The notes under the pieces were generated by a model, which saw only the letters and a list, made by a program, of their open reading frames with translations, ran no database searches and was not told the origin of the DNA. From NCBI GenBank assembly GCA_041306605.1, contig JBFZFB010000166.1, positions 1,807 to 65,806 of the forward strand: a DNA stretch of 64,000 bases, given 5' to 3'. This DNA comes from Lentisphaerota bacterium. Lineage in GTDB: Bacteria; Verrucomicrobiota; Kiritimatiellia; UBA8416; JAQBFJ01. A program made the position numbers and the translations under genes. This document shows, in pieces, positions 1-64,000 of this stretch (its first letter is position 1; each line of letters starts with the position of its first letter).

Positions 1-380
1 TAATCATAGTCGTCCGGATTCGGCATCGGCCATTTTGCGACAGTTTCCTCATCCGCATCCTTCAGCGGAAAATCACAGTAATCCCAGTATCCACCCGATC
101 CGTGTTCAATATAACGCGTCACCCAACCCCAGACACTCTCAACATTACGGTTTGGAATCTCCTTATGCAAACGCGGACCTTTATACGCCGCTCCAGTACC
201 ACGAAAATCAACTCCCAGCGCCTTTCGAAACCCTTCCCAGTCATCCTGTTTTACCCCGAAATGCTTCATCATCCGCCTGTTAATATCCGGATTCCCTTCA
301 TAATTAATCGGCACACGATCCGGTTCCTTTAACGCGAATGTCCTCAACACCCTCTCTTTAGATGTCATTTTTCTTTTCAT
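1..380 (-). CDS. URO-D/MtaA-superfamily (uroporphyrinogen decarboxylase-like) protein, N-terminal part; gene continues beyond the window edge
   Basis: Reverse translation from ATG at 380 gives MKRKMTSKERVLRTFALKEPDRVPINYEG..., matching the N-terminal E-R-x-L-x-A-L-x-G-E-x-x-D-R-V-P signature of URO-D/MtaA-family TIM barrels. An AGGGAGG RBS lies 8 nt upstream. No stop before position 1. Confidence 0.6.
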   Translation of the reverse strand, partial: MKRKMTSKERVLRTFALKEPDRVPINYEGNPDINRRMMKHFGVKQDDWEGFRKALGVDFRGTGAAYKGPRLHKEIPNRNVESVWGWVTRYIEHGSGGYWDYCDFPLKDADEETVAKWPMPNPDDYD

Positions 381-523
381 AAAAAAACCTCCCTGCTTTA
401 ATAATTGCCCATAAAATACTTTTAAACGCTTCTTATGTACATGGATAAAAAAACTTTTATTTGTACAAAACAACAAAAAATGTGTTATTTTTAACCTTTG
501 CAATGTACTATTGAAGATAAATT

Positions 524-1405
524 ATGAATTTGCCGCTTAAAACAAAAACCTTTGCAGACGCGGTGATATGCCACGCCAATTACGCGCGGCTCAACCAGCA
601 CTACGGCCATGTCATAAATCCCAACGTTCAAAGTCTAATGTGCCTGTGGTGTAAAAGCGGGAGCGGAACTGTTGTCATAAATAAAAAATCTTTCAATTGC
701 GACGCCGGCGATTATTTTATCCTTCCATGGAATCACCGTGTTGAGTATATCCCCGATGAAAAAAATCCGTTCTATCTCACCGGCATTCATATAATTCCAT
801 GCCACGACAGAAGACACCCGGTTGAATATGAAGTCGCACATAACACCACTCACCGCCTCTATAAATGCCCATGGCGAAAAAACATACCCATCCCCGGCAT
901 CCAAGGAGTGCTTCACCACCACCTCGCCACGGATTCTCCGCTTTTTCTCCTATCCGAATTTGCCGTGCAATTGTTCCGCTCTCAAGAAACCAAAGATGAA
1001 GAACATCTGCGCATGCTGGCGCAAATCTTAATCAAGGAATTGATTCTCGTTTTCAATCCTGCCAGACAACAACCTCCTCTGCCTGTTAATCTCGGTAAAT
1101 TGCTTACTTATATAGAAAACAACCTGACAAACCATATCTCAGTGGCTGAACTCGCCAAGATGGCGGACCGCAGTAAATCCGGCATAACAACACTTTTCAG
1201 AAAACACTGCAACAAATCACCTGTGCGCTGGATTATCGAAAAAAGAATCGAACGCGCCTGCGAACTGCTTTCCACAACAGGCATGCCGATAAAAGAAGCC
1301 GGATCTGCTGTCGGCATCCATGACCAGTTCTATTTCTCAAAACTCTTTAAAAAAATCACAGGTCAGTCGCCTCTCTCGTACCGCAAAGAAAAACTGCTTT
1401 TCTAA
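524..1405 (+). CDS. AraC/XylS-family transcriptional regulator
   Basis: 293 aa. The C-terminal ~100 aa carry the twin HTH of AraC proteins (ISVAELAKMADRSKSGITTLFRKH...GQSPLSYRKE); the N-terminal is a cupin-like sensor domain. Sits directly upstream of the GH116 gene. Confidence 0.8.
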   Translation: MNLPLKTKTFADAVICHANYARLNQHYGHVINPNVQSLMCLWCKSGSGTVVINKKSFNCDAGDYFILPWNHRVEYIPDEKNPFYLTGIHIIPCHDRRHPVEYEVAHNTTHRLYKCPWRKNIPIPGIQGVLHHHLATDSPLFLLSEFAVQLFRSQETKDEEHLRMLAQILIKELILVFNPARQQPPLPVNLGKLLTYIENNLTNHISVAELAKMADRSKSGITTLFRKHCNKSPVRWIIEKRIERACELLSTTGMPIKEAGSAVGIHDQFYFSKLFKKITGQSPLSYRKEKLLF

Positions 1406-1473
1406 AAAACATTGATAATAAGAAATTATTAATGCAATCTATCGCGCCAAAAGAAGGAGATAAAATTTTTATT

Positions 1474-4104
1474 ATGAAAACTTTTTCTTATCAAGGGGCC
1501 AAAACGAAAGAGATCAGTTTCCCATTGGGCGGTATCGGCAGCGGATGTATCGGACTCGCGGGCAACGGCCAGCTCATTGACTGGGAAATTTTCAACAAAC
1601 CCAACAAGTTCGGCCGCAACGGATTCAGCCATTTCGCCATAAAGGCCGAGCGCGATAAAAAAGTGCTTGATGCGCGCGTCCTGCAAGGTGACGTAACGGG
1701 GCCCCGCAGCGGCAACGGCAACGCGAACTTCGGCGGCTTAGGTTTCGGCGTGAACCGCGAAACCATGGCGGGCCTGCCTCACTTCCGCAAGGTTTCGTTC
1801 GAGGGCGAGTTTCCATTCGCTGCACTAACTTTTCAGGAACCGGCCTTCCCGGGCCGCGTGCAAATGACGGCTTTCAACCCGTTCATCCCGCTCAACGACG
1901 CCGATTCGAGCATACCCGCCGCTTTCTTTTCCTTTGATGTCACGAACACATCGAAGAAGCCAATCGACTACACCGTCGCCCTGACAACACGCAATCCGCA
2001 GGACAAGGCAAACGTGAACCGCGCGATGAAGAGCGGCGGCATAACGCTCCTGCACCAGGAGGGCACCGCACTGCCGGCCGATGATGTGAAGTTCGGCGAC
2101 ATCTGCATCGGGACTAACTCGCCCGATTCGAGTCACCAGGAATACTGGTTCCGCGGTGGCTGGTTCGACAATCTCGGCATCTGGTGGCGTAATTTCACTT
2201 CGCCCGGCCCGCTAAAAAACCGCTCATATCCGGAAAGTTCCGGTGGCAACGACCACGCGTCGCTTGCGGCGCGCATCACCGTTCCTGCAGGCAAAACAGG
2301 CACGATCCGGTTTGTTTTGGCCTGGAACTACCCGAACCAGACCAACTACTGGAACCCCGAGAAGAAGGAATGTTGTGGCGAGGGCTGTGCCTGCAAACCG
2401 GCCACATGGCGAAACTACTACGCTACGCTTTTTAAGGATTCCGCCGCCACCGTCCGCTACTGCCTCAAAAACTGGACCCGGCTCTACTCGGAGACACTGC
2501 GCTTCAAGGAAACCCTGTTTGCATCAACCATCCCGGCGCCTGTTCTCGACGCTGTTTCGGCGAATATTTCCATCCTAAAAACTCCCACGGTAATGCGGCT
2601 GGAAGATGGCTCGCTCTACGGCTTCGAGGGATGCCATTGCGGCGCAGGTTGCTGTGAAGGCAGTTGCCAGCATGTATGGAACTACGCGTACGCGCTTCCC
2701 TTCCTGTTCCCGAAACTGGAACGCTCAATGCGCGAGCTGGAATACAGGTACAGCCTCGGCGACGACGGCTCGCTGGCGTTCCGCCTGCAGTTGCCCATCG
2801 GCCGCGCGCGGTCTGCGTTCAGACCCTGCGCTGACGGCCAGTTTGGCACGGTAATGAAGATGTACCGCGAATGGAAAATCTCCGGCGATACCGCATGGCT
2901 CAAGAAGTGGTGGCCGTCCGTGAAGAAGACTATCGAGTATGCCTGGGCGCCGACCAACGCGGACCGATGGGACCCGGAGAAAACGGGCGTTCTGTGGGGC
3001 CGCCAGCATCACACGCTGGATGTTGAGCTGTTTGGACCCAATTCATGGCTCACAGGTTTCTACCTCGGCGCGCTCAAGGCGGGCGCGGAAATGGCCGACG
3101 CCTGCGGGGACCCCGAAGCCGCCGCAGAATACCGCCGCATCTTTGCTAAGGGGAAAGAGTGGACTGACCGTCATCTCTTCAACGGCGAGTACTATCACCA
3201 GGAGGTGAAATTGAAAGATCGCGCCCAGCTAGAGCAATTCAGCACGAAGGGCCCTGACGGCAAATACGCGGCAGGTGAGGCATACAACGCGTACTGGAAC
3301 AATGAACACAAGGAACTGAAATATCAGATTCTTGAAGGTTCCGGCATAGACCAGGTGCTCGCGCAATGGCATGCGAACCTGATCGGGCTCGGCGAAATAT
3401 TTGACCCGAAACAGACCCGGTCCGCCCTGCGCGCCATCTACAAGTACAACTACAAGCCGTCCATGCGCGATTACGCAAACTTCTGCCGGGTTTTCTGCCT
3501 GGAGGACGAAGCCGGCACGGTGATGTTCGACTGGCCAGCCGGCAAGTACAAGCCCATGATTCCGATGACCTACGCCGAAGAAACCATGCACGGGTTTGAA
3601 TATCAGGTTGCTGTCCACATGATACAGGAAGGCATGCTCAAGGAAGGACTGGATGTGGTGAAGGGTGTGCGCGACCGCTATGACGGCGAAACGCGGAACC
3701 CGTGGAATGAAATCGAGTGCGGCAGTAACTATGCGCGATCCATGGCAAGTTACTCTTTGCTCAACGCGTTCAGCGGATTCTCTTTCAACATGGTGAACCG
3801 GCAGATCGGATTCAATCCTGTACATGCTGTTAACGGAAAATTCCGGTGCTTCTGGTCGCTGGATTCAGCATGGGGCGATATAACTATCACCCCGCAAGGG
3901 GCCGTTCTGCAGGTGCTTCACGGAAAGCTCGAATTGAAAAGCATGGCCTTAAGTTTTGCAGACAAGAACAGCACCGTTTCAGCATCCATCAACGGACGCC
4001 GCGTTGCATGCAAACGGATAAAAGACATTATTGACTTCGGAACAGTTATCGCCATCCCGGCAGGCTCATCACTCCGTATAAAAGGAAAACTGAAAAAGCG
4101 CTGA
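1474..4104 (+). CDS. GH116-family beta-glucosidase (glucosylceramidase GBA2-like), cytoplasmic
   Basis: The ORF track gives 1432..4104. Preferred start is ATG 1474 (MKTFSYQGAKT...), preceded by an AAGGAGA RBS. The N-terminal FPLGGIGSGCIGLAGNGQLIDWEIFNKPN is characteristic of the GH116 N-terminal domain. Large (a/a)6-type C-terminal half. No signal peptide. Confidence 0.75.
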   Translation: MKTFSYQGAKTKEISFPLGGIGSGCIGLAGNGQLIDWEIFNKPNKFGRNGFSHFAIKAERDKKVLDARVLQGDVTGPRSGNGNANFGGLGFGVNRETMAGLPHFRKVSFEGEFPFAALTFQEPAFPGRVQMTAFNPFIPLNDADSSIPAAFFSFDVTNTSKKPIDYTVALTTRNPQDKANVNRAMKSGGITLLHQEGTALPADDVKFGDICIGTNSPDSSHQEYWFRGGWFDNLGIWWRNFTSPGPLKNRSYPESSGGNDHASLAARITVPAGKTGTIRFVLAWNYPNQTNYWNPEKKECCGEGCACKPATWRNYYATLFKDSAATVRYCLKNWTRLYSETLRFKETLFASTIPAPVLDAVSANISILKTPTVMRLEDGSLYGFEGCHCGAGCCEGSCQHVWNYAYALPFLFPKLERSMRELEYRYSLGDDGSLAFRLQLPIGRARSAFRPCADGQFGTVMKMYREWKISGDTAWLKKWWPSVKKTIEYAWAPTNADRWDPEKTGVLWGRQHHTLDVELFGPNSWLTGFYLGALKAGAEMADACGDPEAAAEYRRIFAKGKEWTDRHLFNGEYYHQEVKLKDRAQLEQFSTKGPDGKYAAGEAYNAYWNNEHKELKYQILEGSGIDQVLAQWHANLIGLGEIFDPKQTRSALRAIYKYNYKPSMRDYANFCRVFCLEDEAGTVMFDWPAGKYKPMIPMTYAEETMHGFEYQVAVHMIQEGMLKEGLDVVKGVRDRYDGETRNPWNEIECGSNYARSMASYSLLNAFSGFSFNMVNRQIGFNPVHAVNGKFRCFWSLDSAWGDITITPQGAVLQVLHGKLELKSMALSFADKNSTVSASINGRRVACKRIKDIIDFGTVIAIPAGSSLRIKGKLKKR

Positions 4105-4779
4105 AACAATATACCTTCTTTAACGTTTTCCGCCTTTTTTTCTGTACACGGACGGAGTACAGCCGGCCATTTTCCTGAAAAGCTGGAAAAAATACATCGG
4201 ATCCCTGAAGCCCAGCCGTTGCTCCGCGCGCTTGGGCAACCGCGCCTACCGCTGATATCCTCCTCAACTGGTGGGGTAAAGATGTGAATGTCTCGCATTT
4301 TGAGAAAAAAGAACATGAGTTCGATTCTGTCTATGACACACGTCTGATTAAAAAAGAGATCGGTTTTACCGCGGATTGTTCGGTAAGATTTATCACCTCC
4401 GGCAGTTAACCCGGATACTGCATGATCACACTACTGGCGTGAAAACAAGACTTTAGGCCTGCAATGTCTGGGTGGCACCGCCAACGTCTCTATCACCGTT
4501 CATAAATTTCAACATGGAACGCCTGATATCCGCAAAAAAATCCCCATGATTAGAGCATTTAAATTAATGTCGCAGCCGTAGGAAAAACCGGAAAATACCA
4601 TTTTATTAAACTTTCACGATGTTTTGCGGCAACATTCAATCGTAACATGCTCTAGAGCGGGAAAATGTGATATCGGCATTATCTACTAGCCTTACCACTG
4701 ACAATGGTTATTATTAGAAATTATTCTGACTCAATACAAACAGACTATATATTCAAATCGAACAATTAGGAAAAATACA

Positions 4780-7700
4780 TTGAAAGAAACTGACAAAAAC
4801 AAGCCTGAGACAACGGGATATACCTCCAAGCATGACCGCGTTCCGCGCGGCATAGCGCGTTACGGTTTCGGAGAATGGGATCGCGCATTGGGCAATCACC
4901 GCGCGGTCATAAAAGTAAACCAGCCCGGCGAGGCGGCATACGCATACCTGCCATGGCGGCGCCACGACGCGTTCCCTCAAGCAAAGCATGTCCGGATTGT
5001 GGACGGTCAGACTGGAAACACCATTACCAACAGCGTGGTTGCCTCCAATAATCGGGAATACGGTGAAATCGTATTTGAGCCGGTCAGCGGCTCAGGCATT
5101 TACTACGCTTATTACCTTGTTCCTACCTCTGACCGCTTTCGCTGGGTCTGGCCACGAAGCTCGTTTCCCGTGACAATGTATGAAACGCCACATTGCGAAG
5201 CTGACAACGTATGGCGCGAAAAACACAACCTGCGTCAGAAAGACATCAGCAGTACACCCGATCCGAAAAACTGGGCCACGCAACGGAACGACTGTTACCC
5301 GGCGCCATGGCGCGACCTGCTGGAAGCCGAACTCGTGGAATTCCAGTCGCGCGGCGAATGGCATTCCTTCTATCCCATGGAAGTCATTGCCACGCTTGAC
5401 GAACGGCTGGAACTCATCAAGCGCTGCGGCAACCGGCCTTTCCTTGCTTTCCCGGAAAGCCGTTTCCGGCCGATACGGATGAACAAAGACATCCCGTACC
5501 ACTGGGCAATACGCAAGGGCGAGGAACTGGCCCGGCTCGAAGAAATCGCGCAACGCAACGAGTACCTAGTGTTCCAAATCGGTGTGTACGCGCACATGGA
5601 TATTCTCGCCAACCTGAAAGCCACGTGGTCCGGGCTGAAGGGAAATGGAAGCCGGTCCATTCCAGCCTCGGCCATAACCTGCTTTAACCTGGAAGGTGTA
5701 AACCAGCACGGCCAGCCTTTTGTAAAGACAGTTCATGTTGGAGCGAAGGAAATTCAGGCATTATGGTTCGGCATAGACATCCCGAAAAACGCGAAGGCCG
5801 GTCACTACGAGGGCACGGTCACGATAACGGCGCAGGATTGCGAGCCGCAGACCGTCACGCTCGTTGTGAACGTTGAAAACAAGGTCATGGTAGACCGCGG
5901 CGACGGCGACGGAACGCGCCTGAGCCGTCTGCGCTGGCTCAATTCCACCTACGCCCTTGACGATCTCGTCTGCGCACCCTACACACCGGTGAAGGTAACC
6001 GGGCGGAGCGTCGGGATTCTGGGCCGTAAGCTTGAACTGGACATGGCTGGATTGCCGGCCCATGCGACGAGCTATATCGAGATGTTTCGTATTCGCAAAG
6101 AAGGCCGCGAAATCCTTTCGGGCCCCGTGCGCCTGGACGCTGTAAAGGGCGGTAAACCGCTTGCCTGGAAAACCGCGATTGCGGCCCATTGCGTGAAGAA
6201 GTCGTCAGGTAAGGCTATTTTTCAATCGACCCAGACGGCGTCAGGGTTGAAGAGGAAGATCGAAACGACGGTCGAGATGGACGGCCGTATCGGTGTGCGA
6301 GTCACGCTGGAAGCGAAGAAGGCGACACGGCTGGATGCCATGCGGCTCTGCCTGAAAATGCCAGCCGGCGTGAGCCGCTACTGGTTGGAATCGGCGCCGC
6401 CGTCGTGGGAGGTGGCGGGCGCTAACAAGCTCGCATTCGAATGCCCTGCACACACGGATAAACCGCTGTCGGCATTCCAGTTTGCATGGATCGGCGACTA
6501 CAATGCAGGGCTCTGTTTGAGCATCGATGCCTGCCCCGGCCCGTGGCGGCAGGGCGGCACTGGCGGCATGTTCCGGCAGAAGACAGACAGCGGGATATGC
6601 CGCATTGAGCTGGACACGGGCGCGCTTACGATTGAAGCCGGCAAGGCTCTCACACTGGAATTTGCGCTGTACATGACACCATTCAAGCCGCTGTCCGTGG
6701 AGCACTGGGACTGGCGCTATCATCACGAGGGGGCTGACCTCGACATCCGGAAGGGGCTTGAAGCCGGGGCGAAGGTATTCACCCAGCACCAGGGTTCACC
6801 CAACAATCCATACATCAATTATATCTTCCCGGTGGCGGACACGCTGAAGAAGATGGCCGAAACGGTTCACAAGAACGGCGGCCTGTTCAAGGCGTACAAC
6901 ACCATCCGTGAGCAAAGCACGAGAACGAATGAGCTATGGGCGCTGAGGAGCCTCGGCCACGAGATTCTCGTTGAATGCACAGGAAATCTCGGCTACGAGT
7001 CCATGGCGCAACTGCCGCTCGAATACCAGCTCCGCAACCAGGTGCACGAGCCGTTCACCGGCCAGCTCTGGATGTGCGAACACCTGGTCGACGACTATCA
7101 TTCGCGCTGGCACAGCTCGATCAGGAATACCGGGGGCGCGCTGATCACAGAGGACAGCTCCGTGCAGATCAGCGGCGCGTCGCGCTGGTCGAATTTCTAC
7201 ATCGAGAGCCAGCGCTGGCTGATGGAGAACGCGGGCGTAGATGGACTCTATCTTGACGGCGTTACTTTCGATCGCCCGTCTTTCATGCGGGTGCGCAAGA
7301 CGCTTGTGCGCCAAAAACCTGAGGCATTGATAGATTTCCATGGCTCACCCGCGGAGGTATGGGACTTCTTCGGTTTTGGCGACAGCCTGTGGTTTGGCGA
7401 GGGCGCGGACTACGGCCGCGAAGCGGCCTACTGGCTGGTGGCGGTGTCAGGCATTCCGTTCGGCATTGCGGGCGAACTGCTCATGGCTGAGGGTAGTTGC
7501 CAGCGCGGCATGGTCTATGGCATATCGCATCGTCTCGGCTGGACACAGGCCGATCCATCGCCGCTCTGGAAGTGGTGGGACAACTTTGAAATCCACAAAG
7601 CCGAGATGCTGGGCTACTGGATGCAGGCGTGCCCGGTGAAAACGAATCATCCGGCCGTGAAAGCCACAGCTTACGTCCACAAGGGGAAGCGCATGGCGAT

Positions 7701-7893
7701 TGCCGTGGCAAGCTGGGCAAAAGAACCGGTTACAATCAAGCTGGAACTGGACTGGAAGGCTGTCGGACTGAATCCGGCAAATGTTCACGCATCAATCCCG
7801 GAGATTGCCACGTTCCAGCAGGGTTCGACGTCGGTATCTTTAGATGCAATGACTATTGAGCCGAACAAAGGATTTATTGTGGTTTTGGAATAA
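4780..7893 (+). CDS. Large (1037 aa) unclassified glycoside-hydrolase-like protein (possibly GH123/DUF4091-like TIM barrel); apparent TTG start
   Basis: Long ORF with protein-like composition and no signal peptide. Starts at TTG 4780 after AGGAAAAA; the first in-frame ATG is about 400 nt downstream. Family assignment is weak and based only on general TIM-barrel-hydrolase-like motifs (LYLDGVTFDRP, WFGEGADYG). Confidence 0.5.
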   Translation: MKETDKNKPETTGYTSKHDRVPRGIARYGFGEWDRALGNHRAVIKVNQPGEAAYAYLPWRRHDAFPQAKHVRIVDGQTGNTITNSVVASNNREYGEIVFEPVSGSGIYYAYYLVPTSDRFRWVWPRSSFPVTMYETPHCEADNVWREKHNLRQKDISSTPDPKNWATQRNDCYPAPWRDLLEAELVEFQSRGEWHSFYPMEVIATLDERLELIKRCGNRPFLAFPESRFRPIRMNKDIPYHWAIRKGEELARLEEIAQRNEYLVFQIGVYAHMDILANLKATWSGLKGNGSRSIPASAITCFNLEGVNQHGQPFVKTVHVGAKEIQALWFGIDIPKNAKAGHYEGTVTITAQDCEPQTVTLVVNVENKVMVDRGDGDGTRLSRLRWLNSTYALDDLVCAPYTPVKVTGRSVGILGRKLELDMAGLPAHATSYIEMFRIRKEGREILSGPVRLDAVKGGKPLAWKTAIAAHCVKKSSGKAIFQSTQTASGLKRKIETTVEMDGRIGVRVTLEAKKATRLDAMRLCLKMPAGVSRYWLESAPPSWEVAGANKLAFECPAHTDKPLSAFQFAWIGDYNAGLCLSIDACPGPWRQGGTGGMFRQKTDSGICRIELDTGALTIEAGKALTLEFALYMTPFKPLSVEHWDWRYHHEGADLDIRKGLEAGAKVFTQHQGSPNNPYINYIFPVADTLKKMAETVHKNGGLFKAYNTIREQSTRTNELWALRSLGHEILVECTGNLGYESMAQLPLEYQLRNQVHEPFTGQLWMCEHLVDDYHSRWHSSIRNTGGALITEDSSVQISGASRWSNFYIESQRWLMENAGVDGLYLDGVTFDRPSFMRVRKTLVRQKPEALIDFHGSPAEVWDFFGFGDSLWFGEGADYGREAAYWLVAVSGIPFGIAGELLMAEGSCQRGMVYGISHRLGWTQADPSPLWKWWDNFEIHKAEMLGYWMQACPVKTNHPAVKATAYVHKGKRMAIAVASWAKEPVTIKLELDWKAVGLNPANVHASIPEIATFQQGSTSVSLDAMTIEPNKGFIVVLE

Positions 7894-9097
7894 AAACTTC
7901 AGAGAAACAAAATCCATGCACAGTCAGATGGAAAAAAAACGCAAACCGCTGAACAGTATTCTGGTAAAACCGGCCGGGCCGGACTGCAACCTGAATTGCT
8001 CGTATTGTTTTTATCTCAACCGCTCCGCTTTGTTCCCGGAAACTAAAATCCACCGGATGAGCAATATCATTCTCGAAGAAATGACCAGACAGGTTCTACA
8101 GCAGTACCAGAATCATTTTTCGTTCGGCTGGCAGGGTGGCGAACCCACGCTGACAGGTTTGCCATTTTTCGAAAAAGCCGTTGAATTTCAAATCAAGTAC
8201 GGCACGGGAAAATCCGTCGGCAACGGATTGCAGACCAACGGTATTTTGCTCGACAAAGAATGGGCAATCTTTTTGAGAAAGTACAATTTTCTTGTCGGAC
8301 TATCACTCGACGGCCCGGAGCACGTCCATGATCATTACCGGCTCTTCAAAGACGGTAAAGGTTCATGGAAAAAGGTTTCAGACCGCGCCAAGCTGCTGCT
8401 TGACGCCGGCGTGGAAGTCAACGCGATAAGTGTTGTCAATGACTACTCTGTTCAATTTCCTGACGAAATTTACGCTTTCCATAAAGAGCTGGGCTTGAAT
8501 TATATGCAGTTTATACCATGCGTCGAAACAGACCCTTCCCGACCGGACAAAGCCGCCTCTTTTTCCGTCTCCGCTGAAGCTTATGGAAAGTTTCTTATCC
8601 GATTATTTGATCTGTGGTGCGCGGATTTCAAAGGTCCCATGGCAACCACATCCATCCGGTTTTTTGATTCCGTTTTTCACAAGTACGTTGGATTTAACGC
8701 TCCTGAATGCACGTTGACACAAACATGCGGGGAGTATGTTGTTGTGGAACATAACGGCGATGTTTATTCATGCGATTTTTTCGTACAGCCGGAATGGAAA
8801 CTCGGCAATTTAATGAACGAAAAACTGTCCGACATGCTCAATTCCCCCCTGCAGACAAAGTTTGGAATGATGAAAGCTGAACTTCCGGAGAAATGCATCA
8901 AATGCCGATGGCTTGAGACCTGCCGCGGAGGTTGTACAAAAAACCGTTTGTTTGCAGGTGAAAATCATCTCTGCATGTCTTATAAGATGTTTTTTGAATA
9001 TACTCATCAGCATTTGAGCAGATTGGCGGATAAATGGCTAAAAGAAAACTCTGCTGGAAATATCCCGCAAATCAAGGGCTCGCATAAGGAGCAATAA
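7856..9097 (+). CDS. Anaerobic sulfatase-maturating enzyme (radical SAM, SPASM domain)
   Basis: PAGPDCNLNCSYCFY matches the CxxxCxxC radical-SAM cluster motif. A C-terminal Cys-rich SPASM region is present (CTLTQTCGEYVVVEHNGDVYSCDFF, CIKCRWLETCRGGC). Likely true start is ATG 7916 (MHSQMEKK...). Confidence 0.85.
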   Translation: MSRTKDLLWFWNKNFRETKSMHSQMEKKRKPLNSILVKPAGPDCNLNCSYCFYLNRSALFPETKIHRMSNIILEEMTRQVLQQYQNHFSFGWQGGEPTLTGLPFFEKAVEFQIKYGTGKSVGNGLQTNGILLDKEWAIFLRKYNFLVGLSLDGPEHVHDHYRLFKDGKGSWKKVSDRAKLLLDAGVEVNAISVVNDYSVQFPDEIYAFHKELGLNYMQFIPCVETDPSRPDKAASFSVSAEAYGKFLIRLFDLWCADFKGPMATTSIRFFDSVFHKYVGFNAPECTLTQTCGEYVVVEHNGDVYSCDFFVQPEWKLGNLMNEKLSDMLNSPLQTKFGMMKAELPEKCIKCRWLETCRGGCTKNRLFAGENHLCMSYKMFFEYTHQHLSRLADKWLKENSAGNIPQIKGSHKEQ

Positions 9098-11195
9098 CCC
9101 GGTAAAATCTCTGCGCGCCGGAAAGATTTGTCAATGTCTGATGAGATTCCGGCCATTGCGCCCAATCCCCGACATCCTCCCACTCACCCGCAAGAAGATT
9201 TGTTCTGGCCTGTACCTGACAGACAATACCGTCTCCGGCGGTCCAGCCGACAGACAGATTCATTTCCGCATCAAACGCTATGTTTGTTATTTCAATACTG
9301 CCTGACGGTTCTGGAAAAAAATTGGATCTTACACATTCAGCCCACTGCCGGCCGTGATCGGTAAGCCCGGCAGTGTTGAAATGAACACTGTCGGCGAGAT
9401 AGTTAGTGAGATGAAAAAAATCCGTCTGGGCGCCAAGAAAAACTTTGTTCAAGCCTCCCGTAATCACAAGCCACTGGCCTGCTATAACAAGTACTTCGTT
9501 TGATGCTGTGGCCGACGGATGATACGATGCGAGTGCCACGCCCCATGGCACATCATAGCCGGCATCAACCCGTGATTGATCAATAATTGATTCAAGCATT
9601 GAAGCATAGTTTGAAGGACTTGTACCGGCAAGTGAATCACTTTCACCCTGATGCCACAAAATGGCGCGCACTCCATTAGTGCCAGTAAATGTCAACGCAT
9701 CCTTAATCAATGAATAGTATCCGCCCGGCAGCCATTGCGAAACCTGCGTGCTTCCAATCCCGCGTGAAAGGATTCCAACCGGCACATTGAATTTATCAAT
9801 AATAGCGTCTCCAAAGGCAGGCCAGGGAGAGCCGCCGGTGCCGCCGGCACCGGATTGAGGATCGTTCGCATTTACCCAGCCGGTACCGGCGCTGTAAGAG
9901 CAGACTCTGTCATCCACAGGATTTTGCACAGGGTTTCCATAGTTTGCGGAATTGGATTGACCAGCCATAATGAACACCTCTCCAATGCCAATCCGATCAA
10001 CCCCCGCCCTGCCGGCAACCTGCCCGTCTTTGATAGTTCTTACCTCAATCATATACCAGCCGCCGCCTTTTATCCGGAGAGAGCCAGCAAAAATTCCTCC
10101 CGACGGACTCTCTTCTATAACCGTCCATCCCACCGAAGCACCTGAATACCCTATTCTTTTAACCGCCCGCGCCTCAACACGGTCTACACTGCCTGTGAAT
10201 GTTCCCGCTATCCTTATATCCGCGTAATTCATCGCATCACGCTGAATAACCGCTCGTGAAGACGGGTTCGTAATAATCAGTCCCAGCGTGCTATACGACC
10301 CGATATTCGTGTATGATTCCGGATCATTACTCCCGCCATATGGATATAACGACGGCGATGAACCCGATCCTGAATATGTTGCCTGAACGTAATAACACAC
10401 AGCTCCCTCATATCCTGCCGGAACAGGACTTGTCGCGCGATATAAGTTATTGGAAACATTGACCAGACCAACACCGGTATATGGCCCACTGTCACCAAAG
10501 CGGTATAGAGCGCTCATAACGATATTTGACGCAGCCGGATTCATCTGCGCGTTAACGCATATATAAACCTCATCACCTATTGTCGGAGACGCAGGATCAG
10601 TCGTCAGACCTGAAAAACTCACGCCCGGCGCGCTGTACACAACAATATCATCCAAACCGAGATTCTGTTCCGATGTTCCGGTATCGCTGACCTTCAAAAA
10701 ACGGATATACACAGAATCAAAAACATCAACCACATTACTGTAACAGGTCCAACTTGTGGAAGAATTGGTTACAGTTGCCGCTGTCAACCAAGTCACGGCA
10801 TCTAATGAGTATTGTATGGAGAAAAAATTTTCTCCATTTTCCTTGTTACAGCAATAGTAAGTGATAGTTCCAATACCGTTTGTAAACCTCGGTGTCCGCA
10901 GGCAGGAGTTAGTATTATTATCGGCATCAGCCAGCCAGCCGGAATACGGTTCGGAACGCGGATCCGGCCACAATGTAGTGTTCCTGATTTTGCCGTTAAA
11001 CATAATCCAGCCGTCACTGTTAGTGTAAGTGCCCCAGCTGGAAAGATTGGCCCAGTTATCAAAATTCTGATTGGTATAACCGGCAAATGACTGCTGTTCT
11101 CCAACCGTCAACAGGCAGATCAACATCAAGCCGGATAAAAACAATCTGTGACGTTTAATCATAAAATACACTACAAAGTAAATTATGCCATTCAT
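9072..11195 (-). CDS. Secreted SGNH/DUF303 esterase (sialate O-acetylesterase-like) with an N-terminal ~300-aa repeat module shared with the adjacent giant protein
   Basis: Signal peptide (likely start MIKRHRLFLSGLMLICLL at about 11162). N-terminal module GYTNQNFDNW...LGLDDIVVYSAPG is ~80% identical to the modules of the 11228..15838 protein. C-terminal half has the DUF303 signature IMAGQSNSANYG ... ILWHQGESD. Confidence 0.7.
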   Translation of the reverse strand: MNGIIYFVVYFMIKRHRLFLSGLMLICLLTVGEQQSFAGYTNQNFDNWANLSSWGTYTNSDGWIMFNGKIRNTTLWPDPRSEPYSGWLADADNNTNSCLRTPRFTNGIGTITYYCCNKENGENFFSIQYSLDAVTWLTAATVTNSSTSWTCYSNVVDVFDSVYIRFLKVSDTGTSEQNLGLDDIVVYSAPGVSFSGLTTDPASPTIGDEVYICVNAQMNPAASNIVMSALYRFGDSGPYTGVGLVNVSNNLYRATSPVPAGYEGAVCYYVQATYSGSGSSPSLYPYGGSNDPESYTNIGSYSTLGLIITNPSSRAVIQRDAMNYADIRIAGTFTGSVDRVEARAVKRIGYSGASVGWTVIEESPSGGIFAGSLRIKGGGWYMIEVRTIKDGQVAGRAGVDRIGIGEVFIMAGQSNSANYGNPVQNPVDDRVCSYSAGTGWVNANDPQSGAGGTGGSPWPAFGDAIIDKFNVPVGILSRGIGSTQVSQWLPGGYYSLIKDALTFTGTNGVRAILWHQGESDSLAGTSPSNYASMLESIIDQSRVDAGYDVPWGVALASYHPSATASNEVLVIAGQWLVITGGLNKVFLGAQTDFFHLTNYLADSVHFNTAGLTDHGRQWAECVRSNFFPEPSGSIEITNIAFDAEMNLSVGWTAGDGIVCQVQARTNLLAGEWEDVGDWAQWPESHQTLTNLSGAQRFYRVIAPYASP

Positions 11196-14100
11196 TTAAA
11201 ATTGATTATATCGAAAGGCACTTACAACTATTCCACTGACAGACCGCCTAGCGGCACCGTTCCGGCATACCCGAATGTTTCAGTACTGAATCCTTCTGTA
11301 CTCTTCATGAAGTACCATGCGCCGGGAGCCACCGCGCCCGGAACGCCTGCGGCATCATAGCAACCAAAATCGTCAATTCCGTCGCCATCGTAATCGCCTA
11401 CCACTGGCACTGTCCCCGCATATCCAAAGTTGACGGATGCATCAAAGCCTTCTGTACTCTTCATGAAATACCACTGGCCGGGCTGTACGACACCCGGAAC
11501 TCCCGCCGCATCATAACAACCAAAATCATCAATACCATCCCCGTCAAAATCGCCTACCACAGGCACTGTGCCAGCATACCCGAACCTGACGGATGCATCA
11601 AATCCTTCCGCGCTCTTCATGAAGTACCACTGGCCGGGTTGTACAACGCCCGGAACTCCAACGGCATCATAACAACCAAAATCATCAATACCATCCCCGT
11701 CAAAATCGCCTACCACAGGCACCGTCCCCGCATATCCGAACCTTACGGATGAGTCAAAGCCTTCCGCGCTCTTCATGAAGTACCACTGGCCGGGCTGTAC
11801 CACACCCGGAACTCCCGCGGCATCATAACAACCAAAATCGCTCTTACCGTCTCCATCAAAATCGCCCACCACAGGCACTGTGCCCGCATACCCGAACCTG
11901 ACGGATGCATCAAAGCCTTCCGTGCTCTTCTTGAAATACCACTGGCCGGGTTGTACAACTCCGGGGATACCGGCGGCGTCATAACAGCCATAGTCGCTCT
12001 TTCCGTCTCCATCAAAATCTGCCGCACAGTTCCGGCTGATTGTGAAAAACGCCGAATCAGCGTAGTTACTCGCATTGCCAAGATCAGGGTCTGTAACGCG
12101 TACATAGTAGTTACTGCCGGGCATCAATCCGACAGGCAATTCTGCCTGCCAAGTCATGTTACTGGTCAGTGCAGGGAGACCGTTCGTCAGGTTTGCAATA
12201 AGATTTGTTCCCTTCCATAAATCCACATTTGCCGCCCCAAGCGCCACAACCCCAACCCATTTAACGGTCAGCATGTCGACACCTTTTATAACCGTGTTAT
12301 TCGTTGGGCTAGTAACGAGGAAAAACGGAACATTGATAGTGATGTTGTTTGTAGCCGACAGTTCGCCGTCTGACGCTACAAACCGGACCACTGTACTGCC
12401 GATATCAGACACTTGTGTTGGCGTCCAGGTAAAGGTGCCGCAGCCATTCCCGTTGTCGGTGAATATCGCCGCATCAGGCTTGATGGCGGCGGAAAGACTG
12501 GGAATAGTCCCGTCAGAATCAGTAGCAGACACTGTTAAATCAAGCGTTGTGCCAAACAATATACTCATATTTGTAAGAGTGGATATTTGCGGGGTATGAT
12601 TATTTCTGGTGAAATTGGCTGTGATCACGCGCGCTTGCGTCATGGAAGCCGTTATAACATTGCCGGCCATGCCGCACCCGTTCGTACCGTCGCTCCAACC
12701 CGTGAAGAACCAGCCGGCTGATGCCGTAGCAGTCAGCGCTGTGCTTCCTCCTGACGCGAACCAGCCGCCATAAGCGCTCACACTTCCGCTTCCATTGGTC
12801 TGCACAGTCAACAGGTATTGCGTTTGCCACGACCATGTAAGAGTGGCGTCGTTTGTAAGCGTTAAAGCTACATTGGTCGAGTTGACCTGCGTATAGTCAT
12901 TGCCGATCACTGCGGCCCCTGTACACACCAACTGCGTGCCGGAGCCTGTCACTACCGGTGAGTTGGTAACAAACTGATTCAAAGTGGTGTTGTAGTTAGT
13001 CGTCAAGGTGCCGGGACTGGCTCCACCCTGCTCTGAAATCACAGTGAGATCTCGTGTGCCGAGAGAACTTCGTATAATCGTCACACTATCACTGGCCTCC
13101 ACGCCAAACGTGTTAGTTCCATACACCGTAATCAAATTGGTGCCGACACCCAAATCCACCGATACAATCAACCACGATATTTCCGCCTCAAACGTACCTC
13201 CATTCAGAGTCAGGCTGTTCGTCCACCTCATTGTGCCCACCACATTCGGATTGTTCGTCCCGCCTATGACCATACTTGTCATGGAATTATCCACCGTCGT
13301 ACTCGCGCTAAGCACATTAACGAACGGCAGATCAGTTCCAATCGTGTATGATGCAGGATTATTACTTCCGCCCGGCGGATAGAAGACCGATGAAGAATCC
13401 AGTCCGCTGTATGTCGCCTGAACATAATAATAAACTGTCCCCTCATAGCCCGTGGCAACAGGGCTCGACATGCGATACAGATCGTTTGTAACATTGACAA
13501 GACTGATATTGCTATACGATCCGCTGTCACCCAGACGGTAATTGGCGCTCAAAACAATATCTGACGCAGCCGGATTAGTCCGGGCGTTGACACAGAAATA
13601 CACTTCGTTGGTCGCCACTGGAGACACCGGATCAGTCGTAAGATTTGAAAAACTCACGCCCGGCGCACTGCCTACGTAAATATCGTCCAAACCAAGAATC
13701 TGTTCTGATGTTCCGATATCGCTTATCTTGAGAAATCTGACATAAACTGATTCAAAAACATCAATAAAGTTGGTATAACAGACCCAAGTGTTGGAAGAAT
13801 ACGTCATAGTCGCCGCTGTAATCCAGCTTTCAGCGTCGGCGGAGTATTGCACGGCAAAAACATTCTCACCCGCCCCTCTATCACAGCAATAGTAAGTGAT
13901 AGTTCCTACACCGTTTGTAAACCGCGGTGTACGCAGATTAGAGTTGGTATTATTATTGGCGTCGGCCAGCCAGCCCGAATACTTTTCAGAATGCGGATCA
14001 GGCCACATAATCGTGTTTCTGATTTTACCGTTAAACATGATCCAGCCATCGCTGTTCACATACGTGCCCCATGAAGTCCGATTGGTCCAGCTGTCAAAAT

Positions 14101-15840
14101 TCTGACTCCTATTGCCGGAATAAGAACTGTCACACCAAACACTCTCGTATGACGCCGGACTGCTGCTTCCGCCATACGGATAAAATGACGGCGAAGAACC
14201 CAGCCCGCTATATGTCGCCTGAATATAATAATAAACAGTCCCTTCATATCCCGCCGGAACAGGGTTTAAAGAGCGATACATGTTGTTTGACAGAGAAACC
14301 ATGCTGACACTGTTATAGGCTGCCGCCCCACCGCTTGCACCCAAACGGTATTTGGCGCTCAAAACAACATTGGACACGGCCGGATTCATCCGAGCGTTAA
14401 CACATATATACACTTCGTTGGTTATCACTGGAGACACCGGATCCGTCGTAAGATTTGAAAAACTCACACCCGGCGCTCTGCCCACGGTAATATCGTCCAA
14501 ACCGAGATTCTGTTCCGATGTTCCGGTATCGCTTATCTTGAGAAATCTGACATAAACTGATTCAAAAACATCTATTACGTTAGTAAAACAAACCCAGCTT
14601 GTAGAAGAGTTGGTCTCAGTTACCGCAGTTGTCCAATTTGCCGCGTCGATAGAGTATTGTATGGCGAAAACATTTTCTCCATTTTCCTTGTTACAGCAAT
14701 AGTAAGTGATAGTTCCTACACCGTTTGTAAACCTCGGTGTCCGCAGGCAGGAATTTGTATTATTATTGGCATCGGCCAGCCAGCCGGAATACGGTTCTGA
14801 ATAAGGATCCGGCCACATCGAAGTGTTCCTGATTTTACCGTTAAACATAATCCAGCCGTCACTGTTTACATACGTACCCCATGAGGTTAGATTAGTCCAA
14901 CTGTCAAAATTCTGATTCGTATTGCCGGAATAAGAACTGTTACACCAATCACTTTCGTATGACGCCGGGCTATTACTTCCGCCGTACGGATATAATGACG
15001 GCGAAGAACCCAGCCCGCTATACGTCCCCTGAACATAATAATATACAGTTCCTTCATAGCCCGCAGGAACCGGACTTGATGAACGATACATGTTGCTCGA
15101 AACATTGACCATACTGACACTGTTATAGGCCGCCGCACCACTGGCGCCAAAACGGTACTTCGCGGTTAAAACAATGTTTGAAACCGCAGGATTAGTCCGC
15201 GCGTTAACACATATATACACTTCGTTGGTTATCACTGGAGATACCGGATCTATTGTAAGACTTGAGAAACTAACACCCGGCGCACTGTACACAACAATAT
15301 CATCCAAACCTAAATCCTGTTCCGATGAACCGGTATCGCTGACCTTCAAAAAACGGATATACACAGAATCAAAAACATCAACCACATTAGTGTAACAGGT
15401 CCAACTTGCGGAAGAATTGGTTACAATTGCCGCCGTTGTCCAGCTTGTTGCGTTTGTGGAATACTGTATAGCAAAAACGTTTTCTCCACTTTCCTCCTTA
15501 TTGCACCCGTAATAAGTGATTATCCCAACACCGTTTGTAAACAGTGGCGACCGCAAATAAGAGTTGGTGTTGTTATTGGCGTCAGCCAGCCAGCCGGAAT
15601 ACGGTTCTGAATAAGGATCCGGCCACAATGTAGTGTTTCTGATTTTACCGTTAACCATGATCCAGCCGTCAACATTAGTATATGTGCCGAATGATGGCAG
15701 GTTGGTCCAATTATCAAAATTCTGATTCGTATAGCCGGCGAATGCCTGTTGTCCCCCAATAATCAACAGACAGATCAACATCAAGCTGGATAAAAACAAT
15801 CTATGATATTTGACCATAAGAAATATTCCCAAAACCAAGA
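10560..15840. repeat. Large near-identical tandem DNA repeats (~0.9-1 kb unit, 4 copies) encoding the shared N-terminal module
   Basis: Approximate copies at 10560-11200, 13150-14040, 14050-14940 and 14950-15838. Long stretches are identical or near-identical, e.g. cagcaatagtaagtgatagttcc(t/a)a(c/t)accgtttgtaaacc(t/g)cggtgt(c/a)cgcag recurs at about 10850, 13890 and 14700, with a more diverged copy near 15510. Confidence 0.8.
11228..15838 (-). CDS. Giant secreted repeat protein: signal peptide, 3 tandem ~300-aa beta-sandwich-like modules, central Ig-like region, 5 FG-GAP/Ca-binding (DxDGDG) repeats
   Basis: 1536 aa. Three N-terminal copies of the module starting GYTNQNFD(N/S)WTNL..WGTY.N.DGWIM.NGKIRNT..WPDP.SE.YSGWLADANNNTNS... 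The C-terminus has five ~51-aa repeats DFDGDG(K/I)(S/D)D(Y/F)GCYDAAG(I/V)PGVVQPGQWYF(K/M)KS.EGFD.SV.FGYAGTVPVVG. Likely start is MVKYHRLF at about 15817. Confidence 0.8.
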   Translation of the reverse strand: MVLGIFLMVKYHRLFLSSLMLICLLIIGGQQAFAGYTNQNFDNWTNLPSFGTYTNVDGWIMVNGKIRNTTLWPDPYSEPYSGWLADANNNTNSYLRSPLFTNGVGIITYYGCNKEESGENVFAIQYSTNATSWTTAAIVTNSSASWTCYTNVVDVFDSVYIRFLKVSDTGSSEQDLGLDDIVVYSAPGVSFSSLTIDPVSPVITNEVYICVNARTNPAVSNIVLTAKYRFGASGAAAYNSVSMVNVSSNMYRSSSPVPAGYEGTVYYYVQGTYSGLGSSPSLYPYGGSNSPASYESDWCNSSYSGNTNQNFDSWTNLTSWGTYVNSDGWIMFNGKIRNTSMWPDPYSEPYSGWLADANNNTNSCLRTPRFTNGVGTITYYCCNKENGENVFAIQYSIDAANWTTAVTETNSSTSWVCFTNVIDVFESVYVRFLKISDTGTSEQNLGLDDITVGRAPGVSFSNLTTDPVSPVITNEVYICVNARMNPAVSNVVLSAKYRLGASGGAAAYNSVSMVSLSNNMYRSLNPVPAGYEGTVYYYIQATYSGLGSSPSFYPYGGSSSPASYESVWCDSSYSGNRSQNFDSWTNRTSWGTYVNSDGWIMFNGKIRNTIMWPDPHSEKYSGWLADANNNTNSNLRTPRFTNGVGTITYYCCDRGAGENVFAVQYSADAESWITAATMTYSSNTWVCYTNFIDVFESVYVRFLKISDIGTSEQILGLDDIYVGSAPGVSFSNLTTDPVSPVATNEVYFCVNARTNPAASDIVLSANYRLGDSGSYSNISLVNVTNDLYRMSSPVATGYEGTVYYYVQATYSGLDSSSVFYPPGGSNNPASYTIGTDLPFVNVLSASTTVDNSMTSMVIGGTNNPNVVGTMRWTNSLTLNGGTFEAEISWLIVSVDLGVGTNLITVYGTNTFGVEASDSVTIIRSSLGTRDLTVISEQGGASPGTLTTNYNTTLNQFVTNSPVVTGSGTQLVCTGAAVIGNDYTQVNSTNVALTLTNDATLTWSWQTQYLLTVQTNGSGSVSAYGGWFASGGSTALTATASAGWFFTGWSDGTNGCGMAGNVITASMTQARVITANFTRNNHTPQISTLTNMSILFGTTLDLTVSATDSDGTIPSLSAAIKPDAAIFTDNGNGCGTFTWTPTQVSDIGSTVVRFVASDGELSATNNITINVPFFLVTSPTNNTVIKGVDMLTVKWVGVVALGAANVDLWKGTNLIANLTNGLPALTSNMTWQAELPVGLMPGSNYYVRVTDPDLGNASNYADSAFFTISRNCAADFDGDGKSDYGCYDAAGIPGVVQPGQWYFKKSTEGFDASVRFGYAGTVPVVGDFDGDGKSDFGCYDAAGVPGVVQPGQWYFMKSAEGFDSSVRFGYAGTVPVVGDFDGDGIDDFGCYDAVGVPGVVQPGQWYFMKSAEGFDASVRFGYAGTVPVVGDFDGDGIDDFGCYDAAGVPGVVQPGQWYFMKSTEGFDASVNFGYAGTVPVVGDYDGDGIDDFGCYDAAGVPGAVAPGAWYFMKSTEGFSTETFGYAGTVPLGGLSVE

Positions 15841-15915
15841 AAACTATAATACCTATCCGGCCGTGTCACGACAAGTACCAAATGTTCCCAAAAAAAACGC
15901 TAAAACAGGCTTTTT

Positions 15916-17031
15916 TCAAGACGCGCATGGAACACCCAGCCGGTCCAGCATGCGCCGCACGTCTTTTTCATCCTCTGGCGAAGCCCAGCCTATCAAAATA
16001 ATACCCTTCGCGCTTCCCAGTTTGTCGGCAAGCTTTTCAATAACACGCCAGCCCTGCGGGCCGTCCCCATTGCAAAGATGAACCAGCTTGCCGGCTTCTA
16101 TGATCTTTTTGTAAACATCCGGCCATTCTTCATAACTCTTCTGGCCACTGCCCGGAATCCACTGCACGCCTTTCAAATCTTCAATGGCAAGAAGACTATC
16201 AAGATGCGGAAGCTGGCCAACTCCGTCAAGATGGTAAAATGCATTCTTCAAGCGATGACACGTAGCAACAAGCTCCGGCCTCACAAATTCATCGAACATG
16301 CCGGGGCCTATCATATAAGCAAAGTCACATTGTAGTATGTAATAAGGTTCCGATGAAAAAATAGGCGTCCATGCCGTATAGCCGGGATTCACAGGCTGAA
16401 GAATCCTGTTCAGCGCTTCAAAATGAGCCCACCAGGAATTATGCGCCTCCCAAGCCAGACGCTTCACCTCGCCGGGATTGTCATAGAGGTCCATGAGCAG
16501 GTTCTCTCCCGTCCTGAACGAACTGACTATATCAAGATTGCCGCCCAGATCGGTCATACCCAACTGCACCTGACCACCCCACCTGCTGACTGCCGCGCGG
16601 TAAATATCGCTTACACGCCGGAACCACACATTGCCTTCATCCACCTGCGCCGGAAAATGTATGTCCGCTATTTCTTTTTTACCGGAAGGATGAAACCAAA
16701 CCGTATCTTTACCGTTTTCCAACCGTGCTCCCATGAATGCCGCAACCACACCCGGTCCGAAATTAGGCCACACCGAAGGAAACGCGTCACCCAAAAAACG
16801 CTGTTGCGCCAATGAGTAGTCTATGACATCCACAATATCTTCAGCCGGCACTTTCAGATCATAAAAAGAAAGGTATCCATATCCCGTCAAAGCCGGCTTT
16901 GAACGACCCGGCTCACGCCCGCCCGTACAAATCGATACCAGTGGACGGTCAAGCTCTCCACGCCACCACGCGGTATAATCTTTCTTAACACGACTCCAGC
17001 GCTCCGTTGAGAAATCAATTGATGTCTCCAT
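15916..17031 (-). CDS. URO-D/MtaA-superfamily TIM-barrel protein (paralog 2)
   Basis: 371 aa. The C-terminal region HLDGVGQLPHLDSLLAIEDLKGVQWIPGSG aligns by eye with the H/D-x-(C/D)-G...P motif block of the other paralogs (18208, 26692, 33022). Assignment is by paralogy and motif, not by search. Confidence 0.5.
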   Translation of the reverse strand: METSIDFSTERWSRVKKDYTAWWRGELDRPLVSICTGGREPGRSKPALTGYGYLSFYDLKVPAEDIVDVIDYSLAQQRFLGDAFPSVWPNFGPGVVAAFMGARLENGKDTVWFHPSGKKEIADIHFPAQVDEGNVWFRRVSDIYRAAVSRWGGQVQLGMTDLGGNLDIVSSFRTGENLLMDLYDNPGEVKRLAWEAHNSWWAHFEALNRILQPVNPGYTAWTPIFSSEPYYILQCDFAYMIGPGMFDEFVRPELVATCHRLKNAFYHLDGVGQLPHLDSLLAIEDLKGVQWIPGSGQKSYEEWPDVYKKIIEAGKLVHLCNGDGPQGWRVIEKLADKLGSAKGIILIGWASPEDEKDVRRMLDRLGVPCAS

Positions 17032-17098
17032 AATGAATCAACCCTTTCTTTACCCTCCATTATTCACTCACTATCCCCGGAACTTTTTTTAGACAGGA

Positions 17099-18202
17099 TC
17101 AAGAATTGAAAACCTCTCTCACCGCCTCCAGATGCCCCATCCCATATTTCATGTCAGGCTCCAGATAACTTCCTTCCGACCACTCATTCCAGGAATTGAT
17201 CGTTATCAAACCCGGATTAATCAAATGATTGTCTATGAACCGCTTCGCCTTACGAAGATTTTCGGCAAACTTGGCCGGCGACGCATTCTCAACAACAGCT
17301 TCCTGAAGCGCTTTGAAACGCGGATTGGTATCCCAGCCTATCGACACATGCGGATAGAACGGCACTGAAAATTCTTTTGCCCAGACTTCCCAGCGCGCTA
17401 CCGCCTTCTCCGCCCAGTCGCTATATTCCCCTTTAGGCGTAACGTAATGGCACCACTGATAATTCGTCAGACTATTGAACCCCAACTGCATTACAGTATT
17501 GTTCTGCGTCTGGGTCCTGTCTCCCGGCACCATTGACAGGCTGACCGGAATAGTGCCCCATAAAACAGCCTGCAGATGCAGATCAGGAAATCCCGCCTTT
17601 TTCACTTTATCCCGAAATGAGAGCAGTGCATCCCGGGTCTGTTCCATACCGCCCAATCCTTCGATCAATGTGCCAAGCTCATAAACCGAAAACACCGGAC
17701 AACCGCTTATTTTGTAGTACGAAGGATGTGAAAAATAGCGGGCAATCACTCTGTCCGCAACAGTATCAAATGTTTTCCTGTCCACGGCGCCGGGCCAGAT
17801 AACTTCATGCCGGTGCGAGCGCTCCAGATCCCACAATGTTGTAGCATTGTGATTTGCCCACATTAAAAAGAACTTCATCCGGGAATTGTTTTTTGCCTTC
17901 AAAAATCCGTCATTAAGCGCGTTTTCAAGAAACGGCTGATTTTCATACCAGTACCAGTCGAAGATAAAGACATTCACACCATGTGATGCCGCGGCATCTA
18001 TCTTCTTTTCCATCATGCGCGGATCCGATTCGCTCTCGTATCCCCACACCGGAACCCGCGGCTGATAATGTCCATCGTATTTGGGAAAAGCTTTTCTAAC
18101 AGTCTCCCACTCCCCCTGTCCTTCCGGCATAAAACGGCGCCAGCGCGGTTCATCGTGATACGCGGGCCAAACATAAGCGGCTATATCGTAACGTTTACGC
18201 AT
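17099..18202 (-). CDS. Glycoside-hydrolase-like TIM-barrel protein (GHL/DUF4434-like), family uncertain
   Basis: The ORF track gives 17099..18295. Preferred start is ATG 18202 (MRKRYDIAAYVWPAYHDE), 5 nt after the stop of the upstream URO-D-like gene. Motifs FIFDWYWYENQPFLE and MWANHN are reminiscent of GH-like TIM barrels. Confidence 0.45.
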   Translation of the reverse strand: MRKRYDIAAYVWPAYHDEPRWRRFMPEGQGEWETVRKAFPKYDGHYQPRVPVWGYESESDPRMMEKKIDAAASHGVNVFIFDWYWYENQPFLENALNDGFLKAKNNSRMKFFLMWANHNATTLWDLERSHRHEVIWPGAVDRKTFDTVADRVIARYFSHPSYYKISGCPVFSVYELGTLIEGLGGMEQTRDALLSFRDKVKKAGFPDLHLQAVLWGTIPVSLSMVPGDRTQTQNNTVMQLGFNSLTNYQWCHYVTPKGEYSDWAEKAVARWEVWAKEFSVPFYPHVSIGWDTNPRFKALQEAVVENASPAKFAENLRKAKRFIDNHLINPGLITINSWNEWSEGSYLEPDMKYGMGHLEAVREVFNS

Positions 18203-18207
18203 TGTTT

Positions 18208-19389
18208 TCAACCACCAAAAGCTTTGCGCATCTTCTCGCAATAATACTGCACCAGTTCCCATTTCGCATCCGGCGGAATCCGGTGATCCGGACATGGAAT
18301 AAACCCGCCCAGCGCCACAAGCGGTTTCATACGCTCGACTTCCGCGTCAACTGCGGCTTTGTCATGCGCAAAAACAGTCTTGTTCATTCCGCCGACACCG
18401 CGGATATCCTTGCCGTATTTTTCACGCCACGGCGCGATTGAAGCATTCCATGTCCCGACCTCAATCGGAAACATCGTATTCACGCCGTTCTCGAGCCAGA
18501 TAGGAATCAGTGAATCGATCCACCCATCGCAATCGAGAGAAATGATATCGATCCCGTTAGCCTTCAACAGGTCGGTTATTCTTTTATAGTGCGGTCCCAC
18601 ATATTCAGCGAATATCGTCGGAACCACCAGCGGACCGTTCTTGAAACATATGTCCTCCCAGAAATGCGCAAAATCGAATTTCACACCTGATTCGAGGACT
18701 GTTTTGACTTTTCTGTAGCAGAGCATTCCCATTGTATCGATTATTTCACGATAGAGATCTTCATCATCCGCATACAAATAACTGATACCCTCAACTCCCA
18801 TGATATCACGGATATCACCGTAAAGACTTCCGCAATGAAGTCCCAGCGGATTCTTCCTTTCCTGCCCCTTTAGTTTCTGCAACGCCGCTTTATCAACGCG
18901 TTCTTCCTTCCATTCAAAACGCCTCTTGTAATGCTCTTCCCATGACGCACGGTCTTTCAACAGATGATCTATCTCAGCTGGAATCCCGCTTGCATTTGGA
19001 TTTTCCACAACAACCGAACCGAGATGATTCCTGACATGACGTGAACCATCTGGAAATTCTTTCAACACTTTTCTTTCAAATGACGGTATCAACCCGCTGT
19101 TGGAATAGAACATATTCTGCCAGTTGAAATCGAAACCCAGCTTCTGCGCGGCTATATCAGGATCATTCCCGTCCCCGCAGTGTTTCGCCTCCTCCTTCGT
19201 CAAATGCCCTTCCGCCGTCCACTTCTCGATCGTCTCCGTCCACCAGCCGAAATGAACCAGCGGCAAATGATCATATTTCTGATATCTTAAAACCGCCAAC
19301 GCTCTTTCCCTGTTTGTCATATATCCCCCTTTAGATTTTGCTCTCAAATTTATAAGTTCCCGAACCGACAGAAACGATCTTTCTTCCAC
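18208..19389 (-). CDS. URO-D/MtaA-superfamily TIM-barrel protein (paralog 3)
   Basis: 393 aa. The N-terminal NRERALAVLRYQKYDHLP is the URO-D-like signature. C-terminal block IDIISLDCDGWIDSLIPIWLENGVNTMFPIE. Confidence 0.65.
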   Translation of the reverse strand: MEERSFLSVRELINLRAKSKGGYMTNRERALAVLRYQKYDHLPLVHFGWWTETIEKWTAEGHLTKEEAKHCGDGNDPDIAAQKLGFDFNWQNMFYSNSGLIPSFERKVLKEFPDGSRHVRNHLGSVVVENPNASGIPAEIDHLLKDRASWEEHYKRRFEWKEERVDKAALQKLKGQERKNPLGLHCGSLYGDIRDIMGVEGISYLYADDEDLYREIIDTMGMLCYRKVKTVLESGVKFDFAHFWEDICFKNGPLVVPTIFAEYVGPHYKRITDLLKANGIDIISLDCDGWIDSLIPIWLENGVNTMFPIEVGTWNASIAPWREKYGKDIRGVGGMNKTVFAHDKAAVDAEVERMKPLVALGGFIPCPDHRIPPDAKWELVQYYCEKMRKAFGG

Positions 19390-21946
19390 CTTCTGCCGGT
19401 AGATGTATGTCAGCCTTACAGTTCACCGGGACAGTGACTTCCATTCTAAAGTAATTATCTTCCCGTTCCCAGTTACAGACAATCTTCCCGTACATGCTCT
19501 GATGCCAGGCCTTTACCCATTTCAAATCGCCGACGGGATTAGGGCGTATGATGATATTTTTAAAGCCGGGCTTTTCCGGATCCGGATTTATGCCGGCCAG
19601 TCCTTTATAAAACCACGCGCTGATATCGCTGTACATGTGATGATTGAGCGATGCACCCTTTGTCCAGCACTCCCACAAAGTGGTCGCGCCCTGCTTGATC
19701 CAGTTGCCCCAGCTGGGAAAATCTGTCTGCGTCGCAATAGCATACGCCAAGTCCGCCCTCCCGGCATCAGTCAGCACTTGCATCACATATTTCGTACCAA
19801 GAATACCACAGTCAATGTGCCTTTTGGCTTCTTCTACACAGCGAACCAGATGTTCAAGAATTTTATCCGCCTCTTTATTTTCCACCAACCCCTGATACAG
19901 CGCGCATGAATAGGAAGTCTGCGAATCACCGCTCACCTCGCTACTGCCGGCATCAATATATTTACGCCGGAACGCGGCGCGGACGGTCTTCGCGAGCCCG
20001 GCATACCGTTTCGCATCCGCCTTCTTGCCGAGCAGTCTCGCCGTCTCAGCCAGCACAACCGCATCGATATAGAAATAACCGGTCGATGTTACTTCAGCAG
20101 GACATTTCTGCTTCTCGGGCGGGGCCCAATCGCCGAGACCAAACTGAACCGTACCGTCCGGTGACATGCTTTCCATGAAGCTGACATATTTCTTCATGCA
20201 ATCGTACTGATCACGCAGAATCTGAATGTCACCGTCGTAAATATACATGTACCACGGAATCAGCACAGCCGCGCTGTCCCACGCCGGGCCGCTCCCCCAG
20301 TTGAACCCCCACCCGCCGGAAGGAACAATTCCCGGAAGCTGGCCTGTCCGCCGCTGACAATCACGTATATCCTGCATCCATTTAGCGTAGGCAGTCATCG
20401 GATTGAAATTCAGGAGCACCTGCTCCGCCGAAAGCAAAGCATCTCCGGTCCATCCATTCTTCTCGCGGTGCGGACAATCCGTCGGAATCCCGTGATAATT
20501 CCCAAGCGTGGCCCAGCGTGCACAGCGCTGGATATCGTTCAGCAGTTGATTCGAACACGAGAACTCACCGCGCGTCGCAAAATCCGTATACACCACACGC
20601 GCGTCGAGGCTGTCGAGTGTCGGCGTGCCCGGGAATCCTGTCACCTGCACATACTGGAATCCATGATATGTAAATCGCGGCTCCCACTCTTCAGCACCTG
20701 TTCCTTTCAGGATATAGCGGTCAGTCTGACAATCGCCGCTCTTGATGAAACACGCGATGTTACTCTGATCAATATCACCATCCGCGAAAACCATCTCCGA
20801 ATAACGCAACGTAACCTCGGTACCGGCCGGACCCTGCACCCTGAGCCTTGCCCAGCCTGAAATATTCTGCCCGACATCATAAACCCAAACACCTTCTTTA
20901 ACCTGCTTCAACCCGACAGGTTTCAGCGTCTTCGTGATCCGGATCGGAGTCATCTGCTGGCTTCTCAAAATGCCGCCCGGCGCCGCAATTATCTGGGCTT
21001 TCCGCCATGTGCTGTCGTCAAATCCCGGCGCCGCCCAGCCCGGCATTTCCAGCCGCGCGTCATACGTCTCACCGTTCCGTAAACCGTCAAACACGACCGG
21101 ACCCGTACCCGTACGCCAGCTCTCATCGGAACAGATGATCTCCTCTGTCCCGTTTTTGTACTTAACATGAAGCTGTAAAAGAAGTTTGGGCACATGCCGC
21201 CACGGCGCCTGCTTGAAATCCCAGACTTCCGCCGTATGACAGTCATACCAGCCGGTGCCGAGAATGACGCCAAGAACATTCTCCCCCTTCTTCAGCAGTG
21301 AAGAAACATCCCGCGTTTGATAATAAACTGTTTCATCATACTTACTGAACACCGGCGCCAGCACCTCATCGCCGGTTTTATTTCCGTTCACATAAAGCTC
21401 ATAATAACCGAGCCCTGAAACATAAACGCGCGCGGACTCAACCGGCCCTTTCAGCTTGAAACTCCTGCGCAGATGCGGAGCCGGTGGCGGATAATTCTTC
21501 GACTGAACCGAGGAAAACGCAATAGCCGGATCGTGCCGGATCCACTTTGCCATCCATTCCGACCCGGAAAGGAACGCCATTTCCCAGCAGGCCGTTTCAC
21601 TCCATTCACCCGGATTGCCCTTTACATCCCATACCTGCACCTTCCAGAAACAACGCTGACACGATGATAGCTTCTTTCCCTTATAGACAATATGGCATGA
21701 ATTCGACGACTTTACCTTCCCAGTATCCCAAAGATCTCCGCGGTTCTTCACCAGCGCTTTATCATCAGTCGCCACGAGAACTCTATATGCCGACTGCTTC
21801 TGCTCCTGCTCATCCGAAAAAAGCATCCAACCCAGCCTCGGCTGAAGCGTTTCCACGCCAAGCGGATCAGTCAAATAGTTACAAGTTAAATTCCCGATTT
21901 TCATTTTCTGTCTGATGGTTTTTCTTTTCACGTAATTTTTCCCCAT
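19331..21946 (-). CDS. GH78 alpha-L-rhamnosidase
   Basis: N-terminus MKIGNLTCNYLTDPLGVETLQPRLGWMLFSDEQEQKQSAYRVLVATD...LWDTGKVKSS...CFWKVQVWD is the classic bacterial alpha-L-rhamnosidase N-terminal domain. Length 871 aa is typical. Likely start is MKIGNL at about 21904. Confidence 0.85.
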   Translation of the reverse strand: MGKNYVKRKTIRQKMKIGNLTCNYLTDPLGVETLQPRLGWMLFSDEQEQKQSAYRVLVATDDKALVKNRGDLWDTGKVKSSNSCHIVYKGKKLSSCQRCFWKVQVWDVKGNPGEWSETACWEMAFLSGSEWMAKWIRHDPAIAFSSVQSKNYPPPAPHLRRSFKLKGPVESARVYVSGLGYYELYVNGNKTGDEVLAPVFSKYDETVYYQTRDVSSLLKKGENVLGVILGTGWYDCHTAEVWDFKQAPWRHVPKLLLQLHVKYKNGTEEIICSDESWRTGTGPVVFDGLRNGETYDARLEMPGWAAPGFDDSTWRKAQIIAAPGGILRSQQMTPIRITKTLKPVGLKQVKEGVWVYDVGQNISGWARLRVQGPAGTEVTLRYSEMVFADGDIDQSNIACFIKSGDCQTDRYILKGTGAEEWEPRFTYHGFQYVQVTGFPGTPTLDSLDARVVYTDFATRGEFSCSNQLLNDIQRCARWATLGNYHGIPTDCPHREKNGWTGDALLSAEQVLLNFNPMTAYAKWMQDIRDCQRRTGQLPGIVPSGGWGFNWGSGPAWDSAAVLIPWYMYIYDGDIQILRDQYDCMKKYVSFMESMSPDGTVQFGLGDWAPPEKQKCPAEVTSTGYFYIDAVVLAETARLLGKKADAKRYAGLAKTVRAAFRRKYIDAGSSEVSGDSQTSYSCALYQGLVENKEADKILEHLVRCVEEAKRHIDCGILGTKYVMQVLTDAGRADLAYAIATQTDFPSWGNWIKQGATTLWECWTKGASLNHHMYSDISAWFYKGLAGINPDPEKPGFKNIIIRPNPVGDLKWVKAWHQSMYGKIVCNWEREDNYFRMEVTVPVNCKADIHLPAEGGRKIVSVGSGTYKFESKI

Positions 21947-22011
21947 TAAGATTCACAACAACATCCAAACTTAATCTCTTTGCTGTTTTCTCCGCTTCCG
22001 GGCAAAACATT

Positions 22012-22341
22012 TTACTTTTTGATGATGTAAGGTGTTTTATTCAGACGCTCGGCACCGGATCTCGTCACCAGAAAACCGTCTTCAACACGTAAGCCGCCCA
22101 ACGGTGTATTGAACATGGGTATATCAATGGAGATAACCATATCAAGCGAACTGGCCAGACCATTCTGATATCCTACACCGTCCCATCCGATAAACACCAT
22201 GTAATACATGCCATTATGCCTGAACGGGAAAGGACAATCAATCGCATGGCCGTCAAACACCCCCTTTTTATATGAAGGCGCTAGAACAAGCTTCCCATGT
22301 TTATCGGGGGTCAACAGTTTTTTCAAAATATCCTTGTTCAT
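22012..22341 (-). pseudogene. Chimeric gene remnant: GH130/GH43-like beta-propeller N-terminal fragment fused to a duplicated 3' end of the M24 peptidase gene
   Basis: The first ~70 aa (GVFDGHAIDCPFPFRHNGMYYMVFIGWDGVGYQNGLASS) look like the first blade of a GH130/GH43-type propeller. The last ~40 aa (MVISIDIPMFNTPLGGLRVEDGFLVTRSGAERLNKTPYIIKK) are a near copy of the M24 peptidase C-terminus. DNA 22026-22150 is ~90% identical to 25525-25650. Confidence 0.55.
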
Positions 22342-25300
22342 TTTATCCTCTTGCAAACCAGTCGCGGGGCTTTCATCAGACCGCATGGCACGAGCTGGTA
22401 CCCTTCAAACCAGTGCTCACCGCTTCTCATATATGTATCAGGCCCTGTCCAGACAGGCCATTTTTCCTTTATGTGAAACGGCCCATGCGAATTACGGCGG
22501 TGCCCGATAACCTCTATCCTTAATTCAGCCGGCTTGCCGTCAAGCAAATCCGTTATATCCACCTCGTTGGGCTCCCATCCGATCACGCCGGCGCTCTTCC
22601 CATTCACCAGCACACGAACCGCCACGCCTCGGTATTCCGGAATACTCATAAATATCCGCTCACCTTTGCGAATACGAGGATTTATCTTGCGGCAGTAACT
22701 TACTGATCCAGAGTAAAACGCTAGCCCCTGCTTTGTCCAGTCACCGGTTTTCAGCACGGAAGGAGCTTTAGTAATACTTACCGTCTTCCCCCTTGACAGC
22801 CGTTCCGAACATTCCTAGAAGATACACTATCTCCAGACCGGAATGCGTTTCATCATAATCGCATGTCATAAGAATTTCATTCCTGCCCAAACGCACCATA
22901 TTGGGATCAACAGGTATTTTCCGCAGAGAAAGATCACACCACCATCCGCATTCGGCATCCATCGAGAGCACCTGCCCGTTGACGGCAATTTTGAACGTCT
23001 CCGGACGCTCAACGGCAATAAACAAATCACCTTCCGGGATCGTTTCCGCGTCAAACGTGTACAACAGATCAACCGTTGTGCGTTTCGGATTCTTTGCGAT
23101 AGGCCTCGCCCACGGCTGTACCATGCCGCCGCTACGCGCGGGAATACCCATCGCTTCACGCACAGCCCGGTCCACCCGCAGAATCTCCGCGGCTCCCTGC
23201 CATGCCCCGCCCCCTATGCGGTACTGCGGCCGGTCCAGCACAAGATTGGAACATTCAGAAAGTCCAACAGTCCATCCTTTATCAGGAAGCTTATCACCGC
23301 GCACCACATTAAACCTCACAGGCCGCGCGATATGAGACGATGCCCGCTTTGGCATCATAAACAAACGACTGCCGAGAGCCGGAAATGCCGTTCGTATTTC
23401 CCATTGGCTTCCTTTTTTCACCGCGGTCGCACCCATAACTGCGCCAGTCTCAGGATTCAGCTCAAGCGGTATGCCGCGGCAGTCAGTAAATCCGCGGATA
23501 CGAACGTCGCCGAACGCGAGTTTGCGGTCCCGCACCAGCGGATGCTCCGTCTGATTCGCTGAAACTGAAGCAAAATCCTCACCTGTATTACAGACAAACA
23601 GGTAATATGAGTCCTTATCTTCCCGCAACATGTAAAAGAGAGCGCCGATTTCACCGCCTTCCGGATTTGTTATCGAAAGGCGACGCGCAACTGCCAATGA
23701 ATCAGCCGCCGCCTTGTTAAACTCCGGGAAACAAGGGCAGGTTTCAGCAAATGCCCGTACATTGCCGGAAACAACACCTTCAATAGCCGACGCGATTTCC
23801 CCGACAAACGTAACCGTCCCGCCGGCAGCCTTGAACTTCCGTAGCAAAGCAAGCGTACTGCGCCGCATGGTTTTCGTGAACGGCACCACAACGGCTTTGT
23901 AACACGCCTTGCCTATCCGCAGAACCGGCAATCCGCCTTCATTCGTGATAACGGCATGACGCGACATCAGTTCCTCATCACCGAAATCGAAGTCAAGATG
24001 CCGGGCCAGGAGCCGGTTTGTCAGCTTCTGAAATGCCATATCAAACGCATGGGTTTCGGCGTTGGCCCGCCAGCCGTTCCGGACAAGCATCCACATGCTC
24101 TCAACCGGATGAACCACCAGCAGATCGCGAACCTCCTCGCCGCGTGTCATAACGGCATGCACGCGGGCAAAATAATCTTCAACTTTGGGATAAAATTCCC
24201 ACCATGGCGATTGATAGAAAATGCCTGCCGGATAATCGCGTTTTGCCTCACCTGACATCGTGTACCAGCTCAAATGCTGACATCGTAAATTGATTCCCAT
24301 CGCGACCTGCCAGTCGCCGAGCGCCTTGTGGCCGGCAAAAGGAAAGTCCCACCCCGTACAGCCATAGGTTTCGGTCAGCCGCCATTTCCAGCCAAACTGA
24401 TGCGCCGCGGATGTCATCTGTTTCGCTGTGTTGAAAACACACCAGTGCTCCGTCAACAGGTCTATGCCCGGCGCCTGCATATATTCGTATGTACGCATAC
24501 AGCTTCCAACCATATTTGTCTGGCTGGAAAGATTATCTTCCTCAAGCTGGTGACCGGTAAACAGAAGTTTATTTTTGACGCACCATTCACCTGTCTGGCG
24601 ACAGAAAGCATTCACATAAAGATGCGTTACGCAATCATGATAATGGTAACGCGCGGGTTTCATGTATTCACCTTCCACGTCGTACACCAGTTCAATCAAA
24701 TGAGGTACAATGTCATAGCCGTAGCGTTTTTTGAAAACCGCCTGCAGGTGTCCCGTCCAGGGAAGGCCGCCGGGGTCTTTGGTATTGACGTCATAGTGAA
24801 GTTTATTGCCGTGATTGGGTTCATCGGTGAACATTCCCGGCACGGTTTTGCCAAATTCATTGCCGAAATGTTTGCGGTATGCTTCATGCGTCACCCGGAT
24901 GAATTCTTTCACCGCTTCATGATTAAGAGTGTCAAGATATGTATAACCGTTATACCAGTTGCTGTTAGGATGAATTTCAACGGTAAAAGCGATTAAATTC
25001 TCGCCTTCAGCCAGCTTCGGAGGACGCTTGCCGCGCGGCACTTGGCGGACATTACGCGCCACATGACCGTCAAGACGGGCAATAAACGCCGCTGAAATAT
25101 TTGAGGTCCATTTAAATCCGGTTGAGGAATCCAAAACTTTCATCGTCAGCATCCGCATACGGTATTTCGGATTTTTTGTCACCAGCCCGCCGGCGGCGCC
25201 TGAAGGCCACCTGTCTTCATCATAAAGCCAGGCATTCATTCCAAGCTTCTTTGCCTCGTCCACACAAGCGCCGACACAATCAAACCATTCCTTCGACAGG

Positions 25301-25479
25301 TATGCCGTGTCAAGACCCACACGCGAATGCATAAAGAACCCGCCAAGCCCCATACGGTGCATGATTCGTATTTGACGTCTCAACTCTGCCGGTTCGAGTT
25401 TTCCATTCCATGCCCAGAATGGCGCACCCCTGTACTGCATGCCGGGATTAGCAAATTCTTTTTGAAGTTTTTTATCCAT
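22338..25479 (-). pseudogene. GH106-like glycoside hydrolase (candidate alpha-L-rhamnosidase) interrupted by a frameshift: 903-aa body (22768..25479) plus out-of-frame C-terminal beta-sandwich domain (22338..22757)
   Basis: N-terminus PGMQYRGAPFWAWNGKLEPAELRRQIRIMHRMGLGGFFMHSRVGL resembles the GH106 (Bacteroides thetaiotaomicron BT0986-type) N-terminal signature. The ORF stops at TAA 22768. The downstream 139-aa ORF (GTG start, LKTGDWTKQGLAFYSGSVSY...) is in another frame and looks like the usual C-terminal domain of the same enzyme. Combined length (~1040 aa) fits GH106. This could be a true frameshift or a sequencing error. Confidence 0.5.
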
Positions 25480-25509
25480 TACTGATCCCTTTCTTGATTA
25501 ACAGATCCC

Positions 25510-26688
25510 CTATTTCCTGATTAAATAAGGTGTTTTATTCAGACGTTCAGCTCCGGTCTTGGTCACCAGAAAACCGTCTTCGACACGTAAGCCGCCCCAC
25601 GGTGTATTGAACATGGGTATATCAATCGAAATCACCATGTCCGGTTTTAACACGGTTTTTGAGCTCGGCCCGAAAATTGGAGCCTCAAATTCAATTACAC
25701 CAACGCTGTGAATGCCGGAATAAAGAAAATAATTTCCCAGCCCGGCATCAGTCATAATACCGCGCCCTATACCTTCCACAATACAGCCCTCTATTCCCGG
25801 TTTTATTGCCTTAAAACACAATGCCTGCGCCTTATTTGCGGCATAAACAGCTTCGATAAGTTTCGGATGCGGCCTGCCTACAATAACCGGCCTTGCGATT
25901 GCCGCATGATAACCTTCATACCGCGGCGCTAAAGTCAGCACTACCAGATCGTTTTTCCCGACCTTGCGCATGGTCGTGCGCGCGAGAATCGGACGCGTGT
26001 TCGGCCCCGACGCAACTATAGTATCAATCCCCATCCCTTCTGATCCCATTCTGCGCATCGCGTATTCCGCTTCCGCCGCTATCTCCCGTTCCGTAACGCC
26101 GGGCTTTATAACTTTCACCGCCGCCGCAAACCCTGCTTCCGCTATTTTGTAGGCGTACTTTATCACCGCAATCTCAGCAGGCGTCTTTATCGCGCGCAAT
26201 GCAAGCACCTGACTTTCCGCGTCTATCCACTTCGCTAACGGCAATGCTTTCCTGAACGACTCCACCAGCTCGCTGTTCATTAAAGATTTTCCTGCCAACC
26301 CGGCGCGTTTTACGGCTTTAGGGTTTTTGGCAACTTCGCGAACAATTTCCGCCAATCCCTGAATTTTAGAGAACGGATAATCCTCGTCAGGATGCGTGAA
26401 CTCGCGCAGAACGCGGACATCGCTTATCTGCCCAACGTGTCTGGCATACTCGTCACTTTCCGGCCCGCAGAGAAGAATCGGTTTGCCGGATGGAAAGATA
26501 AGAATACACACAGGCTCGAAATGAGCCGGATAATCCGCCAGCCAGCGGCCATGCGCCGGACCATACGCCGCCCTGTCATCCGCGTATGCAATGAGAATAT
26601 CCAGCTTCTGCGCGCGCATCATGTTTTGAACTTTTTTCCAGCGCAACGGGTACTCGTTTGGCGGTATTATCGGCATATTTCTCTTCAT
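25510..26688 (-). CDS. M24-family Xaa-Pro aminopeptidase/dipeptidase
   Basis: 392 aa with a creatinase-like N-terminal domain and an M24 catalytic domain. The C-terminal region ends with the typical ...ISIDIPMFNTPWGGLRVEDGFLVTKTGAERLNKTPY. Confidence 0.8.
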   Translation of the reverse strand: MKRNMPIIPPNEYPLRWKKVQNMMRAQKLDILIAYADDRAAYGPAHGRWLADYPAHFEPVCILIFPSGKPILLCGPESDEYARHVGQISDVRVLREFTHPDEDYPFSKIQGLAEIVREVAKNPKAVKRAGLAGKSLMNSELVESFRKALPLAKWIDAESQVLALRAIKTPAEIAVIKYAYKIAEAGFAAAVKVIKPGVTEREIAAEAEYAMRRMGSEGMGIDTIVASGPNTRPILARTTMRKVGKNDLVVLTLAPRYEGYHAAIARPVIVGRPHPKLIEAVYAANKAQALCFKAIKPGIEGCIVEGIGRGIMTDAGLGNYFLYSGIHSVGVIEFEAPIFGPSSKTVLKPDMVISIDIPMFNTPWGGLRVEDGFLVTKTGAERLNKTPYLIRK

Positions 26689-26691
26689 CTC

Positions 26692-27732
26692 TTATTTCCT
26701 CCCTGCTTTTTCTGTGTATTCACGGAACAGTTTTATATAAATTTTATAATTCCCCAGAGAAACACCCGGCGGAGTCTGATGATCAACCGATGGAATAAAT
26801 CCGCCCGATTTCATTACCGGAAGAAGCCGCTCAAATTCAGCGCGCATCTCTTTTTCGCCTTTAGACATAACCATTTTATCATACGCGCCAAGCATCAGAA
26901 ATTTGGGATATCTTTGACGTATTTTAGCCACATCAACACCCGCTTGTCTCTCAAGCGGATAAACACCCTCTATCCCGGCTTCTTCCATCCACGGGATCAT
27001 CTCCGTGATGTCACCATCACTGTCAATAAGAACCTTTGTGCCGGATTTCTTCAGAACCGGAATCAGCTTCTGATAATAAGGCAACAGAAACTCTTTAAAC
27101 AGTTCATACGACAACATCGAACCGTGATTATAAGACATGTCCTCGGCCAAACCGATCATGTCCGGTTTCAAAACAGGAAACAGCGCTTTCATGGCCCGGA
27201 TATGAAACTCCGTAAGATCACTGTTGATTCTGTGCATGAGCTCGGGATAGTCATAGAACGCGTAAAGATGTTTTTCGATTCCGAAAAGCGTTCTGGGAAA
27301 CCAGAAAAAACCGTCCAGCCAGATACGGATGATGATCTCGCCCCTCTCGTGCTGTTCACGCCGATTCATAACGTCTTTCATCAAACCTTCTATTGATTCA
27401 TCAGTGTACAAATACGGAAGTATGGCTTCGTACGTTTTCTCATCTTCTATTATACCGGCGCCATGTGACGCCGGATTAGGACACTTGCCTGATCTCGGGC
27501 CAGCTCCCAAACAGATCATCTTATCTATTCCAAAGTACGTATGAGAACCATCCCATGTGGTATCCTGAGGCATGCCTTCTTTCTTCCAGCGATCAATAGT
27601 CAGATCCCACCACGCGGCCCACTCCACCATAGGCAAACGGTCAAACGGCCTGAAATCCAGCGCCGCATTAAATCTTTCGCGACAATTCATTTCCTTCATC
27701 CTTTTCACGCCTTTCCGCAATATAACAAACAC
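26692..27732 (-). CDS. URO-D/MtaA-superfamily TIM-barrel protein (paralog 4)
   Basis: N-terminus MNCRERFNAALDFRPFDRLPMVEW and C-terminal block KVLIDSDGDITEMIPWMEEAGIEGVYPLE. Separated by only 3 nt from the M24 peptidase gene. Confidence 0.65.
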   Translation of the reverse strand: MFVILRKGVKRMKEMNCRERFNAALDFRPFDRLPMVEWAAWWDLTIDRWKKEGMPQDTTWDGSHTYFGIDKMICLGAGPRSGKCPNPASHGAGIIEDEKTYEAILPYLYTDESIEGLMKDVMNRREQHERGEIIIRIWLDGFFWFPRTLFGIEKHLYAFYDYPELMHRINSDLTEFHIRAMKALFPVLKPDMIGLAEDMSYNHGSMLSYELFKEFLLPYYQKLIPVLKKSGTKVLIDSDGDITEMIPWMEEAGIEGVYPLERQAGVDVAKIRQRYPKFLMLGAYDKMVMSKGEKEMRAEFERLLPVMKSGGFIPSVDHQTPPGVSLGNYKIYIKLFREYTEKAGRK

Positions 27733-28124
27733 ACTTCCGCCATTAAATGAAGCGCCATTACTATAAATATAACTCCATATTTGACAAGATATTAACCCGC
27801 ATTTTGCGATTTGATCAATTTGCTGTAAATCGCTCCTCTACGGCCCTTTTACCAACACTTTGGCTTTCAGTAACGCAGCATGACAGGCGCGCATGTGTCA
27901 TTGGGATTTACCACGGAGTCACGGAGACTCGCGAATACCGCCAGTCCGCTCTGCGGTCTGCCGCCATTCGCTCACCGGTTTGCATGGAGAGAAAGAGTTT
28001 GCCAAACCATCCTTTGAAAAAGAGTTCAGTCGCATGATAGGCCATGGAGAGGACGACGCGGCTGTGGGTGCGAGGCCCGCCGCGGGCCGAAGCTACCCAC
28101 CAGCCGGTTGTTGTGTGCCTCCAT

Positions 28125-28475
28125 CTACTCCACAAACTCGACTCGCAACGTGCCGTGAGGGGTGTAAGCACAGAGAGTGATGAACCGGTTGTCATCCGGG
28201 AATCTAACCCTCTTGTACGCTCGCATCCTGTCCAGAATGTCCCCCCAGTCTTGCGACATCAGATCCCGGCGTCGGACGGTCTCCGGAATATCGAACTTCA
28301 CAAGGAAGTCGTCGATCTTGCCCCGGAGATAATCGGGGGTTGACACTTCTCGATTCCACGCGACGTGTGCCAGCCACATCAACGGGTGCATAACCTCGGA
28401 GTGGCCTGCACTTGGACTCTTGAGGCCTTGCATTGCTATTTCGATCAAGATGTCCGACAGTTTCCTTTGTTCCAT
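28125..28475 (-). CDS. Hypothetical small protein (116 aa); no recognisable family
   Basis: Protein-like composition. GGAAGG RBS 5 nt upstream of ATG 28475. The nested palindrome at 28487-28530 sits immediately upstream. Divergent from the MNT gene. Confidence 0.4.
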   Translation of the reverse strand: MEQRKLSDILIEIAMQGLKSPSAGHSEVMHPLMWLAHVAWNREVSTPDYLRGKIDDFLVKFDIPETVRRRDLMSQDWGDILDRMRAYKRVRFPDDNRFITLCAYTPHGTLRVEFVE

Positions 28476-28486
28476 TTTGCCTTCCG

Positions 28487-28530
28487 CTGAATATGTATTA
28501 ATTTGACGTCAATACAAACAATATTCAGCT
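28487..28530. promoter_or_regulatory. Nested palindrome / candidate operator: GCTGAATAT-N26-ATATTCAGC enclosing a TGACGTCA core
   Basis: 9-bp perfect inverted arms (28487-28495 and 28522-28530). The centre contains the 8-bp perfect palindrome TGACGTCA (28505-28512), itself flanked by GTATT/AATAC. It lies in the divergent promoter region between the 28125..28475 ORF and the MNT gene. Confidence 0.5.
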
Positions 28531-28693
28531 CGATGTGAAACTAAACTACTATATTTTGAATTATGATGGCGCTGTATTTTGGTCCTGTCAAATATGAAAT
28601 AGCGTGAAATCGGAACAGGCAGGGCGGAATATAGAATTTCTTTCAACAAATAATCTAACTTGAAAAAAGAACAGAAAGCGCCATAATTAGATC

Positions 28694-28993
28694 ATGATAA
28701 AAATTGACGATATTAAAAAAATAGCATTACCGGCGTGTCGGACATTCAATGTGCGCCGGCTGGATGCTTTTGGATCAATCGCGCGAGGCACCGCCTCGTC
28801 ATCAAGCGATGTAGATATGATTGTCGAATTCACCGAGCCTGACAAAAATCCAGCAAAACGTTTCTTTGGTCTTCTTCATCAGTTGGAGGACTCTTTGGGT
28901 TGCAATGTTGACCTCATCACCATAAACAACTTGCGAAATCCTTATTTCAAGACACATATCCTGAAAGAAAGGATTCTCATTTATGAAGGATGA
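28694..28993 (+). CDS. Minimal nucleotidyltransferase (MNT/MntA-like, HEPN-MNT antitoxin-type), orphan
   Basis: 99 aa with FGSIARGTASSSSDVDMIVEF, the GS-x9-13-D-x-D polymerase-beta-superfamily NTase motif. No HEPN (Rx4-6H) partner ORF detected on either side. Confidence 0.75.
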   Translation: MIKIDDIKKIALPACRTFNVRRLDAFGSIARGTASSSSDVDMIVEFTEPDKNPAKRFFGLLHQLEDSLGCNVDLITINNLRNPYFKTHILKERILIYEG

Positions 28994-29144
28994 TATTAAC
29001 CCCATCCCTAAAGTCGTTTCCCTAATTCTGACTTTTTAAATTCTTAATTTTTCTTCTTCTCCATTGACTCAATACCCACATTCATCCACACTTTCCCGTG
29101 ATTTTAAGACCAATGGGAAATCTAAAAAACAGGGAATAAACACC

Positions 29145-31370
29145 ATGAAAAAAAACTGCTCTTATTCAATTATTCTCACGATCCTGACCATGCTTATTAT
29201 CAATTCCTCAACTCTACCCTCTGCCGTCGCCGAAGTGAGCCTTCCTAAAATATTCGGCAGTCACATGGTTCTCCAGCAGGAACAGCCTATCACCATCTGG
29301 GGCTGGGCCAATCCAAATGAAAAAATAACCGTGCAACTGTCATCCCAAACACAAGAAGTGCAGGCAAATGAAAAAGGAGAATGGAAAGCCATCCTGCCGG
29401 CACTGAAAGCTGGCGGCCCTCATACACTCACCGTCAAAGGATCAAACATAATCACATTCGAGGATGTACTTGTAGGCGAAGTATGGCTGTGCTCCGGACA
29501 ATCTAACATGGAAATGGGTATGACTATAATTCAGAACGGTCAGCAGGAAACTGCGGCCGCCAATTACCCCGATATCCGTCTCCTTATGGTGGCCAACCGC
29601 TGGACGCCTGAACCGCAGAAAGATATTGAAGGAACCTGGAAAGCATGCACGCCGGAATCCGCCGCCGAAGGCGGCTGGGGCGGCTTTTCAGCTTGCGCCT
29701 ACTTCTTCGGACGCGAACTGCACAAAACACTGAAAGTGCCGATCGGCCTGATTGACGCCACCTGGGGCGGCACACGCATCGAATCATGGACACCGCCTGA
29801 AGGTTTCGCTGCGGTTCCAACATTTAAAAATGATCTCAACCTCATCCTGATGGGCAACCCCGGCTCTTCTGTTCACAAACAACGCCTCGAACATCTTTTC
29901 CGGCAAACAGAGGAATGGATTTCCGCGACAAAAACCGCCATGAGCAAAGACCTGCTTGAATCTCCAATGCCGGCATACCCGCCTGAACTCGTTTTCCCGC
30001 GCGACCTGCAGAATCCCACCGCGCTCTACAACGGAATGATCCACCCGCTTTGTCCGTTCGTATTGCGCGGCGCCATCTGGTATCAGGGCGAATCGAACAA
30101 CGGCGAAGGCATGCTTTATGCCGAAAGAATGAAAGCTCTCATCGGAGGCTGGCGCAGTATCTGGTCCGCAAAAAATGGCGAATACCCCTTCTACTTCGTC
30201 CAGATCGCGCCGTTCCAGTACGGTATTTACAACATGCCCTCACAGACTGAACAGGAGTTGTGGGAAGCACAGGCGGCCGTGGCAAGGGAAATACCCGGCA
30301 CCGGTATGGCGGTTATAAACGACATCGGCAACATAAAGGACATCCATCCGGTCAACAAACAGGATGTAGGCAAGCGGCTCGCCATGATGGCGCTGGCAAA
30401 AACTTACGGCAAAAAAGACATCGTCTACTCCGGACCGGTTTTCAAGGATATGAAAATCGAAGACAATAAACTCCGTATAAGTTTTGACCACACCGGCAGT
30501 GGACTTGCCAGCCGCGACGGCAAACCGCTCGACTGGTTTGAAATCGCAGACACTGACGACGGATGGTTTGTCAAAGCCGACGCTGTAATAGACGGGGAAA
30601 CAGTTGTTCTTTCAGCCGCCGGTGTCAACAAGCCGGTTGCAATGCGCTTCGCATGGGACGAGACAGCTGTTCCCAACCTGATGAACAAGGACGGGCTCCC
30701 TGCCGGCTCTTTCCGTGCAGGCACAATACCACAGCGCGACTGGATGAGCGCGAATGTGCCGGAAGCAAAAAATTTCACACTTGTCTATGACCTTGATCTC
30801 GCCAAACTAGCACATGATATCAAGTATGATACGGATAATCACACCTCAATCAGCAAGCCGTTCGACCGCATAGCATACAGCCTTGAACTGCAGGGGGGAA
30901 CAGGAAGCATGCAGTGCGTGTATGTCTCAATGGATGCTTTCACGCAGGATCCCGCCAAAATTGGCATTCCGTCCGCTAAATCCGGATCGTTTTTCCAGCA
31001 GAGTATAACCAATATGAACGTTTTCTCGAACGTAAAAGGCATCACCACTGGTATTGGCCTTGCCAGCGGCAATATCGAATTATGGCCGCACAACTATGCC
31101 CAACTCAACACGGCAAATGTGCCTAACGCGTCCGGACAGATATATGACTGCGGCGACCAGCCTGTCGAACCACTGGACGGCTACGGCTCCATGCAGATTC
31201 ACAACAATGAAGCCAAACAGACACTGCTGGCAATCAATCACTGGCCGGCAGGCGTAAACGCCGATATAGGCATTGGGAACAGGGCGTCAGACAACACCGA
31301 CTGGGCATTCGCGGGCAACGCCCAGTCTTTCAAACTCAAACGCCTGCGCGTACTGGTCCACTGCAAGTAA
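29145..31370 (+). CDS. Secreted SGNH/DUF303 esterase (sialate O-acetylesterase-like) with extra C-terminal beta-sandwich-like domain
   Basis: The ORF track gives 29064..31370. Preferred start is ATG 29145 (MKKNCSYSIILTILTMLIINSSTLPSAVA, signal peptide, AGGGA RBS). Signature GEVWLCSGQSNMEMG and later WYQGESN as in 9-O-acetylesterase/DUF303 enzymes. Confidence 0.75.
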   Translation: MKKNCSYSIILTILTMLIINSSTLPSAVAEVSLPKIFGSHMVLQQEQPITIWGWANPNEKITVQLSSQTQEVQANEKGEWKAILPALKAGGPHTLTVKGSNIITFEDVLVGEVWLCSGQSNMEMGMTIIQNGQQETAAANYPDIRLLMVANRWTPEPQKDIEGTWKACTPESAAEGGWGGFSACAYFFGRELHKTLKVPIGLIDATWGGTRIESWTPPEGFAAVPTFKNDLNLILMGNPGSSVHKQRLEHLFRQTEEWISATKTAMSKDLLESPMPAYPPELVFPRDLQNPTALYNGMIHPLCPFVLRGAIWYQGESNNGEGMLYAERMKALIGGWRSIWSAKNGEYPFYFVQIAPFQYGIYNMPSQTEQELWEAQAAVAREIPGTGMAVINDIGNIKDIHPVNKQDVGKRLAMMALAKTYGKKDIVYSGPVFKDMKIEDNKLRISFDHTGSGLASRDGKPLDWFEIADTDDGWFVKADAVIDGETVVLSAAGVNKPVAMRFAWDETAVPNLMNKDGLPAGSFRAGTIPQRDWMSANVPEAKNFTLVYDLDLAKLAHDIKYDTDNHTSISKPFDRIAYSLELQGGTGSMQCVYVSMDAFTQDPAKIGIPSAKSGSFFQQSITNMNVFSNVKGITTGIGLASGNIELWPHNYAQLNTANVPNASGQIYDCGDQPVEPLDGYGSMQIHNNEAKQTLLAINHWPAGVNADIGIGNRASDNTDWAFAGNAQSFKLKRLRVLVHCK

Positions 31371-31373
31371 TAT
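31299..31373. repeat. Direct repeat copy A (~75 bp) = authentic 3' end of esterase gene 29145..31370
   Basis: gactgggcattcgcgggcaacgcccagtctttcaaactcaaacgcctgcgcgtactggtccactgcaagtaat. It is about 77% identical to copy B at 32003-32075, including a 36-bp perfect core ttcaaactcaaacgcctgcgcgtactggtcca(c/t)t. Confidence 0.85.
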
Positions 31374-31444
31374 TCATGAAATCCTTCGCGAATAGCGCGC
31401 CGATCCGCGTTATTACTGATAATTTAAAATTAAAACAAGAAGAC

Positions 31445-31473
31445 TTGACTTGTAGCTACACTATAACTACACT
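31445..31473 (+). promoter_or_regulatory. Putative sigma70-like promoter of brnTA with a 10-bp perfect palindrome operator (TGTAGCTACA) in the spacer
   Basis: TTGACT (31445-50), 17-nt spacer, TACACT (31468-73), then ATG at 31480. TGTAGCTACA at 31451-31460 is a perfect palindrome. RHH/BrnA-type antitoxins typically autorepress at such sites. Confidence 0.45.
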
Positions 31474-31479
31474 GTAATT

Positions 31480-31767
31480 ATGAAATTGCTGAGATTTGAA
31501 TGGGATGAAACAAAGAATCTGGAGAATCATCGCAAGCACGGTGTATCATTCCTTGAAGCTCAAACGGTTTTCTTCGATGAAAATGCCATTGAATTTTACG
31601 ACGATGAGCATTCCGAATGGGAAGACAGATTTTTGCTCCTTGGACTAAGCACCAAGTTAAGAGTGTTACTGGTTTGTTATTGCCTGCGCAAAAAGGGCTC
31701 TGTCATCCGGATCATTTCTGCAAGAAAAGCCACAAAAAAAGAACAGGAACTATACCCCAAGAGGTGA
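31480..31767 (+). CDS. brnT: BrnT-family (DUF497) type II toxin, ribonuclease
   Basis: 95 aa, MKLLRFEWDETKNLENHRKHGVSFLEAQTVFFDENAIEFYDDEHSEWEDRFLLLGLS...IISARKATKKE. The FEWD-x-K-x-x-N-x-x-KHG-V-x-F-x-EA motif is diagnostic of BrnT. Confidence 0.8.
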   Translation: MKLLRFEWDETKNLENHRKHGVSFLEAQTVFFDENAIEFYDDEHSEWEDRFLLLGLSTKLRVLLVCYCLRKKGSVIRIISARKATKKEQELYPKR

Positions 31768-31770
31768 ACT

Positions 31771-31989
31771 ATGAAAAACGAATACAACTTAAGCAGAATG
31801 AAAAGCCGGCCAAATCCATATGCCAAGCGGCTCAAAAAGCAATTAACGATCCGCATGGGCGTGGATATCATCGATTATTTCAAGACCATGGCGGCACAAA
31901 CCGGCATACCCTATCAAAATCTGATCAACCTGTATCTCAGAGAATGCGTCATCACGCGGCGGAAGTTGCAGATAAAGTGGGCGTCATAA
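31771..31989 (+). CDS. brnA: BrnA-family antitoxin (RHH/CopG-like)
   Basis: 72 aa, 3 nt after the brnT stop. Typical BrnA size and composition (KSRPNPYAKRLKKQLTIRMGVDIIDYFKTMAAQTGIPYQNLINLYLRE), and the usual toxin-first brnTA order. Confidence 0.7.
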   Translation: MKNEYNLSRMKSRPNPYAKRLKKQLTIRMGVDIIDYFKTMAAQTGIPYQNLINLYLRECVITRRKLQIKWAS

Positions 31990-32002
31990 GATAAATAATC
32001 AG

Positions 32003-32075
32003 GACTGGACATTCTCCGGCAATGCCGGGTCATTCAAACTCAAACGCCTGCGCGTACTGGTCCATTATAAATAAT
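32003..32075. repeat. Direct repeat copy B (~73 bp) = orphan, in-frame, diverged esterase C-terminus (…DWTFSGNAGSFKLKRLRVLVHYK*)
   Basis: gactggacattctccggcaatgccgggtcattcaaactcaaacgcctgcgcgtactggtccattataaataat. It translates to a variant of the esterase tail DWAFAGNAQSFKLKRLRVLVHCK* (4 substitutions, stop conserved), so it looks like the scar of a lost paralog rather than a target-site duplication. Confidence 0.8.
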
Positions 32076-32130
32076 TTACAAAAGCCGGTTTTTATGCGTA
32101 TTGTATAAATACAGGAAATTAAGGGTTTGA

Positions 32131-33021
32131 ATGAACAATTTTCGATATGACACATCAGGGCACTGGTACAAAGGTAACACTCACATCCACAGCACCGCGT
32201 CAGACGGCGGATGCGACTTTAAAAAGCTCGCCGCCATGTATCATTCTGCCGGCTATGATTTTCTGTTCCGCACCGACCATTGGATAACATCAGACACGAA
32301 AGGCGATACAGAGCCTTATCCCCTGCTCTGGCTGGATGGAATGGAAATGGACGGACAGGACCATTCGGGCTCTTATTTTCACGTGGTATGCCTGGGCCGG
32401 GTAACCGGCGTAAAACGCGAGGACGGATTAGAGGCTGGATTGCAGTCCGCGCGCCGGCAGGGAGCGCTGACCGTTGTTGCCCACCCGCACTGGTGTGGCA
32501 ATTCATTGGAAGACTGCCAGCGATTGCAATTTGACGGCATTGAAGTGTACAACCATGTATGTCAGTGGCTCAACGGCAAGAGCAATGGCTTGGTACACTG
32601 GGACGCCGCCCTCATGTCCAATCCCGATACACTGGCGTTCGCGTCGGATGACGCCCACCTGTGCCCCGAACACCCCGGATGGAACGGAGGCTGGATCATG
32701 GTCAACGCCCCGGAATGCACATATACCGGAATCATGAACAGCATTCACCGCGGTAATTTTTACTCAACCTGCGGCCCTGACATCTATTCACTGTCATTCG
32801 ACGGAACCAATCTGCACGCGACTATGTCACCCGTGCGTTTCGCCCGATTGGTCGGGCCTGGCGCTAACGGCATGAGAACCGGTTCTTTCGATGGAAAACT
32901 GATCGAAACCGTCAGCTTTCCCCTTCCGGACGACTGGAAATATGTCTATCTCGAAATCGAAGACGAACATGGCCGCAGAGCATGGACTAATTCACTGTTC
33001 ACAAAAAATGGTAATCATTAA
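32131..33021 (+). CDS. PHP-domain metal-dependent phosphoesterase/hydrolase (CehA/McbA-like)
   Basis: 296 aa. N-terminal GNTHIHSTASDGGCDF matches the PHP H-x-H...S-D-G motif, with later His/Asp ligands (VVAHPHW, DDAHL). Its stop at 33019-33021 abuts the ATG 33022 of the next gene. Confidence 0.7.
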   Translation: MNNFRYDTSGHWYKGNTHIHSTASDGGCDFKKLAAMYHSAGYDFLFRTDHWITSDTKGDTEPYPLLWLDGMEMDGQDHSGSYFHVVCLGRVTGVKREDGLEAGLQSARRQGALTVVAHPHWCGNSLEDCQRLQFDGIEVYNHVCQWLNGKSNGLVHWDAALMSNPDTLAFASDDAHLCPEHPGWNGGWIMVNAPECTYTGIMNSIHRGNFYSTCGPDIYSLSFDGTNLHATMSPVRFARLVGPGANGMRTGSFDGKLIETVSFPLPDDWKYVYLEIEDEHGRRAWTNSLFTKNGNH

Positions 33022-34119
33022 ATGCAAACATCACGCGATATCATAGACGGTCTTTTCAGGAACAAACCTGTTGAACGCTTGGGATTATACGACTCGCCAT
33101 GGGACGACACCTTTACAAAATGGGTCAAAGAAGAATCATACCCGGCGGATGATAAAGGAAATCCGGTAAACGCAACAGATTTCTTCAATTTCGACATGAG
33201 CGGTTGCGGAGGATGGTTCAACAAGATGCCGATCAAGGACCAAAACGAGATCATTGAAGAATCCGACGAATGGAAGGTAACTCGTAACGGAGCCGGCGCC
33301 GCTTTGAAATACTGGAAACATAAATCCGGCACACCGGAACACATAGACTTCCGCATGACATCCCGCGCTGTCTGGGAAAAAGATTACCGCCACCATCTGC
33401 TCGCCGTTGACAGTTCGCGACTCAACACAGAAAGCACTAGAGAAAACCTGAAAAAACAGCAGGCAAATAATCGCTGGGCATTCTACGGCGACTTGTTCAT
33501 CTGGGAAATGATGCGCTGCAGTCTTGGCGATATATGCATGTACGAATCACTTATTCTCGATCCTGAATGGATTCACGACTACAACCGGGTCTATACCGAT
33601 TTCTTCAAAGCGCACTACAAGATACTTATTGAAGAAGCCGGCAAACCGGACGGAATCTGGCTCTATGAAGATCTCGGCTTCAATAAGGGCCTGTTCTGCT
33701 CACCATCCATTCTCGAGGAACTGATCTTCCCCTACTACAAAGAAATGGTGGATTTCTTCCACAGTTACGACCTGCCCGTTGTTCTGCATTCGTGCGGCGG
33801 CATAAAGGAAGCACTGGGTTTGATTGTCGGAGCCGGATTCGACGCGCTTAACCCCATGGAAGCAAAAGCGGGATGTGACGTCATCTCATTCGCCAAACAA
33901 TACGGCGATAAACTGGCGTTCGTAGGAGAAATGGACGCGAGAATTTTCGAGGCGGGCAATAAAGATCAAATCCGCAAAGAAGTTATACGCCTGTGCACAT
34001 CACTAAAAGATATCGGCGCGCGTTACGTTTTCGGATCCGATCATTCCATATCACCGAATGTGAAACTGGAAAATTTTAAATACGCCATTGATATATACAG
34101 AGAAAACATGATGTATTAA
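33022..34119 (+). CDS. URO-D/MtaA-superfamily protein (paralog 5) with an MtaA-like H-x-C...C putative zinc site
   Basis: 365 aa. N-terminus DIIDGLFRNKPVERLGLY. C-terminal VVLHSCGGIKEALGLIVGAGFDALNPMEAKAGCD carries H-x-C-G plus a downstream Cys, as in corrinoid:CoM-type methyltransferases (MtaA/MtbA). The other four paralogs have Asp/His at these positions. Translationally coupled to the PHP gene. Confidence 0.65.
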   Translation: MQTSRDIIDGLFRNKPVERLGLYDSPWDDTFTKWVKEESYPADDKGNPVNATDFFNFDMSGCGGWFNKMPIKDQNEIIEESDEWKVTRNGAGAALKYWKHKSGTPEHIDFRMTSRAVWEKDYRHHLLAVDSSRLNTESTRENLKKQQANNRWAFYGDLFIWEMMRCSLGDICMYESLILDPEWIHDYNRVYTDFFKAHYKILIEEAGKPDGIWLYEDLGFNKGLFCSPSILEELIFPYYKEMVDFFHSYDLPVVLHSCGGIKEALGLIVGAGFDALNPMEAKAGCDVISFAKQYGDKLAFVGEMDARIFEAGNKDQIRKEVIRLCTSLKDIGARYVFGSDHSISPNVKLENFKYAIDIYRENMMY

Positions 34120-34298
34120 CCGCCGGATTTGGCATAAGAATTAAGCCCTTTGCAGAAAGAATTTGGCAGGACTTGTCCTATCGAACCAGTCATGTCGAAA
34201 GACGTGATAACAGGATTTATCATGTCTTTTCCCCTGAAAACAAACCCGACACTCACTGTTTCCTGATAAAATTATTGTTCAATATCACACGCGCAGAG

Positions 34299-35453
34299 TT
34301 AAGCCCTGCCTTTTCGCGCCAGCACACCTTCCACCTTCGGCATGTACTTGCTCCAGTGATCCATGAACCTGAGCTGTCTTTCCGCTTTTTTCCGCATCTC
34401 TTCCCGGTTGGACTCAAGAGCCACATGAATGTTTCCCAGAAATCCTTTCGCCTCTTCAGGATCGCTGTCTATATAGAGCTGAGCCGCCTGCGTAAACGCC
34501 GTCACCGCTTTCTGCTCAAGATCATCCTGCAGGAAATATCCGAAAAACACGCCAAGATCCTTCCCCTGCACGCCAAGCAGTTTCATCTTCTCACGCAGAT
34601 ATTTAAAACGCCTTACATCCGAACGCATGCGCGCCCAAAACCGCTTACCGCGTTTCGGGGGCAGATGCGTGACCCACATGTTCTGATCAAACACATACGC
34701 GAATCCCTTATAATGCGCCTGTATCACATAATCATCATCCTCGCCGCGCGGCAGGGCAATCTGATCATACGGCACATGCAAAAACAGCTTGCTGTTTATG
34801 GCCATGTTCCCGCCGAAAGCCACATGACAATCCGTGATGGGGCCCTTTCTCTGAAACGCCTGCTTCACAGCCGCGTTGAACAAATCATCTTTGGGCCATG
34901 TTTCGAACGGAACTTTAACCTGACCGTCATAAAATTTACTGCCTTTCGCGTCAATATAGTAACCGCTCTTGCCGTAAATCGTTTTACCCTTGAACTTCTT
35001 GCCCATATCGCCAAGCGCCTTCTTCATATAGCTCGGATCATCAATAATCTCATCGTCATCAACTTGTATGACATTGTCAAACCCGCGCGTAATGGCATAC
35101 ATGAGCGACATATTCCGCAAACGTCCGTACATGTTCATATTGAAAACATCTTCATACGAAGAAGGAAAGCCCGCCTTCATGAGCGCCTTCCAGATTCCTT
35201 TTATGTCCTCACCCGTCAAAACATGAACATCAAGCGGAAACCGCTTCGCGATTTTCTGAAGATGTTTTTCAATAACCGGATTTGTCGGACCGGGAAACAA
35301 AAGAACATGATCCTTAATCCCGCGTTTCACAAAGTTGGCAAGCATGCGAGGAACCTCACCCTCCTGAGAAACGGGTGTCGGATGATCATAAAGTTCCCAA
35401 GCACCGTCTTTTCCTGTCGTCCAACACGTATACACCGCTATACAATTTCGCAT
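34299..35453 (-). CDS. Putative GT-A-fold glycosyltransferase (DxD/DDD motif), family unassigned
   Basis: 384 aa with protein-like composition. VIQVDDDEIIDD and GEDDDY acidic motifs are typical of nucleotide-sugar transferases. The overlapping 449-aa plus-strand ORF is His/Arg/Phe-rich and judged spurious. Confidence 0.45.
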   Translation of the reverse strand: MRNCIAVYTCWTTGKDGAWELYDHPTPVSQEGEVPRMLANFVKRGIKDHVLLFPGPTNPVIEKHLQKIAKRFPLDVHVLTGEDIKGIWKALMKAGFPSSYEDVFNMNMYGRLRNMSLMYAITRGFDNVIQVDDDEIIDDPSYMKKALGDMGKKFKGKTIYGKSGYYIDAKGSKFYDGQVKVPFETWPKDDLFNAAVKQAFQRKGPITDCHVAFGGNMAINSKLFLHVPYDQIALPRGEDDDYVIQAHYKGFAYVFDQNMWVTHLPPKRGKRFWARMRSDVRRFKYLREKMKLLGVQGKDLGVFFGYFLQDDLEQKAVTAFTQAAQLYIDSDPEEAKGFLGNIHVALESNREEMRKKAERQLRFMDHWSKYMPKVEGVLARKGRA

Positions 35454-35555
35454 ATATCCATCTCCTCCCTGTTTTTATGTTGCCGCTTTATATCACATTG
35501 TTTTTTGTTTTTGCATCCATAACTTAATAATTTTTCATCACCCGAAAAACCCGTA

Positions 35556-36290
35556 TTAATTCCCCGGCATAGGCACTTTTTCAGGCTCATTGTCCTTCGG
35601 TGACTCTTTCTTTGAATCCTCCGTGGTGTCTTCCATGGTATTCTCTGATTCTTTCACGGTTTTCACCAGCTCAGCCCAGATATAAGCGCCGATTTCCGGA
35701 TTACCCAACGGCGGACGGTACGCGATGAATATGCAGTCCGTTTCAACCATCATTGCAATATACATGGAATAAAACCGCTTCCGGGTGCTTTTCTCCTCCA
35801 CATCGAGAAAAATAACCTGACAACCATTAACAACAACCCGCTCGCTCTTGAGCACCTGATATCCGGAAATAGACAACACATGTCTGAGCGAATAGCCGTT
35901 GTCTCCGAAAAACTCATTGGTAACCTTGTCGTAACCAACTGATTCGGACTTGTTTCCGTAAATCCATCCGGTGTCCTGCGGCAGTTCCTGTGTAACCTGC
36001 ACCTGATAAATCTTATTGGACGGCATCCAGTATGAAAACGCGGGCATATTTCTCACACCAACATACACATAATTTTCTGGTATGCTTAAAGTTACCGGCA
36101 TCTTAACGCTCAACTGACCGCCCATAAATTCGTTAAGCGATACCTGCTTAAGAGGAATGTCAACTACCTCGCCGCCGGGCAGTTTAACCGAAGAAGTGGA
36201 GCATCCTGCCGAAACAACCACCATAAGCATGATGATAAATATTTTATTCACCTTTTGTTCAACCCCTATCGCCATAAAATAATCAGACAC
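35556..36290 (-). CDS. Hypothetical lipoprotein
   Basis: N-terminal hydrophobic stretch ending in a lipobox-like VVSAGCSTSS. The start codon is uncertain (an internal ATG or GTG a few codons downstream of 36290 is possible). Confidence 0.45.
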   Translation of the reverse strand: MSDYFMAIGVEQKVNKIFIIMLMVVVSAGCSTSSVKLPGGEVVDIPLKQVSLNEFMGGQLSVKMPVTLSIPENYVYVGVRNMPAFSYWMPSNKIYQVQVTQELPQDTGWIYGNKSESVGYDKVTNEFFGDNGYSLRHVLSISGYQVLKSERVVVNGCQVIFLDVEEKSTRKRFYSMYIAMMVETDCIFIAYRPPLGNPEIGAYIWAELVKTVKESENTMEDTTEDSKKESPKDNEPEKVPMPGN

Positions 36291-36727
36291 CCCGTCCCGC
36301 TGTCAAAAGTTGAAATATTGACTGATAACGCCGTGGTGATCAAGCTGATTCGACAAACTTCCCAACGAACACACCCCCCTTCCCCCTTCTTACTTGGATA
36401 TTGGATGTTGGTTGCGGAGGTCCGGACGAAGTCCCGGCATCCGCAAGTTTATTATGGTTGGTGACTGTCATAACTAACCCATTAATTACTGTGTTATTGT
36501 GCAAAGTAAAACCAGGCTATTTAAGTAGTCATGTGTTCTAAACCCTTTTTTATCGAGGGAAACGGCTGTTTTTTCCTACAACCGCTGTGCCAAACTACCA
36601 GCACACTCTGTGTTATTCAGCGCGATTTTTTTAAAAAAGGTCAATTACGCGTCAATCGATTTTCTGTCCAGTTTTCTCCCTCGTCACCCTGAATGAAAAG
36701 TAGAGACCTGTTTTTTATAACAGCGTC

Positions 36728-36767
36728 TAGGAGATTTAGCCTTTCATGCTATCTGACCCCTCTATCT
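36728..36767. repeat. ~40-bp repeated intergenic motif, copy 1 (TAGGAG(A/G)TTTAGCCTTTCATGCTATCT(G/A)ACCC.TCTATCT), overlapping the GH95 stop codon
   Basis: A near-identical copy lies at 39301-39340, 36/40 identical. On the minus strand it reads AGATAG-N8-AGATAGCATGAAAGGCTAAA(T/C)CTCCTA, i.e. two AGATAG half-sites. Confidence 0.7.
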
Positions 36768-39281
36768 TTCAATGTCGAGCTTGTACACAACGCCCGGCTC
36801 GGTAGTAAACTCAAACGTGCCGTCTTCCGAAGGTCTGACGTTTATCTGCTTTTCACCACGTTTAATTCCGCGCAGGCCATGAGCCGACAGCCGGCACACG
36901 CCGCCGCGCAATGACCGCACGTCTCCCTCAACCAATCGCCCGGCTTCCCAACGGATCGACACTTCAAATCCGCCAACCGCCATAAGACCCGACACACGGC
37001 CATCACTCCACGAAGGCGGGAGCGCCGGCAGAAGCTCAATCCGGCCGTCATGACTCTGAATTAGCATCTCGGCGATTCCCGCGCCAAGCCCGAAAACACA
37101 GTCCATCTGAAGACTGCCGGCCGTCATGAAATTCATGCCGAGCCCTTTGTAGATTCCCTTCGCGATAAGCCCGCAGATCTCCTGCTCCTTCAGGCGGGCA
37201 AAGAGACTTATCGCCCACGAAGCCGGCCAGCCGCCCCCGAACGCGCCATGGGTGTAACGGCGTAACATTGACTTGCGACAGGCTTCGTACAGTTCAGGAT
37301 TACGGCGCGGCGTAAACAGGTTCCCCGGATAGAGACCATACATGTGGGAAACATGCCCCATGCCGGGATTACCTTCCCGGAATTCAAAGCACCACTCCTG
37401 CAGTTGACCGCCACTCCCAACCTTGAACGGATAGAGCCGCTTAATGGCCCGATCAAGCCGGTCATGGAAATCCGACCGGACTCCAAGCAGTTCGGCGGCA
37501 TGCCCGCAATTCTCGAACAATTCGCGGATGATCGACAGGTCCATCGTGGACGATTTCGAAACCGAGGTGGTGACATCGTCAGGCGGCTGACCGCCCTCGT
37601 CAGGAAAGAAACTGTTCTCCGGCGATGTCGAAGGCGCGGTCGAAAGATAACCCTCCTCATCCTCGACAAGAGAAGAGAGCAGAAATCTCGCCGCGTCCTC
37701 CATGAGCGGATACGCGAACTCGGCAAGATATTTCATATCGCCGCCGTACTCAAAGTGCTGCCACAGATGCCGGCACAGCCATCCGGTGGCCATCGGCCAC
37801 CACGCCCAGCAGGCGAACCCGGCCGACGGCCAGGTCGACCGCCACAGGTCAATGTTGTGATGCACCACCCACCCATCCAAACCGTACCAGTCCACCGCGG
37901 TCTTACGCCCGCTCGCCGCGGATTCCGCCACGAGATCAAGCATCGGCCCATGACACTCGCTCAAGTTCAGTACTTCAGCCCCCCAGTAATTCATCTGCAC
38001 GTTGATATTGGTGGTATAGTTGCTCGACCACGCAGGCTGAACAAGATGGTTCCATATCCCCTGAAGATTAGCGGCCTGCGTCCCGGGACGTGATCCGGCA
38101 ATAATAAGATAACGCGTGTACTGCAACGCAAGCGCGGCCAACGACGGATCTTCCGTATCCGCCTGAAGCGCCATCCGCTCGCTCGTGGAGCGCCCGTCCG
38201 GTACGGCTGAGCCTATTTCAATGCTGACCCGGCGGAACCGTTTTCCATGCTCGTCAACGTGCCGCTCACGAATCTTTTCCCATGAAGACGCGCCGGCGGC
38301 AGCGATCGTGTTCCGGCATTTCGCGGCAACCGCGGCAGTGTCAGTGTCCCGCGCGCCAAGATACCCGGAATAATTAGTGTGCGCCGCAAGCAGAAAGACG
38401 ATAGAACGCGCGCCGTCAACCGATAAACGATCCACGCCCGCCGTCACAACACCGTCCGTTTCCACAACGCGCACAACAGCCGCGAAACGAATGCTCTTCG
38501 ATACATCATCCGGAAGATACACCACCGAAGGCTGGGCGGATGAGAAATTTGGTTCCACGTGATCTGGCGCCCGGCCGGCGATGAGGAGCTTATCACCGTC
38601 AGCCGAAACCGTGTGACGGAGCAGACTGTTCATCGCGAGACAGCAATTCATGACACCCGAGTCCACCGAAAACCTCACCGCCAGCACCTGTGCGGGGGCG
38701 CTTACCAAATACTCGCGTCTGAACCATCGCCCGTCCTCGCGATACTCGATGGTCTCTATGGCCGTGTCGAGGTCGAGCGTCCGCCGGTATGAATCACGGG
38801 AGATACCCCCGGCCCGCCGCAGGTACTCGCTTCCCGGATGGCCTCCGGCGTGGGTTGATACGTAAAGCGTCCCGAGCGGCTGATACGACTGCATCCAGAT
38901 ACCGAGCATGCGTTCATTCACCAGGCGGTTAGCCTCAACGAATTTATGCTCAAAAATGAGCCGTCTCGCCTCAGGGAGAAGCATCCGCGCGTTTTTATTC
39001 ACGTGGCTGGACTCGCTCCCCGACCAGAGGGTATCCTCGTTGATCACAATACTTTCATCAGGCGCGGTTCCAAAAACTGCCGCGCCGAGCCGTCCATTGC
39101 CTAGCAGGTGCGCGTCGGCAAACCGTGCGGCTGGTGTTGTTTCCCATAAACGATACGATTCATTACTCATGGCAGAAGCTCCCTGTAGAAATTCCAAAAG
39201 GATCGTGTCACCCTGCCACTGACAATAAAACCAGCAGACAACCCGGTCAACATGAAAAACAGCTTTTCCGTTTGTTGACAA
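36762..39281 (-). CDS. GH95 alpha-L-fucosidase
   Basis: SYRLWETTPAARFADAHLLGNGRLGAAVFGTAPDESIVINEDTLWSGSE is the GH95 N-terminal signature (W-x-x-PA...GNGRLGAMVFG...NE-TLWSG). Likely true start is ATG about 39170 (MSNESYRLW), with GGAG RBS and an upstream TTGACC-17-TATTGT promoter at about 39215-39245. The ORF track extends to 39281. Confidence 0.8.
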   Translation of the reverse strand: MSTNGKAVFHVDRVVCWFYCQWQGDTILLEFLQGASAMSNESYRLWETTPAARFADAHLLGNGRLGAAVFGTAPDESIVINEDTLWSGSESSHVNKNARMLLPEARRLIFEHKFVEANRLVNERMLGIWMQSYQPLGTLYVSTHAGGHPGSEYLRRAGGISRDSYRRTLDLDTAIETIEYREDGRWFRREYLVSAPAQVLAVRFSVDSGVMNCCLAMNSLLRHTVSADGDKLLIAGRAPDHVEPNFSSAQPSVVYLPDDVSKSIRFAAVVRVVETDGVVTAGVDRLSVDGARSIVFLLAAHTNYSGYLGARDTDTAAVAAKCRNTIAAAGASSWEKIRERHVDEHGKRFRRVSIEIGSAVPDGRSTSERMALQADTEDPSLAALALQYTRYLIIAGSRPGTQAANLQGIWNHLVQPAWSSNYTTNINVQMNYWGAEVLNLSECHGPMLDLVAESAASGRKTAVDWYGLDGWVVHHNIDLWRSTWPSAGFACWAWWPMATGWLCRHLWQHFEYGGDMKYLAEFAYPLMEDAARFLLSSLVEDEEGYLSTAPSTSPENSFFPDEGGQPPDDVTTSVSKSSTMDLSIIRELFENCGHAAELLGVRSDFHDRLDRAIKRLYPFKVGSGGQLQEWCFEFREGNPGMGHVSHMYGLYPGNLFTPRRNPELYEACRKSMLRRYTHGAFGGGWPASWAISLFARLKEQEICGLIAKGIYKGLGMNFMTAGSLQMDCVFGLGAGIAEMLIQSHDGRIELLPALPPSWSDGRVSGLMAVGGFEVSIRWEAGRLVEGDVRSLRGGVCRLSAHGLRGIKRGEKQINVRPSEDGTFEFTTEPGVVYKLDIER

Positions 39282-39300
39282 GAAATCTCACAACAGCATT

Positions 39301-39340
39301 TAGGAGGTTTAGCCTTTCATGCTATCTAACCCGTCTATCT
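39301..39340. repeat. ~40-bp repeated intergenic motif, copy 2, upstream of the GH95 promoter
   Basis: See copy 1 at 36728-36767. Confidence 0.7.
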
Positions 39341-39537
39341 GAAATACTTAATTCTTAAGTGGCTGTACCCGCCGAACGGATTCGCACCCAGCACCAGCCG
39401 CGTAACTTTCAAACCGCAAAAATCTACTGTCGGCAATAACGCCATTTTATTGTCTGTCATAATCTTCCCCTATTTCCCTTGTTCATATTGCTAATCAACA
39501 TCTTGATTCTAAACACTCAATTCTCTCATTCGAAAGG

Positions 39538-39729
39538 GAGACAGGGCCTGCCCTTAAGTGTCTTGCTTCAACCTCACAGAACAAACCACCACTTCCTCTT
39601 TAATTAAGCATCAATATAATACTCTAAATCTGATTTGTCACGTCATTCGACATGATTGGTTCGACATGATAAATCATACACAGAATCGGCATTATTGAGC
39701 CATTGAATAAGAACCGGACGGTCTATAAG
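39538..39729. repeat. Left copy of bipartite direct repeat (83-bp block 39538-39620 plus 30-bp block 39700-39729) bounding the defense-gene remnant segment
   Basis: gagacagggcctgcccttaag..tgtcttgcttcaacctc(a/g)cagaac(a/g)aaccaccacttcctctttaattaag.atcaatataat followed by ccattg(a/g)ataagaaccggacggtc(t/a)taa. The second copy is at 41221-41308 / 41348-41375. Contains an AGGGCctGCCCT tight palindrome. Confidence 0.75.
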
Positions 39730-40019
39730 CCTGCATTCTGTGCCACGCGCGAATTCCTGCGCGTCTTCCGTAAACCGGCTCCATCATAATCAGAATCATC
39801 AAGCCCATTTTCACGACAGAGGTAAGCTTGAAAACCGTCATCGGCTTTTCCTAAATCATGCAACAATCCCGCATTCCAAGCCCATTCCGATGATTGAAAG
39901 GCAGAGGCAAACTTCCCCGCCATTTCTGCAACATTCTTCAAATGCACATCCAACGGCTGCCACTTTTCCTTTGGCTGGCCTTCCAAACTGTGTGCGTAAT
40001 ATCTTTTCTCACTTTTCAT
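39723..40019 (-). pseudogene. Cas3 HD-nuclease N-terminal fragment (gene remnant)
   Basis: MKSEKRYYAHSLEGQPKEKWQPLDVHLKNVAEMAGKFASAFQSSEWAWNAGLLHDLGKADDGFQAYL matches the Cas3 HD-domain N-terminus pattern (AHS...W..L..HL..VA..A..FA...GLLHD.GK..FQ). Only ~65 aa are recognisable, then unrelated sequence and a stop. No helicase domain, no other cas genes, no CRISPR array. Confidence 0.5.
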
Positions 40020-40056
40020 GACTCAAACTGTACCACAACCAGAGTGACACAGGATG

Positions 40057-40905
40057 TCACTGCAGTTTTTTATCAGATTCTTTTTCTTTGAGATAGTTAT
40101 GTTTTGAGATAATCGGGCGTTTCAGTCGTTTTTCCAGAGCCTTCCGCGCATTCCCGGCTATTTTGCCGCCAGCATGAGCATCGTCTTTTAATTTTGGCAT
40201 TCCCTCCGAATCTTCCGTGCGGTGTATTTCCGTTGTCGCACGCTCTCCAAGCATTGTGAATATCAGCTCAAAATCATCCATGTGATCTCGCAGGTTTTCC
40301 CGTTTCAGCCCTTTCAGCTTCTTGTATTCGTTCGGAGTAACACCAAATGCCGCCTTTGATATCTGGGCTGTCAATATCTCGTAATCCTTGTCCTCCCGCG
40401 CCCCTCGTTTCTGCCATTCGTCAGTCAATTCTTCTCTAATAGCAATGCCGCGCATACGCTTTTCAATCCAGTCGTCGCTGTATCCTTTGAGCTTATACAA
40501 CATCCTTGTACGCTTTGAGGCAAGTTCAGGATCTTCTATTTCCTGCACCCGCTCGTAGCCCACCTTCGCCAGCCATCTCTTGAACGGCTCGGCTTTCGGG
40601 GAGGGAATGGATTGAATTAACCGGAATATGCCTTCGGTATTCCAACAGTACATTTTCTGCTTTCCACCCGCAGTGTCCACTTCAAGCATAAGGGGTGGTA
40701 CAAAGTGTACCCCTCCTTTGGCGAGAAGTTCCGACAGCTCCTTCTCCCTCTCTTTTAATCGTTTGAAATATTGTGCAGGATCTGTGGATCCAGTTAATGA
40801 TTCAATAATGTCATTGATCACAAACCACCATTCGTTCTGGTATAACATTTTTCTGATCTGTTTGCCTTTGAATAAAGCTATTCGTGTATCTTTTTCCGTA
40901 CTCAT
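40057..40905 (-). CDS. DinD-like DNA-damage-inducible protein (Bro-N domain plus DinD C-terminal domain)
   Basis: 282 aa. The N-terminus IALFKGKQIRKMLYQNEWWFVINDIIESLTG is Bro-N-like. The C-terminal KGLKRENLRDHMDDFELIFTMLGERATTEIHRTEDSEGMPKLKDDAHAGGKIAGNARKALEKRL parallels E. coli DinD (KGLKKNQKILDHMGSTELAANLFRATQTEEKLKRDG...). Recalled from memory, not searched. Confidence 0.55.
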   Translation of the reverse strand: MSTEKDTRIALFKGKQIRKMLYQNEWWFVINDIIESLTGSTDPAQYFKRLKEREKELSELLAKGGVHFVPPLMLEVDTAGGKQKMYCWNTEGIFRLIQSIPSPKAEPFKRWLAKVGYERVQEIEDPELASKRTRMLYKLKGYSDDWIEKRMRGIAIREELTDEWQKRGAREDKDYEILTAQISKAAFGVTPNEYKKLKGLKRENLRDHMDDFELIFTMLGERATTEIHRTEDSEGMPKLKDDAHAGGKIAGNARKALEKRLKRPIISKHNYLKEKESDKKLQ

Positions 40906-40984
40906 AACGGCATCCTTTCCAATTGTACTATTTCACCGTACGGTTCAATATTCAACTGTCCGATTCTATCGGACACTTCAGAAT

Positions 40985-41215
40985 TCATGTTTCCCGCCTC
41001 CCGTTTTGCGCCCGCAGAACATCCGATTCTGTAATCCTGCGCTGACCGGTGAGCGCATGCTTCACCAAATCCAACATGGCGTTGAACTCGCGCTTCCCGG
41101 TCAACACCTCTCCATGATCGGCCACCCGCTGCTTCGATTTGATCTGTACTTCCATTAGTTCCTTATCCGTCTTCTCCGGGACTAACAATATCCTGATAAT
41201 TGGAGAAATTATCAC
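40985..41215 (-). pseudogene. N-terminal fragment of a gamma-class N6-adenine DNA methyltransferase (type IIG/Eco57I/PglX-like), remnant
   Basis: 76-aa ORF containing HGEVLTGKREFNAMLDLV, resembling the GEVFTP-x3-V-x2-ML-DL motif at the start of the catalytic domain of Eco57I/MmeI/PglX-type methyltransferases. Too short to be functional. Confidence 0.3.
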
Positions 41216-41220
41216 GCTCA

Positions 41221-41375
41221 GAGACAGGGCCTGCCCTTAAGCATTAGTGTCTTGCTTCAACCTCGCAGAACGAACCACCACTTCCTCTTTAATTAAGATC
41301 AATATAATCTTTTAATCTGTCCACGCATGCAATCAATATTTTTTCAACCATTGGATAAGAACCGGACGGTCATAA
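41221..41375. repeat. Right copy of bipartite direct repeat (41221-41308 and 41348-41375)
   Basis: See 39538-39729. Lies ~250 bp from the tRNA-Thr gene. Confidence 0.75.
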
Positions 41376-41624
41376 CAGGCAAGAAGTCAGTCCGCCTACG
41401 CCAAGGCTTCGGCGGATCTTCCCCAATGGCGGATGTCGGGGCTACGAAAGACAAGTCCGCCACTGCGGATAAGAAAAGAATGCCAATAACCCCACCCCAC
41501 CCATCAAAAAGAAAACAACCATAATAAAAGCTTTGATTGTTGCTTTGCTCATATTTCACTCGCGTGCGCAAGTGATATCATCTTTTGCCCGCCATTACAA
41601 GAATGATAAAATCACCGGCCCGCC

Positions 41625-41700
41625 TGGAGCCAACGGTCGGGATCGAACCGACGACCTGCTCATTACGAATGAGCTGCTCTACCAACTGAGCTACGTTGGC
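41625..41700 (-). tRNA. tRNA-Thr (anticodon CGT)
   Basis: Reverse complement GCCAACGTAGCTCAGTTGGTAGAGCAGCTCATTCGTAATGAGCAGGTCGTCGGTTCGATCCCGACCGTTGGCTCCA folds as a canonical cloverleaf: 7-bp acceptor stem GCCAACG/CGTTGGC, D stem GCTC/GAGC, anticodon stem GCTCA/TGAGC with loop TTCGTAA (anticodon CGT), T arm GTCGG-TTCGATC-CCGAC, encoded CCA. Confidence 0.85.
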
Positions 41701-41747
41701 CTAAAAAAGGTAATAATCATGTAACTTTATAAATGTAGCACGGTAAG

Positions 41748-42902
41748 TCAAGCACCTTGAATATCATCTTTGACATGACTTGCTTCTGTCTTTTTACCAC
41801 CGGCTCCGAGCATTCTTATAAGAAGCAGTTCTAAAACCATCTCTTGCGGGACCCTGCTGGATACCAGTTTTACATGGGCGTTCATCAGTGCTTTACGGCA
41901 ACGCGCCAGTTCCGGCATGGAGAATCCTTTTGCCTGAGCCGCCAGCAGACTTGCCCGGTATGGATGGACTTTACGCGGATCTTTGTCAAATTCTTCAGAG
42001 AACCCTTTGTCTATCTCAGGCGGGAGGTCTTTCCATTTCGCTTCGGTTTTTCCGTATGAACTCCGGTCCACCACCAGCCATCCGTTGTTTAGGGCTTCTT
42101 TGTAAAACATCAAATCCCTGATTCTGCCGGACAAGCCCATGATGAGGCCTATCGGATTTTCTTTCTGGAAGAACAGTTGCCGGAGTATTTTAAGGCTTCC
42201 CGCCAGATCACGCCGGCCAAAAGCGTCGGCAAGATCCCAAGCGAGGGATTCACGGGAGGAGCTAACGATAGTGTCAATATCACTTTTGGTGACTGTTTTG
42301 CGGTCCCCCATAAAAAGGACCAGTTTTTCGATTTCATTAACCATTTGCCGGGTATTCGCGCCTACTTTTTCCTGAAAATATGCGATTACATCGCCCGGCA
42401 TTTTGAGGTCGTTTTTCTGAATGATATCACGCAGGCGCGCGCCGGCATCTTTTTCAGCCTGATAGCCTTTATCGGAAACGGCGAACTCGTGCACCTCGCC
42501 GGCGGCACTGCAGGCTTTGAAAAACGCGTATCTTTTATCCACCTTTGGCGCGGTAATGACCAGCACCTGGCCGGAGGACAGTCCTTTGTTTATCAGGGCC
42601 GTAAAATCGTTTACCCGCTGTTTCACGGTTTCGGATTTGCCTGTAATGTTATCATGGAAGAAACCGGCGTCTTTGAGCCACACCACCTTGCGAGAGCAAA
42701 ACAATCCGAGCGTTTGGATGGCTTCTTCGCATCTGTTTAAAGCGGTTATGGCGGCATCCATGGTAGCATCCGGACTGCTTTCGATGATTTCCAGTCCGAG
42801 CGCGCGGTCTTCCGGCGGAAGCAGGGTGTCAATAATTTCCCGGGTCTTAGCGGACACCAGGTACTCGTCTTCACCTAATATAAGATAAACAGACTTGGTC
42901 AT
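41748..42902 (-). CDS. holA: DNA polymerase III delta subunit
   Basis: 384 aa. N-terminus MTKSVYLILGEDEYLVSAKTREIID... (HolA-typical Y-L-x-x-G-x-(D/E)-x-x-L) and overall clamp-loader delta architecture. Confidence 0.75.
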   Translation of the reverse strand: MTKSVYLILGEDEYLVSAKTREIIDTLLPPEDRALGLEIIESSPDATMDAAITALNRCEEAIQTLGLFCSRKVVWLKDAGFFHDNITGKSETVKQRVNDFTALINKGLSSGQVLVITAPKVDKRYAFFKACSAAGEVHEFAVSDKGYQAEKDAGARLRDIIQKNDLKMPGDVIAYFQEKVGANTRQMVNEIEKLVLFMGDRKTVTKSDIDTIVSSSRESLAWDLADAFGRRDLAGSLKILRQLFFQKENPIGLIMGLSGRIRDLMFYKEALNNGWLVVDRSSYGKTEAKWKDLPPEIDKGFSEEFDKDPRKVHPYRASLLAAQAKGFSMPELARCRKALMNAHVKLVSSRVPQEMVLELLLIRMLGAGGKKTEASHVKDDIQGA

Positions 42903-42991
42903 AGTTCAAAACCATAAGCTGAGAAGGGGCAAAAGGGCAAGGCGATTCATGAAATGAGCCTTGTTTATTCGCAAAAACGGTCTCTGACTTT

Positions 42992-44626
42992 ATGGATGAC
43001 AAGAACGGGCAAATAGCATATTATCCCGAGTTCAGCTGGAGATATTCCTTGAAAGACATTGTTTCAAAAATAAGGACAAAAAAGACAAAAACCCGCGAAA
43101 AACAGGCCTGCAGGGCGCCCTCAGAACGCCAGCCTCTGCATAAAAGGCCGATTGCTGGCTTTTTTATAGTTTTTCTGCTCTGGCTGGCAACAGCAGGCCT
43201 GCTTTGTTTTCAGCGTATGATGGAAAATCCCAGCTGGTCGCTGGAATTAACGCTCCAACTGGCGAGTGATGTGACATTTCTGCTTATCAGCTTGTTTGCC
43301 ATAGGTGTATTTATGGAGGCGGTAAACCCCGGTTTCACCAGGAAAAACTCCAAGATATTGCTTATTTCCCTTGTATCGCTGGTTTCCATTATTCCGGCAG
43401 GCGCCATTTTTTACATGGCGGGCCGGGTAACCCTGATCCAGCATGATGTTGCTATTTTTCTTATACCTTTCGCCATGGCACCCATGCTTGCGACGATTTT
43501 GACTAATAGAAGGATCGGTATAGCGGCGGGTGTATGGACATCATTGGTGACGGCATTTATTGTGGGGCGTAGTTTTCCTCTTTTTATTACAGGCATGATT
43601 GTGACTGTATTGACATCTCAGGGCATTCACAGGGTCCGCACAAGGACCAAAGTGCTGAAAATAGGGCTTGCCGCAGGACTTGCGGAGATACCGTGTGTGT
43701 TTGCCATTACATCTTTAAAGGGTGTTGACGCGGATATTATCTTGATCCTGAACCAGGCGTCGGCCTGTGTAGTCAGCGGCTTTTTATCGGCAATAATAGT
43801 GCTGTTGATTCTGCCTTTTTTTGAGACCTTGTTCCATATTACAACAGACATAACACTGCTTGAACTGTCGGACATGGGCCATCCCCTGCTGGAGCGTCTG
43901 GCGATAGAAGCGCCGGGCACATATCATCACAGTCTGGTTGTGGCAAACCTGGCGCAGGCGGCGGCCGGCGAGATTGGTGCCAACACGCTCCGCACAAGGG
44001 TATGTTCTTATTTTCATGATATAGGCAAACTGACGAAGCCGGATTTTTTCACAGAGAACATTCAACTGCAGGCCAATCCGCATGATGATCTCCCGCCGAG
44101 CATGAGCACGCTGGTTATCATTGCTCATGTAAAGGAGGGTTTAAGCCTTGCCATGCATTACAAACTGCCCGATCCTGTAATACAGGTTATTCAGGAGCAT
44201 CACGGCACCAGCCTGCTGTCGTATTTCCATCATAAAGCCGTATCACAGATGGAATTCGCATTGACTCACGAAGTAGCGCCGGCAACAAACGGACAGGCGA
44301 AAATAAACGAAGCCGACTTCAGGTATCCCGGCCCGAAACCAATTTCACGCGAGTCCGCGATCATCTGTCTGGCGGACGCGGTGGAGGCGGCTTCCCGGTG
44401 CATGGAGAAGATCACACCACCCCATATTGAAGGTCTGGTCAATGAGATAATAAACACCCGGCAGATTGACGGACAGCTTGATAATTGCCATCTTACGCTG
44501 GCGGATCTGACAAAAATCAAACGATCTTTTGTAATTTCGTTGTTGAACATGTTTCACACCCGGATATCCTATCCAAAAGATGAAAATAGAGATAAACAAC
44601 AGACAAAAACTAGCCAGGGTGAATAA
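42992..44626 (+). CDS. 7TM-receptor-linked HD/HDIG phosphohydrolase (PgpH/YqfF-like, candidate c-di-AMP phosphodiesterase)
   Basis: Multiple TM helices, then an HD domain HHSLVVANLAQAAAGEIGANTLRTRVCSYFHDIGKLTKP and downstream His/Asp motifs. The conserved pgpH-ybeY neighbourhood supports the call. Confidence 0.65.
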   Translation: MDDKNGQIAYYPEFSWRYSLKDIVSKIRTKKTKTREKQACRAPSERQPLHKRPIAGFFIVFLLWLATAGLLCFQRMMENPSWSLELTLQLASDVTFLLISLFAIGVFMEAVNPGFTRKNSKILLISLVSLVSIIPAGAIFYMAGRVTLIQHDVAIFLIPFAMAPMLATILTNRRIGIAAGVWTSLVTAFIVGRSFPLFITGMIVTVLTSQGIHRVRTRTKVLKIGLAAGLAEIPCVFAITSLKGVDADIILILNQASACVVSGFLSAIIVLLILPFFETLFHITTDITLLELSDMGHPLLERLAIEAPGTYHHSLVVANLAQAAAGEIGANTLRTRVCSYFHDIGKLTKPDFFTENIQLQANPHDDLPPSMSTLVIIAHVKEGLSLAMHYKLPDPVIQVIQEHHGTSLLSYFHHKAVSQMEFALTHEVAPATNGQAKINEADFRYPGPKPISRESAIICLADAVEAASRCMEKITPPHIEGLVNEIINTRQIDGQLDNCHLTLADLTKIKRSFVISLLNMFHTRISYPKDENRDKQQTKTSQGE

Positions 44627-45080
44627 CATTCAACTGAAGAAACTTGTTCTTTACCTCATGGACAAGGTCCATAAGCTTGATCCTGCGTCTTGGGATGAAA
44701 TATCCATTGTCATAACAGATGACGCGGGAATAAAAGCCGTTAATCAGAAATATCTGAATAAAAACCATGTTACTGACGTAATAAGTTTCCGTTACGCGCC
44801 GGCACCCGGCATAAGTGATCTTCCGAGCGGTGAAGTTATCGTAAATCTTCAGAGGGTCCTGGAGCTGGCACGCAAGCGTAAAAATCTGGAACCATGCCGC
44901 GAGCTGGCTCTTTACATAGCACATGGATGCGACCATCTGGCGGACCAGACGGATTACGACACTGTCAGCCGCAACAGAATGCGCCGCCGCGAACTGCAAT
45001 GGCTGGCAGGCGCACCATGGGGCCAAATCATGAAAACTGTTTTCTGCGCAACAATATTCTTTATTATTAACTTCTCATGA
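44580..45080 (+). CDS. ybeY: Endoribonuclease YbeY (rRNA maturation factor)
   Basis: 166 aa, TDVISFRY...GEVIVNLQRV...LYIAHGCDHLADQTDYD, matching the YbeY H-G-x-L-H-L-x-G-Y-D-H metal motif region. Overlaps the pgpH-like gene by 47 nt. Confidence 0.7.
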   Translation: MKIEINNRQKLARVNNIQLKKLVLYLMDKVHKLDPASWDEISIVITDDAGIKAVNQKYLNKNHVTDVISFRYAPAPGISDLPSGEVIVNLQRVLELARKRKNLEPCRELALYIAHGCDHLADQTDYDTVSRNRMRRRELQWLAGAPWGQIMKTVFCATIFFIINFS

Positions 45081-45871
45081 TCTTAAAAACAAACGCCATA
45101 GTTTTACGTGTACTGCCTTTTTCCAGAACATCTCATATTGTGACATGGCTCACGGAAGATTACGGAAAGATCAGCACAATGATAAAAGGGGCATGCCGGC
45201 CCAAGAGTCAGTTTCTGGGCCAGTATGATCTGTATTACACCTGCGAAATGCTTTTCTATTCGCACGAACGGAACGGGCTTCATATTGCCAAAGAGTGTAC
45301 CCCTCTTGAAACACGAACGGCGTTCAGAAGCAACTGGCGGGCGGCTTCATGCGCTTCGTACATAAGCGAACTGCTGACAAAGCTGATTCCTCCCGGCCAT
45401 ACACAGCCTGAGCTCTATAAACTTACCGAAACTGTTTTTGATTTTCTGACAGGCAACGAGATCAAGCCCCAAATTCTCTTCTGGTTTGAGATCCGCCTGC
45501 TCTCCATATCCGGCTTTGAGCCGCGTCTCTTCGCATGCGCCAAATGCGGCGCGCCTCTTCCTGAACCGGCCGGATTATCATTTTCAACCGCGCATGGCGG
45601 CATCATGTGCGCGAACTGCAGTGCCCAGACAACCACAACGCGCATTCCGCCAGACACACTTGCCATACTGAAAACATGGCAAAATGCCCAGTCTCTACGC
45701 AGTGTTTGCAATACCAAATGCACAATAAATCAATTACTTGATTTCCGCAGGATTCTTGGTAGATTTCTGGAATGTCATCTCGATATCATGCCGCAAAGCA
45801 GAAATATCGCGCTTGAAATGCTAACACAGGCCCCGGCAAAGCTGATAGTCGGCCGAGAAGAGGCCTCATAA
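45077..45871 (+). CDS. recO: DNA repair protein RecO
   Basis: 264 aa. N-terminal OB fold MILKTNAIVLRVLPFSRTSHIVTWLTEDYGKISTMIKGA and a C4 zinc motif (CAKCGAP...CANC). ATGA overlap with ybeY. Confidence 0.8.
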   Translation: MILKTNAIVLRVLPFSRTSHIVTWLTEDYGKISTMIKGACRPKSQFLGQYDLYYTCEMLFYSHERNGLHIAKECTPLETRTAFRSNWRAASCASYISELLTKLIPPGHTQPELYKLTETVFDFLTGNEIKPQILFWFEIRLLSISGFEPRLFACAKCGAPLPEPAGLSFSTAHGGIMCANCSAQTTTTRIPPDTLAILKTWQNAQSLRSVCNTKCTINQLLDFRRILGRFLECHLDIMPQSRNIALEMLTQAPAKLIVGREEAS

Positions 45872-45885
45872 ATACGGAGAATATA

Positions 45886-46965
45886 ATGAGAACATTAAGA
45901 ATCGTAACCCCGATATTGGCAGTACTGCTGGCTATAACAGGATGTTCAAAATCTTCCAAGCCAACCGCGTCAAATGAAGCAGACACCGCTTCCCCGCAAC
46001 TGCCACCACCGCCCATAACAGAACTCGCGCCTTCGGACGTTCTGGCTGATGTTGACGGAACAAAGCTTATGGTGGCAGACACAGAAGCTGAGATGGAATA
46101 TCAGCTTTCAACAGTCGGCGACCGCATTCCGCCGGAAAGACTCCCTGCCGCAAAAGACCAGATCCGCAGAACAATTGTAGATCAGTTTGTAATGAAACAA
46201 CTTCTGCTTAACGAAGCCATCCGGAAAAACATCACGGTAACCAAGGAAGATGAAGATAAAGCTTACGAGCAGATCAAGGCTAATCTTCCTCCCGGCAAGA
46301 CAGTGGAAGACATGCTGAAGCGCAGTCCGATAGGTGAAGAGCGGACGCGTGAAGAAATCAAGAACAGCATCAAAATAAACAAACTGTTTGAAGAATGCCT
46401 GGCCACCAATACAAATATACCGGAAGAAGAAATATCAAAGTTCTGCGAAAAGTATAAAGACAGCATGTCAATGCCGGAAACCGTGCATGCCCGGCATATA
46501 TTAATATCCTCATCATCAAATGATACTGAAGTAGTAAAAGCCGAGCAGAAGAAGCTGGCCGAAAATGTGCAGGTACAGCTTGTAGGCGGAAGCAATTTTG
46601 TTGAAATGGCAAAGCAGTATTCAGGCTGTCCCAGCAAGGAAGAAGGCGGTGACCTTGGAACATTCCCGAGAGACAGGATGGTCAAGCAATTCTCTGACGC
46701 CGCGTTCGCTCAGGAAGTCAACGCGATTGGCCCTGTAGTTGAGACAAAATTTGGTTATCATATCATTCAGGTGCTGGAACACAACAGTCCTCAGCCGGTA
46801 TCGCGCGAACGTGCAATAGAAGTGTTGAAAAACCACAAACTTCAGCTTGCCGCCCGCAGTCTTATCGAGGAATTGAGAAGCAAGGCGAAAATCACCTACG
46901 GACAGGGAATGACCCCAATGCCACCGCCGCCAATGCCGGCCGGTGAAGAAATGGAAATTCAGTAA
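45886..46965 (+). CDS. Parvulin-type peptidyl-prolyl cis-trans isomerase (SurA/PrsA-like) lipoprotein
   Basis: Lipobox LAITGCSKSS. Parvulin domain HARHILISS...GGDLGTFPRDRMVKQFSDAAFAQEVNAIGPVVETKFGYHIIQVLE. Confidence 0.75.
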   Translation: MRTLRIVTPILAVLLAITGCSKSSKPTASNEADTASPQLPPPPITELAPSDVLADVDGTKLMVADTEAEMEYQLSTVGDRIPPERLPAAKDQIRRTIVDQFVMKQLLLNEAIRKNITVTKEDEDKAYEQIKANLPPGKTVEDMLKRSPIGEERTREEIKNSIKINKLFEECLATNTNIPEEEISKFCEKYKDSMSMPETVHARHILISSSSNDTEVVKAEQKKLAENVQVQLVGGSNFVEMAKQYSGCPSKEEGGDLGTFPRDRMVKQFSDAAFAQEVNAIGPVVETKFGYHIIQVLEHNSPQPVSRERAIEVLKNHKLQLAARSLIEELRSKAKITYGQGMTPMPPPPMPAGEEMEIQ

Positions 46966-46995
46966 ACGCGTAATTACGCAATGCAACCAACCGGA

Positions 46996-47032
46996 TACTG
47001 CATGATCAAGCCAATGGCATGATCATGCAGTA
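46996..47032. terminator. Perfect 13-bp-stem hairpin between convergent genes (putative bidirectional terminator)
   Basis: TACTGCATGATCA-agccaatggca-TGATCATGCAGTA. No clear T-tract on either side, so intrinsic-terminator function is not certain. Confidence 0.45.
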
Positions 47033-47044
47033 ATGCAGACTTAA

Positions 47045-48073
47045 TCAGACGTTGAAACGGAAGTGGCAGATATCGCCATCCTGCATTATGTATTCTTTCC
47101 CTCTTACGTGTGCCTTGCCCTGTTCTTTCACGGCATGCTCACTGCCGGCGGCCATTAAATCATCGAAATTAATAATTTCAGCGCGGATGAATCCGCGGGC
47201 AATATCGCTGTGTATCTTGCTGGCGGCAACCACTGCCGTAGCCCCCTTGGGAATAGTCCAGGCCCTTACCTCATCAGGGCCCATGGTGTAGAACGACATA
47301 AGTCCCAGCATGTCATAAGCAACCCTGTTCATTCTCTCGGCTCCGGTTGAAGTGAGCCCCAATGCCTTGAGATATTCAGCGCGTTCGGCATCATCCTCGA
47401 TTCTTGCTATTTCACACTCTATATTGCATGCCACAGTGAAAGGATCCATGCCGCTGTCCTTCACATCTTTTTCATCAACATTATAAGTCCATATAGCAGA
47501 TTTCATTGTAAAAAGGCCGAGGCTTTTGATTACTCCGGTTTCCTGTTCATTCAAGCCCAGCTCCTTGACCCACTTTTCCTGCTCAAGCGTTGCGCGGCAC
47601 CTGATTAGAACTTTTTCCTCAAGCACCTGCGCCGGTGTCTGCCCGGCTCTTTTTTCTTTTGTTATTTTATCAAGACGCGTCTCAATCAATTCAAGATCAG
47701 CCAGCAGTAATTCAGCTTCCAGATTGCGCCTGTCGCGGGCGGCATCAACCGATCCGCCGGGATGATACACACTTTCGCTCGTGAACGCCCTTACCACCAT
47801 GCACAGCAGATCGCATTTCCGCGATTCTTCAATCCATTCACGCTTGGGACTGCCCATCTTTATATCCGGACACAATACAAATATTGTTTCGGCGTATTTT
47901 ATCTTCTCGGGATTGCAAACCTTTGCTATTGCGGGAATGCGCGGATCCCTGACTATCGCCTTGCCCTCCACGCTTTCACCTTCTTTGATTCCTGCTGAAA
48001 TATTACGCCCAGTTAAAAGGGAAAAAAGCGTCTTCTTGCCAGACTGTTCAAAGCCTAATAATGCTATTTTCAC
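47045..48073 (-). CDS. ychF: Ribosome-binding ATPase YchF (Obg-family)
   Basis: N-terminal P-loop LLGFEQSGKKTLFSLLTG (degenerate). The C-terminal TGS domain VRAWTIPKGATAVVAASKIHSDIARGFIRAEIINFDDL...GKEYIMQDGDICHFRFNV is near-identical in pattern to canonical YchF. Confidence 0.8.
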   Translation of the reverse strand: MKIALLGFEQSGKKTLFSLLTGRNISAGIKEGESVEGKAIVRDPRIPAIAKVCNPEKIKYAETIFVLCPDIKMGSPKREWIEESRKCDLLCMVVRAFTSESVYHPGGSVDAARDRRNLEAELLLADLELIETRLDKITKEKRAGQTPAQVLEEKVLIRCRATLEQEKWVKELGLNEQETGVIKSLGLFTMKSAIWTYNVDEKDVKDSGMDPFTVACNIECEIARIEDDAERAEYLKALGLTSTGAERMNRVAYDMLGLMSFYTMGPDEVRAWTIPKGATAVVAASKIHSDIARGFIRAEIINFDDLMAAGSEHAVKEQGKAHVRGKEYIMQDGDICHFRFNV

Positions 48074-48166
48074 GTTAACAATCCCCCGAAAATAAGGACA
48101 AAAACATCCGTTATCACGACCCCATCTGAGATTTACGCCGAACCCCGGGAAACTGCATAAATTCCA

Positions 48167-49669
48167 TCATTCGATGGATTTTGAGAATTTATCCAGCTTC
48201 CATAAGCCCTTGACCTGTTTCCCGTTAGGATAAATGTACAACCCTTCCCCGTCCTTTTTACCGTCCACGAAATCTCCGCGATATTCCGCGCCGTCTCCAT
48301 ACACATACGAGCCCTTGCCGTGCCGCTTGCCATCCTTGAATTCGCCTACGTATTTTGAACCGTCAGAAAAGATATACGTGCCCTTCCCGTTCCGCAGATC
48401 ATTTTCAAAACCGCCTTTATACACATCACCGTTTTCAAAGGAGAACTGTCCATTGCCCTGTTTTAAACCATTAGAAAAATCGCCTATGTATTTATTGCCG
48501 TTGGAATACCAGATCGTCCCTTTTCCGCCCATCAAGCCATTAAGGACTTCTCCTTCATACTTGTCGCCGTTCTTGAACTCCACTATTCCGCGGCCCGTCA
48601 TCATGTCGTTTTCAAAATCGCCTGTATATTTATCGCCGTTATCATGAACAAACGTGCCCTTCCCGTTTTTCACACCACGCTCAAAATCGCCCTCGTACTT
48701 ATCACCGTTAGCGTAGGAATAAACACCCCATCCATGAAACAGCCCGTCCTGAATTCCGCCCTCATATTTTTCACCGTTAGGCAGCATCACCACGGAAGAA
48801 CCGTCTCCATTATTTACTGATGAAACACCCGGCTCCCGCTCTGTTGGCGCTATATCATCTTCCGTAGGGGAGACAGCGGCCGCGGCAACATTTGACAGCT
48901 CTGTTGTATTTATGCTTTCTGAAGAACTGGTTACAGCAACATCGGCTGGACTGCTGCCGGAGACAACCGCGGACACAGACACTTCCGGTGTTTCCTGTTT
49001 TTCAGCAACTGTTTCCGCCATGCCGGTGGACGACACCGTCATTTTGTCAGTGTCAGGGCTTGCTGCAGATTCCACCAGAGCCCTGTATTTTGTCCTTTCC
49101 CGCTCCAATTCCTTCCGCATTTCAGCTGTTTTATCGCTTATCTCTTTAAGCTGGGCCTTCATGCTCAAAATGGCCTGCTCGTCTTCTTTGTCGTTCGCGG
49201 AAATCCATTTGCCGAACCGTTCAAGATTATTTCTAAGAACCAGATCTTTTTTGCTTTGAACAGTTTCCACCTTCTCGACAAGCCCTTTTATTTCTTCATT
49301 GCCTTCTGACAGGCCACTGATCTTGTTCAGTATTCCATCCATTTCCGCTGTATACACCGCGGTTTGCGCCTGAACTCCATTAACAATATCCGTGGCCTGT
49401 CCGAGATTTTTCAGAACAAATATACTGATGGAAATGAATATGGAGAGAACGAGAAACACGGTTAAAAGAAATATGCCGCTGATCCAAAGCAACGCCTTTC
49501 TGTTGCGGCTCCGCTCGGTTTCAACATAGCGCTGAACCAGAGTCATGGTGACTACAGGATCAAGCACTCTAGGCAAAGTATGCCCGTCAGGGGTGGTTAA
49601 AACACCTTCTTCGGCATTATCTTTATAATTTTCCTGATCTGCTTTATTCATTTCACCCAACTTGCACAC
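48167..49669 (-). CDS. Membrane-anchored coiled-coil protein with C-terminal MORN repeats
   Basis: N-terminal TM, long coiled coil, then about 8 tandem YxGxxxxGxxxGxG repeats (YEGDFERGVKNGKGTFVHDNGDKYTGDFENDMMTGRGI...). Confidence 0.75.
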   Translation of the reverse strand: MCKLGEMNKADQENYKDNAEEGVLTTPDGHTLPRVLDPVVTMTLVQRYVETERSRNRKALLWISGIFLLTVFLVLSIFISISIFVLKNLGQATDIVNGVQAQTAVYTAEMDGILNKISGLSEGNEEIKGLVEKVETVQSKKDLVLRNNLERFGKWISANDKEDEQAILSMKAQLKEISDKTAEMRKELERERTKYRALVESAASPDTDKMTVSSTGMAETVAEKQETPEVSVSAVVSGSSPADVAVTSSSESINTTELSNVAAAAVSPTEDDIAPTEREPGVSSVNNGDGSSVVMLPNGEKYEGGIQDGLFHGWGVYSYANGDKYEGDFERGVKNGKGTFVHDNGDKYTGDFENDMMTGRGIVEFKNGDKYEGEVLNGLMGGKGTIWYSNGNKYIGDFSNGLKQGNGQFSFENGDVYKGGFENDLRNGKGTYIFSDGSKYVGEFKDGKRHGKGSYVYGDGAEYRGDFVDGKKDGEGLYIYPNGKQVKGLWKLDKFSKSIE

Positions 49670-49728
49670 ACATCAAACACGCCGGAAAACATGCAAAGAC
49701 AGATTCTCTTCCGGTACAGAAATTAAAC

Positions 49729-50349
49729 TTAATTCTGAGGAGCAACCGCTTCCTGAGTTTCTGATCCGGCTTCTACACCAGCTTCTGCTCCGCCTTCTTC
49801 CAGCATTACTATTTTGCTCAGCAATATAGATCCAGTCACTTGGCTTTTAGTCTTTCCGGGGCTCAACGTCAACAATGAAACCCTCAACATGCCCGGCGCT
49901 GTCTGCGCCAGATGAAGAAATCTGACCAAATTTGGCATTTCCGCCTGAAAACCATTAAGCTCCACAGCATACTCAACGTAATACTTTGTGATCACGGGTT
50001 CATGATGCTTCGTGGCCGGCTCGCTGATTCCCGCCTGAACGGCCAAATCATAGACCTGGCCCATTAATTCGTCCATTATCGTTGTCTTGGCCGACAACGG
50101 AGCTCTTGGCATTTCAACACTGCTTTCTTCGTATTCCTTGGTTATATTGCTCATACCCTGAAGGACGCATTTGCTGTACCGGCTTTCATTTTCTTTTTTC
50201 TCTATATCCCTGCCAAGTTCATTCAGTCTTTTCTCCAGCCCCAAGACAACCACCTGATTAACAAGCCATAAAAACAGGCTGATACCCGCGACCATCAGTC
50301 CGATCTTCTCGCGTTCTGAAAGTTTTGCCAATGTCTTCTCGAAAATCAT
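49729..50349 (-). CDS. Putative T2SS/T4P assembly protein (PilO/GspM-like bitopic membrane protein)
   Basis: 206 aa, single N-terminal TM (KIGLMVAGISLFLWLV), coiled coil and periplasmic domain. Placed between PilM/N and the MORN protein in the secretion operon. Call is by context. Confidence 0.35.
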   Translation of the reverse strand: MIFEKTLAKLSEREKIGLMVAGISLFLWLVNQVVVLGLEKRLNELGRDIEKKENESRYSKCVLQGMSNITKEYEESSVEMPRAPLSAKTTIMDELMGQVYDLAVQAGISEPATKHHEPVITKYYVEYAVELNGFQAEMPNLVRFLHLAQTAPGMLRVSLLTLSPGKTKSQVTGSILLSKIVMLEEGGAEAGVEAGSETQEAVAPQN

Positions 50350-51800
50350 TATTGCTTCTCCAGTAAACAGCTGACCGTAAACCTCAATCTCCGGTTTTCC
50401 GGCACTGCTGTTCCAACCTGTTGCGCCCCGCGGAACAATGGTGACTGTTCCAGTTTGCCTACAAGACTGCGGATATCAGGGATACTGCCGCATGTTCCTT
50501 CAATCAAAGCACTGCCCTTGGCAATATCTATGTTCATTTTGTCAAAATAGAGTTCTTCAGGTGCGCAATTATTTATTTCTGAAATCAAATTCAAAGCGCT
50601 GAGTCTGGTATCTTCCCTCACGCGCGAAATGTTAAGCATTTCCTTCATTTTCTCAATACGCTGAACATCAGGCTTCGACTTCTCCACCTCCTCCGTCAAT
50701 ACCGACAACTGATTTTTAGTCAGGTAGAGCTTCAGAATTCCATACATGGACGCCATTACAAGGAATGTCATCAAAAAGATTACAAACAGTGTAAGATTTT
50801 TCGTCTTCTCAAGTAATTCCCTTTTAAGCTTGATCGTGTCGGGAATCAAATTGAACTGCAGGGTTTCAGTATCCATCGCCATGCCGACAAGCGGGGTAAT
50901 GGATACCGGGCGATACTTGGGGTCGCGAAGCGAAGGGCTCTCAGGAATATTTTTAAGACTTCTTGCACAGTCCTTGACCTCGACTGAAACACCCAGTTCC
51001 TGACCGAGATAATTGCTCAAACCCTCAACATTGGAGCTGGCCCCTGAAATCAATAATTTGCCTGCCTCCACACCGCGCTCGGTGGCACAGCTTTCCAGAG
51101 AAAGCTTCACTTCCCGCGCGAATTTTTCCTTCCATTTATCATACTCATTCAGCAGTTGATTGGCCCCGATCATTATACTGCGGGTAAATATCATGCTTCC
51201 GCGAATAACCACCGAAAAATCGGAATAGAATGAGTCTATATCCAGCAGTGCCACTTCGCCGCTGGCTCCGGCTGAATCGGAAAGTGAATGGACGCACCAG
51301 TTCAATATGCCTTCCGAACTGATTGTCATCCTTCCCACTTCCAGGCCAGCCGCCTCGATAACATCATAGCGCTCTCTCAAAATATTGCGCTGTACAATAG
51401 CCAGCAGAAGCTTTGTATATCCTTCCTGATCTGATTCAAAAGTCCGGTAACCCGAAATGATTTCATCTTTGGAATAAGGCGTCTGCTTGCCTATTTGGAG
51501 CTCGAGCATATCGGCGATTTCATCAGGCTCAACTGACGGCAGTTCCAGAATGCGAATATTCACCAGCTGTCTGGGCAGACACGCCACAACCGGAACTTTA
51601 GCTATCTTGAGCCTCTTGCACGCATCCGCCAGCGATGCCGCGACGGACATATTCAAAAAATCAAACTTTTCCAGATGCATTCTGGATATGGCAATACCGC
51701 CCTGCGCAGATTCAACCTGAACAAGCTTAAGCCAGTCATTACCTATTTCAACCAGAACGATCTGTTTTGCAGAGATCGGTTTTTTATTTTTAATACTCAT
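50349..51800 (-). CDS. PilM-PilN fusion (actin-like ATPase domain plus TM/PilN-like tail)
   Basis: The ORF track gives 50349..51845. Preferred start is ATG about 51800 (MSIKNKKPISAKQIVLVEIGNDWLKLVQV, typical PilM N-terminus). C-terminal TM segment LFVIFLMTFLVMASMYGIL followed by a PilN-like domain. Confidence 0.6.
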   Translation of the reverse strand: MSIKNKKPISAKQIVLVEIGNDWLKLVQVESAQGGIAISRMHLEKFDFLNMSVAASLADACKRLKIAKVPVVACLPRQLVNIRILELPSVEPDEIADMLELQIGKQTPYSKDEIISGYRTFESDQEGYTKLLLAIVQRNILRERYDVIEAAGLEVGRMTISSEGILNWCVHSLSDSAGASGEVALLDIDSFYSDFSVVIRGSMIFTRSIMIGANQLLNEYDKWKEKFAREVKLSLESCATERGVEAGKLLISGASSNVEGLSNYLGQELGVSVEVKDCARSLKNIPESPSLRDPKYRPVSITPLVGMAMDTETLQFNLIPDTIKLKRELLEKTKNLTLFVIFLMTFLVMASMYGILKLYLTKNQLSVLTEEVEKSKPDVQRIEKMKEMLNISRVREDTRLSALNLISEINNCAPEELYFDKMNIDIAKGSALIEGTCGSIPDIRSLVGKLEQSPLFRGAQQVGTAVPENRRLRFTVSCLLEKQ

Positions 51801-52506
51801 GCCAGTAAAGTATCTTCCTTCTATTGCGGTCCCACACAAAAGCAATGCGACTGTCGGCAGTTTCCTTTTTTCCTGTTTTGCCTAACGCCACGCCTTCAAA
51901 GCAATTACCCTTATATACAGTAATATAAGGTTCAATTTGAGTAAATGTTTCCAGGCCCATGCCCGGAACCAGCAATAATTCATATATAGATTCAAACTTG
52001 CCGTTTACATCCTGAAGTGTCAATGTTTTCTTGTTCTGTCTGTATTCCATTACGGCATCATTTATTTTCAGTGCCGGCCCGGTGCCTATTTTCTCCTCCA
52101 GTAATGCCTTAAAATCGCTTAAATTATTGATATTTGTTTTGCATGACAGGGCGATAACACCTTGATTTGTTTCTGACCTTCCATCGGCAGACCGCACAGA
52201 AACAACCGAAAAACGGCCATAACCGGCAATTTCACTGTCTTTGCTCCAATATTCTGAAGTTGTTCCGGACCAGTCATTGGTAGTGCCTGTTTCTAAAGCG
52301 AATATAGCCCTTTCAATGCCGCACCGGGCAAGATAATAGGCTGTTGTACTGTCCCGCAGCGCGGTTGCGCGTCTTATGGCGGCCGACACATGCGCGCCAA
52401 CAGCCATCGCTAAGGCGCCAAGAAAGAAAAGCGTCCAAAGCGCTAAAATCAAAACACTGCCGCGCTCCGCCGCACAACCGGCTCTATTGTCACTGTCTTT
52501 TATCAT
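51790..52506 (-). CDS. GspK-like minor pseudopilin
   Basis: N-terminal RGSVLILALWTLFFLGALAMAV, as in GspK (no prepilin F/E motif, large periplasmic domain). Confidence 0.5.
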   Translation of the reverse strand: MIKDSDNRAGCAAERGSVLILALWTLFFLGALAMAVGAHVSAAIRRATALRDSTTAYYLARCGIERAIFALETGTTNDWSGTTSEYWSKDSEIAGYGRFSVVSVRSADGRSETNQGVIALSCKTNINNLSDFKALLEEKIGTGPALKINDAVMEYRQNKKTLTLQDVNGKFESIYELLLVPGMGLETFTQIEPYITVYKGNCFEGVALGKTGKKETADSRIAFVWDRNRRKILYWHEY

Positions 52507-53183
52507 TTGAGATTCCTTACAGGGAGCACCACTGTACGATCAACGCTGACAACACTCTCCCCGTCCAAAAGTGATAATTCTATTTTGACCATATCAGGAA
52601 AATTAGTTGCCACGCCCTGCCAGATACCGGTCTGTTTTTTCACATAGACACCCGTCCCGGCATCAGGCTGATTATCTTCCTCCGGAAGGAAGTAATAGGT
52701 GATATTAATGTCGCCGAGATTGGCTATAATCTCCTCGCCGTGCTCATCCCCGGAACCAGACGGATACGCCTGTTCCCTTCGCATTAAACTTTTTTTATTA
52801 TCATTATTGCTGAAAAAATATTTTATCGTACCGATTCTTGGAACATCATTTGCATCTGTTTTCTCATAGTCTGCTTCAATCAATCCCGGAAAAGACATTT
52901 CCCTCTGTTTCCCGTCAAAACTGATTTCATAAAAGCTGAAAGCGTTCATCAGATCTTTTTCTATTATTCTCAAACCCACCATGGCGTCGGCCGTAACAGT
53001 GTCAAATGTACGCGCTCTTTCCCATACGCGGATTCCTCCCGCCAGGCAGGCGGCTATAGATCCGGTAACAACAGCCAGAATACTTAGCGCGACCAGCAAT
53101 TCTATCAACGTAAAGCCTCCGGCCCAGCGGCGGCCGGATCGCTTACCTGTCAGTTTTTGCCTGTTATTACAGATGTTTTTCAT
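52503..53183 (-). CDS. Minor pseudopilin (GspJ-like), prepilin-type N-terminal methylation motif
   Basis: GGFTLIELLVALSILAVV prepilin cleavage/methylation motif. Confidence 0.55.
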   Translation of the reverse strand: MKNICNNRQKLTGKRSGRRWAGGFTLIELLVALSILAVVTGSIAACLAGGIRVWERARTFDTVTADAMVGLRIIEKDLMNAFSFYEISFDGKQREMSFPGLIEADYEKTDANDVPRIGTIKYFFSNNDNKKSLMRREQAYPSGSGDEHGEEIIANLGDINITYYFLPEEDNQPDAGTGVYVKKQTGIWQGVATNFPDMVKIELSLLDGESVVSVDRTVVLPVRNLK

Positions 53184-53623
53184 TATCTCGAATCCGTTGA
53201 TTTACGGCCTTTTATATATGTAACCGCCGAGTAATTTTTCCCGGAAACCTTGCGCGCGACTGCAACCGATACTTCATAAAGAGCATCGCCCGGCACGTTG
53301 GTGTTTTTATCATCAGAAATCAAAACGACATCAACGCGCCCTTCAAAATCATCCCGACCGGAAAAAGATTCTTTCAGAGACATCGGGTTTATTTCCCTAT
53401 CCTCCATAACTTTGGTGTATATTTCGGACATTTTGTTTCTGATGATAATGTCGGCACGGACGATATCCCGCGTATTAGCAAGAGCTACAAGTGCCGTTTG
53501 AAATGTCTGGAGAATGGCGGTAATGCCAACGGCCAGAATCACCACCGTAACGAGAACCTCTATCAGCGTAAAGCCGTTTTTTCTGTTCACCGGTTTACTC
53601 TTCCTGCCAGTTACCCACGTCAT
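53183..53623 (-). CDS. Minor pseudopilin (GspH/I-like), prepilin-type N-terminal motif
   Basis: NGFTLIEVLVTVVILAVGI. The ORF track extends to 53752, but that overlaps gspG. An internal start (about 53623, MTWVTG...) is likely and its exact position is uncertain. Confidence 0.5.
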   Translation of the reverse strand: MTWVTGRKSKPVNRKNGFTLIEVLVTVVILAVGITAILQTFQTALVALANTRDIVRADIIIRNKMSEIYTKVMEDREINPMSLKESFSGRDDFEGRVDVVLISDDKNTNVPGDALYEVSVAVARKVSGKNYSAVTYIKGRKSTDSR

Positions 53624-54011
53624 CTTCCACGCTTTGCTCATCCGGTCCGTTTGACCACAGGTCAAAGCCGCCCACGTTGCGCGTTCCCGGGAATTTGTAC
53701 TGATAACTTTTCCCCCATGGATCAACGGCTTTTTTCTCAAGATACGGGCCACTCCAGCTCCGCGCTGATGCCGGCTTGCTCATCAACGCTGAGAGCCCTT
53801 CCTGCGAAGAGGGATAACAATCGTTATTAAGACGGTATAATTGAAGGGCCAGCGTTATATTTGATATATCGCCCTGTGCAATTTTCTTTTTGGCCTCAGT
53901 GGAAACAGGCCATATTTTGGGAAGAACCATTCCAGCCAAAGCCGCGATTATGATAACCACAACCATAAGCTCAATCAGCGTAAAACCTTTATTTTTACTT
54001 CCTTTTTTCAT
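53595..54011 (-). CDS. gspG: Major pseudopilin GspG
   Basis: MKKGSKNKGFTLIELMVVVIIIAALAGMVLP, plus a C-terminal ...GPYL...DPWG..Y.Y...G...F.L.S.G.D pattern typical of GspG. Confidence 0.75.
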   Translation of the reverse strand: MKKGSKNKGFTLIELMVVVIIIAALAGMVLPKIWPVSTEAKKKIAQGDISNITLALQLYRLNNDCYPSSQEGLSALMSKPASARSWSGPYLEKKAVDPWGKSYQYKFPGTRNVGGFDLWSNGPDEQSVEDDVGNWQEE

Positions 54012-54125
54012 GGAACATTCCTCTCGAAAACCTTTTAAATTAAGGATATTTCATCCCTTTTTACTGCTAATTCAAGGCTGTATTCTACCATATATCAAGT
54101 TATCAGCAAATAGATATTCTCTCTA

Positions 54126-55325
54126 TTATAATGCTGAACCAATCTTAAATATGGGCATTAACATTGCCGCAACAATAAAACCGACAACTGCGCCTACCAC
54201 CAGAATAAGAATCGGCTCCAGAAGCGAGACAGCCATTCTGCTCTGCCGCTCAACTTCCTTTTCATAGAAAGACGCTACTTCCTCCAGAACTTCTTCAAGC
54301 CTGCCTGCTTCCTCTCCCACGGCGGTCATATTGGAGACAAACGCGGGAAAATATTGTGTTTTCGCCAGGCATGCTGATATGGACGCTCCCTGCTGTATCG
54401 CGTCATGCCGCACTTTATCTATCTCCGCGCGCAGCACGGTATTACGCAAAGCGCCGGAACTGAGCTCAAGGGCTTTTCCTATTGAAATGCCCGCATCTAT
54501 CAGCAGTGAAAGAGTTCTAGCGAAACGGGCTATGTCGGCATCCCGTATGAATCTGCTTACAATAGGCAATTGAAGCTTTATCTGATCAAAAAACATTTTT
54601 CCCGTCTCCATGGAAGACATCCTTCTGGAAATAGCTATCAGCAGAATCACTATAATGCACAACCAATACCAGTAATTTGAAAAGAAATCACTGATGCCTA
54701 TCAGTATCCGGGTTGGCAAAGGAAGACTGCTGGTACCCTGAAAAAGCTCCACCATGCGCGGAAGAAAAAATGTAAGAAGCGCGAAAACAGTTGCCAGACC
54801 AACCACTATTATCAATATCGGATAAGCCATCGCGGACTGAACATTCCGCCGTGTTTCCTCCTCTTTCTCGAGCGCTTCGGCCAATCGCAGAAGAATTTCA
54901 TCCAGAATACCGGCCGATTCGCCGGAACGCACCATATTCACATACAGCTCCGGAAACTGGTCGGGATATTTCGATAAAGCGCTTGAAAGCATATTTCCAT
55001 CACGCACACTGCCTTCAAGGTCATTAACCACATGCTGGAGATTTTTATTTTCGGTTTGACGGGAAACTGTGGTCAACGCTTTCAAAATCGGAACACGCGA
55101 CTTGGTCAAGCTGGCCAACTGGCGCGTAAAAATATTTATATCTCTCTGGCTGATTCGCCTGTTCCGCAGACTTCTGACGAACCCGGTATCATCATATTCT
55201 TTTATCCATATCGGGCTGTAACCCCTCGCATCCAGTTCAGCAACCGCGTCGGCACGCGATTCCACTTCCAGTTCGCCCTCAACAGTTTTCCCGGGGCCGT
55301 CTTTAGCTTTGTAAAGAAATTTCAT
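54126..55325 (-). CDS. gspF: Type II secretion / type IV pilus platform protein GspF/PilC
   Basis: 399 aa, two T2SSF repeats, 3 TM segments, typical N-terminus (MKFLYKAKDGPGKTVEGELE...). Confidence 0.85.
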   Translation of the reverse strand: MKFLYKAKDGPGKTVEGELEVESRADAVAELDARGYSPIWIKEYDDTGFVRSLRNRRISQRDINIFTRQLASLTKSRVPILKALTTVSRQTENKNLQHVVNDLEGSVRDGNMLSSALSKYPDQFPELYVNMVRSGESAGILDEILLRLAEALEKEEETRRNVQSAMAYPILIIVVGLATVFALLTFFLPRMVELFQGTSSLPLPTRILIGISDFFSNYWYWLCIIVILLIAISRRMSSMETGKMFFDQIKLQLPIVSRFIRDADIARFARTLSLLIDAGISIGKALELSSGALRNTVLRAEIDKVRHDAIQQGASISACLAKTQYFPAFVSNMTAVGEEAGRLEEVLEEVASFYEKEVERQSRMAVSLLEPILILVVGAVVGFIVAAMLMPIFKIGSAL

Positions 55326-55353
55326 GGTTTTCTTTTAAACGCATGTTATGGAA

Positions 55354-56988
55354 TCACATGCTTGTAACCTGAATCACCTCTTCGGGAGTGGTCTGTCCTT
55401 TTTCCACTTTTTCCCATCCGTCAGCAGAAAGAGTTTTAAAGCCCAACAAATCCGCTTTTTCCCTGATATTGCCGGCAGACGCTTTTTGAAGTATCAAGTC
55501 CTGAATTTCAGATGTCATCGGCAGAAATTCGCTGATAGCTATCCGTCCGTGATAACCGCTGTTATTGCACGACTTGCAGCCGCTTCCCTTGTACGCTTTT
55601 TTGCCGTTAAAATTAGTTTCTTTTCTGCAGTCACTGCAAATAACACGCACCAGCCGCTGGGCTGTAAACACAATGACCGTTGATGTAATGCGGTATGGAT
55701 CTATGCCCATATCCACAAGACGGACGGCACCGCCGGCGGAATCGTTTGTATGCAGGGTGCTGAATACGAGATGTCCGGTCATCGCCGCCTGTGTCGCTAT
55801 CTCGGCGGTTTCCTTGTCTCTGACCTCGCCGATCATCATCACATCGGGATCGTGTCTCAGCATACTTCGGAGCGCGCTGGCGAAAGTGAGGCCTATTGGG
55901 GGATTTATCTGTGTTTGCGTAATACCCTTCAATTCATATTCGACAGGGTCTTCTATGGTAATTATCTTGCGGTCACGGGTGTTCAACTCGCTTAAACACG
56001 CGTACAGAGTTGTGCTTTTGCCGCTTCCTGTCGGACCTGTAACAAATATGATCCCGAAAGGCCGGGCAATATATTTATGCCAATTATCAAGTTGTTCCCG
56101 GGAGAACCCGAGATCACTCAAATTAAACAGCATTGCGGACGGCAATATTCTTACGACTATGTCTTCCCCGTGCATGGAAGGAACAACCGATATGCGCAGA
56201 TCGTATTCCTTGCGACCGATACTGACTCTTGCCCTTCCGTCCTGCGGCAGTCTTCTCTCCACGATATTCAACCTTGACATCAGTTTGACGCGTGAAACTA
56301 TTGCCGGATACAAGAGCTTCATATCCTTCGGCACCTTTGTATCGTAAAGTTCTCCGTCTATCCTGCGGCGCACAGAAATTCCGTCCCGGCAAACCTCAAA
56401 ATGGATATCCGTGGCACGGTCATTGATGGCCTCCTGAAACAGCTGGTTAACCAGCCGTACAACCGAGGCGTCTTCTGCCATTTTTCCGAGATCATAAGAT
56501 TCTTCCTGTGTCGATGAATCACCGTGATCCTGTGATTCCGAAAGCAGTTTTTCAACGGTATCCGCGCCGACGCCGTAATACTTGCGCAATGCCTCCATGA
56601 TATCAGCACGGCAAGCCAGAACCCGCTCCACGCGAAAACCCAGATTGGTTTCTATATCTTCAACAGCCGACACATCGCCGGGATTCGAAACCGCTATCGT
56701 AAGCACCCCCGCCTCCAGCTTGAACGGCATCACCGCGTAATGCGAAGCTACTTTTGCCGAAACATTTTTCACCGCTGATTCATCAACAGACAGTTCTCCG
56801 GGCCTGATAAACTCCAGCCCCTGCTGTTCCGCCAGTATTTCAAGAACTGTTTCTTCAGCGGCAAAATTATTATCAACCAGCACAGTGAAGAAAGGCTTTC
56901 CCGTCTGCCGGGCTATTTCCTGCGCTCTTTCGATCTTTTCAGGAGATACCAGTTTTTTTTCAAGCAATATGTCTTTTAATTTGCGCAT
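55354..56988 (-). CDS. gspE: Type II secretion ATPase GspE/PilB
   Basis: N-terminal GSPII_E_N-like region, Walker A GPTGSGKSTTLYA, Asp box, Walker B and a C-terminal tetracysteine motif (CSDC...CKSC). Confidence 0.9.
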   Translation of the reverse strand: MRKLKDILLEKKLVSPEKIERAQEIARQTGKPFFTVLVDNNFAAEETVLEILAEQQGLEFIRPGELSVDESAVKNVSAKVASHYAVMPFKLEAGVLTIAVSNPGDVSAVEDIETNLGFRVERVLACRADIMEALRKYYGVGADTVEKLLSESQDHGDSSTQEESYDLGKMAEDASVVRLVNQLFQEAINDRATDIHFEVCRDGISVRRRIDGELYDTKVPKDMKLLYPAIVSRVKLMSRLNIVERRLPQDGRARVSIGRKEYDLRISVVPSMHGEDIVVRILPSAMLFNLSDLGFSREQLDNWHKYIARPFGIIFVTGPTGSGKSTTLYACLSELNTRDRKIITIEDPVEYELKGITQTQINPPIGLTFASALRSMLRHDPDVMMIGEVRDKETAEIATQAAMTGHLVFSTLHTNDSAGGAVRLVDMGIDPYRITSTVIVFTAQRLVRVICSDCRKETNFNGKKAYKGSGCKSCNNSGYHGRIAISEFLPMTSEIQDLILQKASAGNIREKADLLGFKTLSADGWEKVEKGQTTPEEVIQVTSM

Positions 56989-57025
56989 TACTTCAAACTT
57001 TCCCTGCCTGCTGACGCCAGACTTT

Positions 57026-58456
<1,431 letters not shown>

Positions 58457-58481
58457 CTAAAACCAATCACCCACCCATGAA

Positions 58482-59408
58482 TCATGCCGCCTTTGCTTCT
58501 TGACGTTGTTTCTTTTTTCTTTTCTTTTCCTTGATTCCCTTGGCGGCAAAACATTCCCGCATTCCCTTGTCAATCCGTTCGCGTACCGCCTTAAAAACTT
58601 TGTGTTTTACCTTGTTGTATTCCTTCTGCAACGTCTGAACACTTCCTTCAAGATGCATGGCGCGCGCTGAAAATTCCGCCAGCTTGCTGTCTTCAAACAC
58701 TTCAAAAAGTTTCGAGGTCACCCATACACCGGCAAGATATTCCAGCATGTCGGAAAACGAAGATTCAATAACCACCTTTCGCGCTTCCGCGAGCACGCCT
58801 TTTTCATGTATTCTTTTTGACACTTCACTTTCAGCATCGAGATCAAACAGCTCTGCGCACGGAAGAATATTTATCATCTCCACCGTCTGGCTGGAAAAAG
58901 ACAACGCCTTGGGATGAACAATCACAACTTTTCCCATTCTTTTGGCCATTACTTCCTGCACAATATAATTTTTGACCTCAACCGCCTGCTCGTAAATGGT
59001 TTCTTTTTCCACACCGCGAAAGAATTTAAAATCCCGGCCCTTATCAGACATTGACCCGGCTCCCTTATCACCAATAACCACAAGCGCTATCTTATTGTCG
59101 GGCAAATCACCCTGAACCCTAAGCCCCACCTCTATAACCTGCTTATTCAAACCACCCATAAAACCGCCATCTGATGTGATAATAACCATACCCATAACAT
59201 CAGTTACAACTTTAACCAGCGGGTCCGCGACATTTACAAGATTCACCACCCGGAAAAATCCCGAAAATGCATGCATAAATTCATCAAACCGTTCCTTTTG
59301 TTTCTCCATGGTATGATACTGCTGGCCCGCGAGATCTTTCAGCATCTCTATAAGCCCCAGCAGATCACCGTTGAACTGCAGCTCCTTTTTCAGTTCATTC
59401 AACTGCAT
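58482..59408 (-). CDS. atpG: F1 ATP synthase gamma subunit (divergent)
   Basis: 308 aa between the b/delta and beta genes, helical N- and C-termini with a central Rossmann-like part. Assignment mainly by position and size, plus weak N-terminal similarity. Confidence 0.5.
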   Translation of the reverse strand: MQLNELKKELQFNGDLLGLIEMLKDLAGQQYHTMEKQKERFDEFMHAFSGFFRVVNLVNVADPLVKVVTDVMGMVIITSDGGFMGGLNKQVIEVGLRVQGDLPDNKIALVVIGDKGAGSMSDKGRDFKFFRGVEKETIYEQAVEVKNYIVQEVMAKRMGKVVIVHPKALSFSSQTVEMINILPCAELFDLDAESEVSKRIHEKGVLAEARKVVIESSFSDMLEYLAGVWVTSKLFEVFEDSKLAEFSARAMHLEGSVQTLQKEYNKVKHKVFKAVRERIDKGMRECFAAKGIKEKKRKKKQRQEAKAA

Positions 59409-59453
59409 ATTTCACCTTTTCCATGACGATAAAAAACTTCAACATACGGCCGG

Positions 59454-60200
59454 TCAAGCATGCGCCGTTTTCTTGACCTCCACAACCGCTTCCTTAAAGC
59501 GGCTGGCCAAACTTCCATCTATCTCCAAACTTCCAAGTTTAAAGGACAAACCACCTATAAGGTCTTCCTGCACCTTTTCCTGTATCTTGATCTGCGCCCC
59601 GAATTTCTCGGTAATCAGTTTCTCTAATTGTTCTTTCTGCCCGGGATCCAAAGGATGACTCGATGTAAATGAAGCATCTTGCGCATCAACCGTAATGCTT
59701 CCGGCATCCATCTCGGCAAGAGCATCTATCAGCTCCTGAATGAAGTGCTTGTTCAACTCCTGTGTCATTTTTTCAGAAAAAACCTGCCTGAAAATTTCCG
59801 CGCCGTAATCAACGGCCTTTTCTTCCATATCCTGCAATATCTGCTGACGGAATTTTTCTTCATTCTTTCTGGCGGACGCAATAATGCGATCTCCCTCTTC
59901 TTTCGCTGTGGCCATCGTTTTTTCCCTCATGAGGGTTACTTCCTTTTCCGACTCCACCCTCTTTTTCTCAAGGGCTTCTTCCGCTTCCGCCTTCTTTCTG
60001 GTGAAATCCTTTTCGTGCTCTTCTATCTCTTTCTTGATACCCTCTTCACGCTTCCTTACCTCAGCCTCAACCTGTTTTACCCTGCTGATCGCCCGTTTCG
60101 TATCGTTTATCAACGCCTTTTTAACTACGAATAAGACAATGCCGAGAACACATCCACACACCAGTATAATCGGCAGTACTATTTTTATTATTTCCTGCAT
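59454..60200 (-). CDS. Compact b/delta hybrid peripheral-stalk subunit (N-terminal TM and coiled coil of subunit b, C-terminal domain of delta/OSCP)
   Basis: 248 aa. TM LPIILVCGCVLGIVLFVV, then a long charged coiled coil, then ELIDALAEMDAGSITVDAQDA...LIGGLSFKLGSLEIDGSLASRFKEAV, which resembles the delta C-terminal domain (LIGG..V.IGD.V.DGS). Confidence 0.5.
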   Translation of the reverse strand: MQEIIKIVLPIILVCGCVLGIVLFVVKKALINDTKRAISRVKQVEAEVRKREEGIKKEIEEHEKDFTRKKAEAEEALEKKRVESEKEVTLMREKTMATAKEEGDRIIASARKNEEKFRQQILQDMEEKAVDYGAEIFRQVFSEKMTQELNKHFIQELIDALAEMDAGSITVDAQDASFTSSHPLDPGQKEQLEKLITEKFGAQIKIQEKVQEDLIGGLSFKLGSLEIDGSLASRFKEAVVEVKKTAHA

Positions 60201-60259
60201 ATCTCTCCCCTTCCGGTCAATCCTGAACTCTTCTCAAATTCATAATTCACACATTTATT

Positions 60260-60475
60260 TTATCCGCGACCAAACAACTGAAATAATATCAACAACGCTA
60301 TAATCCCTATTGACTCCGCAAAAACAAGCGCGACTATCATTGCCTGAAGTATCTTCGGCGCCGCAGAAGGATTCCGACCCAAAGCGCGAATACTCGCGTA
60401 ACCGATTGCCGCGATTACCGCCGACGGACCAATGATCGTAACAAACATCACCAGAAATATTATGAAACCTTCCAA
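60260..60475 (-). CDS. atpE: F0 ATP synthase c subunit (apparent TTG start)
   Basis: 71 aa hairpin of two TM helices with the conserved carboxylate in ...VALVFAESIGIIALLILF and a polar loop RALGRNPSAAP. Starts at TTG 60475, 3 nt after the epsilon stop. Confidence 0.7.
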   Translation of the reverse strand: MEGFIIFLVMFVTIIGPSAVIAAIGYASIRALGRNPSAAPKILQAMIVALVFAESIGIIALLILFQLFGRG

Positions 60476-60478
60476 TGT

Positions 60479-60706
60479 TCATTCCTCAATAAGAATCATG
60501 CATTCATTCTTGTCAAATTTAACCATCCCGTGCTTGATAGGTATGGACACTTTCCAGTCAACTTTAACATGACCGGGTTTCAACAAACTTACTATCGGCA
60601 CATGATTATCCATAATTTCAAATTCGGCCATATCACCGGGCAAAAAAACACTTTTTGCTTCTCCTTCGTATACAACATGCTTGGGGTTAAGAATCGTTAC
60701 TTTAAT
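60479..60706 (-). CDS. atpC: F1 ATP synthase epsilon subunit, beta-sandwich domain only (~75 aa), apparent ATT start
   Basis: Not in the ORF track because no ATG is in frame. Reverse translation IKVTILNPKHVVYEGEAKSVFLPGDMAEFEIMDNHVPIVSLLKPGHVKVDWKVSIPIKHGMVKFDKNECMILIEE* matches the epsilon N-terminal domain pattern (V.SPE...Y.G.V..V..PG..GEFGIL.GH.P.L..L..G.V). An AGGAGA RBS is 7 nt upstream of ATT at 60704-60706, and an in-frame TGA lies immediately upstream. The C-terminal helical hairpin is absent. Confidence 0.55.
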   Translation of the reverse strand: MKVTILNPKHVVYEGEAKSVFLPGDMAEFEIMDNHVPIVSLLKPGHVKVDWKVSIPIKHGMVKFDKNECMILIEE

Positions 60707-60720
60707 ATCTCAATCTCCTG

Positions 60721-62205
60721 TTATTTCAAGCCTTTCTCCGCAAAATAAGCCTTTATCGCTTTATCTATACTGTCAGCCACATCCGGCGTAAACTCGGTAC
60801 TGACATTAATTTTATCGATTAAAGTTTTATCATATCCAGAGGCAAATGAAAAAATTTCCTTAAAGAAACGGATCTGCTGATCGTTCGGAACACCCATAAG
60901 CACACCTTTGTCCACCGCGTAAAGCAGGACGACTTCTTCCGCCAGAGACACAGGCACATTCTCTGCCTGTTGAAACATCCTCTTTATTATTTCGCCCTTC
61001 CGCACGACCTTTTCAGCCTCACCGGAAATACCTGTTGAAAGCTTGCTCAATTTAGCCACTTCCGAATAACGCGCGTAATCGGAACGGAGACTTCTCGACA
61101 AATCTTTAATGATTTTAGGTTGAGTACGCCCGCCGACAATCGACAGCGAAATGCCTACATCTATGGCCGGCCGGGCGCCTTCGGCAAATATCACACTGCT
61201 CAAACAAATCTGACCGTCACACATGGAAGACAAATTGGAAGGAATGTATCCGGTAAGATCGTTCTGCAGTGTTTCCGCGATACCGAGAAATGTCATTGAA
61301 CCATTGCCGTGATGTTCGTTGAATTTACCGGCACGCTCCATAAGCTGGGTATGCAGCCAGAATATATCGCCGGGATATGCCTCCCTGCCCGGCGGACGTT
61401 CAAGCAGAAGAGATAACTGCCGGTACGCCCACGCGTGTTTTGTCAAATCATCAAAAACAATCAGAACATCCTTGCCTTTTGACGCGAAAAAATCACCGAT
61501 CGAAGCCGCTGTAAACGGAACAATATACTGCTCGCCGACAGGTGCGTTATCAGTGGCCACAACCATGCATGTATAATCAAACGCGCCTACTCCTTGGAAC
61601 AATCCGGCAACTTTTTCCAGCGATGAAACAGATTTCCCGACACAACAATAGATACAAATAACATCCCGCCCTTTCTGGTTTAAAATAGTATCTATCGCCA
61701 CAGTCGTTTTGCCGGTCATACGGTCGCCAAGAATCAACTGCCTCTGCCCTTTTGAGATAGGAATAAGCATATCAACTATTTTAGTGCCTGTGGCCATTAC
61801 CTCTTTAATCGCCGCCCTGTGTGTTATCGGCGGCGCATCTCTAAAAACAGCCACATGATCTTCAGGCACAATCGGATCTCCGCTGTCGCACGGATCACCC
61901 ATGGCTGTTACCATGCGGCCAATCAGCGAATAACCTACCGGTATTTTAAAAGGCTCGCTTATCCCAATGACTTCCTTGCCCATTTTGAGCTTCGAGGGGT
62001 CACCCAGCGCCAAGGCCATAACCTCTTCTTCATCAAACCCCATGATAATGCCTTTGACACCGTCACCAACATCTACAATCTGGCCGTAAAGACATGTCGG
62101 CAAACCCTCAATACGGATGATGATTTCCTTTATGTCCTTGATTCTGCCCTTTTCCTGGACTTTTATTTTAAATAACGGAACGCGTGAACCGGGCAAGCTG
62201 CTCAT
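60721..62205 (-). CDS. atpA: F1 ATP synthase alpha subunit, paralog 2
   Basis: 494 aa, LILGDRMTGKTTVAIDTILNQKGRDVICIYCCVGKS... (alpha-type P-loop GDRxTGKT, not the beta GGAGVGKT), plus ...FDDLTKHAWAYRQLSLLLERPPGREAYPGDIFWLHTQLMERAG. Confidence 0.85.
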   Translation of the reverse strand: MSSLPGSRVPLFKIKVQEKGRIKDIKEIIIRIEGLPTCLYGQIVDVGDGVKGIIMGFDEEEVMALALGDPSKLKMGKEVIGISEPFKIPVGYSLIGRMVTAMGDPCDSGDPIVPEDHVAVFRDAPPITHRAAIKEVMATGTKIVDMLIPISKGQRQLILGDRMTGKTTVAIDTILNQKGRDVICIYCCVGKSVSSLEKVAGLFQGVGAFDYTCMVVATDNAPVGEQYIVPFTAASIGDFFASKGKDVLIVFDDLTKHAWAYRQLSLLLERPPGREAYPGDIFWLHTQLMERAGKFNEHHGNGSMTFLGIAETLQNDLTGYIPSNLSSMCDGQICLSSVIFAEGARPAIDVGISLSIVGGRTQPKIIKDLSRSLRSDYARYSEVAKLSKLSTGISGEAEKVVRKGEIIKRMFQQAENVPVSLAEEVVLLYAVDKGVLMGVPNDQQIRFFKEIFSFASGYDKTLIDKINVSTEFTPDVADSIDKAIKAYFAEKGLK

Positions 62206-63631
62206 TCAAGCCCTCCTTAGCACTATCTGACATTTTAGTGGTTTCCATTAACTCTTTAACCAAATCTGGACGGTTTTTCTTAACCTGATCGACAAAAGCC
62301 TGCAACATGCTTTTTACATTTACGGCATCCATGTTATCCAAAAAGCCCTGCTGACGGGCAAAAAGAATTATCACCTGATCTTCAAGCGGCACAGGGCGGT
62401 TTTCATCCTGTTTCAAAAGCTCCTCCAGACACTTGCCTTTCTTCAGCCGGCCTTCCACCTCCGCGGAAACACCAGCCTTTATACGCGTCATCTTCTCCAG
62501 TTCCTTATGCCTGATGTAATCCATCTTAACCATGCTTGCCTGTTTCTTCATGGCAGGCCACTGGACCTTGCTGCCAATACGTGAAACTGAAAGCCCCATG
62601 TCTATTGCCGGTTTGAAACCCGACCCGAACAGTGAGTTGCTCAAATATATCTGACCATCCGTCATCGAAATGATATTTGACGGAATGTATCCGGCAAAAT
62701 CACCTTCAAGCGTTTCCACTATGGGCATGTGCGTCATCGTCCCGCCACCACGTTCCATTTTTAACTTCCCGGCGCGCTCAACAAGCTGAGAATGTATATA
62801 GAAAATATCACCCGGATAAGCATCCCGGCCCGGCGCACGCTCGAGAAGCAGTGATATCTGCCTGTATGCCCACGCATGCTTCGTAAAATCATCAAAACCA
62901 AGAAAAACATGCCCCTTTTTCTCATACATAAAATATTCACCAAGACTGGCCGCAACGTACGGACACAAGTATTGCTGACCCATCGAATCAGCCGCGGTGG
63001 CGGCAACAATAATGCCGTAATCCCATATGTGATGTTTGTCAAAAATTTCTATCACCCTGTTAAGCGCGGCCTCCGACTTGCCTATACATACATATATACA
63101 TATAACATCACGCCCCTTCTGATTGATCATGGCGTCAAGAATAACCGTCGTTTTCCCCGTCATACGGTCACCCAGCAGCAACATTCTCTGCCCGCGACCA
63201 ACCGGCAGTGTCATGTCTATTATCTTTGTGCCTGTCTGAAAAACCTCCTTCAACGGTGTTCTTTCCAGAACTGACGGCGCCTTGTGAAAAATGGGATAAG
63301 TCATTGTTTCCTTTATCGCGCCGTTGCCGTCTATCGGCTCGGCTAAAGCGTTTACACGCCTTCCGATAAAAGCGTCTCCCACCGGAACTCTGAAATCATC
63401 AATCGTCGAAACCACTTCATCGCCCGGCTTGATGGCGCCATGCGACTGAACAACAAGAACAAGCACATAATCACCATCAAAACCGACAATCAACCCCTTG
63501 GAGTGCGATGCAATCTGAACCATTTGACCATTCATACAGTTGGTCAAACCTGTGACGTTGATAACATCCTGCCGGATTTCAGCCACAATACCATGTTCTT
63601 TGATTTGAAGAAAATTGATTTTTAAAGCCAT
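62168..63631 (-). CDS. atpA: F1 ATP synthase alpha subunit, paralog 1
   Basis: 487 aa, LLLGDRMTGKTTVILDAMINQKGRDVICIYVCIGKS...FDDFTKHAWAYRQISLLLERAPGRDAYPGDIFYIHSQLVERAG. Roughly half its residues are identical to paralog 2 by eye. The 3' end overlaps paralog 2 by 38 nt. Confidence 0.85.
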   Translation of the reverse strand: MALKINFLQIKEHGIVAEIRQDVINVTGLTNCMNGQMVQIASHSKGLIVGFDGDYVLVLVVQSHGAIKPGDEVVSTIDDFRVPVGDAFIGRRVNALAEPIDGNGAIKETMTYPIFHKAPSVLERTPLKEVFQTGTKIIDMTLPVGRGQRMLLLGDRMTGKTTVILDAMINQKGRDVICIYVCIGKSEAALNRVIEIFDKHHIWDYGIIVAATAADSMGQQYLCPYVAASLGEYFMYEKKGHVFLGFDDFTKHAWAYRQISLLLERAPGRDAYPGDIFYIHSQLVERAGKLKMERGGGTMTHMPIVETLEGDFAGYIPSNIISMTDGQIYLSNSLFGSGFKPAIDMGLSVSRIGSKVQWPAMKKQASMVKMDYIRHKELEKMTRIKAGVSAEVEGRLKKGKCLEELLKQDENRPVPLEDQVIILFARQQGFLDNMDAVNVKSMLQAFVDQVKKNRPDLVKELMETTKMSDSAKEGLNEQLARFTRSVI

Positions 63632-63682
63632 CTTTCCCCTCTTTCATGACACATCTTCATCCGATACGCCCGGACACAACTG

Positions 63683-64000
63683 TCATTTCGTGCCGGACTC
63701 GCCGGATCCTCCTCCGGAGGCGGCAAGAATCTCATCCTTTCCCTTGCCATACCACCTAAGGAAAAACAACAAACTCATAATCGCTAAAAACCCCAGAATA
63801 ACGTAGATTATCAACCATGTCGACTTCGGACTTGGCGCCTTGGCCTTAAATCCCAATTTTTGCCCTTCAATTGGCTTCAAAACGGCTTTTATCCGGTTGA
63901 TACGCTCTTCCACAAGATCTACTCGTTCTGCCTGTTTACGGTAGTACGCTACATACGCGGCATTCAGCGTTGTTGGCCCTTTTTCCGCCTCAAATTCATC
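63683..64000 (-). CDS. Hypothetical membrane-anchored protein, 3' part (ORF open to the window edge)
   Basis: The frame stays open upstream of the annotated Met to position 64000 (…DEFEAEKGPTTLNAAYVAYYRKQAERVDLVEERINRIKAV...). C-terminal TM WLIIYVILGFLAIMSLLFFL and a Gly/Ser tail. Confidence 0.4.
   Translation of the reverse strand, partial: DEFEAEKGPTTLNAAYVAYYRKQAERVDLVEERINRIKAVLKPIEGQKLGFKAKAPSPKSTWLIIYVILGFLAIMSLLFFLRWYGKGKDEILAASGGGSGESGTK

What the first reader, a model, noticed from the sequence alone, without database searches (positions are those of the whole stretch)
39350..41700. Decayed defense islet next to tRNA-Thr(CGT): Cas3-HD fragment, DinD/Bro-N gene and methyltransferase fragment, bracketed by ~85+30-bp direct repeats
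Between the GH95 gene and tRNA-Thr there is a recognisable but truncated Cas3 HD N-terminus, an apparently intact DinD-like Bro-N protein and a short fragment with the GEV(F/L)T..….MLDL methyltransferase motif. There is no integrase, no other cas genes and no CRISPR array.

The segment 39538-41375 is bounded by a bipartite direct repeat (83/88-bp block plus a 28-30-bp block). tRNA genes are common integration sites. This looks like the remains of an integrated defense element (type I CRISPR-Cas and/or R-M or BREX) that has been largely deleted by recombination between repeats.
Basis: partly seen in the sequence, partly recalled or inferred. Interest (0 to 1): 0.55.

Follow-up and report, generated by a model that had tools for sequence, protein, structure and literature searches.

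The report
Decayed defence islet around intact PDC-S13
A 1.8-kb leftover of anti-phage defence DNA next to a tRNA gene keeps one intact, very conserved Bro-N/DinD-like gene between the dead 5' ends of a cas3 gene and a restriction-modification methyltransferase gene; this is an ordinary case of defence-island decay.

Summary

- **cas3 stub.** ORF 39723-40019(-) is the first ~80 of ~770 residues of a type I-C Cas3.
- **Intact gene.** ORF 40057-40905(-) is a complete Bro-N protein. It matches the PADLOC candidate PDC-S13 over its full length, and its C-terminal half is distantly DinD-like.
- **Methyltransferase stub.** The ORF at 40985-41155(-) holds the first 33 codons of the methyltransferase of a split type IIG-like R-M module.
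- **Repeat.** A diverged 155-191-bp direct repeat (39538-39728 and 41221-41375) brackets the three ORFs.
- **Absent.** The 64-kb window has no other cas gene and no CRISPR array. No integrase was found, but that test was weak.

This is a decayed defence islet. However, the repeats show no similarity to the tRNA, and recombination between them cannot produce two stubs from two different systems.

Homologues of the intact gene are 62-87% identical across phyla. They recur embedded in type I-C cas operons and in type III and IIG R-M operons, so the stubs are most likely scars of former neighbours.

The adjacent GH95 gene is a separate module, 95.5% identical in DNA to a segment of an unrelated MAG. 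It carries a Fic 5' stub. The whole stretch 36.4-41.4 kb is therefore a patchwork.

No close relative exists (nearest holA is 64% identical), so the history cannot be reconstructed. Interest is low to moderate.

The parts
41625..41700 (-). tRNA-Thr(CGT), the landmark next to the variable stretch
   Evidence: ARAGORN. Rfam tRNA, 71 bits. The tRNA-Thr(CGT)-holA adjacency is also seen in a distant relative, L096.
41221..41375 (.). Direct repeat copy B (155 bp), immediately upstream (in minus-strand sense) of the methyltransferase stub
   Evidence: No Rfam match. No excess folding energy, z -0.1. No similarity to the tRNA.
40985..41155 (-). 5' stub of the first gene of a split type IIG-like R-M module. 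Homology covers about 41057-41155 (33 codons) and ends after ...AMLDLVKH, before SAM-binding motif I (FLEPACGTGNF).
   Evidence: phmmer against 1.84e9 representatives, best E 3.1e-10. Family sequences. DNA similarity to IMG/VR methyltransferase loci is confined to 41058-41155. The parent module is assigned to REase_MTase_IIG and MTase_II models by PADLOC. The NCBI annotation calls this 56-aa ORF.
40935..40975 (-). Operator-like sequences upstream of the Bro-N gene: inverted repeat TGTCCGA-N5-TCGGACA (40957-40975) and palindrome ACCGTACGGT (40935-40944)
   Evidence: The same inverted-repeat half-sites lie 39 nt upstream of the homologue in L088. A regulatory role is inferred, not shown.
40057..40905 (-). 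Intact 282-aa Bro-N + DinD-C-like gene (PADLOC candidate PDC-S13). It is the only functional-looking gene of the islet.
   Evidence: Pfam Bro-N. PDC-S13, E 4.8e-103. phrog_15286, E 2.6e-80. At least 8000 homologues, the top 120 being 78-87% identical and full length. All columns that are invariant among 42 homologues are kept.
39723..40019 (-). 5' stub of a type I-C cas3. Homology covers about 39774-40016 (about 82 codons of about 770). Only the first HD motif (LLHDLGK) is present, and a conserved His is replaced by Tyr at the break.
39538..39728 (.). Direct repeat copy A (191 bp). It has a 35-40-bp extra central segment and the best promoter-like site of the region (GTGACA-17-TATATT, 39641->39613, minus strand).
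   Evidence: The extra segment is 83% similar, in inverted orientation, to 34170-34210. Logan contig L091 runs through the cas3-stub/copy A junction.
39335..39460 (-). 41-aa ORF: 5' stub (34 codons) of an unidentified conserved gene (MLPTVDFCGLKVTRLVLGANPFGGYSH...). It is cut off where the GH95 module begins.
   Evidence: Three homologues, E 2e-9 to 1e-8, 84-89% identical over the N-terminus. No Pfam match. No PDB match.
36436..39332 (-). Separate acquired module. It holds GH95 (CDS 36762-39170, GC 0.59), its own 49-nt direct repeats (39292-39340 and 36719-36767), and the first 12 codons of a Fic gene (36471-36436).
   Evidence: 95.5% nucleotide identity over 2846 nt to L097 (GCA_032123435.1), with unrelated flanks on both sides. 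GC profile. Pfam GH95 domains.

Best explanation
Window 39538-41375 is a relic of defence-island DNA. It lies in a variable, patchwork stretch (36.4-41.4 kb) between tRNA-Thr(CGT) and the next ordinary genes.

One gene survives intact: a 282-aa protein with an N-terminal Bro-N DNA-binding domain and a helical C-terminal domain related to E. coli DinD. PADLOC lists this family as the phage-defence candidate PDC-S13. In other genomes the family typically sits inside defence operons. Here it is flanked by non-functional 5' stubs:
- upstream, 33 codons of the methyltransferase of a split type IIG-like R-M module;
- downstream, about 82 of about 770 codons of a type I-C cas3.

Shown:
- the identity of each piece;
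- the breakpoints;
- the absence of other cas genes and of a CRISPR array in the window;
- the recurrent embedding of homologues in type I-C, type III and type IIG loci.

Inferred:
- Two deletions, or illegitimate recombination events, removed the bodies of the large systems. The small gene kept its own promoter and operator region and was retained.
- The bracketing 155-191-bp repeat is a duplicated piece of local intergenic promoter/leader DNA, created when the block was inserted. It is not a tRNA-derived att site.
- The surviving protein binds DNA through Bro-N. Through its DinD/DdrC-like domain it acts on broken or RecA-coated DNA, as an accessory or back-up to nuclease-based defence.
For: Gene identities:
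-.

Context of homologues:
- At least 594 loci in GTDB species representatives encode a relative.
- Among about 75 loci with called neighbours, the immediate neighbours include Cas7c upstream (3), Cas4 downstream (4), Cas3c downstream (2), type III methyltransferase upstream (4), type III REase downstream (3) and type IIG downstream (2-3). Examples are L010 and L009.
- The window's cas3 stub matches the Cas3 N-termini in 7 of those loci.
- Nucleotide similarity to homologue loci stops at the ORF ends.

Status of PDC systems:
- They are defined by 'guilt-by-embedding' in BREX, DISARM and type I R-M loci, and are untested (10.1101/2024.01.29.577857).

Methyltransferase stub:
- It is the first gene of a three-gene module seen in 55-68 of 80 IMG/VR loci and on a Rhizobium plasmid. 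PADLOC assigns the module to type IIG/II R-M models.

Patchwork:
- The GH95 module is 95.5% identical to a segment of another MAG and ends in a Fic stub.
- A fourth stub lies at 39335-39460.

Assembly:
- Logan contigs from SRR28346265 reproduce 39627-40880 and both outer flanks.

Fold:
- The C-terminal domain of the AlphaFold2 model is confident (pLDDT 70-96). Its top PDB matches are DdrC of D. radiodurans, E 4e-5.
- DinD is LexA-regulated (PMC6590174) and is cited as a RecA-filament regulator (PMC4457935).
Against: - No genome closer than 64% holA identity is available. The order of events, and whether a full island ever sat here, cannot be checked.
- The stretch 40880-41655 (Bro-N 5' end, methyltransferase stub, copy B) has no independent contig.
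- Logan contigs break at 36851, 39627, 40880 and 41655 for unknown reasons.
- The origin of the repeat is unexplained. No other copy was found anywhere.
- Only about 13-14 of 75 homologue loci have an identified defence gene as an immediate neighbour. Many homologues, especially in Patescibacteria, sit among housekeeping genes.
- No member of PDC-S13 has been tested for defence. No paper in the library mentions it.
- The AlphaFold2 model is poor for residues 1-120 (pLDDT below 50). The DdrC superposition has rmsd 13-16 A.
- hhalign to DinD is weak, E 0.067.
Confidence: 0.7

Rival explanations
1. A defence island integrated site-specifically next to or into tRNA-Thr, the two repeat copies are attL and attR, and the island later shrank by recombination between repeats.
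For: - The block is close to a tRNA gene.
- A real direct repeat brackets exactly the defence-derived DNA.
- MAG and Logan contigs break in or near this tRNA, as expected at a strain-variable site.
- The flank beyond the tRNA differs in a distant relative.
Against: - The repeat is about 250 bp away from the tRNA and shows no significant similarity to it.
- No integrase was found in the window (one-query test) or among the flanking genes with precomputed Pfam hits.
- The copies are long (155-191 bp), 86-88% identical, and contain indels. That is unlike a crossover core.
- Recombination between attL and attR would delete everything between them. It would not create two 5' stubs.
Confidence: 0.15
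2. Metagenome assembly artefact. The islet, or its linkage to this locus, is a chimera of strains or organisms that share the conserved Bro-N gene or methyltransferase 5' end.
For: - The source is a MAG contig.
- The Bro-N gene and the methyltransferase 5' end are both highly conserved across many organisms, which invites graph tangles.
- Logan contigs break at 39627 and 40880. The internal contig differs at 4 positions, while both flanks are 100% identical.
- Many database 'stubs' of the same methyltransferase could themselves be chimeras.
Against: - An independently built contig spans Bro-N, the cas3 stub and the unique middle of copy A.
- Another spans the GH95 3' end and its downstream flank.
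- The exact repeats between the two copies are at most 25 nt, too short to mislead assemblers that use larger k.
- The repeat copies are diverged, not collapsed.
Confidence: 0.06
3. Prophage remnant. The Bro-N gene is a phage antirepressor left behind by a degraded prophage, and its defence-gene neighbours are coincidental.
For: - The Bro-N domain is common in phage antirepressors. There are weaker PHROG hits to Ant families, and a full-length hit to phrog_15286.
- Some sources name homologues 'phage antirepressor'.
- The methyltransferase family is frequent in IMG/VR contigs.
Against: - Only 4 of 50,697 phage records carry a relative. All four are 5-7-kb uncultured fragments.
- No phage structural or replication gene was recognised among the genes scanned around the islet.
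- Homologues sit inside cas and R-M operons in the same orientation with 0-15-nt gaps.
Confidence: 0.04
4. The stubs are not junk. The short Cas3-HD and methyltransferase N-terminal peptides are expressed and work together with the Bro-N protein, for example as decoys or regulators, forming a minimal three-gene unit.
For: - All three ORFs are open, on the same strand, and closely spaced.
- N-terminal stubs of the same methyltransferase recur in many metagenomes.
Against: - In other genomes the Bro-N gene is flanked by full-length genes of several different systems, never by this trio.
- The stubs lack all catalytic motifs beyond the first.
- Each ends in a non-homologous read-through tail.
Confidence: 0.03

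Closest known systems
PADLOC phage defence candidate PDC-S13 (Payne et al. 2024 preprint, 'guilt-by-embedding')
   Same: - Full-length HMM match, E 4.8e-103.
- Homologues are embedded in defence operons in the same orientation, as described for PDC systems.
   Different: - Here both host systems are reduced to stubs.
- The embedding seen for close homologues is in type I-C CRISPR-Cas and in type III and IIG R-M. The preprint used BREX, DISARM and type I R-M to define PDCs.
- The family is untested.
E. coli DinD (LexA-regulated; cited as a RecA-filament regulator)
   Same: - The C-terminal helical half is homologous at profile level. Each protein hits the other's PDC-S13 model (E 1.2e-5 and 2.2e-16).
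- They share the KGLKxxxxLxDHM...EL stretch.
   Different: - BLASTP gives E 0.24.
- No NCBIfam DinD hit.
- The N-terminal half matches Pfam Bro-N; the direct BLASTP alignment to DinD does not extend into it.
- SOS regulation was not examined.
Type I-C Cas3 (for example PDB 8g9u_P, 8zns_A)
   Same: The first about 77-82 residues align, including the first HD motif.
   Different: About 90% of the protein is missing: the rest of the HD domain, the helicase and the C-terminal domain. There are no partner cas genes and no array.
Split type IIG-like R-M module: 215-aa N6-methyltransferase N-part, 538-aa Eco57I part, 847-aa GIY-YIG protein. Found on Rhizobium plasmid pRphaN671a and in many IMG/VR contigs.
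   Same: The first 33 codons, plus about 10 codons of upstream sequence, are 57-87% identical to the family.
   Different: Everything from SAM-binding motif I onward is absent, as are the second and third genes.
tRNA-linked genomic or defence islands
   Same: Variable, horizontally acquired content beside a tRNA gene, with direct repeats at the borders of the block.
   Different: No integrase was found, the repeats are not derived from the tRNA, the GC content of the islet is not deviant, and the islet is only 1.8 kb.
DdrC of Deinococcus radiodurans (DNA-break-binding, damage-induced; PMC9303277, PMC11347143)
   Same: Best structural match of the predicted model (Foldseek E 4e-5, probability 1.0).
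   Different: Sequence identity is 12-14%, TM-score 0.3-0.5 and rmsd 13-16 A. The N-terminal part of the model is unreliable. This is a lead only.

Membership tests
Cas3 (type I CRISPR-Cas nuclease-helicase) | Complete HD nuclease domain | tested here: not met
   Only profile positions 1-54 of 178 of TIGR01596 and 1-80 of 768 of a Cas3c HMM are present.
Cas3 (type I CRISPR-Cas nuclease-helicase) | SF2 helicase domains | tested here: not met
   The ORF ends at residue 98. The Cas3c HMM finds no further hit in a six-frame translation of the window.
Cas3 (type I CRISPR-Cas nuclease-helicase) | Partner cas genes and a CRISPR array nearby | tested here: not met
   HMMs for cas5c, cas8c, cas7c, cas4, cas1 and cas2 give no hit in 64 kb. 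No array-like repeats.
Bro-N domain proteins (PF02498) | Match above Pfam's gathering score | tested here: met
   56.9 bits against 25.6, residues 17-114.
PDC-S13 (PADLOC candidate system) | Full-length match to a PDC-S13 model | tested here: met
   PDLC04920, E 4.8e-103, positions 3-274 of 286.
PDC-S13 (PADLOC candidate system) | Embedded in, or next to, a defence system | tested here: inconclusive
   In this window only stubs of such systems flank the gene. Homologues are embedded in type I-C, type III and type IIG loci in about 13-14 of 75 loci.
PDC-S13 (PADLOC candidate system) | Anti-phage activity | not testable with these tools
   PDC systems are described as untested candidates. No paper mentions PDC-S13.
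DinD (E. coli DNA-damage-inducible protein D) | Sequence similarity over the whole protein | tested here: not met
   BLASTP E 0.24. hhalign E 0.067 over 60 columns. No NCBIfam hit. Only the C-terminal half is related, through PDC-S13 profiles.
DinD (E. coli DNA-damage-inducible protein D) | SOS (LexA) regulation | not tested
   The LexA box of this lineage is unknown. The upstream inverted repeats found were not compared with any LexA motif.
Gamma-class N6-adenine DNA methyltransferase (MmeI/Eco57I-like, type IIG) | Conserved N-terminal segment of the family | tested here: met
   Residues 21-54 match residues 1-34, best E 3.1e-10. The family consensus is visible.
Gamma-class N6-adenine DNA methyltransferase (MmeI/Eco57I-like, type IIG) | SAM-binding motif I and catalytic motif IV | tested here: not met
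   Homology stops after LDLVKH, before FLEPACGTGNF. No Pfam methyltransferase domain.
tRNA-integrated genomic island | Integrase gene | tested here: not met
   No Pfam integrase among the flanking genes. phmmer with one tyrosine recombinase finds nothing in the window, which is a weak test.
tRNA-integrated genomic island | Flanking repeats that contain the 3' part of the tRNA | tested here: not met
   The best local alignments are no better than those of shuffled sequence (fraction 0.14-0.22). The repeat lies about 250 bp from the tRNA.
Integron cassette array / CALIN | attC sites: imperfect inverted repeats with RYYYAAC...GTTRRRY ends | tested here: not met
   No inverted repeat inside either repeat family. 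By direct reading of the sequence, the short hairpin in the 49-nt repeat has the opposite (GTT...AAC) order.

The most novel reading that the evidence does not exclude
The 5-kb stretch 36.4-41.4 kb is a stack of four captured modules on one strand. Each is cut off within the first 12-82 codons of the next gene (methyltransferase, cas3, an unidentified gene, Fic). Two module borders carry diverged direct repeats.

N-terminal stubs of the same methyltransferase, and of the same 'MLPTVDFCGLK...' gene, also occur in unrelated metagenomes.

This could reflect an integrase-free gene-capture or recombination process that breaks preferentially just inside gene starts, rather than random decay. A milder version: PDC-S13 is an autonomous, unusually conserved DNA-damage-linked accessory of nuclease-based immunity, and it outlives its host systems.
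Probability: 0.08. Interest if true: 0.7.

Novelty: new member of a known kind. Interest (0 to 1): 0.3.

Why it matters
In itself this is a routine example of how defence islands erode: large, costly systems are lost and a small embedded gene stays.

Its use is as a pointer. The surviving gene belongs to an untested candidate family (PDC-S13). That family is 62-87% identical across very distant phyla and is repeatedly wedged into type I-C cas operons (between cas7 and cas4, or before cas3) and into type III and IIG R-M operons. Such conservation is unusual for defence-linked genes. Together with the DinD and DdrC resemblance, it makes the family a reasonable target for experiments on how nuclease-based immunity is coupled to DNA-damage handling.

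The finding also shows that annotation pipelines will meet short 'Cas3' and 'methylase' ORFs that are only scars.

Tried and rejected
1. Repeat as a tRNA fragment or att site: local alignment to the tRNA with shuffles was not significant.
2. Repeat as a structured RNA: no Rfam hit at E <= 10. Folding z-scores ranged from -1.3 to +1.3.
3. Repeat as a dispersed element:
   - no other copy in the window;
   - the three hits to a 20-mer in JGI metagenomes were chance matches with no wider similarity;
   - no hits in IMG/VR.
4. Integron or attC reading: no inverted-repeat structure.
5. Synteny in related genomes:
   - a holA scan of GTDB representatives found nothing;
   - the nearest holA is 64% identical on a 1.4-kb contig;
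   - two relatives at 53-54% keep the holA-to-SurA-like (rotamase) gene synteny, but have different content beyond the tRNA, or the contig ends there.
6. Exact look-ups of the Bro-N and GH95 proteins returned nothing at first. The GH95 context was reached later through cluster members.
7. PDB sequence searches for the Bro-N protein, ORF3 and the 41-aa ORF gave no hits.
8. The idea that the 41-aa ORF is an aldo/keto-reductase N-terminus came from memory and could not be verified. It was dropped.
9. Literature searches for PDC-S13, and for Bro-N with CRISPR, returned nothing relevant.
10. The doubled TTCGACATGAT motif in copy A occurs only once in the window.


Full report
**What is in the sequence.**
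The stretch lies on the minus strand downstream of holA (41748-42902) and tRNA-Thr(CGT) (41625-41700). Reading along that strand, the order is:
- a 155-bp repeat copy B (41375->41221);
- a short methyltransferase-like ORF;
- a 282-aa Bro-N ORF (40905->40057);
- a 98-aa Cas3-like ORF (40019->39723);
- a 191-bp repeat copy A (39728->39538);
- a 41-aa ORF (39460->39335);
- a high-GC GH95 gene (39170->36762).

The repeat is real. Block 1 is 39538-39632 against 41221-41319, 88% over 101 columns, E 7e-28 in a self-comparison of the window. Block 2 is 39692-39728 against 41340-41375, 86%, E 7e-6. Together they form one unit, in which copy A carries an extra 35-40 bp in the middle.

**The three ORFs.**

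*cas3 stub.* The 98-aa ORF is the N-terminus of a Cas3.
- It passes the curated cut-off of TIGR01596 (50.1 against 43.45 bits) but covers only positions 1-54 of 178.
- Its best PADLOC models are Cas3 and Cas3c, E about 6e-16.
- Residues 7-77 align to residues 5-75 of the solved chain 8zns_A and to residues 2-72 of 8g9u_P.
- An HMM built from the Cas3c proteins that neighbour Bro-N homologues aligns positions 1-80 of 768. After that the ORF runs into unrelated sequence.

*Intact gene.* The 282-aa ORF is complete.
- It has a Pfam Bro-N domain.
- It gives a full-length match to PADLOC's PDC-S13 model PDLC04920, E 4.8e-103, and to phrog_15286.
- It keeps every column that is invariant in 42 homologues.
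- 'DinD-like' is true only for the C-terminal half and only at profile level. E. coli DinD hits this protein's model at 2.2e-16, and this protein hits DinD's model at 1.2e-5. Direct BLASTP (E 0.24), hhalign (E 0.067) and NCBIfam do not link them.

*Methyltransferase stub.* The third ORF was the least certain and is now firm.
- phmmer against 1.84 billion representatives gives 420 hits at E <= 1e-3, the best at 3.1e-10. Residues 21-54 align to residues 1-34 of the hits.
- The family consensus is M.xQVxSKxRVADHGEVLTGKREVNAMLDLVKQETERIESRFLEPACGTGNFL. The window's copy stops matching after LDLVKH, before SAM-binding motif I.
- In the longer hits, and in plasmid genes, this segment runs straight into the MmeI/N6 methyltransferase domain.
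- In IMG/VR and on Rhizobium plasmid pRphaN671a, the gene is the first of a conserved three-gene module: a 215-aa methyltransferase N-part, a 538-aa Eco57I part and an 847-aa GIY-YIG protein. The second gene is present in 68 of 80 loci and the third in 55 of 80. PADLOC assigns the module to type IIG/II R-M models.
- DNA similarity to those loci covers only 41058-41155.

**What is not there.**
- The window has no CRISPR-like array.
- HMMs for cas5c, cas8c, cas7c, cas4, cas1, cas2, type III Mod and Res, and the IIG enzymes of the Bro-N loci find nothing else in it.
- No integrase appears among the neighbouring genes. A single-query phmmer search for a tyrosine recombinase is also negative, though that is a weak test.
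- The GC content of the islet (0.42-0.50) does not differ from its surroundings.

**Context of the intact gene elsewhere.**
- The family is very large and unusually conserved. At least 8000 proteins match at E <= 1e-20, and the top 120 are 78-87% identical. They carry names from Omnitrophota, Patescibacteria, Lentisphaerota and Planctomycetota.
- At least 594 loci in GTDB species representatives encode a relative, at 62-83% identity in the best 80.
- Nucleotide similarity to the window stops at the ORF boundaries.
- I clustered the neighbouring ORFs of 82 loci and annotated the clusters. This shows recurrent embedding in defence operons, in the same orientation and with gaps of 0-15 nt:
  - cas7 | X | cas4 in type I-C operons (L010, L012, L024);
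  - X directly upstream of cas3c (L020, L029);
  - mod | X | res in type III R-M (L021, L028, L075);
  - between an SNF2/PLD helicase and an Eco57I-type enzyme (L046, L056).
- About 13-14 of 75 loci have such an immediate neighbour. Many others, mainly in Patescibacteria, lie among housekeeping genes.
- The window's cas3 stub matches the Cas3 N-termini of seven of these loci.
- PDC systems were defined by this 'guilt-by-embedding' logic and are untested (10.1101/2024.01.29.577857).
- Phages hardly carry the gene: 4 of 50,697 records, all small uncultured fragments.

**The surroundings are a patchwork.**
- GH95 has GC 0.59 against about 0.47 for its surroundings.
- Window 36436-39332 is 95.5% identical in DNA to a segment of GCA_032123435.1, and also of GCA_964464015.1 and several Logan contigs. 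There it lies between an AbiEi_2 gene pair and a 512-aa Fic gene. Nothing outside the segment is similar.
- The shared segment carries its own 49-nt direct repeats (39292-39340 and 36719-36767).
- It ends 36 nt into the Fic ORF, so the window keeps only 12 Fic codons.
- The 41-aa ORF upstream of the module is the N-terminus of a conserved but unidentified gene (E 2e-9 to 1e-8), cut where the GH95 module starts.

So four successive pieces each end in a 5' stub of the following gene.

**Reliability of the assembly.**
- Logan contigs from SRR28346265 are 100% identical to 41655-47335 and to 32035-36851, and 99.7% identical to 39627-40880.
- This supports the Bro-N / cas3 stub / copy A junction and the GH95 3' junction.
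- The stretch 40880-41655 has no second assembly.
- The contig breaks at 36851, 39627, 40880 and 41655 are unexplained. The longest exact match between the two repeat copies is 25 nt. Strain variants in the sample are a possible cause.

**Nature of the repeat.**
- It is not related to the tRNA.
- It has no inverted-repeat structure, no Rfam match and no excess folding energy.
- It occurs nowhere else in the window, in JGI metagenomes or in IMG/VR.
- Copy A holds the best promoter-like site of the region, GTGACA-17-TATATT, facing the 41-aa stub and GH95.
- I read it as duplicated local intergenic promoter/leader DNA, produced when the block was inserted. One possible route is a single crossover with a diverged homologous copy. 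This is inference.

**Likely function of the survivor.**
- An AlphaFold2 model built on a shallow alignment is confident only for the helical C-terminal domain (pLDDT 70-96; mean 63.6).
- Foldseek against the PDB gives DdrC of D. radiodurans as the only significant family (E 4e-5 to 7e-4, TM 0.3-0.5, rmsd 13-16 A).
- DdrC is a damage-induced protein that binds DNA breaks (PMC9303277, PMC11347143).
- DinD is LexA-regulated (PMC6590174) and is listed among RecA-filament regulators (PMC4457935).
- My best guess, explicitly inferred: a Bro-N DNA-binding module is coupled to a DinD/DdrC-like domain that acts on broken or RecA-coated DNA, serving as an accessory or back-up to nuclease-based immunity.
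- Operator-like inverted repeats lie upstream at 40935-40975. One of them is shared with the homologue in L088. This suggests the gene has its own regulation.

**Verdict.**
This is a decayed defence islet, but there is no evidence for tRNA-targeted integration, for att sites, or for shrinkage by recombination between the repeats.
- It is a new member of a known kind and of low-to-moderate interest.
- The more unusual points are recorded as leads, not findings: the cross-phylum conservation and the type I-C embedding of PDC-S13, and the run of 5' stubs.

Noticed in passing
window 36436-39332: A 2.9-kb GH95 module (GC 0.59) is 95.5% identical in DNA to a segment of GCA_032123435.1 and GCA_964464015.1, with unrelated flanks (AbiEi_2 gene pair and Fic). 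This looks like recent horizontal transfer of a CAZyme gene together with its 49-nt flanking direct repeats and the first 12 codons of Fic.
   Followed up: yes
window 22020-22143 and 25518-25641; 31299-31371 and 32003-32075: Two more diverged direct-repeat pairs bracket genes. A 124-nt pair (87%) surrounds a GH106 gene (22768-25479), and its upstream copy is the 3' end of the M24 peptidase gene. A 73-nt pair (85%) surrounds about 630 bp with no ORF of 150 aa or more. Gene-sized inserts flanked by diverged duplications seem recurrent in this genome.
   Followed up: partly
L010, L012, L024 (cas7|X|cas4); L020, L029 (X|cas3c); L021, L028, L075 (mod|X|res): Homologues of the Bro-N/PDC-S13 gene, 62-87% identical across distant phyla, are wedged inside type I-C cas operons and type III R-M operons. 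Two loci (L015, L029) carry a second, diverged copy.
   Followed up: partly
proteins P0248-P0397; IMG/VR loci L104-L183: The methyltransferase whose 5' stub sits in the window is the first gene of a three-gene module that is about 80% conserved between IMG/VR contigs and a Rhizobium plasmid. Half of 20 inspected database hits are themselves stubs, diverging between LDLVK and FLEPACG. Clustering bias prevents a frequency estimate.
   Followed up: partly
window 39335-39460; P0398-P0400: The 41-aa ORF shares a conserved N-terminus (MLPTVDFCGLKVTRLVLGANPFGGYSHQS...) with three metagenomic proteins that are also only 42-61 aa long. One of them is on a 48-kb contig. The parent gene was not identified.
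   Followed up: partly
window 39635-39675 and 34170-34210: The extra central segment of repeat copy A contains TTCGACATGAT twice. It is 83% similar, in inverted orientation, to a sequence between two convergent genes 5.4 kb away. It may be a small repeated element.
   Followed up: partly
window 40935-40975; L088 about 39 nt upstream of its homologue: The inverted repeat TGTCCGA-N5-TCGGACA and the palindrome ACCGTACGGT lie upstream of the Bro-N gene. The same half-sites occur upstream of one distant homologue.
   Followed up: partly
window 41443-41553 (-): A 36-aa hydrophobic ORF (MSKATIKAFIMVVFFLMGGVGLLAFFSYPQWRTCLS), followed by a GC-rich hairpin, lies between the tRNA and repeat copy B. It is not in the protein collection.
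   Followed up: no
L095 (contig end about 200 nt after holA); L096 11164-11238; Logan contig end at window 41655: Contigs of this lineage and of a relative end at or near the position of tRNA-Thr(CGT). In another relative the tRNA is inverted relative to holA, and a sulfatase gene follows. This suggests the tRNA flank is a variable spot across the group.
   Followed up: partly
window 10307-15838: Large internal repeats (about 780-1600 nt at 73-80%, and a 156-nt tandem array at 11292-11990) lie within and between the long ORFs 9072-11195 and 11228-15838. These look like repeated-domain surface proteins.
   Followed up: no
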